IMG/VR virus record: IMGVR_UViG_3300028045_000002
Location: 1-53,509 of that record
Reading direction: 5' to 3' (one strand)
Source of the DNA: a virus
Lineage: Duplodnaviria > Caudoviricetes
Length of the DNA stretch: 53,509 nucleotides
Shown: piece by piece, positions 1 through 53,509 of the stretch
Position numbering within the stretch: the stretch's first letter is position 1
Layout: the number at the start of each line of letters is the position of its first letter
Notes under the pieces: generated by a model
The model's input: only the letters and a program-made list of their open reading frames with translations
What the model was told of the DNA's origin: nothing
Database searches by the model: none
Translations under genes and position numbers: made by a program

Positions 1-127
1 TATCGACTTCATTCTCCTAAAGAAATGCGCCTTTGCGTATTCAGGCATGTAGTGGGAGTTGTTGCCATCAGTAAACTTGAAAGCCTGAAATGCCACAACC
101 GTCTTATTGTCAACACTGACATCCGTG
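1..127. repeat. Exact 127-nt terminal direct repeat, copy 1 (circular contig overlap)
   Basis: tatcgacttc...acatccgtg at 1-127 is identical to 53383-53509. 127 is a common de Bruijn k-mer size, and an ORF reads in frame across the junction. Confidence 0.97.
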
Positions 128-3100
128 TTGAAGATCAGGAATGGATTACTGAAGTCGCCAAAGTCGTACTCGTAAACAACGTAATACTCTACATACCCAT
201 CAGTGGACCAGCTCACCTCTCCGGGGACTAGATCAAGATCAGGGTTTGATATCAGCATCACATTGATAAACAGGTTTGTCTTTTTTGTGCTGTCGTAATC
301 ACGCTGCTTCGTGAGTGTCGCCAAATTGTCGGTATAATCATAGTCAGATTCTGCAACAATGTTTGACCCGCCACCGCCCACAAGATCGTGCCATTCACCG
401 TGAACGGCATACTGATTGTGGAGCAAGTCCCAATGAGTTGACAGGGTTGTGGAAGCTACAACCGTAGGCGCATTGCCCTGCCTGAGCTTTATTGCCGCAA
501 GACCACCAGACTCCGTGCCACGCTTGAGTCCAGCGACAACCTCGCCATAAGGGATGACTAGGATGGTGACACGCTCAGAGTATGTCCGACTACCCTCGAT
601 AAGGTAAACCGCCCACAAGGAGATGTAGTAGCCAACTCCAGCAATTGCGTCTTCAAAGCGGTAGCTGATTTCCGACGTAAACTCTCCATCAACCCCGTCA
701 AGTGGCAAGCCATCATCGGGGCCAATTGGATAGGCCTCAGAATCGCTTGTGTTGTAACGTATCAATACGTGCTCAAGAAAGACGCTGTCGGGGGGAGACC
801 AGTAAAGCAGGAAAACATCCTCTTCAGCTTGAGCGCTGACACGAGTTGGTACTGGGCTGCCGAACAGAACGCCAGCCGTTGCTGGCTCTGAGTGGAAGAT
901 GTCAACATCGCCATAAATGGTCATGTTGAAAACGGAGTAGCTGTATGGTCCATCAGCCGGAACCGTGGAATCAACAAAGGTGCTATTGTCAGACGATATG
1001 TCGATGAGGTGAGTCCCCTCGTTCCATCCCGGAGGAGTGCCACCAATTATGCGGCGTATCCTCACCATGTAAGGCCACTCGCTAACCGGAGGAACCCAGC
1101 CAAGGTTCACATTGTCCCCATCAATCCCAGCAACAAGATTTGCCGGAGCTGGCGGAATAGTGTAGAAGGGTGAGTCATAACCTGTCGTTGTCCACATGTC
1201 GTAATTTTCGAGGACGATCTTGAACTGCATCACGTTGTTGTAGTAGATGATGCCGCCACCAGTATCCAGCAACTCCGAAAGATTTACATCGAATGACGTT
1301 AGGAGGTCGTCTGAATCAGCCTCTGACTGTGCAAGGAATAGGACAAAGTCAGCCTCGACAGACCTCTTGTAGTGCAGACTAATGCCCCTAGTGGCTGATG
1401 GCCCAGAGCCACCGTCAGCCCACTCTGTGTCATTGGCTGGCAAGGTCCAGCTGAGGGAGACTGTTGGGTTACCGCTTGCGTCCCAATCATACACATGCTG
1501 CAAGTCAATGTCTTCGGAAGTGAAGCCCCACGCCGGAGAGGCTTCAGACGTTATCGAAAGCTGTAGCGGAGAAGACGGCTGTTCTGCTGTATCGACAGCG
1601 TAAATGGAGTAGTAGTACAGGGTCGAGTACGCTGGAACGCTGTCAATGACTGACAAGCTTGTTGCTCCGGCTGCGGCATACGAGCCGGTAAATGGTGAGC
1701 CCTCAATCTCTGTCCCTGTTTCATAGGTCGGGAATCCAGTAGTGCCCCTAAAGATTCTGATGGACTCCAAGTCTTCATCAGCTGGATTGTCCCATTCCAA
1801 AAAGACTGTTAAGTCGTCAACTGAGATGGACCCGTTAAAGCAGGCTCCAGGCACATCATTCAGCTCAATCGTGTACTGGCCTCCAGTTGTGGCTATATTG
1901 CCAAAGTTGTCCTGATACGAGATGCCCCACCAGAATTCACCACCAGATGTCGATATGATCGGTAACATGATGTGGGGGTTGGCAACGACATCTGTAAACT
2001 CACCACTATCATCATCGCCCGGATAATCACCGTACCACCGCTCTTGAGAGAAGATGCCCCAGTGGGTGGCCTCCTTCCAGTCCGCCCAAGAAACCTGTTT
2101 GTGGCCAACATAATTAGTGCCAGCATCAGCGGGGACCGGAATTCGGCCAGCGGCAAACAGTGGGCCAGCAAACATGATCCAAACAGAGTCTATGTCATTT
2201 TCGCTTTCCGGCGGGAAGCTATTACGGTGAATCACCACACCATCATGTCCGGGAACGCCCATTGACAGGTAATGGAAAATTGAGACATCAGGGGCTGAAA
2301 CGTATCCATCGTCAGGCTGTGTATCTATATCGAGATCGGCAGCAGGCTTCCACTGGTAGAACGATTGAGTTGACGGAGTTCCATCCTTGGCGACAAGCCA
2401 CGCATTGAAGTAGTAAGTGGTGTCAGCAATCAAGCCTTCAAGAACTGAAGTCTCCTGATACTGATACATCGTTCCGTTATGGGGGATAAACCCCTGATGG
2501 GTTGATGACGGGTCATAGTCTTCGTTTATCGGCGTTCCAGCCCCAATGGTTGCCGGGATTGCCGATGTGGAGTACCTGATAATAATCCCGCCAAGGCCCC
2601 AATTCGGATCATTGTCAGGGTCGTTAAAGTTGACCTTTGGGAATGTGGTAGTATGCGTGATGCTGTAGAATGTGGACGATATCAGCTCAAAGTTTCCATC
2701 ATCAGAATCCTCGCCAAGGTAGCTCTCCCAATTCGGGGGATCGGCAGGTTCGTCACTGGTCACCAAGAACAACATTGTTTGCGGCTGATCTTCAATGTCG
2801 ACCGCAGCCATATCCCAGCGAGACACGGTTGTCGCAAGATCCACAAATCGCACACCCGCCGCCAAGCCGGTTGGGCTGGTGTCCAGCGAACGTAAATCTG
2901 TCCCAGACGTTACGTCAAAATCAAGACCAAGCACATGGGCCGAATAGTCTTCTGGGAAGCCAGCGGAATACGTCCTTGTCGGGCTATAGGCTGGAGTGTA
3001 TGCATGTTCTCCAGTTGCGAGCATGTCATAAGCCCACCAGTCAAGCTGCCATGTGCTGCCATTCTCAAACGGGTTGCCGGGAGCCATCAAGAGCCCGTCC

Positions 3101-4554
3101 CGCCTTGCGATGTACCTGACAAACCCCTGCTGCCACTGGACGGCACAGGTTCTATTGTTTGGCGATGGAAACTCATCAATTGGATTGGAAGTATCTGCGG
3201 CTTCAAGCAGCCGGATATCACTCAAGTCTATGTCGTAATAATCAAGCCTATCGGTTCCACCCGTTACGCCACCGGCTCCATCAGCTTCTCTGGTGATGAG
3301 AGGTATCGTCATATGGGCTCGCCAGCTATTGGCCCCATCATACAGATCGAAATATCGCCAAACTAACCCAATAACCTCATCGGCAGCATTGACCCCAAGT
3401 TGTGGCGACATCCTTCTGTCCCACCCGTTTATTCCTCCACGGTGAGTGATCTGGATTGGCAACGTGTCAGTTCCAGAGCCAGTATATGTCAAGCCGAGCA
3501 AGTTTCCTGCTGGGCTTTTTGCGGTGACCCCCATAAGGTCATCCCAAGTCGGATACCCAGCCCCTTCAACCCAACCAGCGTCTTCGTATTGAAACGAGAA
3601 AACTGGAACATGGGAAGCCCTAGGCCTGTGAGAACCGTAAGAGAATGACGACCTTGGGATTGGAGGTAAGCCGCCATCCCCGCCAACCCCGTCAACGTCT
3701 GTCGGCGGCTCCCACTCTTCGGGATCGTACCCGTGACCACCACCCGTTCCATACCACTGGAATGCGTCAGGGTGATTTCTTGCTGAATCAAGATTTATGG
3801 GTTCAAAGCCACCCGGAAAGCCACGAGCCGGGAAAGTCCCGCCACTACGTATCCACTCAACCTCTTCGTCAACAATAACCATGTGATCATGAACAAACCA
3901 TGCAACCCCATAGGGATCGGCTCCATTAAGCCTGAAGAGCAGTCTGTTGTGAGCCTCGATTGGGGCCTCTGTGAGTGACAGGTAGTCCTCTCTAGAGTCT
4001 ACGCTGGCGGCGTTTTCTGCAGACCTGAAGTTGTAGAAGAGCCAGTCGTCTCCGAGTCTGACCTGAGTCGCTGTTAGGGTGCCGTCAACATCATCGAAAG
4101 CAGCATCTCTCACCATCAATCCATGCCGATACGTTCTAGCATCAGGGCTTGCAGCTTCCCTGTAAGCCATGACCTGCCAGAAGAACGGTGATGTCCCACC
4201 TTCAAGCGTACCGGTCATCACAGGAAAGCTCCAGCGGAACACTTCAGCGGAACCGTTGTGGCCGACAAATACGTTTGAGATCATCTGCTTGTGGAATAAC
4301 CATGAATCATCTGAATGAAGCATATTGTTGTGCCCGCCACTTGGGACACGGAGAGTTCCAGCCTCATCGTCAATGTCGAAAGCTCTGTCGCTACCAAACA
4401 GTGCATCAGGATTCAGGAACCTTGTCCTGCGAGGGACAGTGAGGTCGTAGTTCTCCCCATACCACAGCATGTCTGGGGTAATATCCATCCTGCTGGCCCT
4501 TGTAACCATCCCTTTGGACCAGTCCGGAAACTGAAAGACCTGCTTTGTGGACAT
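1..4554 (-). CDS. 5' part of a ~2056-aa tail nozzle/stabilisation-type protein with Fn3-like repeats (continues across the junction into 51766-53382)
   Basis: ATG at 4554 with CAGGAG RBS just after the stop of 4557..4925. I read the frame by hand and found no stop from 4554 to 1; it is in frame with 51766..53478. N-terminus MSTKQVFQFPDWSKGMVTRASRMDITPDMLWYGENYD; internal WDNP..RIFRG..YYYSIYAVD repeats. Absent from the ORF track because it runs off the edge. Confidence 0.9.
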   Translation of the reverse strand, partial: MSTKQVFQFPDWSKGMVTRASRMDITPDMLWYGENYDLTVPRRTRFLNPDALFGSDRAFDIDDEAGTLRVPSGGHNNMLHSDDSWLFHKQMISNVFVGHNGSAEVFRWSFPVMTGTLEGGTSPFFWQVMAYREAASPDARTYRHGLMVRDAAFDDVDGTLTATQVRLGDDWLFYNFRSAENAASVDSREDYLSLTEAPIEAHNRLLFRLNGADPYGVAWFVHDHMVIVDEEVEWIRSGGTFPARGFPGGFEPINLDSARNHPDAFQWYGTGGGHGYDPEEWEPPTDVDGVGGDGGLPPIPRSSFSYGSHRPRASHVPVFSFQYEDAGWVEGAGYPTWDDLMGVTAKSPAGNLLGLTYTGSGTDTLPIQITHRGGINGWDRRMSPQLGVNAADEVIGLVWRYFDLYDGANSWRAHMTIPLITREADGAGGVTGGTDRLDYYDIDLSDIRLLEAADTSNPIDEFPSPNNRTCAVQWQQGFVRYIARRDGLLMAPGNPFENGSTWQLDWWAYDMLATGEHAYTPAYSPTRTYSAGFPEDYSAHVLGLDFDVTSGTDLRSLDTSPTGLAAGVRFVDLATTVSRWDMAAVDIEDQPQTMLFLVTSDEPADPPNWESYLGEDSDDGNFELISSTFYSITHTTTFPKVNFNDPDNDPNWGLGGIIIRYSTSAIPATIGAGTPINEDYDPSSTHQGFIPHNGTMYQYQETSVLEGLIADTTYYFNAWLVAKDGTPSTQSFYQWKPAADLDIDTQPDDGYVSAPDVSIFHYLSMGVPGHDGVVIHRNSFPPESENDIDSVWIMFAGPLFAAGRIPVPADAGTNYVGHKQVSWADWKEATHWGIFSQERWYGDYPGDDDSGEFTDVVANPHIMLPIISTSGGEFWWGISYQDNFGNIATTGGQYTIELNDVPGACFNGSISVDDLTVFLEWDNPADEDLESIRIFRGTTGFPTYETGTEIEGSPFTGSYAAAGATSLSVIDSVPAYSTLYYYSIYAVDTAEQPSSPLQLSITSEASPAWGFTSEDIDLQHVYDWDASGNPTVSLSWTLPANDTEWADGGSGPSATRGISLHYKRSVEADFVLFLAQSEADSDDLLTSFDVNLSELLDTGGGIIYYNNVMQFKIVLENYDMWTTTGYDSPFYTIPPAPANLVAGIDGDNVNLGWVPPVSEWPYMVRIRRIIGGTPPGWNEGTHLIDISSDNSTFVDSTVPADGPYSYSVFNMTIYGDVDIFHSEPATAGVLFGSPVPTRVSAQAEEDVFLLYWSPPDSVFLEHVLIRYNTSDSEAYPIGPDDGLPLDGVDGEFTSEISYRFEDAIAGVGYYISLWAVYLIEGSRTYSERVTILVIPYGEVVAGLKRGTESGGLAAIKLRQGNAPTVVASTTLSTHWDLLHNQYAVHGEWHDLVGGGGSNIVAESDYDYTDNLATLTKQRDYDSTKKTNLFINVMLISNPDLDLVPGEVSWSTDGYVEYYVVYEYDFGDFSNPFLIFNTDVSVDNKTVVAFQAFKFTDGNNSHYMPEYAKAHFFRRMKSI

Positions 4555-4556
4555 TG

Positions 4557-4925
4557 CTACTCCTGCGGATACCCGTGACCAAGGGCGGTCACATCCCTGT
4601 CTATGTTACTGGCGGCCTCTTTGCGGGCTCTCAAATAGTTCCGATCGGCAAGCACAGCCATCTTGGCATCGCCACCGGGGCGAAGCAGTGCCTTCGAAAC
4701 GATCCACTCCATCATTGCCTCTTCCCATTCAGGCCACACCTCCAGCTCCACATCATCTGCCGTGTCCGCAGAGGATCCGGATATCGCCAGAAGGTCTGGT
4801 GCCTTTTCAAAAAAGAGGGTCAGTGTTGAACCCTCAGATAGCGGTTGGAATGTCCCGATCTTTCGCTTTCCGTACCAGTACCAAAATTCTCCAGATTCTG
4901 TATCTGAGCAATTGATACCACTCAT
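4557..4925 (-). CDS. C-terminal half of a head-tail adaptor/tail-tubular-A-like ring protein
   Basis: WYWYGKRKIGTFQP..LTLFFEKAP..LEVWPEWEEAMMEWIVSKA parallels the C-half of 8127..8729 (IWTSLMGKVYGF..VDLDYIAEP..LSIPNGWEGIVIDYTVVKA). Confidence 0.65.
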   Translation of the reverse strand: MSGINCSDTESGEFWYWYGKRKIGTFQPLSEGSTLTLFFEKAPDLLAISGSSADTADDVELEVWPEWEEAMMEWIVSKALLRPGGDAKMAVLADRNYLRARKEAASNIDRDVTALGHGYPQE

Positions 4926-4933
4926 ACTGCCCC

Positions 4934-5185
4934 CTACCTAAGATTATCGACCTTTTCGCCAAGCTTGTTGATGGCCCCAAGTATGGCATCATGTTCTTTC
5001 GTATTCTGCAACTGCTGCGTTTCCAAGATGATTATCCGCTCCTTTGTGGCATGAACATCGACCTTGTCGGCCTTTCTTTCACCCCAAGCTCCAAGAGTAA
5101 GAAGCATGATTACCAGTGTTACGGTGGCAACCGTACCGGAGATTATAGAAGCAGCCTTGATGCTATCCCTTGCTACCGGGCTCAT
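4934..5185 (-). CDS. Small membrane protein (one TM plus coiled coil), holin/XhlA-like candidate, 83 aa
   Basis: Start reassigned to ATG 5185 (GAGAGGAAG RBS). Hydrophobic IISGTVATVTLVIMLLTLGAW followed by a heptad-rich tail. Confidence 0.55.
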   Translation of the reverse strand: MSPVARDSIKAASIISGTVATVTLVIMLLTLGAWGERKADKVDVHATKERIIILETQQLQNTKEHDAILGAINKLGEKVDNLR

Positions 5186-5216
5186 TCTGAACTTCCTCTC
5201 TACATGTCCGCCAGAA

Positions 5217-5504
5217 TCAGTCTGCGACCCCTTCAAGGTCGATAATCGCAGCCATCGAAGTCTTCTTGATTTGATTGCCATTGTACTCCACCCGTGTAAG
5301 CCGAATAAGAGTGCTTGGCACTGCAACGCACCCATCGGCATCTACAGTTAAGTCACTGGCGGTCTCCTCTCCTTGGCGAGTGTAAATTGTCAGAGCCCTA
5401 GAAGCCTGATTAATCATTGACCTTAGCTCTGCATCACCAAGGTTCTGGTTGACCGCTTCGGGGAGTCTCCCCCGTACAATCGTCATCATCTCAACTCTAG
5501 TCAT
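5217..5504 (-). CDS. N-terminal half of a head-tail adaptor/tail-tubular-A-like ring protein
   Basis: MTRVEMMTIVRGRL..DAELRSMINQASRAL..VAVPSTLIRLTRVEYNG is a typical adaptor N-terminus. Start overlaps the upstream stop. Confidence 0.65.
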   Translation of the reverse strand: MTRVEMMTIVRGRLPEAVNQNLGDAELRSMINQASRALTIYTRQGEETASDLTVDADGCVAVPSTLIRLTRVEYNGNQIKKTSMAAIIDLEGVAD

Positions 5505-8124
5505 TAGCGTCCTCCTTAGCGGCCTGATACGTCATCATGGCCTCTCGTAGCGACACCTCAGGGCCACCAGCCTTGCTCGAGGTTATCTGCCTGACCACAT
5601 GGTCAACCATGATCGGCCAGTACCTTGGAGGCAGCTCACATTGACCGCTGGCGTTAACGAATGCTGACTTAATGCGTCCATCACTGCCTATAAACCGTTC
5701 GGGATATTGAACCATTGTCAGTCTTAAATTATCAGAAGCATCCGGATCAAGTTCACCGGCAGGGTAAATGTAGAGGTGGTCGCCAGCACGAGACCAGACA
5801 TAGCCCTCATCGGCTATCTCTTCGTAGAAGTTGCGTCGCCAACCTGTAGCCCTCTGCTCAATCTCCAGCTGCTTCACGCCCTTGGCGTACTTGAGCGAGT
5901 TGGCAGCAGTATCTTCGTCTGCCGCAAAAGACACAGCGACTATGTCAAAGAATTCGTGATACACCTCAGTGCCAGTGTCGATATAGCTACCATCAGTCCA
6001 GAACAACCCATCAGGGCCAAACAACTTGATTTTGGTCAAGCCACCCTCAGCCTCAACAGTGGTGTCCGTTATCTTAATAGTTTCAGTATGGCGGACTTCT
6101 AGTTCAGGGATCTCCCCACCACCCAAGATCTGCACGATCTCACGTTGAGCTTCGTCCAAAAGACGGCTCAGGCGGCCCGGAGTGACCTGTGAGGCGGTTG
6201 CACCGATCCGGGTGTATATTTCCTCCCAGAAGTGTTCGATGCCGCTAGAGGCGACCAGAGGGCTTGTCGGTGCAACCGGATCGGACTCACCTGAAGATAG
6301 GTCGTAAGCTTCAAATGGCCCACAACAGATAAAGCCGGTGTCTGGATGAGTGTCGCCATCATTGATGGCGAAGTATGCCGAAGAACCCACGAGTGAAGAC
6401 GTGTCCCAATACCTCACTGTCATCCACGGAGATCCGGTTCCATACTCCTTGAATAGCAGCTGCCCTGATCCAGCATACATTGCAACGTAACATGTCTCAT
6501 CTCCAGCGCCTCCAACACGAACCTTCATCCTGCTGCCGGTGACAACAAACGTGTCGCTCACTATCCGGCCAACAAGTTGACAATAGTCCGGACCAAATGA
6601 AACTGTTTCCCATATATTGGGAGCATATCCACCAGTATTTATGAAGGAATTGTCGATTGGCCCAGATGATGCCGGGGCTTCTGGGAAATTCGTTCCGGGC
6701 CATCCACTGGCATTGTATCCAGAGGCAAGTGACCCCTGACTTAGGGCTGACCAGTCCTCAACCCAAGACTCGGGAATAGCCGAAACAAATTCCCAGTAAT
6801 CGTTCCTGATGTCTGATCCTGAAAAAGAGGCCGGTGGCTCAGTTGCTGGCGAAACAACATGGTCTACTATTGCCTTAAATTCATAGATTCCGGCAGGCAA
6901 CGTCCCAGACCAAACCGAACTGAATGTACATCTTGTTCCCCGTGGCCACGGGGAGCTGGATCCGGGTGGGAACCTGTACGGATCGCCAGCATCAAAGATA
7001 ACGGGCTGATAGTCAAACACGCTCCCGCTCACAACTGACCACTCACTAATCAACCCCATTGAGCCATCAATCGGCTCAAACCAATTGGTCACGACAGGGT
7101 CTAGTGTGTCGGAAAATTCGATTGAGCCAACCTTGTAATACTTTGCGTAGCTTCCGCCACGCCCATCATGACTTGTGGCAATCCACTCATCAAGAGTGCT
7201 GTCATAGTCAATTTCATTTGCATACCCAAGTGACGAATCGCTTAATATTGACGATACGAGATCCCAGTCCTCGTTACCGCCGACACATGGTGTATCTGCA
7301 CCAATATCGTCAATTCTCCACATGTAGGCGTGTGTCCAGACATAGTAATGGCTGCCAGACTTTATGATTCCCGGACCTTCAGGATTTATGGTAGCGTAAT
7401 CAATGAGGTACTTGTTGGCATGTATTGTCCACCCCTGCGTAAATGTACCAGAGGTAGTTGTCCACTCGATTAAGCCAGCCGCCCCCTGCCAAGTGCCGGG
7501 ATATTGGTAGCACATGAATGTCATGTAATACTTTCCAGAGTCTTCATCATGAAAGAATCTGGCATCCCTGTATGCCGAATAGTGGGACAGCGGTTTCCAC
7601 CAAAAATCGCCAGTTCCGTCCTCATTGTGGGCTTCGATATTGAATGGATTCGTGGCGGTGTCCCAGTACCAGCTGCTCATGTCATCGCTATAGGCGAATG
7701 CCAGCCACTCAGAGTGCTGCGGTGTCGGATCATTAACCAAAGTGCAGCACAAGACATAGCGCTTGTCAGTTACTGCCGTTCCATCAGGATCCCAGTTCGG
7801 GTTTTCGATACCACTTGGGGCAAAGATGAATGACGGCGTGAGCGAGTACCAGTTAGGCGCTGATTCGCCAGCAGCATCAACTCCAGTGGCAAACAAAACA
7901 TCGGGGTGTGCATACCAGTTCTTGAAGTCCCACGTGGAAAAGTGGGTAAGCCTCTCACCATAACCAGAGTCTGCATCCATCTTCTTAATTCCAAATAAGT
8001 GCCATTTACCATCAGCGTCTTGAAGCTTCGCATGGTCAGCCAAGTATGCGTCGTTATTCTCAACCTCCCAATTCTTGTACAGGAGCCCTTGGTTGAAAGT
8101 CCATCGACGTAATGTCTCAGCCAT
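5497..8124 (-). CDS. Virion protein: GH32/GH43-like five-bladed beta-propeller plus beta-sandwich, fused to a C-terminal adaptor-ring domain
   Basis: DHAKLQDADGKWHLFGI, IFAPS, YRDARFF (RDP-like) and EGPGII motifs; a GRIVSDTFVVTG..VRVGG domain. C-terminal EIYTRIG..LSRLLDEAQREI..HLYIYPA..ELPPRYWPIMVDHV is adaptor-like. Confidence 0.7.
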   Translation of the reverse strand: MAETLRRWTFNQGLLYKNWEVENNDAYLADHAKLQDADGKWHLFGIKKMDADSGYGERLTHFSTWDFKNWYAHPDVLFATGVDAAGESAPNWYSLTPSFIFAPSGIENPNWDPDGTAVTDKRYVLCCTLVNDPTPQHSEWLAFAYSDDMSSWYWDTATNPFNIEAHNEDGTGDFWWKPLSHYSAYRDARFFHDEDSGKYYMTFMCYQYPGTWQGAAGLIEWTTTSGTFTQGWTIHANKYLIDYATINPEGPGIIKSGSHYYVWTHAYMWRIDDIGADTPCVGGNEDWDLVSSILSDSSLGYANEIDYDSTLDEWIATSHDGRGGSYAKYYKVGSIEFSDTLDPVVTNWFEPIDGSMGLISEWSVVSGSVFDYQPVIFDAGDPYRFPPGSSSPWPRGTRCTFSSVWSGTLPAGIYEFKAIVDHVVSPATEPPASFSGSDIRNDYWEFVSAIPESWVEDWSALSQGSLASGYNASGWPGTNFPEAPASSGPIDNSFINTGGYAPNIWETVSFGPDYCQLVGRIVSDTFVVTGSRMKVRVGGAGDETCYVAMYAGSGQLLFKEYGTGSPWMTVRYWDTSSLVGSSAYFAINDGDTHPDTGFICCGPFEAYDLSSGESDPVAPTSPLVASSGIEHFWEEIYTRIGATASQVTPGRLSRLLDEAQREIVQILGGGEIPELEVRHTETIKITDTTVEAEGGLTKIKLFGPDGLFWTDGSYIDTGTEVYHEFFDIVAVSFAADEDTAANSLKYAKGVKQLEIEQRATGWRRNFYEEIADEGYVWSRAGDHLYIYPAGELDPDASDNLRLTMVQYPERFIGSDGRIKSAFVNASGQCELPPRYWPIMVDHVVRQITSSKAGGPEVSLREAMMTYQAAKEDAND

Positions 8125-8126
8125 GA

Positions 8127-8729
8127 TCAGCCTCCGACCAGTTTGGCTATATTCTCAAAGCCTTGGAACCGTTTCAACCCTTGCAGGAATATGTCCCAGA
8201 GGAGCTTGCCCTGCTCAGGCTCTTCGTCTTTCATCTTGGCCTTAACGACAGTGTAGTCAATCACGATGCCCTCCCACCCGTTAGGGATAGAGAGGTTGGT
8301 CGAAACCCAGACGGGCTCAGCGATGTAATCGAGATCTACCGCCTCACCGCCAAGCTCAAACCCGTAAACCTTACCCATGAGAGATGTCCAGATCCTGTTG
8401 CCAGCAGAGTAGGCGGAGCCACTGTAGAAGGCTTTGATCTGGGAGAATTCATCAGGAGCCTTCTCTTTGAGCAGGTCTCCAGAGGTTGAACCAGAAACCC
8501 TCACGATCTTCATCGAGTCGGAGGGGAGCGAAACTGGAGAGGCTTGACTACTCAGCCTCGTCAAGACGCTCTCGATGGCGTAGACGGGAACCATGGGCAA
8601 GAACATTCGAAGGCAGTCCAATGCCCAAGCATCCATCTCGTCCTGTTCGGCGGATGTGAAATCACCAGAATCGAGGTCCATCCCAGATGCAACCCCGTCA
8701 TAAAGATTAGATTGTGTGAGCTGTCCCAT
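8127..8729 (-). CDS. Head-tail adaptor / tail tubular protein A-like
   Basis: Directly after the MCP; 200 aa; SLPSDSMKIVRV and IPNGWEGIVIDYTVVKAKMKDEE pattern; CAGGAG RBS. Confidence 0.7.
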   Translation of the reverse strand: MGQLTQSNLYDGVASGMDLDSGDFTSAEQDEMDAWALDCLRMFLPMVPVYAIESVLTRLSSQASPVSLPSDSMKIVRVSGSTSGDLLKEKAPDEFSQIKAFYSGSAYSAGNRIWTSLMGKVYGFELGGEAVDLDYIAEPVWVSTNLSIPNGWEGIVIDYTVVKAKMKDEEPEQGKLLWDIFLQGLKRFQGFENIAKLVGG

Positions 8730-8746
8730 AACGCTCCTGTTGGGTC

Positions 8747-8768
8747 AGGGGGAGCCGAAGCTCCCCCT
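8747..8768 (-). terminator. cUUCGg stem-loop after the major capsid gene (terminator/stabiliser)
   Basis: Minus strand AGGGGGAGC-TTCG-GCTCCCCCT; no clear U-tract on the minus strand. Confidence 0.5.
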
Positions 8769-8780
8769 TTCCCAGTCGGT

Positions 8781-10475
8781 CTAAGTAACGTCAGCAGTCA
8801 ACATCAAGGTACCACAGGTCTGCTCGTACATCATCTTGAGCCCAAGCTCAGTGATGGCGTACTCGGCCAGACCGTCCTCATCATTGTCCTGAGCACCAGA
8901 AATGACCTTGGTGTCACGACCCGGAAGAGGTTTCAGTTCCATCTGAGCCATGTCCAGAATCACAGCGTGATTTTCATACTCACCACGGAGGGTGGGTGTC
9001 GGAATCACGTTGAGGACACCGAACGGGCTCTGGAAGCGCCTGATGGCGATACCAGCGGTAGCGTCAGAGCCGGGGAGATATTGCATACTCCAGCCCTGAG
9101 TCATGGTGTTGCCACTGCCACCGTCATTGATTCCACCCATCAAGCCACTGTACCGAGTGAATGCCCCGAGCCACTTCTGCGAGACGAACATGGTTTTGCT
9201 CGCCTTGCCCTGCACCTGATCCTCGAAGATCATTTCGCAGGCATCGGTAAGGTCACCGTAGAAGTTGTTGAGATCGGGACGAACCCTCAGCGAGTTGTTC
9301 GCATGAGTGGTAGCGGCAAGGTTGAGCCTGTCAACATTGTAGGTCCGGATGAACCCAATGTCCTGCTCGCCAGCATTGGTTGTACCAGAGCCACTGACAC
9401 CAACGCCCAGCCCACGAGTAGAACGCTTGGGACTCTCACCAGTCCAAGTATCACGTTCACCGTTGGTGAACAGGATCTTCTCTATGTCAATCTTGTGCTT
9501 GATCAGCCCACGATTGCGAACCCGAGCCAGTTCATCCCCACCGACATACTGAGTAGCTATGGCAGTGTTGGTAATTGACCAAGGGGTCTTCATGATTTGA
9601 GTCTGGTTCCAGTCAGTCCGAACGCCCTTGCGGGATTCCTCAGGAAGCTTACTACCCTCGTAGTGACCCTTCTGGAGAAGCATGGGAGTGTAGGCAGTGA
9701 CGTAGACATCGAATGTGGCGCTTGCATCCAAGGCATAGTCCGTACCCGGATCAACCCACATCGTAGCGGTCAGGGTGTCATCAATGATGATGGCCTCATC
9801 AATGTTTATCCCATAATCTGACCAAGAGTCAGCCATTGACGGAGTCCAAGAGGCATCTCCACCAGCGGTGTCCTGACCAAGCATCAAGATATGGCCACTG
9901 ATAGGATCAGTACCATTGCCAGCAACCGTATCTGTCGGGTCAATCGTCCGCCATTTGCCGACATTGTTAACGCCAAACTTCTCAGGAATGACGTACATCG
10001 TGTCATTGCCAGAGGTGCCGCCAACCTTCACAATCTTCAAGAGATTGCAATTGACATCAGTCATGGCAGTACCGGCAACATCCTCGCCAATGTAAGCAGC
10101 AGCTCTTTCGAGAATCGTGCCGACAGCGGTAGGCTGGTACGGAGAAGCTTCAAAAGCCTGAGCATCGCTCGGACTCTTCAGCTGCAACCAGCACAAAACA
10201 TCAGCCGCTTCATCAGTAATGAAGTGATACTCGGCAGTGAAGTGACGCATGACGAAGTACTCGTCTTCCATCCACTCAAACCGAGGCTGCTTGGCGTTGA
10301 CTTTCGCCAGTTGTCCAAGCAGGACATAAAAAGGGGCATCCGTGGGAGAGAGCATGTGAATCTTGTCAGCCATGTCGAGCACGACACGCTTATCGTAGAC
10401 ACCACCAGTTCCCTCGCCAGGATAAAACCCAGAGCCATAGCGACCTGTAGGGTCGCTTCCAGACAATCCGCTCAT
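8781..10475 (-). CDS. Major capsid protein (SU10/DUF5309-like HK97 fold) with a large insertion
   Basis: DMADKIHMLSPTDAPF..FEWMED, NQTQIMK, HKIDIEKILF, RSTRGL, SPFGVLNVI and ITELGL; lies after the scaffold gene. Confidence 0.88.
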   Translation of the reverse strand: MSGLSGSDPTGRYGSGFYPGEGTGGVYDKRVVLDMADKIHMLSPTDAPFYVLLGQLAKVNAKQPRFEWMEDEYFVMRHFTAEYHFITDEAADVLCWLQLKSPSDAQAFEASPYQPTAVGTILERAAAYIGEDVAGTAMTDVNCNLLKIVKVGGTSGNDTMYVIPEKFGVNNVGKWRTIDPTDTVAGNGTDPISGHILMLGQDTAGGDASWTPSMADSWSDYGINIDEAIIIDDTLTATMWVDPGTDYALDASATFDVYVTAYTPMLLQKGHYEGSKLPEESRKGVRTDWNQTQIMKTPWSITNTAIATQYVGGDELARVRNRGLIKHKIDIEKILFTNGERDTWTGESPKRSTRGLGVGVSGSGTTNAGEQDIGFIRTYNVDRLNLAATTHANNSLRVRPDLNNFYGDLTDACEMIFEDQVQGKASKTMFVSQKWLGAFTRYSGLMGGINDGGSGNTMTQGWSMQYLPGSDATAGIAIRRFQSPFGVLNVIPTPTLRGEYENHAVILDMAQMELKPLPGRDTKVISGAQDNDEDGLAEYAITELGLKMMYEQTCGTLMLTADVT

Positions 10476-10491
10476 TTTCAGGTTCTCCTAA

Positions 10492-11409
10492 CTAAAACCC
10501 GAGTTCGGTCGCCAGCTGTTTCTTCCTGCCAATTGCCACGATGTCATCAGCCATAGCTTCCTCAAGAGATTGATCAACCTCAACGTGGCCAGCTACGGTT
10601 CCAAGAGATGGAGTCATATTTTGGACTCGCTCCACTTGATCGACAACCTCAGTTCTGCCACGGTTTTCAGCCGCAGCTTCACCAAGACCCCGGTTCACAC
10701 CAGAGTAGATGTCCATCAGTGTCACCTGCCCGCTCTTGACCTTCTCGTAAAACTCCTTCAGGGCTTCATCTGAAACATCGGGGTATTGCTTTCTAACCTG
10801 AGCTTCGAACTCGGCTACTTCTTGCTGTTGGTTTTGCTCTCGCTGGACATCGTCTTTGGCGGATTGAACTGCCTTCTGCACTTCTTGCTGAATCATATTC
10901 GAAAGCTGATTGGGACTGAGGGTGAGATTACCTGTCGGGTCTCCGTCCTCATCCACCTCACGCCGCATATCCGGCGTTTGCTCTTTGCTGTAAAAGTTCA
11001 CGATGTGCTTTCTCAGTTCAGGGTTGCCATCAACTGCCTTTAAGAGCGTTTCATACTTCCCAGCCAACTCAACCGCAGGCTTTGCACTGCTCAGATTCTG
11101 CTGGGCTGTACCAAGAGCCGATTCAGACGCTTGGTAAGCTTTCTCCAGATCCTGAACAGTGTCAAACTTGCCTAAGATTTTCTCCGCAGGCTTGGGTTTT
11201 GGAGCGTCTACTCCCTTTGACGATTTCGGAGCAAGCTTCGAATCGTCCATTTCGTTACCGGCCTCAGCGAGGTTGCGGTCACGTTGCGCTATCACATCAG
11301 GCATGCTGCGCCTGAGATACTCTTCAGTGGCACTGACTCGAGGTTTATCCCCAGTCAAGACCTCTCTTGTGTCCGGGCCTTTCTCAAGGTTGCCGTCTTT
11401 GTCGCTCAT
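10492..11409 (-). CDS. Capsid scaffolding protein
   Basis: Between portal and MCP; charged coiled coil; KILGKFDTVQDLEKAYQ motif typical of podovirus scaffolds. Confidence 0.75.
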   Translation of the reverse strand: MSDKDGNLEKGPDTREVLTGDKPRVSATEEYLRRSMPDVIAQRDRNLAEAGNEMDDSKLAPKSSKGVDAPKPKPAEKILGKFDTVQDLEKAYQASESALGTAQQNLSSAKPAVELAGKYETLLKAVDGNPELRKHIVNFYSKEQTPDMRREVDEDGDPTGNLTLSPNQLSNMIQQEVQKAVQSAKDDVQREQNQQQEVAEFEAQVRKQYPDVSDEALKEFYEKVKSGQVTLMDIYSGVNRGLGEAAAENRGRTEVVDQVERVQNMTPSLGTVAGHVEVDQSLEEAMADDIVAIGRKKQLATELGF

Positions 11410-11412
11410 ACT

Positions 11413-13464
11413 CTACTCCTTGCCGGTCCCTTTGCTGGGATTGCGGCTACTTGATTGCTTCTCTTTAAAAGCAACCTTCTCCTCACGCCGGTCAAGCTCC
11501 ATAGTTTTTCTATGGGTGTCCTTTGCGAGGTCCATCATACCCCTTATCAGCTTCTGTTCAGCTGCGGTCTCAATGAACTCGGCCTCTTCAAGGTTGCGAT
11601 ATTGATCCGCCTCTGACTTAATCCGCATCTGCACGTTTCCACGCATAAGGGTTTGCTGGATTCCTTCCATCCGCTTGAGCTGCTCATTCGCTGATTCCAA
11701 GGCCTGCCTGAGTTGAGCGTTTTCGCCCATCCTCTCGATAAGGTCCGACCTATTCGGAATATCTAGCTGCTCAAGAACTGCTTGACGATCTATCAGCTGC
11801 ATCCTGTAGAGTTCAAGGAAGTGCTGCTGCATTGCCGTCCTGTTGGTCGGGGCCAGTTTCCCCGACCGGATGGTAACATCGTAACGTCTATGACCAAGAG
11901 TGTTGTTATACACCATGCCTCCAGCAGGGCTTACCCCGGAAGGCTGATTCAGCATGACCGTTTTGACTGACCCTTCATCGCCAGTGATCCGGATCATCTT
12001 TTGAATCCGATAAACATCTCTTGAATAGTCTATGATGAGCCTGCCGACATTCTGCTTGGCCGCACTGAGCATCGTGAATGAAGAGTGGAGCCTTCTGGCC
12101 CCGTACTCCTCAATAGCCATTGTGGCCGCAAACGTCTCAGGCGCTCCAGAAGAGTCCCCCTGCGCCAGAGGGAAGATCCCGGTAGCATATTCGACATCGT
12201 GCTTCGCCTCCGTCTCCAAGGCATAGAGAGCGTTTGGCATCGCCGGAGGGAACACGGGTGTCGGCTTCTCAAATCCAAGCTTGTAGGGCAGCCTCTGTCC
12301 AGAGATCGCACTTGCCCTGTCCCACAGTCTCGGGTCAACAGCGCCCTCCTCGTGCAACCACTTGGAGTTGGCAGTATTGGTGGCATGGGAGATCATTAGC
12401 TGTCTGCGCTTATTGATCTCGTCCTGAATGCCCTTGATGTATCTGACATCACCCATCGGGAACGGTGTTCCTGTCCATACATTTGGAACAGGAACGATCG
12501 GGTAGATGTTGGTATTTAGGATCTCACTGGAGATGGAGGTGTCATTACCGGCAGAGGTGTGCTTCAGGATCTTGGTCTTGAACACCTTGGTCGTCTGAAA
12601 GTCGGGCCGATCCTTATAAGTCGAAGAATATTCCTCAGCTGTAACAACGGCGTGGGTTCCAAGGATGTGGTTCCTCACAATGTAGTGGGGCAGCTTAACC
12701 TTGGAGTATCTCTCAATTATCCTGACCAGAAGATTGTCGTCTTCGCTGTTGGTGATCCATCCATCGTACATTGACAGCTCACCGGGAGTCTGAACGCTCT
12801 CAGCCGAATGGTTGCCACTGGTCTCGTAGTCCTCTGTGTGGCAAAGCTCGCCAGCAGCCTTGGTCAGCGCTGCCGCATGTCTCGGGTAGAGCCTTTTTGC
12901 GAGACCAAGCTTGATGATCTGGCTGACAACGATGTGCGTTGCGTCAGAGTAGTCTGGCTTTCTTGCGGCTGGGTCCACATAGACAATGTCTGGAGGGAGT
13001 GCCGCAACCTTAACCTCGCCACGACCATCGTCCTCTTCACGATCAACGTGAACGTGGTAGTAGCCCACACCTCTAACAACATGATCACGCTTGACCTCCA
13101 TCTCGACTAGCTCGAAATCAGAGTTCTGAAGCACGTATTCGATGACATCCGAATAGAGATCCGCTGTCACGTTGTCGTCAACATCAATCGGGACGGCCCG
13201 AATAACTGGTTTGTGAACGCTGAGCTGTGCCAGCTTCTGCTGACAGGCGGGGAAGACCCTGTTGATTACAAGTGGAGCCGCACCTTTCTGGCGAAGCTCC
13301 TTCTCCTGCTTGGCTGTCCACTGCTTTCCAAGGAAGTAGTCCATGTCTTCAGAAGACTGTGAGGACCAAGTAGACCTTGAAGCCCTGAATGACTCGTACA
13401 CCTCACGATTCTTCATCGCTGGGGTGACTGTGCCTTTTTTGGCTTGGCTCATAATGACATCCAA
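11413..13464 (-). CDS. Portal protein (P22-like)
   Basis: DYFLGKQW, PLVINRVFP, VYVDPAARKPDYSDA, YPIVP and IQDEINKRR; directly downstream of terL. Confidence 0.92.
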   Translation of the reverse strand: MDVIMSQAKKGTVTPAMKNREVYESFRASRSTWSSQSSEDMDYFLGKQWTAKQEKELRQKGAAPLVINRVFPACQQKLAQLSVHKPVIRAVPIDVDDNVTADLYSDVIEYVLQNSDFELVEMEVKRDHVVRGVGYYHVHVDREEDDGRGEVKVAALPPDIVYVDPAARKPDYSDATHIVVSQIIKLGLAKRLYPRHAAALTKAAGELCHTEDYETSGNHSAESVQTPGELSMYDGWITNSEDDNLLVRIIERYSKVKLPHYIVRNHILGTHAVVTAEEYSSTYKDRPDFQTTKVFKTKILKHTSAGNDTSISSEILNTNIYPIVPVPNVWTGTPFPMGDVRYIKGIQDEINKRRQLMISHATNTANSKWLHEEGAVDPRLWDRASAISGQRLPYKLGFEKPTPVFPPAMPNALYALETEAKHDVEYATGIFPLAQGDSSGAPETFAATMAIEEYGARRLHSSFTMLSAAKQNVGRLIIDYSRDVYRIQKMIRITGDEGSVKTVMLNQPSGVSPAGGMVYNNTLGHRRYDVTIRSGKLAPTNRTAMQQHFLELYRMQLIDRQAVLEQLDIPNRSDLIERMGENAQLRQALESANEQLKRMEGIQQTLMRGNVQMRIKSEADQYRNLEEAEFIETAAEQKLIRGMMDLAKDTHRKTMELDRREEKVAFKEKQSSSRNPSKGTGKE

Positions 13465-14978
13465 TCCACCTCTACTTCTTCTTCGTAGAAGTCCTCAAAA
13501 TCATCAACACTCCCCATCGCACACTCAAGAGCATTTTCGATGCAATTGTGAAGAGCATCAAGCGTATCGTCGTTCTTGCCTTTAGGGTAGGCAAGCAGCT
13601 CAGCTTCAAGCTGACTCTGATTCTCTTTAAGGTGAACCTGATGCGCCCTGAAGTACGGCTGCATTCCAGCGATCCTAATATTCTTCGCCACCCGTGGCTT
13701 AACCTCAAAGATGGGGAAGTAGATATTCTTCCTGATCATCTCTTTGCGGGCAAAGATGGCAAGGGCCTCCTGATATGCCGTAGTCTCGACTATAAACCTG
13801 AGAGGCTTGTACCTGAACTGCATCTGGAACATTTCCTTGATAACCCGATCGGGCTCACCCCGAAACCTTAGATAGTCCCCAACGAAGAACCTACCGTCCG
13901 AAGCAACGCCAACTGGCATAATACAGTTAAAGTCTCCACGAGAAGATATCGCAGGATCTATCCCTACGAAGATATTAACAGGTATAATAGATGTTGAGCC
14001 GTCATCGTTGTTGATGAAGGCTACGGAATGCCCATCCTTTACGCCCAACCTGCCTGACCAGAACCTGAAGTCCTCCCTGAGGAACAGTTGCTCCTCTGGA
14101 TTGGAAGGCATGTTCCGGTATTCTTGGTAATACATATGGACCAGCCCACGGCGGCGATATGATTCCTTAATCGCCATGAGCTGGTCCCATGATTTGTTCT
14201 CCGGCCACAGGGGTATCTTGTTGTCGGAATCCATCTCGCAGTCATACCTTAGCGTCTTATATGTGGGGTCAGCCTCCACATCTTGAAGCCACGTATCATT
14301 GTGTATCACGGTTCCGATAGCAGTAAGAATACCATCATGGGCCAGAGAAGGCTCTACGGCTCCAGATACCCAGTCCTTGTTTCTGGAGCGGTTGTCGTGA
14401 GTGAGAGAGTTGCCCTCACTTTCAAAGTCATCAAGAATGATGTCGGTTGGGCGGGTGTGGCGGAAGATCATCCCACGGACCTTCTGCCTTGTTCCAACAG
14501 CCTTTATCCTCACTCCATTGGAAGTGACGATATCATCAGCACCCCAAGGCTCACCCTTCAGGTCACCAAAGTAATACCGGAGGCGGGCGTTCTCCTCGAT
14601 CTCCATCTTGATATCGGAGAGAAAGTTGATCGCCTGATCCTGAGACTCTGAGACGATCACGATAAAGCGAGGGTCATCATCTGGGTGTTTGGTAATGATT
14701 TTCCACATGGGATAAAAAAACGAGGTCAGCGTTGATTTTGCGTGACCTCGTGGAGCCTTGATGGCTCGCCTCTTCTTGCTATTGTCTTGCAGGAGGGCGT
14801 AGATCTCCTCGTGGAAATCAGGAATCCTGAGTTTCGCCGCTTTCGGGAACAGGGCTTTCGCCATAAACGGAATCGACTTGGCCATCCGCACTCTCATCTG
14901 AGAGCGCTTCCGGTTCTCGTCCGTCTGCTGAATCATCTGGCTGGTGTGAACTTGCTGTGCTGTCTGCAACTTCTGCAC
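13449..14978 (-). CDS. terL: Terminase large subunit (start codon uncertain)
   Basis: Walker A APRGHAKST, Walker B IILDDFE, nuclease motifs VGIDPA and DDTLDA. Confidence 0.95.
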   Translation of the reverse strand: MQKLQTAQQVHTSQMIQQTDENRKRSQMRVRMAKSIPFMAKALFPKAAKLRIPDFHEEIYALLQDNSKKRRAIKAPRGHAKSTLTSFFYPMWKIITKHPDDDPRFIVIVSESQDQAINFLSDIKMEIEENARLRYYFGDLKGEPWGADDIVTSNGVRIKAVGTRQKVRGMIFRHTRPTDIILDDFESEGNSLTHDNRSRNKDWVSGAVEPSLAHDGILTAIGTVIHNDTWLQDVEADPTYKTLRYDCEMDSDNKIPLWPENKSWDQLMAIKESYRRRGLVHMYYQEYRNMPSNPEEQLFLREDFRFWSGRLGVKDGHSVAFINNDDGSTSIIPVNIFVGIDPAISSRGDFNCIMPVGVASDGRFFVGDYLRFRGEPDRVIKEMFQMQFRYKPLRFIVETTAYQEALAIFARKEMIRKNIYFPIFEVKPRVAKNIRIAGMQPYFRAHQVHLKENQSQLEAELLAYPKGKNDDTLDALHNCIENALECAMGSVDDFEDFYEEEVEVDWMSL

Positions 14979-15798
14979 CTTCTATTAAATTCAGGTCTAT
15001 TTCCGCATCTATCTCTTTGATTTCGGCTTCGGTTATTCCTGCACCTAACATTACTACAGCCTTTTCATGCTTGCTGTCAAGCATTTGTAGTATTTTTGCT
15101 AAATTTTCTAAGGCACGAGCCCTTGTCGTCTCATTTACCCCCTCCTCGAAAAGCTCCTTGAACCCTCCGATGACATAGTCCTCGTCCACACCCTGTCTCG
15201 CAGCCAGCTCTCTGATTCTGTCTTTCACGGCTTCCTGCACATTCGCTCTTGCCACGTAGACTGCGGCCCGCTCACCAACGCCCCTCTCGTTCTTGTCCCT
15301 GCCAGAGGCCATAGCATAGGCCAGCTTCTGGTCCCAAGTCCGAGTATAGACTTCAGTGAACAGTCGCTCTCTCTTCGTGAGCTTTCTGTTCGGATCCTTC
15401 CATTGTGGGTATTTCCCGCCGAAGGATGTGCGGTTTTCCCTGACTTCTGTTGTCATCCGGACTCCGGGACTGGTAACAAATGTCCCGGTGGCAATCCTGA
15501 GCCAGTCATAACTGCTTCTGGTTCCGCCCCTTGTGAGGACTTCGACCACCATGTCATCGTCAGTTCTTGCCCAGTCCCCAATTTGGCAGGCTCTCCAAGG
15601 CTTCCACCTGAGGCCAACGTCCTCAGCTTCGCCAATAGTGTAGTAGACATGCTCTACACCATTGACCTCATGCTTAACCACCGCTGCCGTCCACAGTTGC
15701 GATCCTAGAGCCCGGAATGCTCGGGAGGTCAATTCCATCATCCACGGCCAGTATCTCGCTCTCAGAGCAAATGAGCCATTGTCCGTCCAGTTTAGCAT
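14818..15798 (-). CDS. terS: Terminase small subunit-like protein (true start probably ~15741 or 15681)
   Basis: Immediately upstream of terL; LTKRERLFTEVY..AYAMA..ARANVQEAV..RALENLAKIL TerS-type helical pattern. Confidence 0.7.
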   Translation of the reverse strand: MLNWTDNGSFALRARYWPWMMELTSRAFRALGSQLWTAAVVKHEVNGVEHVYYTIGEAEDVGLRWKPWRACQIGDWARTDDDMVVEVLTRGGTRSSYDWLRIATGTFVTSPGVRMTTEVRENRTSFGGKYPQWKDPNRKLTKRERLFTEVYTRTWDQKLAYAMASGRDKNERGVGERAAVYVARANVQEAVKDRIRELAARQGVDEDYVIGGFKELFEEGVNETTRARALENLAKILQMLDSKHEKAVVMLGAGITEAEIKEIDAEIDLNLIEGAEVADSTASSHQPDDSADGREPEALSDESADGQVDSVYGESPVPESGETQDS

Positions 15799-15988
15799 AC
15801 TCTCTGGGGGTCACGATAGCAACATCACCAGCGACAACACGCTTACAGCCCTCTCCAACCGCCTTGACAGTAATCCGGACGTAACTAGAATCCAGCTGCA
15901 TCCCCTCCGGCAGGATCAAGCCTGATGGGGGCTTCGACTCTATCGTTGTCATCGGATCCAACAGCACTGTCGTCCCGAATATCTTCAT
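15674..15988 (-). CDS. groES: Co-chaperonin GroES/Cpn10-like protein, 104 aa
   Basis: Start ATG 15988 (GGAGGG RBS); ESKPPSGLILP, VKAVGEG, VVAGDVAI and ESEILAV match the Cpn10 pattern. Confidence 0.82.
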   Translation of the reverse strand: MKIFGTTVLLDPMTTIESKPPSGLILPEGMQLDSSYVRITVKAVGEGCKRVVAGDVAIVTPREYAKLDGQWLICSESEILAVDDGIDLPSIPGSRIATVDGSGG

Positions 15989-16559
15989 TGTTCCCTCCGT
16001 ATTGCATTGAAAACATGTCCCTTGTGAGATCCCAGAGCCTGACCTCTTGAGGCTCCCCGCCAATACTCATGTCACCCTTCATCACTCCGATGAAGTGGAA
16101 CCCAAGAGCCTTGAGTATCAGGTTGCTTTTCCTGTTTCCGGGAACATATGCGATAATCTTGTTAACGCCCAGAAAGCCAAAGCAGTATCCAGCCAACTGG
16201 ATCATAAAGCTTCGTTTTCCAGGAGTTAAAATCTTCCCAGACATGACGGGGTCTTGGAATCTTACGATTCTTCGTTGTCGAGCATCAAATCGAGTCCTAC
16301 CAGCAGCAATGACATCAGGCCGAGCCGCAAAGTTCAGGGTTACACTGTCTGGGGGGGAGTAATTCGTCAGCCAGCACATCCCTAAATTTCGAGCCCTCTT
16401 GCCGACCATATCCAATGCGAATATGTAGGCGTTAGAGAGGTTCCCCTCAAGTGTCGCCGGATGGCGAAGCCATCTATCGAGCATCAGGTCACTTGCAGTC
16501 AAGATGCTCTTCATCGTCGCCATATCGGGAAACACTCGGCGCAGCGTCACTTCAGGCAT
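15885..16559 (-). CDS. GNAT-family (RimJ/RimL-like) acetyltransferase
   Basis: YCFGFLGVNKIIAYVPGNRKSNLILKALGFHFIGVMK is the RimL-type C-terminal motif. Confidence 0.7.
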   Translation of the reverse strand: MPEVTLRRVFPDMATMKSILTASDLMLDRWLRHPATLEGNLSNAYIFALDMVGKRARNLGMCWLTNYSPPDSVTLNFAARPDVIAAGRTRFDARQRRIVRFQDPVMSGKILTPGKRSFMIQLAGYCFGFLGVNKIIAYVPGNRKSNLILKALGFHFIGVMKGDMSIGGEPQEVRLWDLTRDMFSMQYGGNNEDIRDDSAVGSDDNDRVEAPIRLDPAGGDAAGF

Positions 16560-16861
16560 CAGCCCCCCGGTCTCTGAGGAGGACCACCGGGGATGTCCCG
16601 GCCTCTGATCACTCCGGGCGGTAGGGCTGGCTCAGGAGCTTCAAAAGCGAGTTCTGCCCCTGCCGCATCAGCGTCCGCTTCATCTGCCTCGTAAGTTTCG
16701 AGAAACGTATCACGAGGGATAATGGTGAACCTCCCGTCAACACCGATCGTCAGGAAGTCTCCAGCTTCGCCACCGCCCTTCGACCGGGGTGTCTCAATCA
16801 TCATCGGCTCTTTCAAGACAAAAGCGTTCTCCGCTGTGGGAGTGTGCTTAAACTTCGCCAT
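16559..16861 (-). CDS. PGDYG-like small phage protein, 100 aa
   Basis: Start ATG 16861 (GAGGAG RBS); IETP..GEAGDFLTIGVDGRFTIIPRDTFLETYE resembles the PGDYG-family pattern. Confidence 0.6.
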   Translation of the reverse strand: MAKFKHTPTAENAFVLKEPMMIETPRSKGGGEAGDFLTIGVDGRFTIIPRDTFLETYEADEADADAAGAELAFEAPEPALPPGVIRGRDIPGGPPQRPGG

Positions 16862-17078
16862 TCTGGGTCTCCTCTTCCTTCTCGGGGGGTTTTGTCGCTG
16901 CGGGACGGCCACGCTTGACTTCTTCGAAGTCCAGCTTCCAGTTGCCACGCATACCGGCGGCCATCTTGTTGGTAACTACAGCCACATGCTTCTCTTCGCA
17001 CTGAAGTGTGCCAACGGCGTATTCGACATCATTGGCACCGCCATTGTCACGATACATCCTGAACTCCAACTTTTTCAT
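16848..17078 (-). CDS. Hypothetical protein, 76 aa
   Basis: ATG 17078 with AGGAGG RBS; packs tightly in the operon. Confidence 0.65.
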   Translation of the reverse strand: MKKLEFRMYRDNGGANDVEYAVGTLQCEEKHVAVVTNKMAAGMRGNWKLDFEEVKRGRPAATKPPEKEEETQNGEV

Positions 17079-17079
17079 C

Positions 17080-17331
17080 CTAACCCTCCTGCGCTCTGTA
17101 GTTCGAAATATGAGAATCCAGCTCTTTGCAGATCTCAATTGGAACATCCACGATCTTCATCCCACTGGCCAAGGTGATCTCGCCAAGAGTACCCCTTGAC
17201 TGCCAAGTTATCAGCAGAACGTCCTCAGGCCAGTGGATACGCCACTTGAGGCCCCTAAGTTCGAACTTGAAAGCCTTGCGGTAGGCCACAACGTCTTGTC
17301 TGCCAACCAGTTCATCACCGAGCTTAGCCAT
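17080..17331 (-). CDS. Hypothetical protein, 83 aa
   Basis: ATG 17331 with GGAGG RBS, overlapping the upstream stop. Confidence 0.65.
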   Translation of the reverse strand: MAKLGDELVGRQDVVAYRKAFKFELRGLKWRIHWPEDVLLITWQSRGTLGEITLASGMKIVDVPIEICKELDSHISNYRAQEG

Positions 17332-17779
17332 TGGTGGCCTCCCCATTGGTCTCTTCCAAGAAGGCCGGTCCCCAAGCCTTGCCCAGCCTGTTGTTCAGCT
17401 GCTTGACCACGATGGAGACGAGGAATTTGACCATGAGGGTCTTCATTCCACCAGCCCACCGCATATACCACGGCCACTGCCACGCTCTGGCGATAGTAGC
17501 TGCGGCTGCCTGCAACTTATGTTCTCCATGGGCCAATTCTTCGGCATTCTCAGCAAGCAGTTCGATCCCGAGGACCACCTGTTCGATCACATTGGTCAAA
17601 AGGTCAACATTGTGCTTGAATTCTTCGAACGGACCCTTGAATTCATCCTCGTCATGGTCCCAGAACTTCCAGTCGAAGCCGCCTTGGTCCGCAGGGCGAG
17701 AGATATCTGCGATTGCAGCCTGAATAGACGGGCCATTCAGGGCTCCGAGCAGATCGGTCAAGATCTTCTTCCAATCCAT
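17324..17779 (-). CDS. Hypothetical helical protein with an amphipathic C-terminal segment
   Basis: ATG directly after the upstream stop, with GAGGAGG RBS. Confidence 0.75.
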   Translation of the reverse strand: MDWKKILTDLLGALNGPSIQAAIADISRPADQGGFDWKFWDHDEDEFKGPFEEFKHNVDLLTNVIEQVVLGIELLAENAEELAHGEHKLQAAAATIARAWQWPWYMRWAGGMKTLMVKFLVSIVVKQLNNRLGKAWGPAFLEETNGEATNG

Positions 17780-17780
17780 G

Positions 17781-18014
17781 CTAATCCTCCTCTACGAGTT
17801 GCCAGTCAAATGCCAGCAAATCGGTTTGAGATGCCACCCAAGGGACCAGAAGGGCCTCCTTGGTGGAAATATAAATGTAAGGGAGAGTTATCTTTGTGCC
17901 TTTTGATGGGAACTGCATCCGGATGAACTGACCGAGACCATTCCAGCCTACCCGATAGACCTTCCTGCCGCTCCAAAGCTCTTGCAGCGCCCACCCAAAT
18001 CCCTGAGCTTCCAT
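17781..18014 (-). CDS. DUF2829 / Thoeris anti-defence Tad2-like protein, 77 aa
   Basis: FGWALQEL..GRKVYRVGWNG..PYIYI..VPWVASQTDLLAFDW matches the DUF2829 signature; ATG 18014 with GAGAGG RBS. Confidence 0.85.
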   Translation of the reverse strand: MEAQGFGWALQELWSGRKVYRVGWNGLGQFIRMQFPSKGTKITLPYIYISTKEALLVPWVASQTDLLAFDWQLVEED

Positions 18015-18071
18015 TCCAACCTCTCTCGATTGAGTTGCTACACATATATGCACTAACGTGGTTATGTGTCA

Positions 18072-18104
18072 ACAAAAAAAGTTCCCCGGCAAAAGCTAGG
18101 GAAC
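18072..18104 (-). terminator. Rho-independent terminator
   Basis: Minus strand GTTCCCTAGC-TTTT-GCCGGGGAAC followed by a run of T. Confidence 0.75.
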
Positions 18105-18170
18105 CTCAGGGCCGTCTCAAGCCCCATACCACACCGAAAGGAGGACGGTCTTACAGTGGCACAGCTTGGA

Positions 18171-18365
18171 TCAGGAGTCAAGCTCTTTTGCTGCTGAGGG
18201 CAGCTGAGCCATAAGCGTGTAGTCTTCCGCCTTATCGGAGAGATAGTCTCTCTGGAGCAGGCAGAGGACCACTGCTTTCTTTTCTGGTCGTAGATCTTTG
18301 AATGGAACACCGTAAGAGGACTCTGAGATGCCGTTGACTAAGCTTTTGGCTATCTCCAGCGTCAT
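18171..18365 (-). CDS. Hypothetical protein, 64 aa
   Basis: GAGGAG RBS; ATGA overlap with the upstream ORF. Confidence 0.65.
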   Translation of the reverse strand: MTLEIAKSLVNGISESSYGVPFKDLRPEKKAVVLCLLQRDYLSDKAEDYTLMAQLPSAAKELDS

Positions 18366-18553
18366 TGTGGCTCCTCCCCATCGAAGAGGACCAATTGAAC
18401 CAAGCCCTCAGCCTCTCCCGGCTGATCGGACTCAATCACCACAATCCGATCCTTCACGCCCTCCCTCAAGTAGTTCTCAAGCTCCCGAACCGCCCCCCCA
18501 ATACCACGCAATTCCCGTAACAACAACAACTGGAACTCTGTCAGAGAAGACAT
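18362..18553 (-). CDS. Hypothetical protein, 63 aa; first gene of the leftward arm
   Basis: ATG 18553 preceded by AAGGAGG; ORF-track upstream extension discarded. Confidence 0.7.
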   Translation of the reverse strand: MSSLTEFQLLLLRELRGIGGAVRELENYLREGVKDRIVVIESDQPGEAEGLVQLVLFDGEEPQ

Positions 18554-19692
18554 GAAACCTCCTTGAAGGGAAGACCTCAACTCTACCACAGCATCAACAT
18601 TGGTACTACTACCAAATAAAAAGAAAGAAAAGACAAAGAAAAGCTTGTACACCTGCAACTCTACGTGATAGCTTGACACGTGTGGTAGGATGGAGGATGG
18701 GTGGTTGGGACGTTCCTACAACTTCTTCTCTCATATTTCCAACAAATACATAGCTCTGTTGCAACTATCAAAAGCTTCCAACCTGATACAGGAGGAGCAG
18801 CAACAGAAGACACCAGCTCGAAACTGGATCCACTACATACAACTCTGGCCAGAGCCTGAGATGCTTCCCCGCTTTTCAAAACAACTCGTACTTTCCTGTA
18901 GGGTGTTATACCTACGGACCCGCCCCCTCCGAATCAGGGCCTACCGGTCCCCGATTCAAATGAACTGACTCAGCAGCGCAGGAACGCTGCTGATTCAGCT
19001 CCTTTGACTCGCTGACCGCTTGCCTGATTAAGCTGATTAGAAGCTAATCACCCTAATCATGCAAGTGCTCCTTGCAAGTTGGAGGACCAACTAGCAAGCA
19101 GCAGCGCCACGCACCAAGCTACAGTAGAGTTGATGCAACTCTACTGTAGCTTGTTGCTTAGGCTGGCCCGGAGGCATCGGACCCAAAGAGCAGCGGACGC
19201 TGCGGAACCCCTAAGAGGGCCGGAGCCCGATCAGTCTCCAGCAACGAGCCAGCGAAGCTGACACGCCGCTTCAGCCTGATCTGCTGACCACGAGCGTGGG
19301 AACGCTCGCTACTCAGACTCTTCAGTCGTGAGGACACGCCTTGCAGAGTCAGAGTTCAGCATCTCAGTCTTCAGTCGGTCGTTCCTCGTTCCTGAATCCT
19401 GATCGGGCGGAACAGAAGCATCAGCGTGAGGACACGAAGCTGATGCTTCTGGCCAAGAGGCCCCGGAGCGGATCCCTTCCCACCCTAGCTCAAGCTGCGA
19501 AGCGCAGCGTGAGCATTGCCCCATAATGGAATCTGCAAGCAAGAGAGCCTAAGACCCCCCAAGAAGCGGCAAGCAGCCACCGAGAACGGTGGTGTTGGGT
19601 TATTTTTGGGGTTATTCGAAGGTTTGTGCCTTCGTCTAGTGGGGTTAAGGGTGGAGGGTGGCAATGCCGCTACCCCCACACAGGAGGCTCTC
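18554..19692. promoter_or_regulatory. Divergent non-coding control region with a dense hairpin array
   Basis: No credible ORF; gene orientation flips here; more than 12 stem-loops, repeated CAACTCTAC motifs and an A-rich tract (18615-18642). Confidence 0.75.
19115..19153. repeat. Perfect 18-bp inverted repeat with a 3-nt spacer
   Basis: CAAGCTACAGTAGAGTTG-ATG-CAACTCTACTGTAGCTTG. Confidence 0.95.
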
Positions 19693-20094
19693 ATGCTTAC
19701 ATCTTCCATTATTTCCGCCATCCGCTCCACGACCTTGGCCATCACCGACAACTTCGGTGGCGTTGTCGCTGGGCCGCTGGCCAGCATCATCCAAGCCATC
19801 GAGGACGATGACTTGGCTGGGCTGGCGGAGCCCGTCCAGCAGGCGCTCGTGCGCCTTGCTGTCCGGACTGCCGAGCCGAAAGGCGAGCTGGCGCTCGCCC
19901 TCGCCGCCGAAAACAACGGCAAAGCCGTTGCATTCGGGACGAGTGGCTACCTTTTCCGTCCCGATTGGGACGAAAAGGTCGCCGACGAACTGAGCGCAGC
20001 GCTCAGCTTCGTCAAGGCTCGGCTGACCGCATCTGAGACTGCTGCCATGGGCAGCCGCCTCGATGCGGCCATCGCCGCCGCTGATGCTGCGTAG
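19693..20094 (+). CDS. First early gene, Ala-rich hypothetical protein, 133 aa
   Basis: CAGGAGG RBS, ATG 19693, strong C/G third-position bias, followed by a terminator. Confidence 0.8.
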   Translation: MLTSSIISAIRSTTLAITDNFGGVVAGPLASIIQAIEDDDLAGLAEPVQQALVRLAVRTAEPKGELALALAAENNGKAVAFGTSGYLFRPDWDEKVADELSAALSFVKARLTASETAAMGSRLDAAIAAADAA

Positions 20095-20104
20095 CGCATC
20101 AGCT

Positions 20105-20140
20105 GAAGCTACCCCGCCTAAGGGCGGGGTAGCTTCTTTC
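20105..20140 (+). terminator. Rho-independent terminator
   Basis: 14-bp stem GAAGCTACCCCGCC-TAAG-GGCGGGGTAGCTTC then TTT. Confidence 0.75.
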
Positions 20141-20281
20141 AATGAGCAGCTTCGCTGCTTGTTGATAGGACGCTGCGCCGCAGCGTCCACCACCACCACT
20201 ACCACTACCACTACCATCAGACCCCTCGCCCGCTTGCTGCGGGCGAAGAACCTGACGACAAGTGCAATAAGGAGGCGTAGC

Positions 20282-20371
20282 ATGAACTTGATTCTAAGCG
20301 CAGGACTCCTCATTGGAGGCTTTGGAATATTTATGGCAGCCCTGATAAGGGCAAAGGAACGAGCCGAGTGA
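20282..20371 (+). CDS. 29-aa single-TM peptide MNLILSAGLLIGGFGIFMAALIRAKERAE
   Basis: Perfect TAAGGAGG RBS 6 nt before the ATG; hydrophobic helix plus charged tail. Confidence 0.6.
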   Translation: MNLILSAGLLIGGFGIFMAALIRAKERAE

Positions 20372-20584
20372 TATCGGCACTGGCGAGAGCTGGCAAACCA
20401 CTCGTCAAATGAAGGGGTCATCAACCCTGCACAACAGCGATGCTGCTGGCACTGATGGCGGAGCGGATAGTTCTCGCTACGATGCCATCTATCTGCTATT
20501 CAACCAGCATGACAATCATAGCCTCCCGATGCCGGGGGGCTATGATTCCTTAAACAAGTGCAATCAACCTATTTAGGAGAATAA

Positions 20585-20995
20585 ATGAACGATTTAAATG
20601 AACTTCTTTGGGCCATGAAGGATGGAAAGCTTTCTGATTTCATGGAAATGCCTTCCGATTTTGAGTCTTGGGTGAAAGTAGGGCCGTATCCGACTCTGAA
20701 TATTCTGATGAAGTGGGTGGCCAGTCAGGAAATGATGAAGATTATTCCTCCGGACATGACATGTGTCGTATATCTGGAGATATTCTTCAGCAGCATGGCA
20801 GCGCTGCTCTTTCTGTCGAAAGAGGACGAGTCGCTGGATGAGGCCAGTAACAAGGATCTCCTCAAGGAGATGGAGCAGATGAGACTGCGGTGTCTCCTTC
20901 TCTTCAGGAAGGCCCTCAATCACGCTGAGAAGACATCCGGGATGCCCACGGAGAAAGAGTTGCTTGAAGGGTTGGTGGCCGCACAGGCCAAATAG
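20585..20995 (+). CDS. Hypothetical early protein
   Basis: TAGGAG RBS; 136 aa. Confidence 0.75.
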   Translation: MNDLNELLWAMKDGKLSDFMEMPSDFESWVKVGPYPTLNILMKWVASQEMMKIIPPDMTCVVYLEIFFSSMAALLFLSKEDESLDEASNKDLLKEMEQMRLRCLLLFRKALNHAEKTSGMPTEKELLEGLVAAQAK

Positions 20996-21008
20996 GGCGC
21001 TCTGACAC

Positions 21009-21109
21009 GGACAGGTAAGCTCAGGGAGAAAAGAGCGCACAAGTGAGCCTTCTGGGGGCGAATGCCATGGAGCTTGTGAGGGTCGCCGGTGCAACTCCGG
21101 CCCTGTCCA
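21009..21109 (+). ncRNA. tRNA-like element with an expanded anticodon arm (no assignable anticodon)
   Basis: Acceptor GGACAGG/CCTGTCC+A; D-arm GCTC/GAGC; stem CACAAG/CTTGTG enclosing 29 nt; T-arm GCCGG-TGCAACT-CCGGC; no encoded CCA. Confidence 0.65.
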
Positions 21110-21226
21110 TTTACACCGCTGAGGTGTGGAGGAGCAACACTCTTAAACTGTTGCGTCAAATGGTAGGCTGATTGCTGAGCCCTCTGGCCAAATGGCTGGA
21201 GGACTTTATCATTGAAGGAGGCAACA

Positions 21227-21598
21227 ATGACCCAAGGCACACCCACATGGAGGTGTCGCCAAGGATTCATCCCAATTCCTGACTTGAATACCACACATTT
21301 GCGGAACATCCTTGGATTTATTTTCAAAAGAACCACAACAAACCACGAGAACGAGCTGAGACTGCTTGCCTTGCGGATAACTCTAGAAAGGGCGGGATCC
21401 TATGAACGAGCAAGACTACTGGCAGAGCACCAAGTACTATCGGAAATACACCCTGCCGACAAGGCCGAGGCTGAGTACCCGGATATCTTCGCTGAGGCAC
21501 GGAAGAGAGATATTCTTGGCGATCTGCCTTGCGACATTCTTATCGGCGTTGGATATGATGATGAGCTGGTAGACGATCAGCTTGAACTGGGCCTGTAA
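21227..21598 (+). CDS. Hypothetical early protein, 123 aa
   Basis: AAGGAGG RBS, ATG 21227; WRCRQG.IPIPDLNTTHLRNIL is a pattern common in small phage proteins. Confidence 0.75.
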   Translation: MTQGTPTWRCRQGFIPIPDLNTTHLRNILGFIFKRTTTNHENELRLLALRITLERAGSYERARLLAEHQVLSEIHPADKAEAEYPDIFAEARKRDILGDLPCDILIGVGYDDELVDDQLELGL

Positions 21599-21607
21599 GG
21601 CCAACCT

Positions 21608-21636
21608 GCCTAGACCTTGGGGTCTAGGCTTTCTTT
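21608..21636 (+). terminator. Rho-independent terminator
   Basis: GCCTAGACC-TTGG-GGTCTAGGC then TTTCTTT. Confidence 0.75.
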
Positions 21637-21647
21637 ACGGAGGACAA

Positions 21648-21998
21648 ATGCAATTTCTAGAAGGTAACGCCAAGACGGCTGCGGTTATGATCGCAGCCTT
21701 GACCACGATGGATGACTCACTGACTGCCGAAGTCATTGTTGATAATATCAGAGATCTGGGCCTGACCAAAGATGAGGATGCGATTGACTACGATCGGCTG
21801 CGGGAAGATGTCCAGAAGGGCTTGAATGATCTCATCGTTCACACCAAGTTCAACTACAGCGACATTGATGCAGAGCTGAATGAGTACACTGCCACACCAT
21901 TCCCTCAGGACGACGCTGAAGGCATTAACGATGAAGTGGGAGTAATCCTCAAGGATATCGCCCTGAGCCTCCACACAGTCATAGAGAAGCTCTCATGA
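21648..21998 (+). CDS. Acidic hypothetical protein, 116 aa
   Basis: GGAGG RBS, ATG 21648. Confidence 0.75.
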   Translation: MQFLEGNAKTAAVMIAALTTMDDSLTAEVIVDNIRDLGLTKDEDAIDYDRLREDVQKGLNDLIVHTKFNYSDIDAELNEYTATPFPQDDAEGINDEVGVILKDIALSLHTVIEKLS

Positions 21999-22402
21999 AG
22001 ATCAAGGTGCTTGAGGCACAGGTCAGTCACATGAAAGAGCATCTTTATGTCATAGATGCGGAGGTGATGGGAATATTGCGACATATAGCAATCCATCCTG
22101 AGAGATTGATGGAAAGTGGAGGGCTTGAGAAGTTTTGCAGCATCTTGGTGGACTGGGGAACTGAGTATAGCCCCACGCTATCGCAAACCAAGAAGAATCA
22201 TGTCGTGAATACACTCAGGAATGATTTTGGCAGATTCTTTTTAGCCATCACAAGCTTGAATGAACAATATTCAAGTTCAACTCTTCTGAGTAACATGGTG
22301 ATCGAGGCAGAAGGACATATGGAGACTCATCATTTTGATGGTACAGAAATGACTCTTGGACCAGAAGATGTTCAGCACTTGAGGAGTCTTGAATGCATCT
22401 AA
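21995..22402 (+). CDS. Hypothetical protein
   Basis: ATGA coupling with the upstream ORF. Confidence 0.7.
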   Translation: MKIKVLEAQVSHMKEHLYVIDAEVMGILRHIAIHPERLMESGGLEKFCSILVDWGTEYSPTLSQTKKNHVVNTLRNDFGRFFLAITSLNEQYSSSTLLSNMVIEAEGHMETHHFDGTEMTLGPEDVQHLRSLECI

Positions 22403-22662
22403 AAGCCTATCTGCATCTTGCTCAAGTGAACATGGTGAGATATCTCATCAAGGCTCTAGTTAAAGCAGATACTTCTTTGACTAGAAAGGATTCTGGGTAC
22501 ACTCAGATGCTCGTGGATTCAAAGCTAGTTGAATACATGGCTACGATTAAAAATGATCTTGACCTCAAGCCAGTGGTCGTAAAATTCTTCAACAAGAGAG
22601 CATTGTCCGTCTTTGGAAAGATGAACATTGCCATAGATAGAAGGGAAAACAATGGAACCTGA
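22393..22662 (+). CDS. Hypothetical protein
   Basis: GAGGAG RBS; fills the operon gap. Confidence 0.65.
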   Translation: MHLKAYLHLAQVNMVRYLIKALVKADTSLTRKDSGYTQMLVDSKLVEYMATIKNDLDLKPVVVKFFNKRALSVFGKMNIAIDRRENNGT

Positions 22663-23434
22663 AGTAGTCAAACGCAAACCGGGGCTCAATGGAGCCGTGC
22701 TGATTTACGGACAACCAAAGATTGGTAAGTCCATGCTGGCCCTGTCCCTCTGCGATGTAGTCATCGACTGCGAAGGAGGGCTGGATCACTACAACGGAGC
22801 GTTGAGGTATCGACCACACAACGCTGAGGAGCTGCGAGAGGCAATCAAGTCAGCCTACAAGAAAGGCTACAAGAGAATTGCAATCGACACTGTCGATGAA
22901 GTGAACAGCTGGTTTGAGGCAGAGGTTTGCAAAGAACAAGGCATCGCACAGATGGGCGAAGGCTCTTACGGAGCTGACTGGGGAGCATCGAGAGCAAAGA
23001 TGCAACAATTCCGCAAAGCCCTAGACGATCGCTTCGATCTTGTCCTCTACATTGGTCACCAGAAGCTGGCAACCACTGATGAGACATTCAAGAGCAGAAG
23101 CGTTGACCTTCCGGGCAAGCTGAGTCGCATGTTTGCGGCAAAGATGGACGCTCTCGGATTCTGCCAGATCACAGACGATGAGCATGTAGTCAACTTTCAG
23201 CCATACGATATGGTTGACTCTGGCTCAAGGCTTCCTGAGCTTAAAGGGCTCATTGTTCCTTTTTACGATGACATCTTGAAGAACCGGAAGCAGTTTGAAT
23301 CTCTCTTTGCCGACAACAAGGAGGAGACCAGCGATGAGACAGAGCAGTTTCATCCTGAAGAGCCGGAGACTGTTGGCGATGCTGACAAAAGTGAGGGGGT
23401 CGGGGATGGCGAGCAAGCTGCTCCAGCAAGCTGA
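22652..23434 (+). CDS. AAA_24 / Sak4-like single-strand annealing ATPase
   Basis: Walker A YGQPKIGKS, IDCEGG, Walker B IAIDTVD, GYGADW-like motif (GSYGADW) and IGH; an SSB gene lies just downstream. Confidence 0.85.
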   Translation: MEPEVVKRKPGLNGAVLIYGQPKIGKSMLALSLCDVVIDCEGGLDHYNGALRYRPHNAEELREAIKSAYKKGYKRIAIDTVDEVNSWFEAEVCKEQGIAQMGEGSYGADWGASRAKMQQFRKALDDRFDLVLYIGHQKLATTDETFKSRSVDLPGKLSRMFAAKMDALGFCQITDDEHVVNFQPYDMVDSGSRLPELKGLIVPFYDDILKNRKQFESLFADNKEETSDETEQFHPEEPETVGDADKSEGVGDGEQAAPAS

Positions 23435-23630
23435 GTCAAACATGGCAATCGTCAACAACACTCACAACAAGATGCTGGCAGTTCAAGAGATTGGCTTTGA
23501 TGGCTGGATGCCAGAGCAAAAGAAGTTCTTCATTGATGCAGAGCAGTCAATAAGAACAATCATGGTGACCTTGGGGTCAATGATAGACAACCTGACAAAA
23601 CTTGAAATCGAGGAAACGGAGGAAGGATGA
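23334..23630 (+). CDS. Hypothetical protein, 98 aa
   Basis: AAGGAGGAG RBS inside the AAA gene; stop is coupled (ATGA) to the SSB start. Confidence 0.6.
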   Translation: MRQSSFILKSRRLLAMLTKVRGSGMASKLLQQAESNMAIVNNTHNKMLAVQEIGFDGWMPEQKKFFIDAEQSIRTIMVTLGSMIDNLTKLEIEETEEG

Positions 23631-24250
23631 GGAAAATAGAGTACGACAGCTCTCGGACAGGGACATATGAACTGATCCCTGAGGGCTGGTACGAAGTTGT
23701 AGTCGATAGGTCTCGTGAAGACACTGTCGGCAAGCAGAAGAATATCCCACGGATAAGCTTCGGTCTGAAGATTCAAGCTGGTGAGTATGAGGGCCGGATC
23801 ATCTGGTCCAACATCTTACTGAGCCCTCCAAGAACAAACGATGATGGCAGCACATCACAGCCTTCGCTGCTCAACCTTCGATGGCTGCTCCACTCCTGTG
23901 ATCCCAACAGATTTATCTCTCCAAAAGAACAAGCAAAGCTTGGCTCTTCTGTTCTTGAGATCCCTGATCTTCCGTGGTTTGAGGGTAAGCGTGTCTTTGC
24001 CAAGGCAAAGCATCGTAGCTTCATAGACCGGAAGACACAGAAGGAGCGGACAGTATGTGATGTTGACTGGTTTCGTTCCTTGGACGACGGACCTGGAGAC
24101 GGAGCTGAGAGAGCGAGCGGTCAGGGAGGCGCAACTCAAGGAGAAAACGCTCAATCAGCTCAGGGAGCAGCGGGAGCAGGCGCAGCTCCCAGTGGAGGAT
24201 ACGCTGGGTCCGGAGCCGATAGCGATGAAGACGAGTTCCTCGACTTCTAG
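23627..24250 (+). CDS. DUF669-like single-stranded DNA-binding protein
   Basis: YELIPEGWYEVVV..GEYEGRIIW, Gly/Ala linker, acidic-aromatic tail DSDEDEFLDF. Confidence 0.82.
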   Translation: MRKIEYDSSRTGTYELIPEGWYEVVVDRSREDTVGKQKNIPRISFGLKIQAGEYEGRIIWSNILLSPPRTNDDGSTSQPSLLNLRWLLHSCDPNRFISPKEQAKLGSSVLEIPDLPWFEGKRVFAKAKHRSFIDRKTQKERTVCDVDWFRSLDDGPGDGAERASGQGGATQGENAQSAQGAAGAGAAPSGGYAGSGADSDEDEFLDF

Positions 24251-24440
24251 CTGCGAGAAGTGTGGCAAGTCAATATCAGTCACACAGATTGCCAACAGCG
24301 TAGAGAATCTCGGATATGCCTTATGTCCTGATTGCACCATAGAGAGACAAGGAGCCAACGTGAGATCATATCAAACGATGCTCAACAAAGTCCTTGGTGG
24401 AAAGGATATTTCAAAGAAGCCAAATCCGAATAGGTGGTAA
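24225..24440 (+). CDS. Small zinc-finger protein, 71 aa
   Basis: CEKC..LCPDC; ATG 24225. Confidence 0.6.
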   Translation: MKTSSSTSSCEKCGKSISVTQIANSVENLGYALCPDCTIERQGANVRSYQTMLNKVLGGKDISKKPNPNRW

Positions 24441-24441
24441 C

Positions 24442-24490
24442 AGCCTTGGCCCGTCAAGTCCTCCGACTCGATGGGTCGAGGCTTTTCTTT
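24442..24490 (+). terminator. Long hairpin plus U-tract (terminator/attenuator)
   Basis: AGCCTTGGCCCGTCAAGTC-CTCC-GACTCGATGGGTCGAGGCT then TTTCTTT, immediately before the next RBS. Confidence 0.6.
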
Positions 24491-24502
24491 AAGGAGTCAA
24501 AA

Positions 24503-24841
24503 ATGGAAAAAGCTTGGAAGAGGAGTGAGAGGAGAACCGCCACTTTCTTTGGCACAGTCAGGAATCCACTCAGTGGAGCTGACAAGAAGGTGACAGGCTC
24601 TGACTCAATGCATCCAAGACTGTTCATCGAAAACAAATACTCGAAAGCACACGCCATCTTCACCATCTATCGCAAAGCCAAAGCTCAGGCGATCGGTGAG
24701 AAAAAGATCCCCATTGTAACCCTAGACGAGAAAGGTAAAAGAGGCTTTTTGATTTGCGTACACTGTGATGACTGGAACGATCTACACAACTACTGGCTAA
24801 AGACCAAACGTGAGTGGGACAAAAATGAACCACCCGTTTGA
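24503..24841 (+). CDS. PD-(D/E)xK Holliday junction resolvase-like nuclease
   Basis: WKRSERRTA..RNPLSG..SD..FIENKY pattern; TAAGGAG RBS, ATG 24503. Confidence 0.72.
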   Translation: MEKAWKRSERRTATFFGTVRNPLSGADKKVTGSDSMHPRLFIENKYSKAHAIFTIYRKAKAQAIGEKKIPIVTLDEKGKRGFLICVHCDDWNDLHNYWLKTKREWDKNEPPV

Positions 24842-25001
24842 CGACCCAACAACTTGCACAAAATGCGAAGAAGAACTCATTGACAAAGACGGGGACAGCC
24901 CAGTTTGTGACAATGAAAACTGCGAATACTACAATCGAGACTTTAAGGCTGAACACTATGAACGACTCATAGACAGCCACATGGAGGACAAGTATGAGTG
25001 A
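24825..25001 (+). CDS. Small acidic Zn-ribbon protein
   Basis: CTKC..CDNENC. Confidence 0.55.
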   Translation: MNHPFDDPTTCTKCEEELIDKDGDSPVCDNENCEYYNRDFKAEHYERLIDSHMEDKYE

Positions 25002-25662
25002 ATTACGAGAACAGGCAGAATGTGCTGTCAGTACAATGGAATCAGTCAGCAGTCAGCTGGATGATGCCCAAACCAATTTGGACAGCATTGGCGATAAGGC
25101 TCTGAATGAAGTGGTCGAAGCAATTAGTAACGTCAGAAATGACTTGAGCAACTTGGAGAGCGAGCTGGACAACAACACCTTTTGCGTTGATGATGCCGAA
25201 GAGGGCAACGAAAGCAATGCTGACTTGCAGCTGAGCACCTTTCACATGATCATGAACGAGGATTCGATCAGAGTACTGACAGCGGATGAGACGAAAGACT
25301 ATGGCGACTGGGTTTCAAATGGAAGCCACGACAGCCAAGCCGCAGGATATATGTATCATGTAGAGAAGTTTTCATTTGCATGGGATCCCAGCGAAGGGGC
25401 GTTTTCAGACATCGTCATAAACGATGATGGCAGCAGGATTCTTCACAAGACAGAACTCGGTGACTACAAGGACTGGAACAACAAATGTGGTCTTGGTGAA
25501 AAGTACACCCAGTCTGTCCATCGACTCTTCCAGATCATTGCAGACCAGAAGGCAACAATCAAATCGCTCAAGAGCGGTGACGAGAGCGAACGATTCAACG
25601 AAGGCAAGGCTGCCGGAAGAGCTGAGATGCTGGCTGAGATCAAGGCCAAGTTTGATGCTTGA
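24994..25662 (+). CDS. Hypothetical protein with N-terminal coiled coil
   Basis: GGAGG RBS; 222 aa. Confidence 0.75.
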   Translation: MSELREQAECAVSTMESVSSQLDDAQTNLDSIGDKALNEVVEAISNVRNDLSNLESELDNNTFCVDDAEEGNESNADLQLSTFHMIMNEDSIRVLTADETKDYGDWVSNGSHDSQAAGYMYHVEKFSFAWDPSEGAFSDIVINDDGSRILHKTELGDYKDWNNKCGLGEKYTQSVHRLFQIIADQKATIKSLKSGDESERFNEGKAAGRAEMLAEIKAKFDA

Positions 25663-25915
25663 GGATGAGTTGGCTCCATTGGAACCAGCGAGGCTATCGT
25701 TGCATGATACAATCTTTCAAGCCTTCAAATATCAGCCACATTTCAAGGTGATGATAGAACAGATGGATCTTGCAATGAGAGCAAGTAGGACTCTTATCGA
25801 GTCACAGGGTCCACGAGGACCGGAGGATGATGAATACGATGCTGCTCTAGGCAGGCTTAACGCCTGTCTGGGGCAGCTTAAGCTTTACAGAGACAAATGG
25901 GACATGAAACCCTGA
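25655..25915 (+). CDS. Hypothetical protein, ~86 aa
   Basis: ATG overlaps the upstream stop; fills the gap before DUF932. Confidence 0.55.
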   Translation: MLEDELAPLEPARLSLHDTIFQAFKYQPHFKVMIEQMDLAMRASRTLIESQGPRGPEDDEYDAALGRLNACLGQLKLYRDKWDMKP

Positions 25916-25924
25916 AGGAGCAAT

Positions 25925-26800
25925 ATGAACATGATGACAATGGAAGAGATTACGGGCGCAACGCCCGGATCTTTGCCATGGGACTTTGAGGTTGCAAAAA
26001 GGCAGATGGTTCTTGCCGATGGTCAGCCAACAGAAAGATTTGCCATCACAAGAAAAGATAGTGGCCACATTCTGGGCTACAGCACAGGTCAATATCAGCC
26101 GATATCGTATCAAAAGCTGATCAGTCCCATTTTGGGATGGCTTGAGAACAACACCGGCAATGTCAGCGTCCGATTCGCCCAGAAGGGTGAAGGGCAACAC
26201 GCCAGCTGGGAAGTCCTCTTTGGCGACGACTATCCAATCAAGGAAGGTATTCTGGGGCAAGCAGTGCGGCGTAGCATCGTTGTTCAGTCGAGCCATGATC
26301 TTAGTCGAGGGGTCTGGACAAATGGTTCGTGGCACAACCTAGCCTGCCTGAACGGAATGGTAACACCCGGAGCGGAGTTCAAGATCCATTCTCGGCATTC
26401 AGGGGCTTTTGATGAAACGGTTTATGCCGAACAGGTCAATGTCATGCTTGAAGCTTTGGCAGCCGATGATGACAACGCCATTGAAGAGTGGCGCAACTGG
26501 GCTGAGACAACAGCATGTCAGACATCGTTCTATGACATCTACAAAGAAGTCAAGGCAACCAAGGGGACAACGTACACTGCCAAATACAAGCAGCAGGCAG
26601 CCGTAAGGATGTTGCAGTTGGCTGGAGAAGGTGCAGACTATTGGCAGACGCTGAATGCTTTGACCGACAGACACATGGACAAGATGGATGATAGCTTTGC
26701 CATGATCAAAGCAAGTGCTAGAAGTATGAACATCATCAGGGCTGAGTTTGAAAACATTGCTGGATCAGATGAAGCCGCAACTTTCGTTGATGAAGGGTAG
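25925..26800 (+). CDS. DUF932 (phage/plasmid TIGR03299-like) protein
   Basis: WDFEV..AITRKDSGHILG..YQPI, SHDLS, LACLNG, RHSG and WQTLNALT; AAGGAG RBS. Confidence 0.8.
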   Translation: MNMMTMEEITGATPGSLPWDFEVAKRQMVLADGQPTERFAITRKDSGHILGYSTGQYQPISYQKLISPILGWLENNTGNVSVRFAQKGEGQHASWEVLFGDDYPIKEGILGQAVRRSIVVQSSHDLSRGVWTNGSWHNLACLNGMVTPGAEFKIHSRHSGAFDETVYAEQVNVMLEALAADDDNAIEEWRNWAETTACQTSFYDIYKEVKATKGTTYTAKYKQQAAVRMLQLAGEGADYWQTLNALTDRHMDKMDDSFAMIKASARSMNIIRAEFENIAGSDEAATFVDEG

Positions 26801-26873
26801 CTGAATTCGGGGGTGCAGGTGTCTTCAAATAGAAGAGCCTCCTAGCAGCACCTGTACCCCCACTTGGAGGACC

Positions 26874-27119
26874 ATGGAAGACGAAAGACTGCCAGTAGCC
26901 TTTCTAGAAATCAGGCTTCTCGACCAAAAGGGAGAATCACTGATGAAGAAGAAGTTTAGATCAAGAAGGGGCGTAACATATGTCTCTAGGGCTGGAGCTT
27001 TAGCCACGCTGAATGACTCAACACGATGGCTTATCTCTAGATTTAGAGAGATACGAGATGCCGAAGAAGTAGAAGCTTACGCTCTTGAAAACCAAGCGGA
27101 CCTTTTCAATGGAGATTGA
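26874..27119 (+). CDS. Hypothetical protein
   Basis: GGGAGG RBS. Confidence 0.65.
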   Translation: MEDERLPVAFLEIRLLDQKGESLMKKKFRSRRGVTYVSRAGALATLNDSTRWLISRFREIRDAEEVEAYALENQADLFNGD

Positions 27120-27447
27120 AAACAACTTGGCAAAGATCTATGATGAAGTCATGGGTCTTTTAGAACAAGGAGCGTCAGTAGCGTGTGTTCTGGTGCCAGT
27201 CTCTTTAAGCACCAGCAACAAGGGAGCCATTGCAAAATTTGCAGGGTTTCCAGCAAGACTCGCAGATAATGCGGGGGCAATAGTATTGCTTAAAAACCAT
27301 GAGTTCAATAATAAGATCAGGGATCTGAGTCTACAGACCGGCAAATCAGAATCTGAGTTGAAGGAGTTTTACGCCGATCCCAATACTCGGAGAGTGAAAG
27401 CTGTTTTCTTTGATCTTAACGGGGGGACCAATGACAAGAGCGATTAG
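27109..27447 (+). CDS. Hypothetical protein, 112 aa
   Basis: ATG 27109 overlaps the upstream stop region. Confidence 0.6.
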   Translation: MEIENNLAKIYDEVMGLLEQGASVACVLVPVSLSTSNKGAIAKFAGFPARLADNAGAIVLLKNHEFNNKIRDLSLQTGKSESELKEFYADPNTRRVKAVFFDLNGGTNDKSD

Positions 27448-27868
27448 AGGAATGCTGCCTATGGCAGAGCTGGAATTCAGGATAGACTGGTTGAAAAAGT
27501 TGAAGGGTGCTAATCTCAACAAAGGCATGCTTTCCAATGATCTTTGGGACATGGCCTGTAAAGAAACAGCAATCTATCCCAAGAGGTCTTGGAAGGCCGT
27601 TCAAAGGCAAGCTGCCAATAGGTGTGACTTCAGGATTTCTGGAATCAGAAAGCCACGCCTCAAAGATCCGAAACATCCTCATCATACCAAAGCAGTAAAA
27701 CGAGAGAATGGCGCTAGATCCATTGTGACAGCCCTGAAGCTGTGCGGAGTGGATCTGGAGGGATCCATCAAGCAGATCAAGTGGAAGGATCAGGGAGGCG
27801 CTGAACTCGTTACGGGGGATGGTAGAACCATCCTCATCTCTACGAGGGATTGGTGGTTGAAGGATTAA
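27431..27868 (+). CDS. Basic hypothetical protein, possibly DNA-binding
   Basis: GGGGGG RBS-like, ATG 27431; PKRSWKAVQRQA resembles an HTH recognition helix. Confidence 0.6.
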   Translation: MTRAIRGMLPMAELEFRIDWLKKLKGANLNKGMLSNDLWDMACKETAIYPKRSWKAVQRQAANRCDFRISGIRKPRLKDPKHPHHTKAVKRENGARSIVTALKLCGVDLEGSIKQIKWKDQGGAELVTGDGRTILISTRDWWLKD

Positions 27869-27911
27869 CTCAATGGGGAGGGCCGCCCCTCCCCGTCATT
27901 AAAGGAGGACT

Positions 27912-28244
27912 ATGTACTTGTGGACGGGATCGGTAGTGGCTTTTTTGAGAGATGAAAACATTGCAAAAACCTTTGCAATACCGGCAATCAAGGCAGGCAC
28001 AGCAGCTGGAGCAATGGTTGAAACCGAGAGCTATGTAAGAGAGATGCTCGGCTCTACTGTTTTCAGAATAGATGGCTTTGTTCTCAAACGGTGTCTGGTT
28101 AAAGAGATACAAACTGTATGTAGCTGCAACTGTGGAAACATTGTCCAATTGAGAAGGTCGGCTTACGGCGGAGATCAAGGAACGTGTAGCAGCTGTGGAA
28201 TGCTGATCACATTCCAAGAGGGAGCAAGAAATGAACAGGGGTAG
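27912..28244 (+). CDS. Protein with C-terminal zinc ribbon
   Basis: AAGGAGG RBS; CNCG..CSSCG. Confidence 0.7.
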   Translation: MYLWTGSVVAFLRDENIAKTFAIPAIKAGTAAGAMVETESYVREMLGSTVFRIDGFVLKRCLVKEIQTVCSCNCGNIVQLRRSAYGGDQGTCSSCGMLITFQEGARNEQG

Positions 28245-28803
28245 GGAGTCTCAGTTGCTGGCAGAGATCCTTGAACTCAGGAACTGGAAATCCGACTGTC
28301 ATGAAGTCCTGAGTTCAACGCTTGAAAACAATACAAAAGCTATGGCTGAGAACAATATCCTCAAAGGGGCGCTCAAGATGAAGAAGTGGGAAAAAGCTCT
28401 TTATTTCATGTCAGTGCTTTCAATGCCAACGGTGATAATTCTTTTACTGATTTTGCTTTTTGGCTCAGCGGGGTGTACGTCCGGTAATGACAGGGTAGGT
28501 TTTGGTACTGCCGACTCTGTCGTCACAAAATGTGAGCCGGTGGAGACTATCGCCCTGCTGAGCCTTTTGATACCGGGGGAGTGGGAAGAGCTTCCATCAT
28601 GGGCCGGATGCGAACCAATCTTTTCGATTGGTCAACCTTGGGGAGACTATCTCCCCGAGGGTGCGTGTCCGAGCCCTAACGGGCCACAGATCATCTACGA
28701 ATACACGCTACCGGGAGACTCGATTCCATGTGTGATTTTTGCGTGGAACGTGAGACTCAAGAAGCCCGGAAGACCTTGGCTATTAAGAACTGATTGGCCA
28801 TAA
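28231..28803 (+). CDS. Membrane/lipoprotein-like protein
   Basis: Coiled coil, TM helix ending in lipobox-like LFGSAGC, Cys/Pro/Trp-rich C-domain. Confidence 0.6.
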   Translation: MNRGRESQLLAEILELRNWKSDCHEVLSSTLENNTKAMAENNILKGALKMKKWEKALYFMSVLSMPTVIILLLILLFGSAGCTSGNDRVGFGTADSVVTKCEPVETIALLSLLIPGEWEELPSWAGCEPIFSIGQPWGDYLPEGACPSPNGPQIIYEYTLPGDSIPCVIFAWNVRLKKPGRPWLLRTDWP

Positions 28804-28811
28804 GGAGAACA

Positions 28812-28907
28812 ATGAAAGACACAGACTTAACTGAGGACCATGACCGGGCTTTAGACTTGGTGCGGGACCTGGAAAACTGGACACTGGCGGAGATGGAAGA
28901 TGAGTGA
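28812..28907 (+). CDS. 31-aa acidic peptide MKDTDLTEDHDRALDLVRDLENWTLAEMEDE
   Basis: TAAGGAG RBS; exactly fills the gap and overlaps the next start. Confidence 0.55.
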   Translation: MKDTDLTEDHDRALDLVRDLENWTLAEMEDE

Positions 28908-29361
28908 AAACATCTCAATAGATAAGGGCGGCACATGGATTGGAATACTTGGAGAAGACGAAGGGCGCAAACCGCTTGCCGATGCTACTGGCCACTCATA
29001 TCAGTGTGGTATCTGTGGAATGCAATATGTCACAAGCAAGCTGGCAAGAGACTGCTGTAGTCTCAACACTTTTAATCCATCAAAAGATCCAGCTCCAGAG
29101 CCGACACCGTTGACTGAGGAGCAGAAAAACCAAGTCAAGCCGCTAGTGGAGCAGGGATACACTTACAGTGAGGTCAGGAAGATGCTCGGCCTTGAGCCAA
29201 AGGTGACAAACGCATTGTTCACTATCGCAAAAAGAAAGATCATGAAAGAGCGGGGGATAACCTGCTCTGGCAACAAGTGGAGACAGTGGCAATCAAGACA
29301 GCGTAAGATTCTTCTCAACCTGAAAGAAGGCAAAAAATATGGGCCTAAACAAGAATCGTGA
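28900..29361 (+). CDS. Zn-finger plus HTH-like protein
   Basis: YQCGICG..ARDCC; LTEEQKNQVKPLVEQGYTYSEVRKMLGL HTH pattern. Confidence 0.65.
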   Translation: MSENISIDKGGTWIGILGEDEGRKPLADATGHSYQCGICGMQYVTSKLARDCCSLNTFNPSKDPAPEPTPLTEEQKNQVKPLVEQGYTYSEVRKMLGLEPKVTNALFTIAKRKIMKERGITCSGNKWRQWQSRQRKILLNLKEGKKYGPKQES

Positions 29362-29593
29362 TACAGTTTGGGAACCATGCTCAAGATGTGAAAGGAAGTT
29401 TAATCAGCTTGAAGACATAATCAGGGAGTTTGCTGCTGATTTTACAAGATACAAGAATCTTGTCGCAAAGAAGATGGCCGCCTATGAGCTAGAAATCGTA
29501 AGGCTTGATGGAAGCCTCAATGTTACGACACGAGACGGTTGTGACAAAGAAAGAATTCGACTCTTGAGGGCGGATGATATCAGAACGGGATAA
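29339..29593 (+). CDS. Hypothetical protein, last gene of the + arm
   Basis: Overlapping start; CSRC plus coiled coil; followed by a terminator. Confidence 0.6.
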   Translation: MGLNKNRDTVWEPCSRCERKFNQLEDIIREFAADFTRYKNLVAKKMAAYELEIVRLDGSLNVTTRDGCDKERIRLLRADDIRTG

Positions 29594-29616
29594 CCCAGCC
29601 AGTGAGCTGTATCCTG

Positions 29617-29651
29617 AAAGCAAGCCCCCAACTGGGGGCTTGCTTTTTTTT
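29617..29651 (+). terminator. Strong (probably bidirectional) terminator where the two arms converge
   Basis: AAAGCAAGCCCCCA-AC-TGGGGGCTTGCTTTTTTT between convergent genes. Confidence 0.85.
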
Positions 29652-29973
29652 AGTCTCGCTTGATTGAAAAAAATCTACCGCAACCACTACTGGCTGGAGA
29701 ATCAGGCGGGAAGTAGTCTTCAGGGTTACCCTCAACAACACTTACAGCATGTCCGGGCAGCCAGACAAGCACCCAGAGAGTGTCTTCACAGCACTCCCCA
29801 ACTCCGGGTTCAAGGGGATCGAGCGAGTAGATTGGACCAGTGGAATCAGCAGCATATTCTTCCCAAGTCGTTACTGGGGCTTGACTTGAGATCTCCCAAG
29901 CATCAAATGGAAGAAGACCTGCGGCCACACAAATCATGGCTACAGGCCAGTACTCCTCAATCATCACCCTCAT
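29650..29973 (-). CDS. Hypothetical acidic protein with N-terminal hydrophobic segment
   Basis: ATGA coupling to the upstream 33-aa ORF; ends at the terminator. Confidence 0.55.
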   Translation of the reverse strand: MRVMIEEYWPVAMICVAAGLLPFDAWEISSQAPVTTWEEYAADSTGPIYSLDPLEPGVGECCEDTLWVLVWLPGHAVSVVEGNPEDYFPPDSPASSGCGRFFSIKRD

Positions 29974-30071
29974 CGGGGTTTTTCACTTTTTTGCCCAGCT
30001 CTCTTTTTCCAAATCCATTTGAAGAGTTTCAAAAGATTAAGCCTCAACTTGAAGTTTTGATTGAGTTTCAT
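29970..30071 (-). CDS. 33-aa cationic amphipathic peptide MKLNQNFKLRLNLLKLFKWIWKKRAGQKSEKPR
   Basis: TAAGGAG RBS, ATG 30071; TGA overlaps the next ATG; below the ORF-track cutoff. Confidence 0.6.
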   Translation of the reverse strand: MKLNQNFKLRLNLLKLFKWIWKKRAGQKSEKPR

Positions 30072-30160
30072 TCACAGCTCCTTAAATGTCCCCAGAGGCG
30101 ATATCGGGTCAAGTGGTCCCGTGACACTACTAGAGTGGCCAAACCGCCTCTGGGGTCAAG

Positions 30161-30340
30161 CTATAAGGACTCCGAGTCAGCAGAGCTTTTCTTGATGAAG
30201 ATGGCAAAGTCTCCAGTATTGGTGCCAACAGCAATCGGCTTAAGCCTACTGACAAAAGTCCAGCCATCATCAAGAGCATCTTGAAACCTACCAGCAGTAT
30301 AAGCCATCGTATCAACATGAACCTTTTGAGCGTTCTCCAT
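30161..30340 (-). CDS. Hypothetical protein, 59 aa (MENAQKVHVDTMAYTAGRFQDALDDGWTFV...)
   Basis: ATG 10 nt after the upstream stop with a GGGGGG RBS-like run; preferred over track ORF 30130..30318. Confidence 0.6.
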   Translation of the reverse strand: MENAQKVHVDTMAYTAGRFQDALDDGWTFVSRLKPIAVGTNTGDFAIFIKKSSADSESL

Positions 30341-30349
30341 GTTGCCCCC

Positions 30350-30892
30350 CTATCGTACAGTTATGTATCCAAGATCAAGAACGTCTGATACCTGACCAGC
30401 ATTATCGACTACGTATATCCCAAAATACTGAGTCGTTCCAGTAGCGACAGCCCCACTGGCAGTTATACCTGTAGTTCCATCTCCAATGTATGCAGCGGCA
30501 GTGAATGGGGATCCAGTGAACTCAGTTCCAGCCTCATAGGCTGGAGTAGCACTTGAGCCATAGAAGATCCTTACCCTTTCAATGTCCCAGTTGAATGGAT
30601 TGTCCCAACCAATATCAACTTGTCCCGGAACGGTGCTTTCCAAGACTCCACTCTTGGCGGCACCGGGATAAGTTGGATCACTGGCAACCCCTTCTTGCTT
30701 GATTGTCGCCAAAACCATAACAGCATGAGTATTGTGTGCAGCAGTCATGCCAAGAATCGTTTGGATGCTCCAGCCAGCCTCCAAGAGTTCTCTGACATAC
30801 TGTTCAACTATAACTTGATCAGCCGCAGCGTAAGTGCCTGGAGTTGCAAGGATGCGAGTCTTCTCTACGACAGTGTATTGTACACCCATCAT
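30350..30892 (-). CDS. Fn3-like domain protein (possible virion decoration)
   Basis: VDIGWDNP..RVRIFYG..QYFGIYVVDNAGQVS; clearly similar to the repeat at ~1570-1800. Confidence 0.7.
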   Translation of the reverse strand: MMGVQYTVVEKTRILATPGTYAAADQVIVEQYVRELLEAGWSIQTILGMTAAHNTHAVMVLATIKQEGVASDPTYPGAAKSGVLESTVPGQVDIGWDNPFNWDIERVRIFYGSSATPAYEAGTEFTGSPFTAAAYIGDGTTGITASGAVATGTTQYFGIYVVDNAGQVSDVLDLGYITVR

Positions 30893-31282
30893 TCATTCCC
30901 CTTGGTAGTGCCAGAACTTCTGGCTGTTTCTGATATCGACATGGATCCATTCACGACTCTCTGTAGCGCCAACGCCGCCAAAGATAAGTCTCGCTTGCTC
31001 CAGTTCCCGGTCAGTAAAAACCCCACCAGAAATTTTCGAGATATCCGCCGCTTCCCCTTTGAGGTGACGACTTGTCCAGATGGGCTCTTCGCCCTTGTTG
31101 ATGTAGATCGCCGCCTGATAGGCTGGGCATCTACTTCCTCCACCTCTATTGATTCGCAGGGCTTCACCGCAAACCTCCCTGAAATCCTCCAACTTGTCAA
31201 GTAGTCCAACCTGCAAGTTGAAGACACCCTTACAGCATGGACATTGAAACTCATGCATTGAAAAGTTTTCACTCAATTTCAT
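30893..31282 (-). CDS. Endolysin, peptidase M15A (Peptidase_M15_3)
   Basis: LSENFSMHEFQCPCC, RC, SRHLKGEAADI and WIHVDIR Zn-binding motifs. Confidence 0.9.
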   Translation of the reverse strand: MKLSENFSMHEFQCPCCKGVFNLQVGLLDKLEDFREVCGEALRINRGGGSRCPAYQAAIYINKGEEPIWTSRHLKGEAADISKISGGVFTDRELEQARLIFGGVGATESREWIHVDIRNSQKFWHYQGE

Positions 31283-31289
31283 GTCAACC

Positions 31290-34200
31290 TCAATTCAAAG
31301 GATTGGCAAGACCGAACAAGAGCTTGGCAACTTCCTTTTTATCCTTGGCATCACGCAAGCCCTGAACTTTCTTCATGCCAGCATAGTCAGGACTGATGAG
31401 CATCTGCTTCAGAGCCTCAGCCTGTTGCCCCCTAGCAATCATCGGCAATGTCCTGAAAGCGTACCTCGACCCAGCCGAAGAGAACTTCTCTGCAAGCTTC
31501 CTCTCCTTCTCCTCAAGCGGAGTGTCCGCCCAAATCTTTGAACCAAAGAAGAACTGAGAAAGCCTGCTATCATTCTGGAGCTTATGGAAGCCCATCCATG
31601 CCATGATGTCCATCATATCACTGATAGCTGGACCACTCAGCTGCGAAGCAACTGGACGCTTATAGAAGGCCCTCTTGCGCTTCTCTTCATCATCAGAGAC
31701 AAAGTCTGCCATTCCCTGCACAATCGATATGGCTGTAGGCTCAAACCATCCACCCATATCAGCATTAAGAACACCTGAGACTACCTGAAGGAATGGAATC
31801 AATGCACCTAGCCTGATCATCCATGCAGCCTCAGGGACAACACCCTGACCAGCAAAGTGCTGACTATCACCAGAGAGACCGGCCTCTTCCCTGTACTCAG
31901 TCTTCTGCTCAGGTGTCATCTTTCGGGTAGCCTTGAAAGCTTTGTACTCATCCTTGGTTCTTCTGGCAAGCTCATTGCCACTCTCTGCCATATAGGTTCC
32001 AAAGATCACATCAAACAGCCTGAACTGGAAGATGAATCTACCCCAATTTGTACGGAACCACTCCGGTCTACCAGCTGTAGAGTAGTCTCCGTTTATGAAG
32101 ATCCTCGCATCATGGGCAATGTCGATCGCTTTTTTCTCAAGGAAGCCCTGATACTTTTTCTTCCAGTACCTGTCCGCAGGTTCAAGCGACCCCGGAGAAC
32201 CGCCAGTCTCTCCGTGCCACAAGTCCAGCTCCCTTTCGTGAACACCAAACCTTTGAAGATAGGCAAACCTATCGAACTGTTCCCCATTGCGGGAAGCGGC
32301 CAATTCACGAGCGGCCACGGTCTCGGGAAGATGCTCAAAGGCGGAACGAATCTCCTCATTTTCTCCAATTGACGACCTCGCTTGACTGAAGGCTGTCGAG
32401 AATGCCCACTTATGCAGACTCATTTCACTCATTGCAAGCATTCGAAGAGCTTGGCTCTTATCCACAAATGTGTCCATGCTCTTTATAAGCTTCTCTGTCC
32501 AATGGCGAGGCCTGACCCCTTGGAACAGCCCATCAAAGATAGAGTCTTCCTTGTGGAGCAAATAGGGAGCCGTAGACGGATCCCAATCAAGAGCCTCTGA
32601 ATGGAGGATGCGCTTACCCTCCTCAGTCTCCATCCATGCCTTACCCGCCATCATTGCAGACCAGCCAACCTTGGTGCCATGCATCAAAGCCTGAGTGCTG
32701 TTCTGGACGATAGTCTTGAGATTATACCCAATCTTTGCGAAGGCCTGCCAAGCCAAGATGGCGTTGGCGATATGTCTGCGTCTCTCCCCTTTTTCATCCA
32801 ATGAGTGAAAGAGGGAGTCTCTACGGTGGCGCTCAAAGAATTCACCGATAGTTGTAACAGCCTTGAGCCACTCTTTGCGCTTGGCAAACTCTCCACCAAC
32901 GTGGCCATTCAGGACACGCTTGGAGTTGTGGACCCAGTTCAAAACTCGTTCGTAATTGTGATTCATTCTGGAAACATAAGCCGCACTCTGAACCTGAGCC
33001 CCATAGGTCTCGATGCTCATGGTTGCTGACGGAGAAAACCTCCAGCTGAATTCACCCTCCATGCTTCTCGGAACACCAACACGACTCCTGATGGCTCCCA
33101 TTGGCGGGGCAATGTAGGGGGTGCCTTGATACTGGCCATACTCCTCATAATACTTGTCAGCATACTCCAAGAAGGTCGGCGGCTTCTTAAGGCTCCGATC
33201 ACGAGCGAATATGTGCTCCTGTTTTGCTGTCCACTGGCCCATGAGCCTCTCAAAGTCTGACAGCCTGCCAGTAACATCACCAACCAGCGTCTTATCACGC
33301 CAAGCCTCCTTGGCCAGCGAGCTGGTGTACACCGCACCGGGACGAACCCTGTGCATGTAGCCAACAGAGATGTTGCTTGCCCGAAGCTGCGGCATGTACT
33401 TTTCAATGAACTCGGTGATTTCCTTTTCGGACACACCAACATGCCTGAGCCTGTAACGAGTGTAGGCCACGTTGTGAGCGTGAGAGTCTTGCACTATCGG
33501 CCAAAGCTTTTCGTGCATCTCCGCAACTTCAACTGAGAGCTTCTCAAGCTTGCTCGCTGTATCAGCACCGAATGTATCGGTGATCTCCTTTATCGTCTGG
33601 GCCCTCTCAACCTTTGCCTCACGAGCAATAGCCTCGTCGATAGTCCCCTGCATTTCTCTGGCTTTGCCGTGAGCGACATCAACCAAGTCCTTGTCAACCA
33701 CGATGATTTCGGGTCTGTCCCCATCCTTTCGGCTGACAGAGATCCTGTAGGTATCCTTGCTTGCCTCCCCAAGGAGCTGACCTGAATAGATGCTCTCTCC
33801 ATCTCGATCAACAAAGATGACTCTGCTATGCTTCGGGAGCCTGTGGTGAACAGGGCTTGCATCAATCCCGAGCCGCTTAAGAGCCCTGAGCCTTGCCTTC
33901 TTGTCCCTGCCAAACAGCTCATCACGCACGACTGAGCCAGAGCCGGAGAGCCTCCCAAGGAACGTGTCAAGGGCTACGGCTGCAACTCCACCAGCCTCAG
34001 CGCTGGTGATGACCTCCTCAAGCTCAGTTATCCTTTCCCTGAGCTTCAAGTACCTATTCCACACATCTCGACTGGCAGGTATCTCTGGATTCTGCCCCTT
34101 CTGTAGCTGCTTGTAAGCCGTCCTGACCCTGTTGGGGGCATCGTGTGGCAACACCTTGCCTTCAACCTGACTCATCACCTGATTGCGCTGATTGACAGGA

Positions 34201-37200
34201 ATGTGGTCCATCTCTGTATCATACTCAATCGTGTGAGCGGCTCGCTCAAGGTCAGCGTGCTCGGCAACCAGCTTCTTATGCTTGGTATGTTGTGCCATAG
34301 CACTAAGGCCCCTGATGGCAATCTTGGGACGCTGGAAGATGTTGCCCTTGGTATTCAAGATGCCGTCAAAGATATCGTAGATATGCTTCTGGACATCTGC
34401 GACAACTTTGGCTGCGTTTCTTTTTTGAGCTGAAGCCCTGATCCAGTCCTTGTACCATCTCTTAAGGATGGGAACACGGTTAACGAATGACCTTGGTAGC
34501 AGGGTCTTCTCAAGGAACAAGTTGACTCCACCCTTACCCATTCTCCCCAGTGACTTCTCAAGGTTGTATCGAGCATCACGCAGATTCTTCCATGTCGGAA
34601 CATCAAGACCGGCTGTATAGCCACCAATGTCAGAGATCATCTTCATGGCTTCTTCGACCCTTGCGCCATGGTCAAAGTACATGTCCTTGATTACCCCACC
34701 AAGGATCGGATGGTCCAGAATCTCTTCCGCAAGCTTACGCTCAGATTCATGAAGCTTGACCAGCTTCTTGTTTGAGATCTCCCCAGAGTGATAGAAGGTT
34801 TCAGCGGGCTGCGCTCCAGTGTCCTCAATGATGACAGCCTGAGACACCTTCCTGTTTGGTCTCTGTAGTCCACGCTCAAGCTCCTTGCGAAGCTCTGCGC
34901 TCTGGATTTCAAGGTCCAACCTGAAGAGCCTGTCTGACCGGTAGTTCGTGTCCAGCGTTGACTGAGTAAGCATCTTGTTGAAGGCTGGCACATTGTAGTC
35001 TTCGGCATAGTAGACCTGCCCATCATAGGCAGTGTTGGCGATAGCCCTGAGCGGGGAATTCTCTGGAGCAATGGCACGAAGAGCGCTCTTGGAGACATAC
35101 TTGACTCGGCCATCAGCAGTGTAGAAGATGGCCGTATCTTTAAGCTCAAGCCCCTTAAGATCCTTACCAACATTCGCCTGCATCATCTTGCCAATTTTAA
35201 CGGCAGCAGCCTTGGCTCCACGGGGCTCATAGATGGCGGCATCAGGAGAGCGCATAGGCATTGCAACGCCTACCCACTTAGTGCCATTGTGGACCAATCT
35301 TGGAACCTTACCCCACCTGCCAGCCTTACCCTGCTTACCCAGCGGGCCAACAGCGCCATTATGAAGCTGAAGCAGGATGTGCATGATGGTGTCATACGAT
35401 GTCGCATTCGGTATCGTCACCCCACGCCTTGTTCCGAGAGCAGTGTGTATTGCCCCTCTTGCTTTTTCAGAGTGGAGCTTGCCAATATATGCCTCGGGGT
35501 TGTACAGCCTGTCTATTGCCTTTGCAATCCCATACTGCAAATCAACCTGAGTCAGTCCCTTGAACTCCCACGCCTTGCCGACCTTTGTCGGTGTGATGTG
35601 AGAGAACTGGTGATTCTCAGCAAGGTTCCTCGATGTAGTCCTCATCACGCCATTGTTGGTGTAGCCACGAAGCATGGTGCCAAGATCGTTCACCATCATG
35701 GAGTTCTTTGAGACGTTATCCCAAAGCGTCTCCTCTACTCGCTCAAGCACCTTGATGGAGTCTTTGTTCTCCTTTGTCTTTTCAGGCACTATGGAAGAAG
35801 CATTGCTGATATGGTCATTGGCCAAGTATCTGGAGAACAGCTCTTGAGTGTAGACTCTGTGCATTCCTCCGGTAATCTTTGGAGTCAGCGAAGTCTCCTC
35901 AGCCCTAGTAACAAGCTCTTTCCTGTAGTTGTCGATGACCTCTGATGGCAAGCCCTCCTTTTCCATGCGGCGGATCTCTGGCAACCCGCTCGTGATCACA
36001 GAAAAGTAGCTGTCAATGTTGGCGGGATTCATGGAGTAGAGATCACTGAACAGGCTGCCAGCTGTGGCGACCATCTTGTGAGTCAGCGTTCCGTTGTTAA
36101 CGGTGAGTCTTCCCTTGGCATCAGCCCCAAAGCTTAGTGGCCGCTTCATATCAAGATTGCTACCACCATCAACGATATTCTTCAGGGTGTTAAAAGCCTC
36201 TATCTTTGCCACAATGCCAACCTCTTTTGCGTTGGCTCTATCAGGCTGAATGACTCTATTTATGTCACCAAGACCCCTTGAGAAGTCCTTTCTCGTGGCT
36301 TGAATTGCGGTACTTGCAGCCTCGCCAGCATCCTTTTCTCCAGTCTTGAGGCCGTGTGCCGGAAGCACCATCTCCCAAAGAGTCTTGTACCAGCCGGGAG
36401 TAACCTCACCCTTGGCCCCATGCCATGCTGGCTTGAGCTTCATCTTCTTGCCATCGGTATAGGCTTTGGAATTGAGGAACATGTACTCAAGGAGTGAGAG
36501 CTCTTTTTTTGTCCCGTCAGGCATCTCCACTTTGGTAGTAAGCCAGTGATCAACCTCTTTGCCAGTAGATGAGTAGCTGCCAGCCTTGACTGGGAGAATC
36601 TCTCCGTCAACAGCTGCCTCAAAATCTTTGCCTCCGGGCTCAAGTTTGCTGATCTTGAATTTCCCAGCTTTGATTTTTATTGGAGCACTAGAAACAGTTC
36701 TGGTTTCCCCGGCAAGTCCATCGACAGAGCTTTCTTGACCTTCCAAGGTCTCCACCTTGCCACGCTTTAAGGCCGCTTCAAATGTGGCTTTATCTATTTC
36801 GACAACAGTTGGAGTGGACTCGCCCTCAATATTTTCGGAGACGTCAAAAGTCTCTGGCTCTGATTCTCGCATTGCCTTAGCATCTCGAGCCTTGCCATTG
36901 AATCGTGTAATAGCATACTCACGAGCTTGACTCAGGTCGCCAGTAACTGAAGTGCCAACACCCTTACCGGGGAATCTGCGGCTGAACATGTCATCCTTGG
37001 CCGCAGGCAGAATGAGATTACCTTCAGCATCTACTTTGAATGCGCCAGACTGCCCCCTGTAAACCCTATCCTTTCTCTGGGTTGCTCCGCCCCAATCAGA
37101 GTCGGTAGTTCCGTAATACTCTTCCCTGGTCCCGCCTTCTTTGGCATCCGGAAGCTTTATCTTGGCTGGCTTCTTACCACTGATGACATCGAGGAAGTCT

Positions 37201-40200
37201 TTGGTTGTCTCTATCCCATCAAAGACTCCACCAATGAGGTACTTTCCATCAGCATCCCTTGAAGAGATACCCAGCTGAGCGAGAGCGGTAACGTCTCTCA
37301 TAAAGTTGGCAACCATACCGATACGCTTCTTGTACTCACGCTGCGAGGCGTTGTACTCCCACATATCCTTGTAGCCAGCAGGATCGGCAAGGATCTCCTT
37401 CATCCCAGTGAGGATCTCAGGGTTGATCTCATACTTTGACATCTCACTGATGTGATCCCGCAACTTCTGTGGAGTGTCATAGTGGAAGTAGACAACGTCA
37501 CCGTCAGTATCACGCTCAAGCCTCGTGATATCTTCGTGGTTCATCTCAACAAACTTGGTGTCCCTTGATTCAGCGACTTCCCTTGCATGGAAGGGCTTCC
37601 TGTCGTGCGGCCCTGTCCGTGGCATCGAGTGGCCAAGCATGTCGATACCCTTGAACTCTTCAGTGTGCCAAGCAGTGTCTTTGGCAAGGTGGTCAACGAC
37701 CTTAAGCAGGCCGCCAAGAGACTGGGTGTTGGGGCCATCAGCACCGAACTCCATCTCAAGCCTACCAATTGCATCTACAAGCTCAAAGTCAAGCTTGTCC
37801 CTGTATTCCTGAATGGACTTCTTGTTGCCGAAGTACTCTGCGAGAGTTGTAGCTTGTTCTTTATCTCCACCTCTCGCCTCGATTACCTGCTCCCACAACT
37901 TTACGTCATTGGCGGCGTATGGTTTGTCTCCAACGTATATCTTTGTGTTCTCGGTAAGCCTGCGGCTGGCAACTTCGTATGGTATTCGGACTTGACCCTT
38001 TTGGAGTGTTCCACTGAGATCATCAAAGATGTGTGCTCCAAAGCCACCACGCTGCTTGGCCTTGAACAAGCCCCGCTTGATGCTTCTGTTGGCAATCGTG
38101 TCGTAAAGATCTGTCGGGTCAAGGAACAGCCCCGGACTGATCCTTTCGGCAGCAAGGATATCAGCCACAACATTACGCTGGTAGATGCTACCCGCATCCT
38201 CAAGTGAAGCCTCGGCCAATCTCCCGCCCACCAGTGAGCCGAGAGTCTCTGGCCCTATGTCACCCGTCATCATCTTCCAGAACGGCCCCTCAGGGGCATA
38301 GAGAGCCTGTAAGCCCTCCTCCCTAAGCCTGTAGAACATCTCATGGGCATCATTACCGACGCTAAAGATCTCACCAACGTGACTCTCAGTTAGTGGATAG
38401 ATCTTGTGGTCAAACTCTTTGAGGCCAAGTTCCCTGATATTGAGGGCGTTCTTCATGACAGAGGCAGATGCATCTTTCTTGCCGCCAGCTATAGGCATCT
38501 CGCTGCTTTTTATCTTAGCATCCATCACTGCCTTGAGACTCTTCTTGCTGCCTGTGCCGTAGGCTTCCTTCATTGCCTTTTGAGTAGCCTCAATCAATCT
38601 CGGGCGGAACTGAGTGTCCTTGACAACAATACCCTTGGTTGGCACTAGGCTCCGGTACTCAAAATCATTGGAGTTGGTGTCCAATCTCACTTCATAGTCA
38701 CCATATTTGCCAGTATATGTTGGGAATCTTTCGTGACCACTGCTTACCACATCGGTAAAAAGCGGCTTGCCTTGTGTCATTCCGCCCATATCTATAGCGT
38801 CCTGACCATAGTTTCCGGTAAACATCTCTCTAAGCTCTACCCCGATTGCTCTGACCAGTGTATCCAGATTCCTCAAGTCTCTAGTTATCTCCCCACTGTG
38901 CCAGTCAGCCATGGCATTTCTGAATTCACCACCAGCCTCCACTGTGCCAGTACCCATGAACTCTGACTGTGGATGATCGACAATGTACCGTTTGCCAGCT
39001 ATCTCGGTTACTGCAACCCAGTGTTGAATGTTAAAGTTTCCGGCTGGAGACTTCGCATCTATGATGACAACCTTTGAGTCAAGCCCTTGATTCATCAGTT
39101 GATGCTGGACCTTGTTTGCACACCGGACACATAGATTCTTTTCAACTGTAGCTGTTGTGCCCTTACCAAGCTCGCCAATCTTCAACTCAAACGGCTTCAG
39201 TTCTAGTGGTGGCTTTGCCTCACTCTTGCCTTCAAGCGCCCTCACATCTGCCCATTCAACACCAGTCGGCTTGATCTTTGTGGAGTCACCAATGGACACC
39301 ATGTCAATCTTCTGGCCAGTCAGCTGTTCCAGCTTGTTCATGAAGGCTTCTGTATAGCTGTCGTTCCTGAACATGGGCTTGTCGAGGTAGAAGAAGTCTC
39401 TATCAGGATGAGAGGCAAAGAACTGCCCCTTGAAGGCATCACTGTAGTCTTTACCCATGACATAAGCGGCAACTCTGGCTGCATCCTGTCTCAGATACGC
39501 AGCACCATCGAGAGGAGCCCTGTTGAGTCCAGCGGCTTTCATCTCAGCCATGATCTCAGGTGTGGCATTCTCCAAGAAGAACACATTGAGACCACCATCC
39601 CACTCAGCATCTTCAGCCAGCTTACGCTTACCGAAGTCACTCTCCCTGAACTTCTTCCACTGAGTCGTGCCGGGACCATAGTCAAGGCGCATGAAGTCAC
39701 GGCCATAGATACTGTTAAGCCTGTTGGCGTAATCAGCGATTGATTTGCCAGCAACGTCAGGATTGAGGAGATTTTCAAAGGTTGCCTTATCAACAGAACT
39801 GCCCAGCCAAGCCATTGAAAGCTCGTTACTGATCTTGTTAGCGTCCCACTTGGCAGATCCGGGCTTACTATTCAAGAAGCTGAGCAGTGCTTCGGCTTGA
39901 TGCGACTTCATCCAGCTCTTGAGTCTCTTGCCTCCACCCTGTTCAACCTTGAACAGCTCATTAAGTAACCCCTGAACCTGCTCCCTTGCCTTGGGGGCAT
40001 CAAAGCTTACGGCCAGCATCGAGTCTGCGTTGCCGGGAATAATGAGAGCGCTGAGGCCGTCGAGGGTCTCGAGAGCTTCACGGATAGGCTCGAAACTATC
40101 AAGCGGAACCATCTCTCCCTTCCCATCCTTGACCCACTCACCGTTTTCATCCCGAACATACTTCAGCTTCTCAACGTCAATCTTGTCAACAGTCCTTACT

Positions 40201-43200
40201 GTGGCCCCAGACTTTTTGATAGCGTCAACCATACCACCAAGGCCACGGCTGATGAACCCATGCACTCGGGTCTTGATCTTTGAGTTATACTCGGTCTTCC
40301 CGGTTGACTTGTTCTCGGCCATAGTCGCAGTGATGGTAAGGGTCTCTCCGGCAGTAGACTGGGAGACCACATGGGCCAAGTGATTGAGCATCTTCTCAGA
40401 CACAGGGCTTCCACCCCAACGACCATTACGAACAGAGTCGTTGATCTCAGGAGCCTTTCCACCCTCAGTCACATGCTTAATGGCTTGCTCAACCCACTCA
40501 GGATCTCTGATACCAGAGAAAGAGTAGGCCCCATTCTCATCCTTGCCACCAAGAAGACCCTCAACAAGAGCTGACCTGATGTCTTCCGGGCTGATGCCCT
40601 GCCCCTTCTCCACCTTGCGCTTCATTGCCTCATGAGTCATTAGCTGGGCAACTCGCTCAATGCGAGGGTCAAGGCCGAGATTGGAGATGAAGTCACGATG
40701 TCCTGTGATTTCAAACCCCTGATTCTCCTTTATCTGGAAAACCTTGCGACCATCTTCATTCATGAAGCGGCTCTCAATGTCAGCCCTGAGAACCTCGTTG
40801 GCCATGAACTCACCCTCGATAGCATCCATCGCCTCGTTGATCCTCTTTGCCGTGACATCCTTGTGAATGGTGGACTTCGCTGTCATCAAGCTCATCTCCG
40901 GAGAGATGATGCCCATACCGCTGAGCGATGTGTAGATGTAGGATGCATATGCAGGGTTAACATGATTCAGGGCGTTGCCTATTCTGGCAACAGATTCAGG
41001 GAGATGTCCCTCTGACAGCATGATGCTGGAAAGCCGCTGACTTGCATCGTATCTGGCCTCGGAGTTCCCGCCAAGCACGATCGCCTTAAGGACGTTGAGA
41101 GTATCCTCAGGCGGCACACCGTCCACACCCTTCATGGGATCCCTCAAGATCCCAACCTTCTTCATCTCTTTAACCATATCCCTGAGCCAGAAAGCCCCAG
41201 TAGCCCCAATAACAGATTCAACAGCAGGGCCGATATCAACCTTCAGCTGGCCTCCCGGCTCAGCGGCACCGATGATCTCAAGAGAGTTGACCAGCCGGTG
41301 AGCCGCATTCGTTACGTCTCCACCAGCCAACAATGCAAGGTTCTTTCCGGTGACAACTCCAGTTTGCTCGGCAATATTGAGAAGGTTGATCCCCTTCTCC
41401 CCGACCTTGGCGTAGTTCGCCTCAAGGACGTTGCTCTGGGCAAGGGTTAAGGTAACTTCCTTGACTGCCCGCCCCTTTGTGACCGACTCTGTTTTCGCCA
41501 CCATCGCCATAATGCGCTCAGCAGGACTATCACCTGTGGGAGCAAGCGCAGGGCCATCGCCCCACATCTTGTGAATATCTTGAACAAGACCTCTCACCTC
41601 CTCAAGCTCGGGGGTATCCCCCTGAAACAGGGTTTCTCCAGACATGATACCGTGGACTCTGGTGTGAGGGGCAAAGTAAGCAAAGTCACGAAGAGCTGAG
41701 AGGCTCTCTAAGCCCCTCCCGCCACCAAGGTGGTCCCCCACGCCCTTATCAATAGCCCCAAGCCTCTCAGCAAGCTCTCTGGACTGCTGAGGGGAATCTA
41801 CGGTCAGTACTTCGTGGACCACTCCGGGAAATAGAGACTGTCCGGTACGTTCAGCCTTCGCAAACAGCTCAAGCTCTGCTGGCGTGGAGACATCACCCTC
41901 AACCTCAATCCTCAGTGGCCGCTTATTCTTGAGTAGGCCAGTCTTTGCAGAGACAGGAATCTTGCCAGTACCAAACAAGCTATGGATAGCTTTCTCGACA
42001 CCCTCAGACATTGCGGGGAGAGTGTCATTCTTCTTCATGGTGGAGAAGATTGACTTGAGCCAGCCAGAAAGCCTCTGAAAGACAGTCTTCATGGAGTCGT
42101 TGGGGGCTTTCCCGCTCTCAAGATACCGCTCAAAGAGCTTGGCAAAACGCTCTTCATGCTTTTTCTGCCACTTGCCATCCTTGATACCAAACTCAGACTC
42201 GATAATAGCGAGATGCTCTCCACCCAGGTCACGCCTGAAGAGGTGTCCTATCTCATGAACGAGGGACTGTAGATTGGGAGCATTCAGCCCTCGGATGACA
42301 GCCCTGCCATCCTCCATGAATGTAATCGAAGCCTTCTTCTCGCCCTCACCCTTCTCGACAGACGCTAGACGGGAGGCGTACCACTCAGCTGGATCTTTAC
42401 CCTCAGCCACACCCCAAGCATTCGCTCTGGCCTCAAGTAAATCTACAGCACTTCTGACCTGAGCCTCTGGAACATCAGGGAAAGCCTTGACGGCTTGCTC
42501 GACAATCTTGCTCTTGGCCATAGCACTGGCACTCTGCTCATCAGCCTGCATCACCGTGCCAAGAAGATCTCCCTCAACTTCAAGATATTTCCGGCCAAGC
42601 TTGTGCAACTCTTCACCGAAATAAATCCTGTCAAATGTTTCAAGCTCAAGATAGCCCGGACCCTTGCCGCCCACGCCAAGCGGAATGTGCTCTTCGAACA
42701 AGGCCTGCACCGCAGCAATCTTGCCGGGAGACAGGTTCTTGGAATCTATATTCAGTCTGCGGAGCCAGTGAGTTACATTCTTACCGAACTCACCCTCTGG
42801 GATAGCACCCTCAGGCGCAGTCTCCAGAGCCTTCAACACAGACTCCCTGAGTGGTCCAAGCCTTTTCTTAACCCCTTCGCTTTCCCAGAATTTTTCAGTA
42901 AGATCCTGATACTTTCTGAATGCAACATCCATTGAGATGGTAGCAAAGGGTGAGTCGTCAGGGCGGGAGATAGGGACACCGGCAAGCATTGCTCTGGCTT
43001 GCATGTACCCCTTGTAGCGGCTGTCAGTGATGGGTCTGGCGGCAACTGGTGTCTCAAATGCGGAGTGACTGGCCATCATCGTGGCAAACGTCAGGCTTGT
43101 AGCCATGTCTACCCAGTCAAGCCCGTGCTTGGTCAGGTAGCTTCCACCCTCACCAGACAGTAGCGAGCCAAAGAACTCTGGTTCAGTTATGACAGCAGAA

Positions 43201-44882
43201 GACAGAACTCGTGGGGCCATAGCGACACCATGCTTGGCCAAGTCCTTCCACATCTCCCCCTGCCATTCCTTGGCAGCCTGCTTGAACACTGGATTCAGGT
43301 CTTTCAGGATTTGCTTTGTGTCACCACGCTTTGCCAAAGAGATAAGCTCTTCACCGGCCAGCCTCATGTCTGACCTCTCGGCTATCTCGCCACCACGAAG
43401 CAAGAACTCACCGTTGGTCCGTGCAAGATCATTGATCTCATTTCTCTCGGTCTCAGTCAGATTCTTCTTCTTGCTCCAGCCCCTGAGCTTGCGGAGGGTC
43501 TTACCAAGAGAGCCCGTCTTGCCGATGGTATCCATCGAGATCTTGGTGCCAAGCATCTTGTTAACGCTGCCAGCACTAAGCTGGTAGACATCATTTAGCA
43601 TGATGTTATTAACCTTGCGGAGGCCTTCTGCGGTCTTCTGGTGCATGTTGACACCTTGGATTGAGCGGTTACGCTTCAACCCATAAGCGTCAATAATGTC
43701 GTTGATCGCCCCATGTTTTGATCCCCACCAAAGGTTCGGGACCATCTTGACAACACCGCCAATGAGAGCGCCAGCCTGAAGCCCATGCTTCACGGACTCC
43801 GGCACATCATGTACCAGCTGTCTTACACCTTCCTCACTCCAGTCGTTGTGAGCCACACCGTGGACAACAGTATGAGCAAGATTGAAAGCTCCAAACTCAA
43901 GGCTGGTCTCCAAGGCATTCCGGACCTGCCTTGCAACGAATCGACCCCACTTGTTGGTGATCATCTGCTCAACGCTGTTGATCGACCCTTTCTTTAGGCC
44001 GGTTTCGATGATCTTCATTACATGAGCGCCCTCTTCAGCCGTAAGCTTCCTGCCTAAGTGACGCTCAAATGCCTGAGATATCCTGCCAGTTGAAGCGCTG
44101 GCGGCATCATCCAAGATGTTCTTAGATGCCTTCTCAATGAAAGCCTTACTGCCAACACCGAGATCTTTCATCGACTTGGTGAGGTTCTTGCCCTGCCACT
44201 TGAACAGCTTGATGCTGTCTGATCCCCTAAGGATGCCTGAGGCGGCAACGCCAAGATCTGCCGAAACCTCATTGAACAGACTGCCTTCAGCCTTTATCCC
44301 CACAGCCTTCATAGTCTTCTTGGCCAGAGTGCCAGCCTCTTTGTCCAGCCCCATGGCTATACCGTGACCACGCCGAGATACCGTTGGAGTCTTACCGAAG
44401 AACCTCAGTATGCCACGCTCAGCCTTACCCGCAGCCCGAGCGCCAACAGCAAGCTTTGCAAATTTGGCAGGAGCGCCATAGGGGACAAGGAAGCCCGCTA
44501 CTGAACCAATACCAGAAGCAAGCTTCTCCTCAGTTGTGTCAATAAAGTCCGGATCAAGACCCAGCTTCTTAGCCAGTCCAGTGCCAAGGCCGAATGTCGC
44601 TGAGTCAGCGAAGCCCCAGAGAGCCGCTCCTGCGATGGAGAAAGCATTGGACTCTCCACTCATGGGCTTGCTTTGCAATGCAGTAGGGCGGCTCTTGATG
44701 GCCTGAGAGCCATCTTGGAAGTACTCATCAAGAGCTTCCCTTGCAGTGGCCTCTATGAGGGGATCGTTATCTTTGAGGCCAGAGCTGTCGATTACGGCCC
44801 TGACCCTGTCAACGAGATATTTGTGGAAGTTTGGATCTATTGCAGATTTGGATTGCAATTCATTCTGAAGCAGCGGGTCCAT
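31290..44882 (-). CDS. 4530-aa polyvalent virion protein containing a putative single-chain two-barrel RNA polymerase, plus zincin, papain-like and ART-like domains
   Basis: HEIGH (aa ~876); LDGAAYLR..FKGQF..DK..IDMVSIGDSTK (from aa ~1792); C-H-D insert (aa ~1918); MPRT..RLERDTDGDVVYF (aa ~2458); VYRG..TSVT..AREYA (aa ~2609). Lies in the ejection-protein position. Confidence 0.8.
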   Translation of the reverse strand: MDPLLQNELQSKSAIDPNFHKYLVDRVRAVIDSSGLKDNDPLIEATAREALDEYFQDGSQAIKSRPTALQSKPMSGESNAFSIAGAALWGFADSATFGLGTGLAKKLGLDPDFIDTTEEKLASGIGSVAGFLVPYGAPAKFAKLAVGARAAGKAERGILRFFGKTPTVSRRGHGIAMGLDKEAGTLAKKTMKAVGIKAEGSLFNEVSADLGVAASGILRGSDSIKLFKWQGKNLTKSMKDLGVGSKAFIEKASKNILDDAASASTGRISQAFERHLGRKLTAEEGAHVMKIIETGLKKGSINSVEQMITNKWGRFVARQVRNALETSLEFGAFNLAHTVVHGVAHNDWSEEGVRQLVHDVPESVKHGLQAGALIGGVVKMVPNLWWGSKHGAINDIIDAYGLKRNRSIQGVNMHQKTAEGLRKVNNIMLNDVYQLSAGSVNKMLGTKISMDTIGKTGSLGKTLRKLRGWSKKKNLTETERNEINDLARTNGEFLLRGGEIAERSDMRLAGEELISLAKRGDTKQILKDLNPVFKQAAKEWQGEMWKDLAKHGVAMAPRVLSSAVITEPEFFGSLLSGEGGSYLTKHGLDWVDMATSLTFATMMASHSAFETPVAARPITDSRYKGYMQARAMLAGVPISRPDDSPFATISMDVAFRKYQDLTEKFWESEGVKKRLGPLRESVLKALETAPEGAIPEGEFGKNVTHWLRRLNIDSKNLSPGKIAAVQALFEEHIPLGVGGKGPGYLELETFDRIYFGEELHKLGRKYLEVEGDLLGTVMQADEQSASAMAKSKIVEQAVKAFPDVPEAQVRSAVDLLEARANAWGVAEGKDPAEWYASRLASVEKGEGEKKASITFMEDGRAVIRGLNAPNLQSLVHEIGHLFRRDLGGEHLAIIESEFGIKDGKWQKKHEERFAKLFERYLESGKAPNDSMKTVFQRLSGWLKSIFSTMKKNDTLPAMSEGVEKAIHSLFGTGKIPVSAKTGLLKNKRPLRIEVEGDVSTPAELELFAKAERTGQSLFPGVVHEVLTVDSPQQSRELAERLGAIDKGVGDHLGGGRGLESLSALRDFAYFAPHTRVHGIMSGETLFQGDTPELEEVRGLVQDIHKMWGDGPALAPTGDSPAERIMAMVAKTESVTKGRAVKEVTLTLAQSNVLEANYAKVGEKGINLLNIAEQTGVVTGKNLALLAGGDVTNAAHRLVNSLEIIGAAEPGGQLKVDIGPAVESVIGATGAFWLRDMVKEMKKVGILRDPMKGVDGVPPEDTLNVLKAIVLGGNSEARYDASQRLSSIMLSEGHLPESVARIGNALNHVNPAYASYIYTSLSGMGIISPEMSLMTAKSTIHKDVTAKRINEAMDAIEGEFMANEVLRADIESRFMNEDGRKVFQIKENQGFEITGHRDFISNLGLDPRIERVAQLMTHEAMKRKVEKGQGISPEDIRSALVEGLLGGKDENGAYSFSGIRDPEWVEQAIKHVTEGGKAPEINDSVRNGRWGGSPVSEKMLNHLAHVVSQSTAGETLTITATMAENKSTGKTEYNSKIKTRVHGFISRGLGGMVDAIKKSGATVRTVDKIDVEKLKYVRDENGEWVKDGKGEMVPLDSFEPIREALETLDGLSALIIPGNADSMLAVSFDAPKAREQVQGLLNELFKVEQGGGKRLKSWMKSHQAEALLSFLNSKPGSAKWDANKISNELSMAWLGSSVDKATFENLLNPDVAGKSIADYANRLNSIYGRDFMRLDYGPGTTQWKKFRESDFGKRKLAEDAEWDGGLNVFFLENATPEIMAEMKAAGLNRAPLDGAAYLRQDAARVAAYVMGKDYSDAFKGQFFASHPDRDFFYLDKPMFRNDSYTEAFMNKLEQLTGQKIDMVSIGDSTKIKPTGVEWADVRALEGKSEAKPPLELKPFELKIGELGKGTTATVEKNLCVRCANKVQHQLMNQGLDSKVVIIDAKSPAGNFNIQHWVAVTEIAGKRYIVDHPQSEFMGTGTVEAGGEFRNAMADWHSGEITRDLRNLDTLVRAIGVELREMFTGNYGQDAIDMGGMTQGKPLFTDVVSSGHERFPTYTGKYGDYEVRLDTNSNDFEYRSLVPTKGIVVKDTQFRPRLIEATQKAMKEAYGTGSKKSLKAVMDAKIKSSEMPIAGGKKDASASVMKNALNIRELGLKEFDHKIYPLTESHVGEIFSVGNDAHEMFYRLREEGLQALYAPEGPFWKMMTGDIGPETLGSLVGGRLAEASLEDAGSIYQRNVVADILAAERISPGLFLDPTDLYDTIANRSIKRGLFKAKQRGGFGAHIFDDLSGTLQKGQVRIPYEVASRRLTENTKIYVGDKPYAANDVKLWEQVIEARGGDKEQATTLAEYFGNKKSIQEYRDKLDFELVDAIGRLEMEFGADGPNTQSLGGLLKVVDHLAKDTAWHTEEFKGIDMLGHSMPRTGPHDRKPFHAREVAESRDTKFVEMNHEDITRLERDTDGDVVYFHYDTPQKLRDHISEMSKYEINPEILTGMKEILADPAGYKDMWEYNASQREYKKRIGMVANFMRDVTALAQLGISSRDADGKYLIGGVFDGIETTKDFLDVISGKKPAKIKLPDAKEGGTREEYYGTTDSDWGGATQRKDRVYRGQSGAFKVDAEGNLILPAAKDDMFSRRFPGKGVGTSVTGDLSQAREYAITRFNGKARDAKAMRESEPETFDVSENIEGESTPTVVEIDKATFEAALKRGKVETLEGQESSVDGLAGETRTVSSAPIKIKAGKFKISKLEPGGKDFEAAVDGEILPVKAGSYSSTGKEVDHWLTTKVEMPDGTKKELSLLEYMFLNSKAYTDGKKMKLKPAWHGAKGEVTPGWYKTLWEMVLPAHGLKTGEKDAGEAASTAIQATRKDFSRGLGDINRVIQPDRANAKEVGIVAKIEAFNTLKNIVDGGSNLDMKRPLSFGADAKGRLTVNNGTLTHKMVATAGSLFSDLYSMNPANIDSYFSVITSGLPEIRRMEKEGLPSEVIDNYRKELVTRAEETSLTPKITGGMHRVYTQELFSRYLANDHISNASSIVPEKTKENKDSIKVLERVEETLWDNVSKNSMMVNDLGTMLRGYTNNGVMRTTSRNLAENHQFSHITPTKVGKAWEFKGLTQVDLQYGIAKAIDRLYNPEAYIGKLHSEKARGAIHTALGTRRGVTIPNATSYDTIMHILLQLHNGAVGPLGKQGKAGRWGKVPRLVHNGTKWVGVAMPMRSPDAAIYEPRGAKAAAVKIGKMMQANVGKDLKGLELKDTAIFYTADGRVKYVSKSALRAIAPENSPLRAIANTAYDGQVYYAEDYNVPAFNKMLTQSTLDTNYRSDRLFRLDLEIQSAELRKELERGLQRPNRKVSQAVIIEDTGAQPAETFYHSGEISNKKLVKLHESERKLAEEILDHPILGGVIKDMYFDHGARVEEAMKMISDIGGYTAGLDVPTWKNLRDARYNLEKSLGRMGKGGVNLFLEKTLLPRSFVNRVPILKRWYKDWIRASAQKRNAAKVVADVQKHIYDIFDGILNTKGNIFQRPKIAIRGLSAMAQHTKHKKLVAEHADLERAAHTIEYDTEMDHIPVNQRNQVMSQVEGKVLPHDAPNRVRTAYKQLQKGQNPEIPASRDVWNRYLKLRERITELEEVITSAEAGGVAAVALDTFLGRLSGSGSVVRDELFGRDKKARLRALKRLGIDASPVHHRLPKHSRVIFVDRDGESIYSGQLLGEASKDTYRISVSRKDGDRPEIIVVDKDLVDVAHGKAREMQGTIDEAIAREAKVERAQTIKEITDTFGADTASKLEKLSVEVAEMHEKLWPIVQDSHAHNVAYTRYRLRHVGVSEKEITEFIEKYMPQLRASNISVGYMHRVRPGAVYTSSLAKEAWRDKTLVGDVTGRLSDFERLMGQWTAKQEHIFARDRSLKKPPTFLEYADKYYEEYGQYQGTPYIAPPMGAIRSRVGVPRSMEGEFSWRFSPSATMSIETYGAQVQSAAYVSRMNHNYERVLNWVHNSKRVLNGHVGGEFAKRKEWLKAVTTIGEFFERHRRDSLFHSLDEKGERRRHIANAILAWQAFAKIGYNLKTIVQNSTQALMHGTKVGWSAMMAGKAWMETEEGKRILHSEALDWDPSTAPYLLHKEDSIFDGLFQGVRPRHWTEKLIKSMDTFVDKSQALRMLAMSEMSLHKWAFSTAFSQARSSIGENEEIRSAFEHLPETVAARELAASRNGEQFDRFAYLQRFGVHERELDLWHGETGGSPGSLEPADRYWKKKYQGFLEKKAIDIAHDARIFINGDYSTAGRPEWFRTNWGRFIFQFRLFDVIFGTYMAESGNELARRTKDEYKAFKATRKMTPEQKTEYREEAGLSGDSQHFAGQGVVPEAAWMIRLGALIPFLQVVSGVLNADMGGWFEPTAISIVQGMADFVSDDEEKRKRAFYKRPVASQLSGPAISDMMDIMAWMGFHKLQNDSRLSQFFFGSKIWADTPLEEKERKLAEKFSSAGSRYAFRTLPMIARGQQAEALKQMLISPDYAGMKKVQGLRDAKDKKEVAKLLFGLANPLN

Positions 44883-44933
44883 CTCTTCTCCTCAGCATAG
44901 GGTATTAACCCATTTTGGCTAAAGTTTTGCATT

Positions 44934-46589
44934 CTACTGAAACGGGAAAGGGTCGTTATCAACAGGCTCAGGCTCAGGGTCTAGAGCAGACACTGGGCGA
45001 GGAAAATCTTCACCCTGTCTGCTTCTTCCAATAAATTCCTGATTAAGGTCGATCTTTGTCTTCCTCACTTTGTTGCCCAAGATTCCTGCAAGCCCACCAG
45101 CGTCTTCCCTGATCTCGCCAAAGTCTTTCTTGATTTGACCAAAGTCAGGCATGCTGATCTTTCTCTTTGGCTTCTCGGCTTCATCAATAGCTTCGTTGAA
45201 CTGGCCGTTCAGGGAACCAAGCATTTCAGCAAACATCTTGCTGACATCCCCGACTGCATCGGCAAGCATTATCCCCGGCTTGCTGGGGTCTATAGTCTCG
45301 AAGAAACCTGGCTTGTCCATTGTGGCTTCAAACTCAGCTACCACATCGTCATCTATTGGGCTAAGAGCTAGTCCGGGTGGTCCAGTAGCTGGGCGCATGA
45401 TCCCGTGATCACTGAAGTTCATCTTGCCAAGGTCTTCGTTAGAGGCGATCTTTGCACCAATCTTCAGGTAAGACTCCAGGTTTGTGGTGCCATCAAGGAG
45501 ATTCGCATTACTCATGTCTCCACTGAAAAGGCTCACCAGCTTTACTGCCGCCATCCGCTGAGCGTGAAGTGTCTTCTTCAGGACTGGCCCATTAACGCCA
45601 TACTGCCGCTCGTTCATCAGCCATCTGTTAACTGGAGCGTCTTCTGGCTTGACATCAGCTCCGGAGGCATACTGGGAAGCCCATGCTTCATCACCGGCAA
45701 GGATTTTCTTGTAGGCTGGAGAGTAGTTTGCTGGGTCTGGTTCATTCCAGCTCTCCTCAAGAGCCGTTCTCAAGGCCTTGCCAAGCTTTGGAAGGGCCTG
45801 AACCATCTGCATTGGGCCAACATAGTCATAACCACTATCCCTAGCTGCCAGCGATGCCCCTTGACGCATCCCGTCATACAGGCCAATGACAGCATTGAGC
45901 TTCTTCATGTCATCAGGGTTGGTTGGGTCAATGCTCTCAAAGTTGAGGTCTTTTGCCTTGAAGCCAGTGGCCTTCTGGAACCCCTTGTCACGCAACCTGA
46001 ACACACCGTCGCTACCGGCCAAGTTGAGGCCGTCAAAGAAGGACTCACCAGCACCAGTCAGACCAATAGGTATTGGATTGCCGTTGTTGTCAGCGCCCCA
46101 GACAAAGCCCCAGCTCATAGCTGTCCTGAACGACTCATCAGCATCGTGCTTCAATGTGTCGTACATGCTGGCAGTAGTCTCTATGCTGGATTGAGTAAGC
46201 CCAGCCAGTCCAGTGGCGGCCTTAAGGTTCTCGTTAATAATGCCAAGGTGTCTGGTTGACTCCTCGTGCTCAAGAGCCTCAATTTGATGGGTGTGCAACT
46301 CTTTTGCTCTAGCAGCCTCTTCACCACGAATAACCATACCCTGCTCAGTTTCAGCACCACGGATCTTCTGAGAGGTCACAGCCATTTCAGCCTGAAGCTT
46401 CTCGATACCGAGCTTGCCCTTCTGAATGCGCTCATCAGAGGCCATCAGCTCTCTTTGAATATTAAGCTTCGTCTGCTCAATGCTGAGTCTTGACGTATCA
46501 AGAAGTGTCCCGGTTATAGTCCTTGCCATCTTTGCAGCAATAGCGCTCCAGCCGCCAGTGAATGGTCTAGCAACTTGTATCTGGGCCAT
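44934..46589 (-). CDS. Putative internal virion/ejection protein
   Basis: Helical/coiled-coil composition; directly upstream of the giant gene. Confidence 0.6.
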   Translation of the reverse strand: MAQIQVARPFTGGWSAIAAKMARTITGTLLDTSRLSIEQTKLNIQRELMASDERIQKGKLGIEKLQAEMAVTSQKIRGAETEQGMVIRGEEAARAKELHTHQIEALEHEESTRHLGIINENLKAATGLAGLTQSSIETTASMYDTLKHDADESFRTAMSWGFVWGADNNGNPIPIGLTGAGESFFDGLNLAGSDGVFRLRDKGFQKATGFKAKDLNFESIDPTNPDDMKKLNAVIGLYDGMRQGASLAARDSGYDYVGPMQMVQALPKLGKALRTALEESWNEPDPANYSPAYKKILAGDEAWASQYASGADVKPEDAPVNRWLMNERQYGVNGPVLKKTLHAQRMAAVKLVSLFSGDMSNANLLDGTTNLESYLKIGAKIASNEDLGKMNFSDHGIMRPATGPPGLALSPIDDDVVAEFEATMDKPGFFETIDPSKPGIMLADAVGDVSKMFAEMLGSLNGQFNEAIDEAEKPKRKISMPDFGQIKKDFGEIREDAGGLAGILGNKVRKTKIDLNQEFIGRSRQGEDFPRPVSALDPEPEPVDNDPFPFQ

Positions 46590-46607
46590 TAGGTCTCTCC
46601 TGACAAA

Positions 46608-47150
46608 CTAAAGATTAACGCCAAGCTTTTTGTTCGCAGCTATAATCTTGGTGTTCGTGGGGTCATAACTCTCATTCCATTCCGCAAGCCTTAGGGCATA
46701 CTCCTGCTGCTGCTGCAAAAAGTCACCCTCCATCCCGGCTTGAGTCTGCTCCATGCCAAGCCACTGGTTGCGAGCTGATTGCATCCCCTGCTCACCAAAC
46801 ATTTCAGCTTTAATTCTCTCCGCACCCACAGCAGCAGTGCCTTGAGCGGCAATGCCAGCCAACCGCTTTTGAGTTGACCCAGAATATCCCATGCCAGTTG
46901 AGTGCGATGCAGACCTGACAGCCTCCATCGTTTGCTTGCTTTGCATTGCGGCACTTCTAGCTCCGGGCTGAAACATCTCAGTAACGAGCGGAGCCCAGTA
47001 GTCCTCTCCGGTCTGCTCTTCAATGCCAGAATCTGACATATAGTTTTCGAAGTCACCAAGATTCTGAGCAGCTTGGGCCACCCCAGTATTCCGCAGTTCT
47101 CTTTCACCCTCTTTTATCTTGACTCTGGGGTCGTCTGGTGATCCACCCAT
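46608..47150 (-). CDS. Putative ejection/pilot protein
   Basis: Ala/Gln/Gly-rich helical protein; TGMGYSGS motif; podovirus core-gene position. Confidence 0.55.
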   Translation of the reverse strand: MGGSPDDPRVKIKEGERELRNTGVAQAAQNLGDFENYMSDSGIEEQTGEDYWAPLVTEMFQPGARSAAMQSKQTMEAVRSASHSTGMGYSGSTQKRLAGIAAQGTAAVGAERIKAEMFGEQGMQSARNQWLGMEQTQAGMEGDFLQQQQEYALRLAEWNESYDPTNTKIIAANKKLGVNL

Positions 47151-47159
47151 ATTGTCTCC

Positions 47160-48056
47160 TTAAGCCATATCTAGCGGGACTGAAAATGTGTCAGTATTCG
47201 ATACCAGTTCTTCACCACCGGCAGCAGGGCCGCCACCGCCAAATCCGGGCATCTTACCCATCGAATAGACGGCCAGCGCCAACTCGGCAAAGGCCGTTAT
47301 CTTATTCATTGTGTCGGCCACTTTGTTGAAGGCCCTCTGTCCGGAAGCCTTTGAAATCTGAGCGCCGGTATAGGCCGACTGGATGTCGCCCTTAATCTGC
47401 TGACTCTGAATGGCTGAGTGGGCAGCACTGGCCCTTGTAAGCGTTGCGGCTTGGGCCTGAGTCATAGCAGCGTCTTGCCTCTTGGCGGCGTTAATCGACT
47501 CCTGAGCCTTCACGAGCGTCTGCGTGAGCACGTGCATCTGGGCCGCTCCACGAGCGCCCGTCTTTGCCACATTCGCAGCCCTTGAAGCCATAGCGCTCTT
47601 GCCAGCCTTGCCAGCGATGCTTGACTTATGGGCAGCGAAAGCCCTGATGCTGTCGCCCATCATATCAGACCCTCTGGACTTGCCAGTAAGCGGCATCACG
47701 GACTTGGAGATGATCTTGTCTGACTTCTCCTCAGCCTTATCACGCTGATCCTCCGCCAGCCAGCCCATGGCTAGGTCTGTGACTAGGCCAAGGCCGCCCT
47801 TCAGGACTGTGGCCTTTTGCTGTCTGGATATTGTATCGGCACTCTTGCCGTAAGCCTCGTCACGGATATCGGCTCTGTCCTCAAGAGCCCTCATTCTTTC
47901 ATCATAGATGCCATCTATCGCTCCGGCCTGACCAACAAGCTCACGATTAAGGCGTTTGACATCTAGCACTTCAGGCGAAGTGCTGAGAACGGGAACATCC
48001 TTTTCGTCTTCATCAAGCTCAAAGTCTAGTTTCGGAATGACGTAACTCATTTTCAC
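47160..48056 (-). CDS. Putative ejection/pilot protein
   Basis: Ala-rich helices with two hydrophobic stretches; gene position. Confidence 0.55.
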   Translation of the reverse strand: MKMSYVIPKLDFELDEDEKDVPVLSTSPEVLDVKRLNRELVGQAGAIDGIYDERMRALEDRADIRDEAYGKSADTISRQQKATVLKGGLGLVTDLAMGWLAEDQRDKAEEKSDKIISKSVMPLTGKSRGSDMMGDSIRAFAAHKSSIAGKAGKSAMASRAANVAKTGARGAAQMHVLTQTLVKAQESINAAKRQDAAMTQAQAATLTRASAAHSAIQSQQIKGDIQSAYTGAQISKASGQRAFNKVADTMNKITAFAELALAVYSMGKMPGFGGGGPAAGGEELVSNTDTFSVPLDMA

Positions 48057-48102
48057 CCTCCAGTTACTACAAGTCTGCCATCAATCAATCAAGATTGCAA
48101 GT

Positions 48103-49137
48103 CTATCCGGTCAATACTATTTGACCATCACCGCCACCACCAGCATCTTCTGATTGGTATGCGCCAAGATCCATTCCCGGTGAACTCGTGCCACTCAAAT
48201 CTGCCCCTGCATTTCTGGCAGCTGATGTACTGGCCAGCGTGTAATCACTTCCCTCAGTCTCAAAACCGGGGGCATCGGTGATGTCAGACTCCTGCAAGTC
48301 TGAGGGCCAATTCGAATAATCCGTCGTGCAATTGTTGACTAGGTTGTTTTCACCTATCTGGAATGTTGGGGTCGCTTCACCAACGATGCCAACACCACAG
48401 TCGTAGATGATGTTGTTCAAAAGGACGGTTCCGCAGATCTCTGAATAGTCATCGCACTCAATTCCCTCAGTCGAATCTTTGTTGTCGCCATCCACGGTAC
48501 AGTTGATCACTAGGCCACCGGGGGCGGCAATGCCTTCATCGTCATTTGACACCGCCAAGCAGGCAAAGAACGTAACGTTGTAACTCGCCGCCCTAAGCCC
48601 TTGGCCTCCATTGCGCCACGCCTCACAGTAAGTGATCCGGTTATTGCTGGCCATGTAGAAACCATCGGATCCATTGTCAGATGCCCTGCAACGATGCATG
48701 TGACAGTAGCCGCCAATCTCAAATCCCTTGCCGCTAACGCTGTTGTTCGATTCGCAATTCTCAAACATCATTCGATAGCGACTGGCCCCATTGAAGTTGT
48801 CATAGTTCGCCCCATCCAAGATCATGTTCTTGAAGTAATAGTAGATATTCGATCCAGCAGGGAGTGCGATACAGTTGTCTTCACCTGTTCCATCAATGGT
48901 GAAGCTGCCACCATCGCCGGGAGTGGTGGTATAGCCCTCCACAACTATTGGCGACCCCAGCAACCCGTAATTCACGAGAGTCACTTGCTCTTGGTAGTCG
49001 GTCCCACCCTTAACGTGAAGATGGTCACCATCGGTTATCTGGCTGAACGCATAGTGAACAGTAGCCCACGCCAAGGCCTCAGATAAGCCAGTGTCTCCAT
49101 TGTCGCCAGTCGTAGCGTCAACATAGTAGGTAGCCAT
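48103..49137 (-). CDS. Right-handed parallel beta-helix (pectate-lyase-like) protein, tailspike/depolymerase candidate
   Basis: MATYYVDATTGDNGDTGLSEALAWATV, xNxxxG coil repeats, DYTLASTSAARNAG..DLGAYQ. Confidence 0.78.
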   Translation of the reverse strand: MATYYVDATTGDNGDTGLSEALAWATVHYAFSQITDGDHLHVKGGTDYQEQVTLVNYGLLGSPIVVEGYTTTPGDGGSFTIDGTGEDNCIALPAGSNIYYYFKNMILDGANYDNFNGASRYRMMFENCESNNSVSGKGFEIGGYCHMHRCRASDNGSDGFYMASNNRITYCEAWRNGGQGLRAASYNVTFFACLAVSNDDEGIAAPGGLVINCTVDGDNKDSTEGIECDDYSEICGTVLLNNIIYDCGVGIVGEATPTFQIGENNLVNNCTTDYSNWPSDLQESDITDAPGFETEGSDYTLASTSAARNAGADLSGTSSPGMDLGAYQSEDAGGGGDGQIVLTG

Positions 49138-51254
49138 TATGCCTCCTCAAAATACACGGTAACGCTCAATTCACCGGGGCCGCTTATTGCACTCGCACAG
49201 AATCGAAGGATGCTGTATTGAGCCAAACCCGCATTGGCAAAGCTGACATCTATTGAGTTGGCGCTACTGCTCACCTCGTCAGAGGCATAGACATCCACGC
49301 CAGCCACGAAGGGCGTGGCCCCAGCCCTCTCCTCAAGATTCCATGTCACTGTGCCGGAGGCGCACTGATGCTCAATGCGGGTGATCGTACAAGCAAATGG
49401 CACTGCAAACATCCGATGAGAATCTGTAGCCGTTGGCACATTAATACTGATACCCTTGGCAAATTTCTGCTTCATCACTGCACCGGCAGCAGCCACGTTG
49501 GTAGCATCAGTGACATCGGCTCCGGTCTCGATCCCTGACAGCTTGGATGAGTTGGCGTTCACTGTTGAGTTGTTGGCGACCTCAGTGTCAAAGTTGCTGA
49601 TCGTGTTGGCAAGCTGCTGGCCGGTGTGGACAGCCCTCGCCCTATCGGCGGCATGGTAATGTAGTGTGCTGTCACCAGCGTCCGTGAGGTCGGTTGCGTT
49701 GGTCGCTGTGATGAGGGTTACATCAGCATCCGGCATTGTGATCGTCCGGGTGTTGGCTGTGGTGATCCCACTTGCCTGGAAAGCGATCTCCTTGGTGACA
49801 TCACCATCATCCTGAATCCTGAACACGTTATCTGCGAACTCATTGCCGCCGGTAGCCCCTCCACCAGCAGCCGTGCCGGGGTAACTGCCCCGCAGGTCGT
49901 CGTTGTTCTCGACAGTGTAGGTGCCCCCAGACACGCTGACCGTAAGCCTAGCGATCAGGAACCCAACCCCTGTGAAGTCAGACGGAATCGTGTAGATCGC
50001 AGTTCCATCATCGTCGTTGGTGGCCTTGTCCCCGTTGTCGTTATCGTAGCTCCCTGACGGTAGGTTGCACATCAGCTTGCAGTCGCCTGTGACCTCATTG
50101 ACCACACCCCAGATCACGAGGTTGTAGAAGTCGCTGGATGAGCCACCCATGGTGTTGCCGTCAGCGTCCAAAACCAACCCGGTCAGGTCGCCAACCTTGT
50201 CGTAAGCTGTAGTAGGATCGTTGACAATGTAGATGTCTGACCCAGTAGCGGTGTTGAAAGCTGGCTGCGTGTGGGTGTGAAGCTGAAGCACGATCCCTGC
50301 GCTTACCGCAACATCAAGTTGACCGGCACCGGCTGTTGGGGTCAAGGCACAACCACTCTGCCATGTGGCGTTCTGCTGCCTGATCCAGTAATTCAGATGA
50401 GCTAAGTGCCCTTGGCTATTACCACAGGCCACGTGGTCTGTCCAAGCATGCATCTTGTACGGTCCGTCAGTAGCGACTGAGGCTGCACTCTGAACAAGGA
50501 CAGTCGCCACCGGAGCGTGTTCAGTTGCAGGCCAAGCAGTACTGGCCGTCAGCACCTTGGATGACTGAAGCACATAGACGTAGTTCATCGTGGGAGAGAT
50601 GTCGCTGCCAGCAGTCAGGGCAACCTGCGCTATCGGGGTGCAGTCCCAGTCGTAGACACCATCACTGAAGACCACCCTGATATCTCCGGTGCCAGACTTC
50701 TCGATGTTAGCGTAGACAGTGCCGCCTGATTCAGTGATCGTCACGGCAGGGGAGTCGAGACAGGAGGCATTCATCAACTCAAACATGTCGGTAGTATCAG
50801 TATCGAAACCTATGTCGATGTCAGTAGCATTCTCAGTTACCTCAAGCCCAGTCCCAGCAGTAAGCCCTCTGAACTCCAGATCTACGCCTGTCTTCTGCTT
50901 GAATGTGTTGACTGTACCACCGAGGTCTGACCCAGTGTTCGCCTCACCTCCACCGGCAGCAGGGAGGGTGCCGAGGGTGATCATCTTCTTGGCGTTACCG
51001 TCAGCCGAATCCTCGATTACAAGCATATCGGCATTAACCGGAGTACCCTTATTGTTGATAGCGGATATCTCCGAAGCAGTATCATCGTGGATGGCGCTGG
51101 CATCGGTGTTGGCTCCAGTGATCAGGATACCACCCACGGTAGACCCGTTGCCAATGTATACCTCATCGGTATCGGTGGCGTGTACCATCTCAGATCCTGC
51201 TGGCGTGATCGTCAGCCTCTGAGCATCAGTCATGTGCCGTATTCTCCAAGCCAT
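49137..51254 (-). CDS. Tail fibre / receptor-binding protein, ~705 aa
   Basis: Start ATG 51254 (TAATG coupling, GGAGG RBS); Mtd-like N-terminus TDTDEVYIGNGSTVGG; fibre motifs LEFRGLTAGTG, TRTITMPDA, KLSGIETGADVTD. Confidence 0.8.
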   Translation of the reverse strand: MAWRIRHMTDAQRLTITPAGSEMVHATDTDEVYIGNGSTVGGILITGANTDASAIHDDTASEISAINNKGTPVNADMLVIEDSADGNAKKMITLGTLPAAGGGEANTGSDLGGTVNTFKQKTGVDLEFRGLTAGTGLEVTENATDIDIGFDTDTTDMFELMNASCLDSPAVTITESGGTVYANIEKSGTGDIRVVFSDGVYDWDCTPIAQVALTAGSDISPTMNYVYVLQSSKVLTASTAWPATEHAPVATVLVQSAASVATDGPYKMHAWTDHVACGNSQGHLAHLNYWIRQQNATWQSGCALTPTAGAGQLDVAVSAGIVLQLHTHTQPAFNTATGSDIYIVNDPTTAYDKVGDLTGLVLDADGNTMGGSSSDFYNLVIWGVVNEVTGDCKLMCNLPSGSYDNDNGDKATNDDDGTAIYTIPSDFTGVGFLIARLTVSVSGGTYTVENNDDLRGSYPGTAAGGGATGGNEFADNVFRIQDDGDVTKEIAFQASGITTANTRTITMPDADVTLITATNATDLTDAGDSTLHYHAADRARAVHTGQQLANTISNFDTEVANNSTVNANSSKLSGIETGADVTDATNVAAAGAVMKQKFAKGISINVPTATDSHRMFAVPFACTITRIEHQCASGTVTWNLEERAGATPFVAGVDVYASDEVSSSANSIDVSFANAGLAQYSILRFCASAISGPGELSVTVYFEEA

Positions 51255-51769
51255 TAGTATAAACCTCCGCAATTGACCACTACTTCATCGGTGTAATCAC
51301 CGCAGTCGATGTCAACGAGATCATAGTCCACATCGCCACAATTGCCGACTACAAGATCTGCCGTGAACAACAATTCACTTGCCGCCAAGAAAGCCGCATA
51401 ATCAGTTGGCGACAAGGCACCGGCTTGCACTTCGCTGGCGAGATACAATTGAATCTCATTACCCCTGATCTGAAGACCGCTTGACGCTCTCCCAACCTTG
51501 AGGACAGGCGGCTGACTTGAAGCGGGAGGACTGTCAGCGTCTAGCGTCACCTCACGCCAGCGATCATCTATGAATACAGCGAACTTGTAAACCTTCCGAC
51601 TGTCAACTAGGCCGGAATCTTGAATGAACTTTTCCTGCTCAGACCAAGTCCTGAATGTTGACTTTCGCCCGACAGACTTTGTTGGGGGCTTGCCAGTATC
51701 AACCCTGAACGACTGCTCGAGATGCAACACCCTCTGAATTAGAGCGTCATATTCTTCCCGGTCGATCAT
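51254..51769 (-). CDS. Putative tail-associated protein
   Basis: Coupled to both neighbours; ASEVQAGALSPTDY fibre-like motif; IDCG/VNCGG repeats. Confidence 0.6.
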   Translation of the reverse strand: MIDREEYDALIQRVLHLEQSFRVDTGKPPTKSVGRKSTFRTWSEQEKFIQDSGLVDSRKVYKFAVFIDDRWREVTLDADSPPASSQPPVLKVGRASSGLQIRGNEIQLYLASEVQAGALSPTDYAAFLAASELLFTADLVVGNCGDVDYDLVDIDCGDYTDEVVVNCGGLY

Positions 51770-53509
51770 TTCTGCCTCTTTGGAACGAAGGACATCGCAA
51801 GCTCGCCAATCTCTGCGTAAGGGACAGACCAGACATGGTTGAAGTACGTTGTCGAGTCAAACAATCCACCCTCAAGCCTCATGGCGATGTACCGGAACTT
51901 CTTCCCCGGCATTCTGAGCTGGAAGATTGATTCATCTTCATCGGTCTCAGATGTTGCATCGAACTGCTTGTCATAGACTTTCGAGTCATCCAGAGCCTCT
52001 CCCCACGGTGGCTCAAAACCATCCCCAACCTTGAAAGAGAAGACTTCAAAGTGCCATTGGCCAACCATATCGCCAGACTCTAGACCAGAACTCTTCCCGG
52101 TGAACGAAACATGGAGGCGCTTCAGCTTCTTCCTTGCTGCAAAGTTCCCCATGTCAAAGTAGCCAGTCTCAAGCAGCATTCGCTTTTTGAGAGGGTTGAG
52201 GGCAACATCCTCAGCATCACTATCCAGATAGTCGTAATACCTCTGCCTGCTATAAAAGTAGGGGAGGAACGGTTCGGTTGTGGTGACATCGCCAATTGGG
52301 GAGCTTCCAACGGGAATCATCAGGTTGTGCCCATCGTTGAAGGGCAACCCAAGAGTAGCAAGCGTTCCAACATCGCTGGTGTCTGCAAGCATCATGTCTT
52401 TGTATATCGAAAACTCTCCAGCATCCGCTGCCGAGACAGACAGGTTAATGTCCGTCTTTAAGGTTTCCGCTCTCCATGCCTTAGCCAGAAGGCTGTACAC
52501 CAATACCCGAGGCTGGTATGTCGGGTTCATGTTACCGGCCTGAGTGTGTCCCAAGAAGAACCTAGAGCCCCATGCAGACATTCCGGCGTCATGGGGGAGG
52601 TATAGCACCAGTTCGAACTTAAGGCTGTCTACGGCCAACCACGGGCCTCCAAAGACAAGTCCGCTTACAAGCTCAAGATCACTGGCAAACTCATCGTAAT
52701 TGAGAACCTCACTCACTCTGGCCGGAGTGCCGCCACGCTTGGATGACCAGACTCCGTTATAGCCAACCCAGTAGACGGTGTCGCCAAAGGCGCAGACAAG
52801 CGATCTTGCAGCCAGTCCGATACCGGGGAACTCCCCAATGCGGCCCCAGCTCGTATCGAGACCACCACGAACATCAAGGACCACTGTTGCGTTTTCGAAG
52901 AACAGGTACATCATTCCGGCAAGCGACTTGGCCCCAACAAGCATTCCAGCCTTAGGGAACTCGACATAGTTGAGTTCTCCAACGATGCTGTATCTACCAG
53001 TCTCAGAGTAGTAGGCCCTGCTCTCCTCACCATCCCTTGCATACCAAGCCCTGTCCCCCTCAACAGCTTTCATGTACAGGTCAGTATCGTAGATATTCTC
53101 ACTGTTACGGATCATCGCCTGAAGCGTAGTGCCGAGCATTGTCTCCGCTGACTCCCCAGCGAGATCGTCACCATAATCAGCGTATGTTACCAAGGCATCC
53201 CTGCTGATTGGGGCGAAGAACTCGTCAGCATATATCCCCCAAATTGAGGGTGTGATTATGTTCGACCTTGAGTCCATGAGTGGGGCAGACATCAGGGACG
53301 CACCAAGACTTGAAGCCGCCCACGGCCCCATCCGAAGATCAATTGTAAACAGCCACGTTTCGGTAGGATCTGAAGTATGGGCTATCGACTTCATTCTCCT
53401 AAAGAAATGCGCCTTTGCGTATTCAGGCATGTAGTGGGAGTTGTTGCCATCAGTAAACTTGAAAGCCTGAAATGCCACAACCGTCTTATTGTCAACACTG
53501 ACATCCGTG
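51766..53509 (-). CDS. 3' part of the ~2056-aa tail nozzle/stabilisation (P22 gp10-like) protein that starts at 4554
   Basis: Beta-propeller-like FGDTVYWVGYNGVW; C-terminal LETGYFDMGNFAARKKLKRLHV..GKKFRYIAMRLEG; the track's start at 53478 is an internal Val. Confidence 0.85.
   Translation of the reverse strand, partial: TDVSVDNKTVVAFQAFKFTDGNNSHYMPEYAKAHFFRRMKSIAHTSDPTETWLFTIDLRMGPWAASSLGASLMSAPLMDSRSNIITPSIWGIYADEFFAPISRDALVTYADYGDDLAGESAETMLGTTLQAMIRNSENIYDTDLYMKAVEGDRAWYARDGEESRAYYSETGRYSIVGELNYVEFPKAGMLVGAKSLAGMMYLFFENATVVLDVRGGLDTSWGRIGEFPGIGLAARSLVCAFGDTVYWVGYNGVWSSKRGGTPARVSEVLNYDEFASDLELVSGLVFGGPWLAVDSLKFELVLYLPHDAGMSAWGSRFFLGHTQAGNMNPTYQPRVLVYSLLAKAWRAETLKTDINLSVSAADAGEFSIYKDMMLADTSDVGTLATLGLPFNDGHNLMIPVGSSPIGDVTTTEPFLPYFYSRQRYYDYLDSDAEDVALNPLKKRMLLETGYFDMGNFAARKKLKRLHVSFTGKSSGLESGDMVGQWHFEVFSFKVGDGFEPPWGEALDDSKVYDKQFDATSETDEDESIFQLRMPGKKFRYIAMRLEGGLFDSTTYFNHVWSVPYAEIGELAMSFVPKRQK
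53383..53509. repeat. Exact 127-nt terminal direct repeat, copy 2
   Basis: Identical to 1-127. Confidence 0.97.

What the first reader, a model, noticed from the sequence alone, without database searches (positions are those of the whole stretch)
18960..19640. Array of >12 hairpins with strand-biased GGA/GAA purine loops upstream of the first early gene
Seen on +, with loops: 18965-18998 (CAGGAA), 19034-19050 (AAG), 19077-19092 (AGGA), 19190-19203 (GA/GGAC), 19217-19228 (CGGA), 19250-19260 (GAA), 19291-19308 (GGGA), CGTG-AGGA-CACG twice (19327-19338; 19425-19436, nested in a 13-bp stem 19413-19451), 19494-19508 (contains GCGAAGC), 19577-19592 (AGAA). Known: CsrB/RsmZ sRNAs present repeated (A)GGA in hairpin loops to titrate CsrA/RsmA; C-GNA-G DNA mini-hairpins are very stable and form N4 virion-RNAP promoters. 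Inference: either a phage-encoded CsrA-sponge-like RNA made first on infection, or an ssDNA hairpin landing pad for the virion RNAP at the first-injected end. Either would be notable next to a two-barrel vRNAP.
Basis: partly seen in the sequence, partly recalled or inferred. Interest (0 to 1): 0.85.

Follow-up and report, generated by a model that had tools for sequence, protein, structure and literature searches.

The report
Hairpin-packed leader before phage early gene
An uncultured marine phage carries an unusually long gene-free stretch folded into about fifteen hairpins just ahead of its first early gene; it most likely acts as a folded RNA leader that keeps that gene's start locked, and it is probably neither a CsrA decoy nor a set of N4-type hairpin promoters.

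Summary
All eleven listed hairpins are at the stated coordinates. The 681 nt fold far better than dinucleotide shuffles (RNA z -9.2 on +, -13.8 on -; DNA z -11.6 and -19.6). The block 18876-20325 is the most structured part of the 53.5-kb genome.

Loops are purine-rich on the + strand only (50 of 68 nt). GGA sits in loops more often than chance (6 of 15 GGA in 4.9% of slots, P=5e-5).

The array lies in 1139 nt with no coding signal (18554-19692), between leftward and rightward gene modules.

Two new results point to + strand RNA:
- A promoter-like block shared with 16 distant relatives occurs once in the genome, at 18889-18911 (+), 34 nt before the array.
- Leader 19523-19550 pairs 24 of 28 with the ribosome site, AUG and first codons of the first ORF (0 of 1000 shuffles reach it).

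Best reading (0.5): a ~790-nt structured 5' leader that locks translation of the first early gene.

A CsrA sponge (~0.1) and N4-type hairpin promoters (~0.05) are poorly supported. There is no Rfam match, no shared promoter consensus, and the virion RNA polymerase is unverified.

No RNA data and no close relatives could be reached. Earlier notes of this scan describe similar hairpin-chain early RNAs in other phages.

The parts
18872..18912 (+). Promoter-like block shared with distant relatives: A/T tract 18872-18881, -10-like TACTTT 18889-18894, then 8 nt, then GTGTTATAC 18903-18911. The putative start of the rightward transcript is about 18900-18920.
   Evidence: The composite pattern taken from the relatives hits the window once, here, on + (expected 0.07 per genome). 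It is exact, single and early-sense in 16 of 82 loci. Spacing is collinear with the relatives' alignment. The sigma-70 scan does not call it and the nhmmer profile does not find it, so its role as a promoter is inferred.
18945..19018 (+). Hairpin 1: 34-nt imperfect arms, inner 9-bp stem 18970-18993, loop CAGGAA.
   Evidence: (I1)
19014..19070 (+). Hairpin 2: 27-nt imperfect arms, inner 7-bp stem 19034-19050, loop AAG.
   Evidence: (I2)
19066..19103 (+). Hairpin 3: inner 6-bp stem 19077-19092, loop AGGA.
19111..19157 (.). Perfect 18-bp palindrome (22-nt arms at 95%), loop ATG. Both arms carry CAACTCTAC, the same 9-mer as at 18578 and 18656. It may double as a protein-binding site on DNA.
   Evidence: (I3)
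19190..19228 (+). Two short hairpins: loop GGAC (19190-19203) and loop CGGA (19217-19228).
19225..19408 (+). Multi-branch domain closed by a 24-nt long-range helix (19225-19248 with 19385-19408). It holds hairpins with loops GAA (19250-19260), GGGA (19291-19308) and AGGA (19327-19338).
   Evidence: I4; MFE and centroid
19413..19451 (+). Perfect 13-bp stem enclosing the second CGTG-AGGA-CACG hairpin. It is a paralogue of the 19311-19352 module: same inner 12-mer, different outer stems that both pair.
   Evidence: (D5, I7)
19488..19514 (+). Hairpin with a 6-bp core, 19494-19508, loop AAG.
19523..19550 (+). Anti-start segment of the leader. It is complementary, 24 of 28, to the translation start region of the first ORF.
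   Evidence: score 36 against null mean 15.9, sd 2.1, max 27 (0 of 1000 shuffles); 11 other + strand genes score 12-18. The helix is present in the MFE and the centroid.
19557..19634 (+). Two hairpins enclosed by the lock helix: 19557-19612 (core 19577-19592, loop AGAA, T-rich 3' arm) and 19617-19634 (loop TTGT).
19685..19712 (+). Translation start region of the first ORF (end of the AGGAGG ribosome site, AUG at 19693-19695, first 6 codons). It is sequestered by 19523-19550.
19693..20094 (+). First rightward ORF, 133 aa, GC-rich and itself very hairpin-rich. It has no relatives.
   Evidence: Coding score 0.199, against 0.234 +/- 0.062 for the training genes; GC at codon positions 1/2/3 is 0.67/0.51/0.73. 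In 1.84 billion representatives it finds only itself and one weak hit. No Pfam or PHROG match. Eight perfect hairpins of at least 6 bp.
20105..20136 (+). Perfect 14-bp GC-rich hairpin followed by TTTC. It is a terminator-like end of the first transcription unit and is followed by more hairpins up to 20250.
   Evidence: (I3). The terminator scan does not call it.

Best explanation
The array is the body of a very long (about 790 nt), untranslated, heavily base-paired 5' leader of the rightward (+ strand, presumed early) transcript.

Transcription would start just after a promoter-like block at 18872-18912 that this phage shares with distant relatives. It would run through about 15 hairpins and reach the first ORF at 19693.

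The last domain of the leader contains a 28-nt segment (19523-19550) that pairs with the end of the ribosome-binding site, the AUG and the first six codons. As folded, the RNA therefore keeps the first early gene translationally locked.

The lock would be opened by something that remodels or cuts the leader. Candidates are RNase III-type cleavage of the long helices, or a factor that binds the purine/GGA loops.

The dense pairing would also shield a long untranslated RNA from Rho and RNases.

Shown here: the hairpin excess, the loop bias, the absence of coding signal, the unique motif match, and the anti-start complementarity.

Inferred: that the motif is a promoter, the start site, that the + strand RNA is the active molecule, and the identity of the unlocking factor.
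For: 1. All ORFs inside 18554-19692 score negative for coding, while the ORF at 19693 scores like real genes.
2. The pattern TANNNT-N8-GTGATATAC, derived only from relatives, matches the window once in both strands with at most 1 mismatch. The match is at 18889-18911 on +, 34 nt before the array (expected 0.07). In the relatives it is exact in 16 of 82 loci, always single and always in early-gene sense. There it lies 250-430 nt from the first late-side gene, as here (336 nt).
3. Relatives have leaders of 145-460 nt after this block. Here it is about 790 nt, so what is expanded is the leader.
4. The anti-start helix 19523-19550 with 19685-19712 pairs 24 of 28. None of 1000 shuffles reach it, and 11 control genes score far lower. 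It is present in the MFE and the centroid (z -8.8).
5. On +, unpaired bases are A-rich and G-poor and hairpin loops are 74-82% purine, as in structured RNAs.
6. Nested long-range helices such as 19225-19408 fit a folded single strand better than protein sites on duplex DNA.
7. Two pairs of paralogous modules keep the inner hairpin and loop but have different outer stems that still pair: CGTGAGGACACG twice, and AGCG-YRGGAA-CGCT twice.
8. A 14-bp hairpin follows the ORF on +.
Against: - No transcript evidence: no RNA run holds the stretch.
- The - strand folds better than the + strand: RNA z -13.8 against -9.2, DNA z -19.6 against -11.6, and 14 against 6 G-U pairs.
- A profile of the relatives' leader finds nothing in the window. 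Local alignments are no better than shuffles. The motif match therefore rests on a 12-position pattern plus spacing.
- The sigma-70 scan calls no promoter in 18300-20300, nor at the motif in two relatives.
- The anti-start pairing is not a family trait: 4 of 21 relatives at p<=0.03.
- RNAalifold found no consensus structure in the relatives' leaders.
- The excess structure continues into the ORF and beyond, which a pure leader model does not require.
- No covariation test was possible for the array itself, because no close relative was reachable.
Confidence: 0.5

Rival explanations
1. Trans-acting protein sponge. The early RNA presents GGA loops that titrate a host CsrA/RsmA-type (or other GGA-binding) RNA-binding protein at the onset of infection. 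This role could be in addition to the cis role.
For: - Seven GGA-loop hairpins on +, 1 on -.
- GGA is enriched in loops beyond loop composition (P=3.5e-4).
- The CGTG-AGGA-CACG and AGCG-YRGGAA-CGCT inner hairpins are kept while their outer stems differ. That suggests sequence-specific recognition of the loops.
- One loop, CAGGAA, resembles the CsrB repeat CAGGA(U/A/C)G (PMC7652899).
Against: - No Rfam Csr/Rsm match, even at E<=10.
- About one GGA loop per 100 nt, against 22 GGA in CsrB.
- AGGA and ANGGA are not enriched overall.
- Three sites are AGGA tetraloops on stable stems, whereas high-affinity ligands are mostly hexaloops on stems of 4 bp or fewer.
- GAA loops are as common as GGA loops.
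- The host is unknown and the phage encodes no CsrA-like protein.
- Relatives' leaders have no GGA or purine bias.
Confidence: 0.1
2. DNA-level control region. The palindromes and repeated 9-mers would be operators, a replication origin or a packaging site acting on duplex or transiently single-stranded DNA. The hairpin excess would be a by-product of many inverted repeats.
For: - CAACTCTAC occurs exactly 4 times in the genome, all within 18578-19144, two of them as arms of a perfect 18-bp palindrome.
- An A-rich polypurine tract lies at 18615-18642.
- The region is the strand and GC-skew switch point.
- No replication initiator, polymerase or primase was recognised among the proteins scanned.
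- Both strands fold about equally well or better on -.
Against: - Most arms are long and imperfect (72-95% complementary) and nested. That suits folded single strands rather than dimeric protein sites or cruciforms.
- Loop composition is strongly strand-asymmetric.
- There are no DnaA boxes in 18500-20600.
- The array is GC-rich (58-62%), not AT-rich.
- The 9-mer repeats lie mostly left of the array.
- The skew switch coincides with the change of transcription direction, so it is not independent evidence.
Confidence: 0.15
3. N4-type single-stranded DNA hairpin promoters, or a landing pad for a virion RNA polymerase at the first-injected end.
For: - Short GC-rich stems with 3-4-nt purine loops, including C-GAA-G at 19250-19260.
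- The gene order (leftward structural module, rightward small early module) resembles N4 when circularised (N4 map recalled).
- The 4530-aa ORF has one DTDGD motif.
Against: - N4 promoters share a conserved -17..+1 block with fixed -11, -10, -8 and +1 bases, and there are only three of them (PMC4496689). Here the hairpins share no common block apart from one 12-mer duplicate.
- The hairpins abut one another at about 45-nt spacing.
- GCGAAGC is enriched genome-wide (13 against 6.6), not locally.
- The giant protein has no Pfam, PDB or PHROG polymerase match and no detectable relatives.
- The physical ends are unknown. The 127-nt terminal overlap may be an assembly overlap (my inference).
Confidence: 0.05
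4. The active molecule is the - strand RNA. This would be a leftward transcript whose hairpins carry UCC(U/C) loops, which could pair with GGA in ribosome-binding sites, like the C-rich loop sRNAs of Gram-positive bacteria (that comparison is recalled).
For: - The - strand folds more stably relative to shuffles, with both RNA and DNA parameters.
- It forms more G-U pairs, 14 against 6.
- Its loops read UCCU three times, plus UCCC and GUCC.
- Phage genes here use AGGAGG-type ribosome sites.
Against: - The shared promoter-like block points rightward and lies left of the array. A leftward promoter placed back-to-back with it, as in relatives, would not transcribe the array.
- On the - strand the unpaired bases would be U/G-rich, which I take to be atypical of structured RNAs (recalled).
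- The anti-start helix has a functional meaning only on +.
- No leftward promoter or terminator was found flanking the array.
Confidence: 0.08
5. No dedicated function. The block would be a GC-rich acquired segment whose hairpins reflect its origin or duplication history.
For: - The block 19100-20250 is 58-66% GC in a 51% GC genome.
- It contains an ORF without relatives.
- Several hairpins look like duplicates of one another.
- Distant relatives lack an array of this size.
Against: - The z-scores are computed against dinucleotide-preserving shuffles, so composition alone does not explain them.
- Loop bias, GGA placement and the anti-start helix are each individually significant.
- Identical sequence is found in contigs of four laid runs from four studies.
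Confidence: 0.07

Closest known systems
Bacteriophage lambda pL-N leader (nutL boxB hairpin plus an RNase III-sensitive structure controlling N translation). Mechanism recalled; I saw only the title of Wilson et al. 2002, EMBO J 21:4154, in the reference list of PMC7315355. The paper itself is not held.
   Same: An untranslated structured leader between the first early promoter and the first early gene. It has small hairpins with purine-rich loops and long helices that affect access to the gene's start.
   Different: The lambda leader is about 220 nt (recalled) with one boxB. Here the leader is about 790 nt with about 15 hairpins. No boxA/boxB consensus, N-like protein or RNase III dependence was shown. 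Loops are 3-6 nt and of GGA/GAA type, not GAAAA pentaloops (recalled).
CsrB / CsrC / RsmX-Y-Z protein-sponge sRNAs
   Same: Many hairpins of differing stem sequence that present GGA in their loops on one strand.
   Different: - No covariance-model match.
- Several-fold lower GGA density.
- Mostly AGGA tetraloops on long stems rather than A(N)GGA penta- or hexaloops on short stems.
- Part of an mRNA leader, not a discrete sRNA.
- Host CsrA unknown.
CsrA-repressed mRNA leaders with several GGA sites, one overlapping the ribosome site. I saw rpoE, with three sites, in PMC7652899. glgC and pgaA are recalled.
   Same: GGA-loop hairpins in a 5' leader upstream of a GGA-containing ribosome site.
   Different: Much longer and far more structured. 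Here the start is already sequestered by RNA-RNA pairing. Binding is untested.
N4 virion RNA polymerase hairpin promoters P1-P3
   Same: Short GC-rich inverted repeats with purine loops near the head of the early region.
   Different: There is no shared -17..+1 consensus. There are about 15 abutting hairpins rather than 3 spaced promoters. The polymerase is unverified.
Large structured phage-associated RNAs (GOLLD, ROOL and the like), and the 'early hairpin-chain RNA' noted earlier by this scan in a jumbo phage (e1-5647394, unchecked AI note)
   Same: A noncoding, highly folded phage RNA several hundred nt long that matches no small-RNA family.
   Different: No Rfam family matches. This one is physically and structurally coupled to the downstream ORF. 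It is not known to be conserved.

Membership tests
CsrB/Rsm-type CsrA sponge RNA | Match to a curated Csr/Rsm covariance model | tested here: not met
   Rfam 15 returned no match at gathering score for the whole window. At E<=10 on 18500-19900 no Csr/Rsm family appeared, only generic miRNA-like hairpin hits.
CsrB/Rsm-type CsrA sponge RNA | Many GGA motifs placed in hairpin loops or single-stranded stretches | tested here: met
   Six of 15 GGA lie in MFE loops (P=4.7e-5). Seven GGA-loop hairpins on +, 1 on -.
CsrB/Rsm-type CsrA sponge RNA | High site density and CAGGA(U/A/C)G or A(N)GGA consensus, mostly hexaloops on short stems (PMC7652899) | tested here: not met
   There is about one GGA loop per 100 nt. 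One of 7 loops is CAGGAA, 3 are AGGA tetraloops, and the others are GGAC, CGGA and GGGA. Stems are 4-13 bp. AGGA (4 against 3.8) and ANGGA (1 against 2.3) are not enriched.
CsrB/Rsm-type CsrA sponge RNA | Discrete small RNA with its own promoter and terminator | tested here: inconclusive
   A promoter-like block lies upstream. No terminator lies between the array and the ORF, and the array pairs with the ORF's start. That favours a leader.
CsrB/Rsm-type CsrA sponge RNA | Host encodes CsrA/RsmA, and the RNA binds it | not testable with these tools
   Host unknown. The genome-collection scan with the terminase alignment gave only distant MAG hits.
N4-type virion-RNAP hairpin promoters | Conserved -17..+1 sequence shared by all promoters, with a GC-rich heptamer centred at -11 flanked by inverted repeats (PMC4496689) | tested here: not met
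   The repeat search finds only one 12-nt duplicate and short partial repeats among the hairpins. GCGAAGC occurs twice in the array but 13 times genome-wide.
N4-type virion-RNAP hairpin promoters | Phage encodes a virion RNA polymerase | tested here: inconclusive
   For the 4530-aa ORF:
- No Pfam match.
- One 46-aa match to a PHROG of unknown function.
- No PDB sequence match below E 0.1.
- No word-sharing relatives.
- No match in 5 relatives' genomes.
- Atlas scores of 0.76 or lower.
- One DTDGD motif at residue 2458.
No structure was predicted.
N4-type virion-RNAP hairpin promoters | Located at the first-injected genome end | not testable with these tools
   Only assembled contigs of public runs were available, and they are identical to the window. 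The 127-nt terminal overlap says nothing about the ends.
Cis-acting structured 5' leader with start-site sequestration | Non-coding stretch between a promoter and the first ORF of the operon | tested here: inconclusive
   The stretch is non-coding. The promoter is inferred from a unique match to a motif shared with relatives. A sigma-70 consensus scan does not call it.
Cis-acting structured 5' leader with start-site sequestration | Leader segment complementary to the ribosome site and start codon, beyond chance | tested here: met
   24 of 28 paired. Score 36 against a null maximum of 27 in 1000 shuffles. Eleven control genes score 12-18. The helix is in the MFE and the centroid.
Cis-acting structured 5' leader with start-site sequestration | Transcript of the right strand and extent exists | not testable with these tools
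   No RNA run holds the stretch. This blank is not evidence either way.
Lambda-type nut (boxA/boxB) or HK022 put antitermination RNA | BoxB-like 5-bp stem with a GNRA-like purine pentaloop next to boxA, or the two-stem put fold (features recalled) | not tested
   No model was available beyond Rfam, which gave no match. Loops here are 3-6 nt, and only GGGA fits GNRA.

The most novel reading that the evidence does not exclude
The first RNA this phage makes is a roughly 0.8-1.2-kb hairpin chain with two jobs. In cis it locks the first early gene. In trans its GGA and purine loops act as a decoy for a host RNA-binding regulator or RNA-sensing defence protein. It is transcribed divergently from a Tad2-like anti-Thoeris gene, so the divergent region would be an anti-host control hub. 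This would be a phage-encoded protein-sponge RNA that grew by hairpin duplication from the short structured leader found in related marine phages.
Probability: 0.12. Interest if true: 0.8.

Novelty: new variant of a known kind. Interest (0 to 1): 0.5.

Why it matters
Long structured leaders that gate the first early gene are known from a few model phages. This one is about four times longer, 72% base-paired, and has loops biased to GGA and purines. It sits in a phage whose wider terminase family has many members in ocean metagenome sources, some labelled Tara.

If the reading holds, it gives three testable handles on how an uncultured marine phage times its first gene: a conserved early promoter block, an RNA lock on the start codon, and a set of candidate protein-binding loops. 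It also shows how such a leader can expand by duplicating hairpins.

Separately, the promoter-like block with GTTGAA motifs shared by at least 16 relatives is a usable marker for the early control region of that phage family.

If it proved to be a trans-acting decoy, it would be a phage-encoded sponge for a host RNA-binding protein. One search of the held library for a phage-encoded CsrA sponge listed 15 of 90 papers, none of which describes one by title or abstract.

Tried and rejected
- Rfam: no family matched at gathering score or at E<=10. ARAGORN found no tRNA.
- Phage database: no DNA match. A structural protein gave no match. TerL is at most 29% identical to any cultured phage.
- Single-protein scans of IMG/VR with TerL and the AAA_24 protein found nothing. 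The alignment-based scan found only 34-42% identical TerL relatives. No close relative was reached, so no covariation test of the array was possible.
- Sequencing runs: no RNA holder was listed. Four DNA runs gave contigs identical to the window, with no variants and no end information.
- Relatives' divergent gaps:
  - All 7 fold better than shuffles (z -2.3 to -13.8, only 12 shuffles).
  - In 150-nt scans of 3 loci the gaps are only modestly more structured than their surroundings (about -2 against -0.7 to -1.2; 8 shuffles).
  - They show no purine or GGA loop bias.
  - The large array is therefore not a family trait.
- Homology of the window's leader to the relatives' leader: the nhmmer profile gave no hit and Smith-Waterman was no better than shuffles. 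RNAalifold gave no consensus structure for the relatives' leaders.
- Anti-start pairing in relatives: 4 of 21 at p<=0.03. Three of the 24 loci were dropped, two because no ORF was found and one because the leader was too short.
- There are no DnaA boxes in the region.
- ACAAGTGCAAT-like sites are not above chance when 1 mismatch is allowed.
- Giant protein as polymerase: searches were all blank or weak. I ran no further search on it.
- Host search in genome contigs gave 4 distant MAG hits at 24-37% identity.
- Earlier-findings look-alike search gave nothing.
- Literature: one search for a phage-encoded CsrA sponge listed 15 of 90 papers, none describing one by title or abstract. In the top hit I read only the passages on GGA, sponge and RsmA, which concern host RsmY/Z. 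Supplementary files were not consulted.
Full report
**What the window is.** The window is a whole IMG/VR viral contig of 53,509 bp with a 127-nt terminal overlap.

It encodes a P22-like portal, an SU10-like capsid protein and a terminase on the - strand. It also encodes a Sak4-like AAA_24 ATPase, DUF669 and DUF932 proteins on the + strand, and a 4530-aa ORF.

The - strand module runs leftward from about 18553, round the circle, to 30350. The + strand module runs from 19693 to about 30284. The finding therefore lies in the divergent region between the two modules.

No cultured phage is close: there is no DNA match, and TerL is at most 29% identical. TerL homologues are numerous in ocean metagenome sources, many on contigs of about 52-56 kb.

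**The observation.** There are more, including a perfect 18-bp palindrome at 19115-19153.

- The 681 nt fold to -312 kcal/mol on + (z -9.2) and -358 on - (z -13.8), against 100 dinucleotide shuffles.
- With DNA parameters the z-scores are -11.6 and -19.6.
- 72% of bases are paired in the + strand MFE.
- In a scan of all 712 windows of 150 nt, the 18 windows between 18876 and 20325 average z -4.3/-5.1, against -0.44/-0.57 elsewhere. They take 8 of the top 10 places.

The structured block is thus larger than reported. It continues through the first ORF and a cluster of hairpins to about 20250.

**The loops.**

- On the + strand 50 of 68 hairpin-loop bases are purines, against 51% in the region (P=1.3e-4).
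- Six of 15 GGA lie wholly in loops, which offer 4.9% of the trinucleotide slots (P=4.7e-5).
- Permuting the loop letters among the loops gives 1.4 GGA loops on average, against 6 observed (P=3.5e-4).
- Seven GGA-loop hairpins with stems of at least 4 bp lie on + and one on -. The genome background is 0.66 per 696 nt.

Against a GGA-specific story:

- AGGA and ANGGA are not enriched overall, and total GGA only mildly.
- GAA loops are as common as GGA loops.
- One coding window at 27100-27795 also reaches seven, with weak stems.
- Hairpins inside and after the ORF do not share the purine bias, apart from one AGGA loop at 19797-19810.

**Coding.** A codon-usage score trained on 16 long ORFs gives 0.199 for 19693-20094. 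Training chunks average 0.234 +/- 0.062, and the ORF's GC at codon positions 1/2/3 is 0.67/0.51/0.73. Every ORF inside 18554-19692 scores negative.

The 133-aa product finds only itself and one weak hit in 1.84 billion representatives, and has no Pfam or PHROG match. So 1139 nt are non-coding, and the first rightward gene is probably real but has no relatives.

**Relatives.** No close relative could be reached. IMG/VR holds only 34-42% identical ones, with 35-44% GC.

Seven of these relatives whose gene order I mapped have the same divergent layout, with a 250-630-nt gap.

- Their gaps fold better than shuffles.
- They are only modestly more structured than their surroundings.
- They have no purine or GGA loop bias.

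The large array is therefore specific to this lineage.

**A shared promoter-like block.** In early-gene sense, the relatives' gaps share four elements in order: an A/T tract, a -10-like TAGAAT, 8 nt, then GTGATATAC(A). These are followed by hairpins carrying GTTGAA.

- The pattern TANNNT-N8-GTGATATAC is exact, single and early-sense in 16 of 82 loci.
- With at most one mismatch it occurs once in the whole window, at 18889-18911 on +. That is 34 nt before the array, and the chance expectation is 0.07 per genome.
- Its distance from the first leftward gene (336 nt) matches the relatives (about 250-430 nt).
- Three weak local alignments fall in the same order and spacing as in the relatives' alignment.

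Against:

- A profile of the relatives' leader finds nothing here.
- Alignment scores do not exceed shuffles.
- The sigma-70 scan calls no promoter here or at the motif in two relatives.

I take the block as a probable early promoter or leader start. That is an inference.

In the relatives the first early ORF follows after 145-460 nt. Here it follows after about 790 nt. What has grown is the leader.

**A lock on the first gene.** Folding 18901-19760 as RNA gives z -8.8. The fold places 19523-19550 against 19685-19712, in both the MFE and the centroid.

- The two segments pair at 24 of 28 positions. They cover the end of the AGGAGG site, the AUG at 19693 and six codons.
- The alignment score is 36, against a null mean of 15.9, sd 2.1 and maximum 27 in 1000 shuffles.
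- Eleven other + strand genes score 12-18 against their own upstream 770 nt.
- This pairing has a functional meaning only on the + strand RNA.
- It is not a family trait (4 of 21 relatives at p<=0.03).

**Which strand.**

For +:
- the direction of the promoter-like block;
- the lock;
- A-rich, G-poor unpaired bases and purine loops;
- a 14-bp hairpin after the ORF.

For -:
- better folding z-scores with both parameter sets;
- more G-U pairs.

I weigh + as more likely, but it is not shown.

**Internal evidence for selection on structure.** Two module pairs keep an inner hairpin and its loop while their outer stems differ in sequence and still pair:

- CGTG-AGGA-CACG at 19327 and 19425.
- AGCG-YRGGAA-CGCT at 18975 and 19293.

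This also suggests growth by duplication of hairpins.

**Comparison with known systems.**

CsrB/Rsm sponges share the GGA-in-loop idea but differ on these points:
- They fail the model match.
- The density does not fit.
- The loop and stem form does not fit (criteria from passages of PMC7652899).

N4 virion-polymerase promoters need a conserved -17..+1 block (passages of PMC4496689). That block is absent here. The neighbouring 'virion polymerase' is unverified.

The closest functional analogue I know is the lambda pL-N leader, where a structured, RNase III-sensitive leader controls N translation. That mechanism is recalled. I saw only the paper's title in a reference list, and the paper itself is not held.

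DNA-level roles remain possible for part of the region. CAACTCTAC occurs exactly four times in the genome, all in 18578-19144.

**Verdict.**

An early structured RNA is likely, a CsrA sponge is possible but weak, and an N4-type landing pad is unlikely.
- Best reading (0.5): a long structured 5' leader that locks the first early gene and probably needs a factor or a nuclease to open it.
- It is a new variant of a known kind.
- Interest is moderate (0.5). The anatomy is striking and testable, but there are no transcript data, no host and no covariation.
- Earlier notes of this scan describe similar hairpin-chain early RNAs and GGA-loop hairpins in other phages. Those notes are unchecked here.

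Noticed in passing
window 17781-18053 (-): A 90-aa ORF matches the Tad2-like anti-Thoeris domain (PF11195, E 3.3e-20). It lies about 500 nt left of the divergent region, among small leftward genes. The first leftward genes may therefore be early anti-defence genes.
   Followed up: partly
window 18578-19144: CAACTCTAC occurs exactly four times in the genome, all here: 18578, 18656, and both arms of the 19115-19153 palindrome. An A-rich polypurine tract at 18615-18642 lies between the first two. These could be operator or origin-like sites.
   Followed up: partly
loci L007, L010, L019, L020, L025, L030, L032, L034, L042, L045, L048, L049, L057, L064, L070, L082 (early-sense strand of each divergent gap): Distant relatives share an invariant block: A/T tract, TAGAAT, 8 nt, GTGATATAC. 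It is followed by an invariant GTTGAA and a variable GTTGAA-like stretch upstream of it, and flanked by CCCCA/TGGGG. It looks like a conserved early promoter plus a structured leader. RNAalifold found no consensus fold.
   Followed up: partly
window 19693-20250: The first rightward ORF has no relatives, is 63-66% GC in a 51% GC genome, and holds eight perfect hairpins of at least 6 bp. It is followed by four more GC-rich hairpins and a run of ACC/ACT triplets at about 20189-20216.
   Followed up: partly
window 20258-20268 and 20554-20564: An identical ACAAGTGCAAT follows a GC-rich hairpin and precedes a ribosome site, before two consecutive + strand ORFs. It is exact only at these two places. 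With one mismatch allowed the count is not above chance.
   Followed up: partly
window 19388-19403 and 4405-4420: A 16-nt exact repeat in inverted orientation. One copy is the 3' arm of the 19225-19408 long-range helix. The other lies about 140 nt inside the 5' end of the leftward ORF that starts at 4554. About 0.05 such matches are expected by chance (my estimate).
   Followed up: no
window 14701-15000: This is the strongest local structure outside the main block (z -7.4/-6.1). It lies where the small- and large-terminase ORFs overlap.
   Followed up: no
window 31290-44882 (-): A 4530-aa ORF takes up a quarter of the genome. It has no Pfam or PDB sequence match, no detectable relatives, and a single DTDGD motif at residue 2458. 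The claim that it is a two-barrel RNA polymerase stays untested.
   Followed up: partly
window, whole: GCGAAGC, the stable DNA mini-hairpin heptamer, occurs 13 times against 6.6 expected (0 of 100 shuffles reach 13). The copies are spread over the genome.
   Followed up: no

Follow-up and report, generated by a model that had tools for sequence, protein, structure and literature searches.

A Putative, Very Divergent Two-Barrel RNA Polymerase Within a 4530-Residue Protein of a 53-kb Phage

Introduction

Does a giant phage protein hold, in its middle, an RNA polymerase (RNAP) of the kind in which two double-psi beta-barrels (DPBB) provide the active site, and in which both barrels would be joined in a single chain? 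The question is raised by one stretch of DNA, the window (53,509 nucleotides, a complete 53.5-kb phage genome), in which a preliminary description had pointed to a few short motifs resembling those of both barrels. According to an earlier reading, the same 53-kb phage also lacks recognisable replication polymerases. Virion-delivered two-barrel RNAPs have been experimentally shown in only a few phages, namely crAss-like phi14:2 (10.1101/2020.03.07.982082) and P23-45 (PMC10770324).

Results

Organization of the giant protein

A single open reading frame (ORF) on the minus strand does encode the 4530 residues of the preliminary description, and all the motifs quoted there lie in it at the positions given. 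Also present are the P22-like portal (PF16510, E 1.1e-68) and the SU10 capsid protein (PF17236, E 5.2e-33), together with a terminase, and the P22-type portal suggests that the phage would be podovirus-like. The features of the protein (P0001) are the following:

31290..44882 (-): giant ORF P0001, 4530 aa, located with the late or structural genes of the minus strand
42531..44660 (-): N-terminal module, aa 75-784, common to P0012 (BLASTP E 4e-77)
42243..42257 (-): HEIGH motif (HExxH, zincin-like), aa 876-880
40332..41762 (-): conserved module preceding the barrels, aa 1041-1517, common to P0002 and P0012 (BLASTP E 1.6e-24 and 5e-23)
39228..39590 (-): candidate barrel B (beta- or DPBB-B-like), aa ~1765-1885, from motif conservation and profile matches
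38475..39206 (-): papain-like Cys-His(-Asp) domain, aa 1893-2136 (244 residues), inserted in the inter-barrel connector
37152..38498 (-): connector, candidate barrel A and bridge-helix-like segment, aa 2129-2577, common to P0002, P0003 and P0005
37458..37670 (-): candidate barrel A core (beta'- or DPBB-A-like), aa 2405-2475, from 4/4 invariance and hhalign
37263..37355 (-): bridge-helix-like segment, aa ~2510-2540, I-G-x-x-A-N-x-M-R, from a collinear hhalign alignment with YonO
36573..37145 (-): second inserted domain, aa 2580-2770, of no named family
34830..36542 (-): conserved module following barrel A, aa 2781-3351
31326..34742 (-): C-terminal module, aa 3381-4519, encoded by its own 1043-aa ORF in locus L001 (BLASTP E 2e-125)

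The ends of the protein are also found apart from it, as residues 246-687 of the N-terminal module correspond to a separate upstream ORF of L001 (3..1592, E 9e-60). The sole PHROG match of P0001 (phrog_9880, function unknown) covers aa 906-951, just after the HEIGH motif, and a hydropathy scan gives aa 4354-4372 as the only strongly hydrophobic 19-mer; the N-terminal Gly-rich stretch was considered as a membrane anchor and rejected, no 19-mer there reaching a Kyte-Doolittle mean of 1.4. The module at aa 1041-1517 may be an N-terminal polymerase domain. The region from the connector to the bridge-like segment (aa 2129-2577) matches P0002, P0003 and P0005 with phmmer (E 7e-56, 3e-33 and 9e-21, respectively), and all three terminate at the end of the module at aa 2781-3351, while the second inserted domain recurs in the small stand-alone proteins P0004, P0006 and P0007 and in P0009.

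The papain-like domain is the only confidently folded part of an AlphaFold2 model of aa 1660-2590, is absent at the matching position in P0002, and is all that 8 of the 15 representative homologue matches cover. It has a weak Pfam match to Tox-PL-2 (E 0.26) and weak local Foldseek matches to arylamine N-acetyltransferases, the PMT C3 domain, SseI and TglA. Other effector-like domains are carried at neighbouring positions by the relatives, such as the cpYpsA SLOG domain of P0003 and P0014.

The family is very small, with four metagenomic relatives among 1.84 billion representatives, and both barrels lie in one chain in only two of its five proteins (P0001 and P0002), P0003 and P0005 having barrel A without barrel B, and P0012 barrel B only. 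The search for protein homologues gave none at near lengths and only P0002 among longer proteins, a scan of metagenomes for relatives gave one locus (L001), and scans of IMG/VR with alignment A2, with P0005, with P0003 and with a degenerate DNA pattern gave no further members, so that the homologue searches yielded almost nothing from which a deeper alignment could be made. Seven loci from a pattern scan of genome contigs were rejected, as they look like chance matches, with stops or with no in-frame motif. A word search of the literature returned no paper on the family, although an unnamed family cannot be found by word, and this one may already figure in the 23-family RNAP alignments of PMC10770324.

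The candidate barrel A block

The most conserved block of the family, kept in the four sequences that cover it, is SMPRxGxxDR...RDxD[G/W]DxxxFH, which in P0001 includes HSMPRTGPHD (aa 2418-2427) and DTDGD (aa 2458-2462, nt 37497-37511). Its core residues are S-M-P2421-R (the Pro at nt 37620-37622), D2427-R2428, R-D2458-T-D2460-G-D2462 and H2467. DTDGD is the only DxDxD of the protein, and by simple arithmetic about one would be expected by chance per 4530 aa at ~6% Asp, so that the bare motif proves nothing; what goes beyond chance is the conservation in 4/4 sequences of three features, namely DxD[G/W]D itself, the Pro block that precedes it by 37 residues, and a His placed five positions past the last Asp. 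The loop, whose conservation among homologues the preliminary description had made a point to be checked, was thus kept throughout, with Trp in place of Gly in P0005 (D-N-D-W-D). The homologues of this 449-residue region are 30-31% identical to that of the window, with 37 invariant columns that include those just named.

In the superfamily, the Mg-binding loop is formed by D481/D483/D485 in Rpb1 and by D1007/1009/1011 in Qde1, and the Pro of the RxP motif (Rpb1 P448; Qde1 P964) has an Arg two residues before it (Rpb1 R446; Qde1 R962), as given in PMC2919709. The Pro, which in the superfamily precedes the loop by 33-43 residues, lies here 37 residues before D2458 in 4/4 sequences and aligns on the Pro of crAss, YonO and beta'. 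The Arg is replaced by Ser in all four, as had been anticipated from P0001 alone, and an Arg directly follows the invariant Pro in the same four, with a second conserved Arg in D-R, seven residues past the Pro.

At the level of profiles, the family was compared by hhalign with a merged DPBB-A profile of 18 sequences (crAss gp66, YonO and bacterial beta'), with E 0.0026 for the sub-profile and 0.016 for the whole 686-column profile, over 72 columns in which P falls on P and DxDxD on DxDxD; these E-values, like those below, overstate the significance, because the region was picked from 4530 residues for these same motifs. In 150 column shuffles the score was never attained (mean 10.7, sd 2.1, max 21.4 vs 21.47), and known RNAP families score far better in the same test (E 8e-7 to 3e-5). 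The whole proteins that bear the block have their best match there in 4/4 cases (E 0.14, 0.072, 0.01 and 0.025), against E 0.27 to 0.57 for three proteins without it. With three bacterial beta' sequences, the best match sets R-D-x-D-G-D-t-m-y-F-H on N-A-D-F-D-G-D-Q-M-A-V-H (E 0.18, 0.34), where the His five residues after the last Asp is placed as in beta'. Barrel A and the following I-G-x-x-A-N are, moreover, collinear with barrel A and I-G-x-x-S-N of YonO (E 0.039, 139 columns). With crAss the barrel A sub-alignment gives E 0.4, and barrel A in register is not among the alternative matches of the whole profile. The clusters closest to aa 2330-2577 in ESM features carry the PF05183 RdRP (score 0.83), which is no more than a lead.

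The candidate barrel B block

Upstream in the chain lie LDGAAYLR (aa 1791-1798, nt 39489-39512), FKGQF (1817-1821), YLDKPMF (1832-1838) and IDMVSIGDSTKIK (1859-1871), whose D-G, K(G/A), K(P) and S-T-K block is kept in the three sequences that cover it. The conserved residues are D1792 (39507-39509), K1818 in F-K-G (39429-39431), K1835 in L-D-K-P (39378-39380) and K1869 in S-T-K (39276-39278). From D1792 to D2458 there are 666 residues, in agreement with the gap of ~660 first estimated. The barrel-B Asp of the superfamily is D837 in Rpb2 and D709 in Qde1, and its basic pair is K979 and K987 in Rpb2 and R738 and K743 in Qde1, according to PMC2919709. The candidate for this Asp, D1792 in D-G-A, is present in 3/3 sequences, and hhalign places it on the D-G/D-A Asp of YonO and crAss. 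For the basic pair, whose members should be 5-8 residues apart, the second is present in 3/3 (K1818 in K-G/A), and no conserved basic residue lies 5-8 positions before it (0/3).

The best match of the family profile falls in register on barrel B with crAss (E 0.036) and with YonO (E 0.63), and with a merged crAss and YonO profile E is 0.0091 for the whole profile and 0.035 for the sub-profile; 2 of 120 shuffles reach the score, and the sub-alignment against crAss alone gives E 0.11. The proven families crAss and YonO, compared with each other, give E 0.061 as whole profiles and 0.027 at barrel B, that is, they do no better, so that the score of this family there is about the same. In a search with single sequences, the site came first only for P0012 (1/3), P0001 and P0002 having their best match elsewhere, and the ESM Atlas returned no usable match for barrel B.

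Library searches, models and genome context

No significant RNAP match for the region was found in Pfam, PHROGs, the PDB sequences or the phage collection, and hmmscan of pieces of the protein gave no match to PF05183, PF00623 or PF00562 above the curated cut-off; the same three profiles have no match at E <= 10 anywhere in the complete genome, in a search whose controls were matched in 1, 14 and 14 of 14 genomes. The PF00940 profile (T7-type RNAP) matched in no genome, controls included. A chain of six crAss PSSM blocks did not pick the candidate sites either, the lysine blocks ranking 107th to 1357th of ~4520 positions, and the first hhalign run against gp66 alone paired Y-L-D-K-P-M-F-R with gp66 aa 258-283, outside the barrels of gp66, which indicates that such short matches arise by chance.

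AlphaFold2 gave a mean pLDDT of 48.0 for aa 1660-2590 of P0001 (8 alignment rows) and of 41.6 for aa 1120-1725 of P0002 (5 alignment rows), with the barrels below 50 in both. Three Foldseek searches with these low-confidence models returned no match at E <= 0.001: the P0001 model had no RNAP among its best 50 rows, one named DNA-directed RNAP was among the best 50 in BFVD, and RNAP beta'-type chains occupied 42 of the best 50 rows for the low-confidence P0002 model against the PDB (best E 0.63), which is to be taken as a lead only. The prediction of a complex between barrel B (A3 residues 95-235) and barrel A (726-926) scored 0.04 against a mark of 0.32, the fold of the partner being uncertain, and counts on neither side.

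Discussion

The reading that we favour, and that we hold to be rather probable on the sequence evidence, is that aa ~1040-3350 of P0001 would form a new, very divergent virion-type single-chain two-barrel RNAP. What speaks for the enzyme proposed in the preliminary description is the conservation of the motifs, their order and spacing, and profile matches that go from marginal to moderate; what does not go with it is that no library or PDB sequence was matched and that two catalytic residues are displaced. Of the eight universal catalytic residues six appear to be present, and the two out of their canonical place are the RxP Arg and the first of the barrel-B basic residues. Families of this kind often share nothing significant outside the DxDxD region, as stated in PMC10770324.

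The fold, activity, injection and template or promoter use that we infer would be as follows. The beta-like barrel (aa ~1765-1885) would come first and supply the Asp and the lysines, the connector would carry the inserted papain-like domain, and the beta'-like barrel (aa ~2405-2475), with the putative Mg-binding loop D2458-x-D2460-G-D2462, would be followed by a segment like the bridge helix. From the position of the gene among the minus-strand late genes, and by analogy with phi14:2 gp66 and P23-45 gp96, the virion would contain the protein and eject it along with the DNA, and the enzyme could then carry out transcription of the first phage genes with no need of the host polymerase.

Against this stands, as an unlikely reading that nevertheless has real weight, the possibility that the conserved block is not a polymerase and that the giant protein is an ejected multi-domain “polyvalent” effector or a protein of the ejection channel, with a metallopeptidase, a papain-like domain and other modules, where the likeness to RNAP would be a coincidence aided by the selection of the region by its motifs, and DxDGD would belong to another metal-binding domain (a hydrolase, a nucleotidyltransferase of another fold, or a Ca-binding site). 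Such a reading would accommodate the failure of every library and PDB sequence search to recognise an RNAP, the DxDxD expected by chance in so long a protein, the non-canonical RxP and first barrel-B residue, the negative crAss PSSM chain, the short matches to gp66 that fall outside its barrels too, the effector-like domains that relatives exchange nearby (cpYpsA SLOG in P0003 and P0014, papain-like here) and the DxDxD module without barrel B in P0003 and P0005. However, it would leave unexplained that two separate blocks match both barrels of three proven RNAP families in order, register and spacing, as well as the shuffle results (0/150 for barrel A and 2/120 for barrel B) and the beta'-like His five residues after the last Asp; nor was any alternative family detected.

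Very improbable, in our judgement, is that the module descends from a two-barrel RNAP and no longer polymerises, remaining as a structural or nucleic-acid-binding part of the ejection apparatus while the host polymerase transcribes everything. The two displaced basic residues, which in canonical enzymes contact the NTP and the RNA 3' end, the Trp in place of the loop Gly in P0005, and profile scores weaker than those of active families would be in keeping with such a loss, but at only ~30% identity to the window the family has kept unchanged all three loop Asp as well as the Pro, the Asp of barrel B and the K-G lysine, which would suggest that catalysis is under selection; nor is there in the crAss family a basic residue five positions before the K-G/P lysine (0/9), and gp66 is active with Ile at the position of the Gly (10.1101/2020.03.07.982082). 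Sigma-70-like promoters, moreover, are not enriched in the early region (10 found vs 10.1 expected), which is a weak argument.

A bolder form, which seems to us rather improbable, is that of a further, unrecognised RNAP family with a rewired active site, a papain-like insert and a self-processing ~500-kDa polyprotein in a 53-kb podovirus-like phage. The Arg would have changed sides with respect to the invariant Pro, now following it, and the first of the barrel-B basic residues would have shifted downstream; the inter-barrel connector or clamp would incorporate the papain-like Cys-His domain; and the polyprotein, which would also hold the metallopeptidase, would be cut by its built-in peptidases into pieces that are separate genes in L001, these peptidases then releasing or regulating the polymerase after ejection. 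We know of no description of proteolysis coupled to the start of transcription for any virion RNAP.

Should the favoured reading of a divergent two-barrel RNAP be confirmed, (i) the strategy of the virion two-barrel RNAP would extend to a small phage with a P22-type portal; (ii) a family would be added with two “universally invariant” catalytic residues out of place, which bears on the residues needed by the two-metal RNAP mechanism; (iii) and finally, the inter-barrel insert, with the fusion and fission among relatives, would offer a testable case of how a giant ejected polyprotein is assembled and processed.

Comparison with known systems

The closest counterpart in plan is gp66 of Cellulophaga phage phi14:2 (locus tag gp077, 2180 aa; PDB 6VR4), a crAss-like virion RNAP in which both barrels are likewise joined in one chain, the beta-like one first, within a very large product of the structural gene block. 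The D-[AG], K-[GP] and [ST]-x-K blocks follow in the same order in both families; the Pro lies 38 residues before the first Asp in gp66 and 37 here, with a block-to-block distance of 40 in 9/9 crAss sequences; the distance between the barrels is 445 residues in P0002, against 400 in gp66 and 289 in YonO; and in both families the position five before the K-G lysine is not basic and a Lys is conserved 13-17 residues after it. A G-x-x-A-N segment follows barrel A in both, that of gp66 (G-V-G-I-T-A-N at 1546) lying within its bridge helix, 1529-1559 (10.1101/2020.03.07.982082). However, the bridge-like motif is 63 residues past the loop here (2458 to 2521) and 185 in gp66 (1361 to 1546), the loop is R-D-x-D-G-D-x-x-x-F-H instead of S-D-F-D-[IV]-D-K, S-M-P-R stands in place of Y-R-I-P, a papain-like domain of 244 residues occupies the connector, and the phage, of 53 kb with a P22-like portal and an SU10-type capsid, does not belong to Crassvirales. 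There is no significant sequence similarity to gp66, since tblastn of the region returned no phage record and hhalign gave E 0.036 at best; tblastn of gp66 itself gave 140 records, all crAss-like or of the Flavobacterium type.

In Thermus phage P23-45, gp96 (5002 aa) combines a virion two-barrel RNAP with the tape measure protein in one fusion, and was found through a conserved DxDxD in a giant virion protein with a metallopeptidase and no other detectable RNAP similarity, according to PMC10770324. Compared by description and not by sequence, both are giant proteins of the virion module with a conserved DxDGD, a metallopeptidase motif and a membrane-type segment, but the RNAP of gp96 is N-terminal and in a long-tailed siphovirus, whereas the module here lies in the middle of the protein, in a podovirus-like phage.

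With the YonO and QDE-1 type are shared D-G, K-G and S-x-x-K in barrel B and D-x-D-G-D in barrel A, followed by I-G-x-x-[SA]-N; YonO, from the Bacillus prophage SPbeta, is the best collinear hhalign match of barrel A and the bridge segment (E 0.039), and the ESM features point weakly to the PF05183 clusters. In contrast, YonO (839 aa) is not a virion enzyme, and the R-[SAN]-P and R-x-x-x-x-K-G that it has in canonical form are both missing from the family of the window; the QDE-1-type RdRP profile (PF05183) has no match to the window at E <= 10.

The virion RNAP of coliphage N4, finally, is a T7-like single-subunit enzyme of ~3500 aa with a different fold. The likeness to it would be in the proposed role only, as a functional analogy and not as homology, in that a giant polymerase is ejected from a short-tailed virion for the early genes (PMC13434306).

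Genome and giant reading frame

The record is a complete IMG/VR virus genome of 53,509 bp bounded by direct terminal repeats of 127 bp, and it encodes a terminase together with the P22-like portal and the SU10-type capsid protein that had been named in the preliminary description; the other late proteins mostly lack a match, with a PHROG match for 1 of 10. The minus-strand frame 31290..44882 is translated into the giant protein of 4530 aa, in which every motif quoted in support of a two-barrel RNA polymerase (RNAP) was recovered where it had been placed:

aa 1791-1798, minus strand: LDGAAYLR, candidate beta-like barrel (barrel B)
aa 1817, minus strand: FKGQF, barrel B
aa 1832, minus strand: YLDKPMF, barrel B
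aa 1859, minus strand: IDMVSIGDSTKIK, barrel B
aa 2418, minus strand: HSMPRTGPHD, candidate beta'-like barrel (barrel A)
aa 2458-2462 (nt 37497-37511), minus strand: DTDGD, barrel A

DTDGD is the sole DxDxD of the protein and, as by our own arithmetic about one would be expected by chance in 4530 aa, the bare motif is no evidence.

A second giant frame on the minus strand spans the ends of the record (1-4554 and 51766-53509), which is open over 2073 aa, the first Met being at position 17, once one 127-bp repeat copy is removed; its piece 1-4554 has neither Pfam nor PHROG match. Dense inverted repeats, with arms of up to 34 nt and one 22-nt arm pair 95% complementary, lie at 18945-19451 between leftward late and rightward early genes, a candidate regulatory, promoter or origin region, and a strong terminator-like hairpin at 29616-29647 (plus strand; 14 pairs and then a T run) ends the rightward gene block.

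Modules and relatives

Searched whole, the giant protein gave a weak Tox-PL-2 match in Pfam (E 0.26, aa 1914-1955), one PHROGs family of unknown function (aa 906-951), no relevant match in a PDB sequence search, and none in the phage collection by blastn and tblastn. With phmmer, aa 1600-2750 were searched exhaustively against 1.84 billion representatives, and the 15 matches divide this region into four modules, flanked by two further conserved ones:

aa 1041-1517: upstream conserved module
aa 1684-1879: module common to P0002 and P0012 (phmmer)
aa 1893-2136 (nt 38475-39206, minus strand): papain-like module, matched by eight proteins that have this part alone in common (phmmer)
aa 2129-2577: module common to P0002, P0003 and P0005 (phmmer)
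aa 2580-2770 (nt 36573-37145, minus strand): second inserted domain, in P0004, P0006, P0007 and P0009 (phmmer)
aa 2781-3351: downstream conserved module

The metagenomic relatives P0002, P0003 and P0005 end where the downstream module ends, and P0003 and P0005 carry barrel A with no barrel B in the same protein. In P0002 the first and third of the phmmer modules adjoin (1079-1252 and 1255-1718), so that in the window protein the papain-like domain is inserted between them. Homologue, IMG/VR, metagenome and contig pattern scans found no additional relatives.

The papain-like Cys-His domain is found by itself in small proteins (P0008, P0015, P0016) and also C-terminally in the 2648-aa P0010; the aa 2580-2770 domain is found in small proteins (P0004, P0006, P0007) and in the 2057-aa P0009, for none of which was a Pfam family found. 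A circularly permuted YpsA SLOG domain (cpYpsA SLOG, PF12694) lies downstream of barrel A in P0003 (residues 503-643, E 1.7e-16) and beside the papain-like domain in P0014 (residues 89-230, E 2.4e-21). Within this protein family, effector-type domains seem to be gained and lost by exchange. A HEIGH zincin-type motif is present at aa 876-880 (nt 42243-42257, minus strand), and P0005 has three HExxH-type motifs within its N-terminal 600 residues; no Pfam peptidase family was matched by the proteins with these motifs.

The sole relative with DNA in hand, the 13.8-kb metagenome contig L001, holds the protein in three reading frames: an N-terminal one matching window aa 246-687 and followed by an in-frame stop, a middle one that is P0002, and a last one of 1043 aa matching window aa 3381-4519. 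Between the first two (L001 1592-1680) there is one in-frame stop with the same frame open on either side, which may reflect a genuine division of the frame, stop-codon read-through or an error in sequencing.

Conservation and profile comparison of the two blocks

The barrel-A block is invariant in S-M-P-R-x-G-x-x-D-R and R-D-x-D-[G/W]-D-x-x-x-F-H in all four sequences covering the site, outside which the homologues are only 30-31% identical to the window; the doubt as to whether DTDGD would be kept among homologues is thereby settled, as DxD[G/W]D. In barrel B, the three sequences covering the site keep D-G-A, [FM]-K-[GA]-Q, L-[DN]-K-P and S-T-K-I-x-P. The order and spacing agree with those of gp66, the virion RNAP of phi14:2, a crAss-like phage, with Pro and Asp 38 residues apart in gp66 as against 37 in the window:

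gp66 motif (position) and corresponding window residue
T-D-A-Q (961): D1792
L-K-G (1011): K1818
Y-L-K (1025): K1835
V-K-V-G (1063): K1869
Y-R-I-P (1320): P2421
D-F-D-I-D (1361): D2458

Profiles were compared with three references: crAss (nine sequences, gp66, that is GenBank gp077, 2180 aa, plus 8 of 140 tblastn records), the Bacillus prophage SPbeta RNAP YonO (seven, YonO plus 6 of 40 records) and bacterial beta' (three segments). With whole-profile hhalign the best match fell on the expected block each time: barrel B against crAss (E 0.036) and YonO (E 0.63), the DxDGD block against beta' (E 0.34). The crAss and YonO families, both RNAPs by experiment, reach just 0.061 against each other; alignments of this depth cannot prove even true relationships. 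When the proven families were pooled into a merged profile of the barrel-A double-psi beta-barrel (18 sequences, 77 columns), the match spanned 72 columns and brought the Pro and the DxDxD of the window family onto those of the reference. E was 0.0026 for the barrel-A sub-profile alone and 0.016 for the full profile of 686 columns. In 150 column shuffles the score was never attained, and reversing the profile gave E 0.28. Known families left out one at a time gave 8e-7 to 3e-5, to which the match of the window family is clearly inferior. Four of four single whole proteins had their best match to this profile on the DxDxD block, and three proteins without the block gave 0.27-0.57. For the merged barrel-B profile (crAss and YonO), E was 0.0091 whole and 0.035 for the sub-profile, the score being reached by 2 of 120 shuffles (crAss against YonO on barrel B alone, E 0.027), and the expected site came first in just one of three single whole proteins.

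Structure prediction was of low confidence: AlphaFold2 gave a mean pLDDT of 48.0 for window aa 1660-2590 (8-row alignment; just the papain-like insert confident) and 41.6 for P0002 aa 1120-1725 (5 rows), and three Foldseek searches gave no match at E <= 0.001. For the window model no RNAP stood among the top 50, and Cys-His enzymes were matched locally and weakly; the P0002 model drew RNAP beta'-type chains in 42 of the top 50 PDB matches (best E 0.63), a lead only, because such chains are many and mutually homologous in the PDB and the model is poor, and one named DNA-directed RNAP among the 50 BFVD matches listed. By ESM features, aa 2330-2577 lay closest to clusters of the QDE-1-type RdRP family PF05183, with a score of 0.83, below the 0.9 line.

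Proposed reading and its alternatives

In summary, two separately conserved blocks match both barrels of the proven RNAPs, with order, register and spacing as expected; this much of the preliminary reading stands, with two catalytic positions being non-canonical. The significance of each block (~0.003-0.04) is weakened by the prior choice of the region in that description. Against a polymerase, and in favor of a polyvalent, ejected protein with a metal-binding module unrelated to RNAPs, is that curated models recognized no RNAP, that PDB profile and sequence searches gave chance matches only, that a PSSM chain of six blocks taken from the crAss family picked sites other than the candidate ones, that the first hhalign run aligned a motif of barrel B to a part of gp66 lying beyond its barrels, that P0003 and P0005 lack barrel B, and that two of the invariant catalytic residues (see below) are out of place. 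In the same PSSM scan of the giant protein, the D, Pro and DxDxD blocks ranked 8th, 5th and 6th of ~4520 at the candidate sites, and the lysine blocks 107th to 1357th. With the matches to both barrels set against it, such a module appears unlikely, although it would be the more serious of the two alternatives.

The other, an inactivated RNAP relic, would accord with the catalytic residues: six of the eight that PMC2919709 gives as invariant throughout the two-barrel RNAPs are present, Ser replaces the Arg of RxP, as had been pointed out, while an Arg immediately follows the Pro, and no basic residue lies 5-8 positions upstream of the K-G lysine in the family. However, the crAss family also lacks that basic residue, and with the DxDxD loop kept in every homologue covering it a relic seems improbable. 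The probable reading is a true two-barrel RNAP module of great divergence, and the giant protein would presumably be packaged in the virion and injected.

Comparison with known polymerases

Word searches of the literature found no paper on this protein family. For gp66, the connector, bridge helix and DFDID are located in the preprint, which also notes a non-Gly residue at loop position 4 (10.1101/2020.03.07.982082); its G-V-G-I-T-A-N falls in that bridge helix, and the counterpart in the window would be I-G-x-x-A-N, a segment collinear, together with barrel A, with YonO (E 0.039). The Thermus phage P23-45 RNAP gp96, of 5002 aa, with a metallopeptidase and otherwise no RNAP similarity according to PMC10770324, was found by a DxDxD search of virion proteins, and the route followed here, from a DxDxD in a giant virion-type protein, is the same.

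Follow-up and report, generated by a model that had tools for sequence, protein, structure and literature searches.

A giant phage protein of 4,530 residues carries, between two conserved blocks, an inserted cassette of about 245 residues that is predicted to be an enzyme of the papain/transglutaminase-like, Cys-His-Asp type and that recurs in otherwise very different proteins. Our reading of the whole, to which we give roughly an even chance, is that of a mobile effector cassette seated in an injected, polyvalent and probably polymerase-bearing protein.

The window, that is, the whole stretch of 53,509 bp that was analyzed, is a complete record with terminal repeats and a GC content of 51%. 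The cassette-bearing backbone, P0001 (31290..44882, minus strand), is the only reading frame in the window that spans 4,530 residues, and it lies within a minus-strand gene block adjoined by an M15 endolysin gene. The phage context is of podovirus type, with a P22-like portal and an SU10-type capsid, and the TerL shares less than 30% identity with that of every phage in the collection compared. The region matched none of 50,697 phage records by blastn or tblastn, and no relatives were found when viral contigs were probed with a 1,200-residue piece, with the cassette relative P0008 or with TerL. Profile resources were similarly quiet: PHROGs returned nothing on the cassette or its flanks, its sole significant match being phrog_9880 at aa 906-951; an NCBIfam search gave no match; PDB sequence and profile searches yielded rows at chance level only; a word-index protein search found nothing beyond the cassette relative P0011; and an intein or self-splicing element, which was also considered, found no backing, Hint and intein families being absent from all Pfam scans.

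Alignment with homologues identifies aa ~1884-2128 (38499..39233, minus strand; borders within about 15 residues) as a true insertion in P0001. In each of the three long homologues that cover the junction (P0002, P0023, and P0024) the cassette is missing, and the stretch from the STK motif to the downstream conserved block counts 3-35 residues, as against about 250-270 in P0001. The first-pass annotation, which had delimited the element as 38480-39230 (corresponding to aa 1885-2135), regarded it as an addition rather than part of the core RNA polymerase, and the short spacers of the homologues agree. Its motifs were also correctly located, with IDMVSIGDSTK at aa 1859-1869, NLCVRCANKV at aa 1916-1925, and QHWVAVTEIAGKRYIVD at aa 1953-1969; the claim that the second follows directly after the first is right in order and loose in adjacency, 46 residues lying between STK and the Cys motif. 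The site appears to be a variable linker right behind the last conserved motif of what is probably the first barrel. Within the cassette, a putative catalytic core at aa ~1893-1979 (38946..39206, minus strand), delimited by the structural model and by sub-threshold Pfam matches, combines a Cys-started helix with a beta-sheet. It is followed by a C-terminal subdomain of about 130 residues at aa ~1995-2125 (38508..38900, minus strand), conserved together with the core in six of eight aligned rows, modeled by AlphaFold as three helices plus a six-strand sheet, and marked near its end by a conserved F-x-P-x-L-I-P motif. An ESM Atlas search with this subdomain gave no usable match.

The AlphaFold model of the cassette (pLDDT 74) is of moderate confidence because the family alignment has only eight rows, namely the cassette and seven relatives from other proteins. 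It places a helix at model residues 43-57 and strands at 62-70, 77-87, and 90-95. The proposed nucleophile, Cys1918 (codon 39129..39131, minus strand), corresponds to model residue 44 and comes second in the helix, which lies in blocks with pLDDT of about 89-91. His1954 (39021..39023, minus strand) is model residue 80, on strand 77-87, and Asp1969 (38976..38978, minus strand) is residue 95, the last of strand 90-95. Cys and His are each present in 8/8 rows, and the third position is Asp in 6/8 and Asn in 2/8; an invariant Pro-Gln follows at aa 1971-1972, two residues past Asp1969. The conservation of Cys, His, and Asp (or Asn) across these rows exceeds chance. The triad proposed at first pass, of a helix-start Cys, a strand His, and a following Asp, agrees with the topology of the model, and its residues are conserved in the alignment. 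A metal-binding CxxC was also entertained and rejected: its second Cys varies across the eight-row alignment, and an unconserved second Cys argues against a metal site.

Fold comparison points in the same direction at low scores. The top match has a Z of 4.9 (rmsd 4.3-4.4, 108-110 residues aligned), and any Z below 8 may, by the search tool's own warning, reflect merely a common arrangement. The best Foldseek E is 3.9e-3, no match attains Foldseek E<=0.001 or Z>=5, and a BFVD fold search returned nothing at E<=0.001. Among the matches listed, 43 of 50 are Cys-His-Asp/Glu enzymes, and the kinds represented include NAT/GdmF, TglA, TGase, vasohibin, PeiW/P, SseI, and PMT; a search independent of Foldseek placed enzymes of the same kinds at its top. 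A papain/transglutaminase-like fold of the Cys-His-Asp subgroup is supported, if weakly, for the modeled cassette. The module type named in the first-pass annotation accordingly stands on conserved triad residues and a fitting topology, alongside weak fold scores and sub-threshold Pfam matches.

The sequence leads are toxin domains. Pfam returned Tox-PL-2 (E 0.0065, 17.1 bits) and Tox-PLDMTX (E 0.0098, 16.5 bits) on the cassette, both sub-threshold and both beginning at the Cys, and no Pfam match attains its curated cut-off (15-17 bits vs. 25-26). Tox-PLDMTX (PF15645), which comprises the C3 deamidase domain of Pasteurella multocida toxin (PMT) and Salmonella SseI, is the best-supported lead: three of the eight family members match it (best E 7.8e-4, below cut-off), as does P0020; a six-frame search of the phage with PF15645 gave a single match, at the cassette (15.6 bits); and the top match of an ESM-Atlas feature search on the cassette was a Tox-PLDMTX cluster (score 0.88). 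PMT, SseI, and the modeled cassette alike start a helix with the Cys and carry the His and the Asp on the strands that come after it, and the Cys-His-Asp spacing of 36/15 in the cassette compares with 40/15 in PMT and 38/15 in SseI as reported in PMC3498931. As fold matches, SseI scores Z 4.2 (rmsd 3.8, 102 aligned) and PMT Z 3.9 (rmsd 4.6, 107 aligned). Of the conserved C, W, H, D, and Q given for Tox-PLDMTX in the family description (Zhang et al., 2012), the cassette shows C, H, D, and the invariant Gln1972 in the same order. Unlike Tox-PLDMTX, it lacks the conserved Trp between C and H, a Trp occurring after the His in 4/8 rows; it stays at 15-17 bits against a cut-off of 26.1; and it adds the C-terminal subdomain with a motif of its own. 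Moreover, it is encoded by a phage and lies inside a giant protein, whereas the PMT domain makes up the terminal part of a secreted toxin. The second lead, Tox-PL-2 (PF15643), is a papain fold of polymorphic toxins, described as a C-H-D triad family (PMC3482391), and its match spans the Cys-to-His stretch. The cassette's 17.1 bits fall short of a cut-off of 25, one of the eight family members matches, and the NxxH signature is present in the P0001 cassette alone (NIQH; 0/7 relatives), with DN absent. Together these resemblances suggest that the cassette is a remote relative of two toxin domains, PMT-C3/SseI (Tox-PLDMTX) and Tox-PL-2. The PMT/SseI deamidase group is known mainly for anti-eukaryotic toxins; the cassette's target, if any, would by contrast be bacterial, and a phage version of this kind would widen PMT/SseI-type chemistry in phage-host conflict.

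The spread of the module is independent of the backbone. An exhaustive HMMER search (E<=0.001) recovered 15 proteins, seven of which match the cassette segment alone, and the module forms a domain of its own in P0008, P0010/P0020, P0011, P0013, P0014, P0015, and P0016. Three of these (P0008, P0015, and P0016) are complete, small stand-alone module proteins of 248-317 residues; in P0010 the module sits at the C-terminus of an unrelated protein of 2,648 residues, and in P0014 it is combined with a cpYpsA SLOG domain. Family relatives share 24-30% identity in very different protein contexts, and every member found traces to a metagenome or virome and lacks an assigned organism. On this distribution the module is mobile, and the cassette is a member of a small family of predicted Cys-His-Asp(Asn) enzymes that is as yet unnamed and known from metagenomes only.

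The cassette is one of at least three P0001 segments that are absent from homologues, aa 785-971 and aa 2578-2780 being likewise missing, and two of these segments recur as independent domains in other settings; different inserts, at different positions, are present in P0003 and P0024. Phage "polyvalent" proteins, as delineated by Iyer et al. (2017; PMC5512222), are similarly huge and multidomain with exchangeable effector domains, and P0001 combines very large size, independently occurring domains, and variable architectures in the same manner. The cpYpsA SLOG domain, which occurs with the cassette module and with the backbone in relatives, is a further likeness. Injected polyvalent proteins bearing host-modifying enzymes are described in PMC5512222 and PMC7824862. 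The main text of PMC5512222 contains no occurrence of papain, transglutaminase, thiol, NlpC, OTU, cysteine peptidase, or deamidase, so a domain of the cassette's type is undescribed there under those names, and the peptidases that it does treat are zincin-like metallopeptidases, unlike the cassette. The best reading of P0001 is a phage polyvalent protein in which a conserved giant backbone hosts exchangeable enzyme cassettes. Should it be true, the inter-barrel linker and the other sites would constitute docking points for such cassettes.

What the backbone itself does bears on where the cassette would act. The upstream conserved block, aa 1680-1883 (39234..39845, minus strand), is shared with P0002, P0012/P0023, and P0024, ends in ...IDMVSIGDSTKIKP, and is probably a beta-like double-psi barrel. 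The downstream block, aa 2129-2580 (37143..38498, minus strand), is shared with P0002, P0003, P0005, P0023, and P0024 and is probably a connector plus a beta'-like barrel. It includes aa 2416-2467 (37482..37637, minus strand), reading MLGHSMPRTG...LERDTDGDVVYFH, with a DxDxD motif at aa 2458-2462 (37497-37511, minus strand) that is conserved in four lineages as DTDGD, DGDGD, DVDGD, and DNDWD, in each case about 39 residues downstream of SMPRxG. Profile comparison by hhalign was made against 13 crAss gp66-family sequences, with significance assessed by 150 column shuffles. Barrel 1 aligned locally with gp66 residues ~1035-1070 (P 0.0013, probability 18.5%, 0/150 shuffles), and barrel 2 aligned locally in register with gp66 YRIPNQG...DFDID (P 0.038, 5/150 shuffles), the two matches being co-linear with gp66. 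The backbone probably includes an RNA polymerase of the crAss gp66 kind, with both barrels in one chain; sequence comparison supports this assignment moderately. The first-pass placement between two polymerase barrels is firm as to location between conserved blocks and moderately supported as to barrel identity, for which the DxDxD motif and the weak gp66 profile matches speak.

A competing view, doubtful yet of appreciable weight, is that the backbone is no RNA polymerase at all, DxDxD serving some other metal-dependent function and the cassette residing in a giant ejection or tail-associated protein. It draws on the absence of any polymerase match to the flanks in PHROG, Pfam, and PDB profile searches, and in PDB sequence searches; on an AlphaFold model of aa 1680-2580 (901 residues, six-row alignment) that at pLDDT 39.4 is not usable; on a whole-length hhalign against gp66 that is not significant (P 0.09) and leaves DxDxD out of register; and on the weakness of the barrel 2 match, equaled in five of the 150 shuffles. 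Against it stand the two co-linear barrel matches, one unequaled by any shuffle and the other in the register of the catalytic motif, together with a Gly at the fourth DxDxD position in three of the four lineages, as in cellular polymerases. Pfam searches of 39 other reading frames, picked by eye from the 116 listed, found no other polymerase. Protein size and podovirus-type context also resemble those of crAss-like phages, whose homologous genes have products of about 4,000-5,800 residues. The virion RNA polymerase gp66 of phi14:2 and the fused giant "transcription block" proteins of Crassvirales share with P0001 a DxDxD motif, two barrel-like blocks, and a linker or connector, and in some crAss-like phages neighboring proteins are described in the gp66 preprint as fused into one polyprotein. 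P0001 differs in that blastp against gp66 gives E >1 and tblastn of the phage collection no match, and its phage differs from Crassvirales in size (53.5 kb), GC content, and TerL. A papain-like module between the barrels goes without mention in the sections of the gp66 and QDE-1 literature available to us. If the reading is correct, a gp66-like injected polymerase would exist in a phage lineage far from Crassvirales.

In the effector reading, P0001 would travel in the virion and be expelled together with the phage DNA, co-delivering the cassette into the host cytoplasm. There, its Cys would attack an amide bond of a host protein, resulting in glutamine deamidation, cleavage, or acyl transfer, and a host factor might thereby be disabled or retargeted as soon as infection begins; the neighboring polymerase would meanwhile transcribe early genes. 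The first-pass annotation had offered two functions, modification of host proteins and self-processing, and the distribution of the module favors the former. Self-processing, in which the cassette would act in cis and cleave the giant precursor close to or at the cassette borders, either inside the capsid or once ejected, to yield beta-like and beta'-like pieces or to free the polymerase from neighboring modules, is in our judgment unlikely. It would account for the location of the cassette exactly in the inter-barrel linker, and true proteases do occur in the fold group (vasohibin, LapG, and the C39 peptidase of PCAT1). The gp66 preprint, in its discussion of the fused polyproteins, calls them "likely cleaved" and gp66 in need of activation, and autoproteolytic domain release is proposed in PMC5512222, there by metallopeptidases. 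However, the homologous backbones that span the site are single chains without the module in three of three cases, gp66 and QDE-1 are described as functioning as connector-joined single chains, the stand-alone module proteins of 248-317 residues have nothing to self-process, and the closest sequence families are effector toxins. The specific version in which cleavage between the barrels after ejection would convert a gp66-like enzyme into a two-subunit beta/beta'-like form, switched on in the host, we regard as improbable; were the cis protease real, single-chain and multisubunit two-barrel polymerases would be bridged by a natural intermediate, and a virion enzyme would have a new activation route.

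Two further roles seem less likely still. The cassette could be a peptidoglycan amidase or endopeptidase, NlpC/P60- or PeiW-like, that opens the wall during ejection, as PeiW/PeiP (Z 4.2/4.0) and an NlpC/P60 endopeptidase (Z 3.7) among the fold matches, and the tail-associated NlpC/P60 proteins of phages covered in PMC7824862, might suggest. We consider this very unlikely, given that NlpC/P60, CHAP, and amidase families gave no Pfam match at E up to 10, that the module is flanked on both sides by parts of what is probably a single cytoplasmic enzyme, that the phage has a separate M15 endolysin, and that the sequence leads are cytoplasm-acting toxin domains. Alternatively, the insert may be non-catalytic, either a tolerated passenger or a part that, as plug or adaptor, serves to regulate or anchor the polymerase, its triad a relic. 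Several insert sites indicate a backbone tolerant of additions, and a cleft-blocking domain is described in the gp66 preprint as keeping the virion enzyme inactive. Invariant Cys and His and conserved Asp/Asn and Pro-Gln at 24-30% identity in differing contexts are nonetheless what selection on catalysis predicts, and they make a non-catalytic insert a poor prospect. Under the preferred effector reading, the cassette would offer a handle for target finding through C1918A or C1918S trapping, and a concrete, testable case of whether giant proteins are processed, and by what.

Any compositional trace of the insertion is faint. Flanking direct repeats measure only 10-16 nt, a chance size, and provide no insertion footprint. 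The bias toward A/T-ending codons noted by eye at first pass is right in direction and marginal in strength: GC3 is 0.51 for aa 1885-2135, compared with 0.575 for the whole reading frame and 0.584 and 0.572 for the 250-codon flanks, which puts the cassette at the 6th percentile among same-size windows, about 1.8 SD, and not at the protein's minimum. Pooled over the three cassettes of P0001, GC3 is 0.51, against 0.586 for the backbone.

The largest gene of the window is a single open reading frame (ORF; 31290-44882, minus strand) that encodes a giant protein of 4,530 aa, and inserted in a variable linker of this conserved phage protein is a module of ~245 aa in which a Cys and a His are invariant and an Asp/Asn is conserved (aa ~1884-2128; window 38499-39233, minus strand; boundaries approximate to ~15 aa). 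All the motifs named by the first-pass annotation lie in this ORF: IDMVSIGDSTK at aa 1859-1869, NLCVRCANKV with Cys1918 at aa 1916-1925, QHWVAVTEIAGKRYIVD with His1954 and Asp1969 at aa 1953-1969, and DTDGD at aa 2458-2462, with window 38480-39230 corresponding to aa 1885-2135. The 53,509-bp record is complete and carries direct terminal repeats, genes for an SU10-type capsid protein, a P22-like portal, a large terminase and a Sak4-like annealing protein, and an M15 endolysin gene directly downstream of the giant gene. Most proteins of the structural block have no PHROG or Pfam match, TerL identity stays <30% against all 50,697 phage records, and the giant gene has no DNA or protein match among those records. 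The phage thus looks like a member of a little-known podovirus-like lineage, which is without a close relative in the collections searched. Pfam found no other RNA or DNA polymerase in 39 other ORFs, a by-eye selection from the 116 listed. At its low-coordinate end, the window cuts off another very large ORF (>1,518 aa; window 1-4554, minus strand), for which neither PHROG nor Pfam gave a match.

An exhaustive HMMER search of 1.84 billion representative proteins with aa 1650-2849 of the giant protein (E<=0.001) returned 15 proteins, which fall into four separate blocks: aa ~1683-1875 (one protein), ~1893-2120 (seven), ~2146-2578 (three) and ~2576-2793 (four). Junctions were mapped by BLASTP of the whole giant protein against these 15 and their cluster mates. 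In P0002 (2,348 aa), residues 1079-1252 and 1255-1718 correspond to aa 1684-1879 and 2129-2568 of the giant protein; aa 1874 and 2147 correspond to residues 1744 and 1779 of P0023 (2,843 aa), and aa 1880 and 2145 to residues 1671 and 1704 of P0024 (3,477 aa, from a 53.7-kb contig). The segment therefore behaves as an indel, as the first-pass annotation had supposed, because the three long homologues extending across the junction all have 3-35 residues there versus ~250-270 in the giant protein, and column-by-column alignments show the same absence of the cassette.

The module moves between different proteins. The seven that match the cassette only, all of metagenome or virome origin, have several architectures, including small complete proteins (P0008, 281 aa; P0015, 317 aa; P0016, 248 aa), the C-terminus of an unrelated 2,648-aa protein (P0010), and a protein that also bears a cpYpsA SLOG domain (P0014; PF12694, residues 89-230, E 2.4e-21); P0011 and P0013 are the other two. 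In the 8-row family alignment, where pairwise identity to the giant protein's cassette is 24-30%, Pro1897, Gly1906, Cys1918, Ala1943, Pro1946, His1954, Gly1963, Pro1971 and Gln1972 are invariant, and position 1969 is Asp in six rows and Asn in two. Conservation does not extend to the second Cys of NLCVRC, and a metal site there is accordingly disfavored. The core travels with a C-terminal subdomain of ~130 aa, near the end of which lies a second conserved motif, F-x-P-x-L-I-P.

Structural modeling supports the prediction that the cassette adopts a transglutaminase/papain-like fold. An AlphaFold2 model built on the 8-row alignment (mean pLDDT 74, pTM 0.56) places the Cys (residue 44) at the start of a helix spanning residues 43-57, which is followed by strands at 62-70, 77-87 (with His80) and 90-95 (with Asp95) and then a helix-and-sheet subdomain. 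The modeled order of elements and placement of residues are as expected for this fold, and the model is consistent with the Cys-His-Asp triad proposed at first pass, with the Cys at a helix start and the His and Asp on later strands. In the PDB, Foldseek gave no match at E<=0.001; arylamine N-acetyltransferases rank first (best E 3.9e-3), and the list also includes chains of the toxin PMT (probability 0.6-0.8, 58-63 columns). A Foldseek-independent search of 48,161 chains yielded 681 at Z>=2, none of which reached Z 5 (best match Z 4.9, rmsd 4.4, 110 aligned), the upper rows including GdmF/NAT, TglA, TGase, LapG, vasohibin, PeiW, protein-glutaminase, SseI, transglutaminases, NlpC/P60, a C39 peptidase and PMT. 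Each of these single scores lies within the range that common fold arrangements can reach, and the weight rests on enrichment: when Foldseek's 992 chains were re-scored, 43 of the best 50 rows were Cys-His-Asp/Glu enzymes, the match of the other seven being limited to the C-terminal subdomain.

Sequence comparison gives leads to a possible kinship. When the 4,530 aa were tiled in 30 pieces, the sole Pfam signal fell on the cassette, where a 135-aa piece matched Tox-PL-2 (E 0.0065, 17.1 bits; cut-off 25) and Tox-PLDMTX (E 0.0098, 16.5 bits; cut-off 26.1). Scanned singly, three of eight family members matched Tox-PLDMTX (best E 7.8e-4), as did P0020, and individual members of the eight matched a transglutaminase-like family, a C39-like family and, in two cases, Acetyltransf_2, all of which, like Tox-PLDMTX, belong to the papain-like clan. 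When all six frames of the phage were scanned, PF15645 matched at the cassette alone, and the best ESM-Atlas feature match was a Tox-PLDMTX cluster (0.88, graded as a lead only). The Cys-His and His-Asp spacings of 36 and 15 compare with 40 and 15 in PMT (Cys1165/His1205/Asp1220) and 38 and 15 in the effector SseI (Cys178/His216/Asp231), as given in the available portion of PMC3498931. The conserved residues of Tox-PLDMTX are listed as 'C, W, H, D, Q' in the accessible part of Zhang et al. (2012); the cassette has the C, H, D and Q, but lacks the W. On sequence grounds, it is a putative distant relative of the Tox-PLDMTX/Tox-PL-2 group that falls outside both Pfam families by curated thresholds.

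The polymerase identity of the flanks, a premise of the finding, is only moderately supported. R-D-x-D-[GW]-D is kept in four lineages (as DTDGD, DGDGD, DVDGD and DNDWD), with a conserved SMPRxG ~39 residues upstream. The backbone was compared by local hhalign with an alignment of gp66, the virion RNA polymerase of the crAss-like phage phi14:2, and 12 relatives from tblastn. In barrel 1, the STK-motif block aligns with PQLVAG...IVLDGVKVG of gp66 (~residues 1035-1070; P 0.0013, probability 18.5%), with a score of 25.4 versus a null mean of 11.5 (SD 2.3) that none of 150 column-shuffled controls reached. In barrel 2, the SMPRxG...DTDGD block is in register with YRIPNQG...DFDID (P 0.038; 5 of 150 shuffles reached the score), and the two matches are co-linear. 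These alignments lend moderate support to a gp66-like two-barrel polymerase in the backbone. That the backbone is no polymerase at all, a matter separate from what the cassette does, we judge fairly unlikely; on that side stand a full-length hhalign comparison (P 0.09, DxDxD motif mis-registered), direct blastp against gp66 with chance matches only, PDB, Pfam and PHROG searches that found no polymerase in the flanks, and an AlphaFold model of the 901-aa flank region with pLDDT 39.4. The insertion point lies ~16 residues past the Lys aligned to gp66 Lys1065, which puts it where barrel 1 ends or where the connector begins, the latter a ~140-residue element between the barrels at residues 1095-1238 according to the available part of the gp66 preprint. 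The first-pass placement between two polymerase barrels is consistent with this position.

As to function, the most favored reading, at about even odds, is an effector: the giant protein would be packaged and ejected, and in the cytoplasm of the host the module would then attack an amide bond in one of the host's proteins. Self-processing of the polymerase by the cassette is unlikely, considering the three homologous backbones that lack the insert, the single-chain state of gp66 and of the two-barrel polymerase QDE-1, and the occurrence of the module as stand-alone proteins. We regard a non-catalytic passenger or regulator as improbable, and an amidase for envelope penetration as highly improbable. 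Giant crAss-type polymerase fusions and polyvalent proteins are already described; a Cys-His-Asp module of the PMT/SseI kind between the barrels of a crAss-type polymerase, and in a phage lineage that lacks close relatives in the collections searched, was not met in the available portions of the literature searched.

The papain-like segment is one of several add-ons in the giant protein, an architecture shared with polyvalent proteins injected with phage DNA, as described in the accessible parts of PMC5512222 and PMC7824862. In the main text of PMC5512222, the words papain, transglutaminase, thiol, NlpC, OTU, cysteine peptidase and deamidase have zero occurrences, so that under those names the paper does not back the earlier claim of such domains in polyvalent proteins. 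A second lineage-specific cassette (aa 785-971; window 41970-42530, minus strand) has HEIGH (HExxH) at aa 876-880; P0012/P0023 lack this cassette (junctions 700/700 and 747/747). It has no Pfam match, phrog_9880 (unknown function) matches aa 906-951 (E 2e-8), and it is possibly a zincin-like metallopeptidase of the kind proposed for processing in polyvalent proteins. The third (aa 2578-2780; window 36543-37151, minus strand), with no Pfam match at E<=0.05, is absent from P0005/P0024, P0003 and P0023 and forms a separate domain in P0004, P0006, P0007 and P0009. P0003 bears a cpYpsA SLOG domain (PF12694, residues 503-643, E 1.7e-16) at yet another insertion site. P0024 has its own inter-barrel insert of ~500-600 aa (residues ~1984-2540) with three HExxH motifs (at 2041, 2312 and 2443), and the inter-barrel region therefore looks like an insertion hot spot in two lineages.

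Codon usage differs among the cassettes. The first-pass impression of more A/T-ending codons than in the flanks is right in direction for the papain-like segment, and marginal for it alone (GC3 0.506, 6th percentile of same-length windows in the giant ORF). The cassette at aa 2578-2780 has the lowest GC3 in the giant protein (0.453, 0.9th percentile), and in the HEIGH cassette (0.578) GC3 is not shifted. Pooled GC3 is 0.51 for the cassettes versus 0.586 for the backbone (Fisher p 3.8e-4, a significance overstated since codons are treated as independent).
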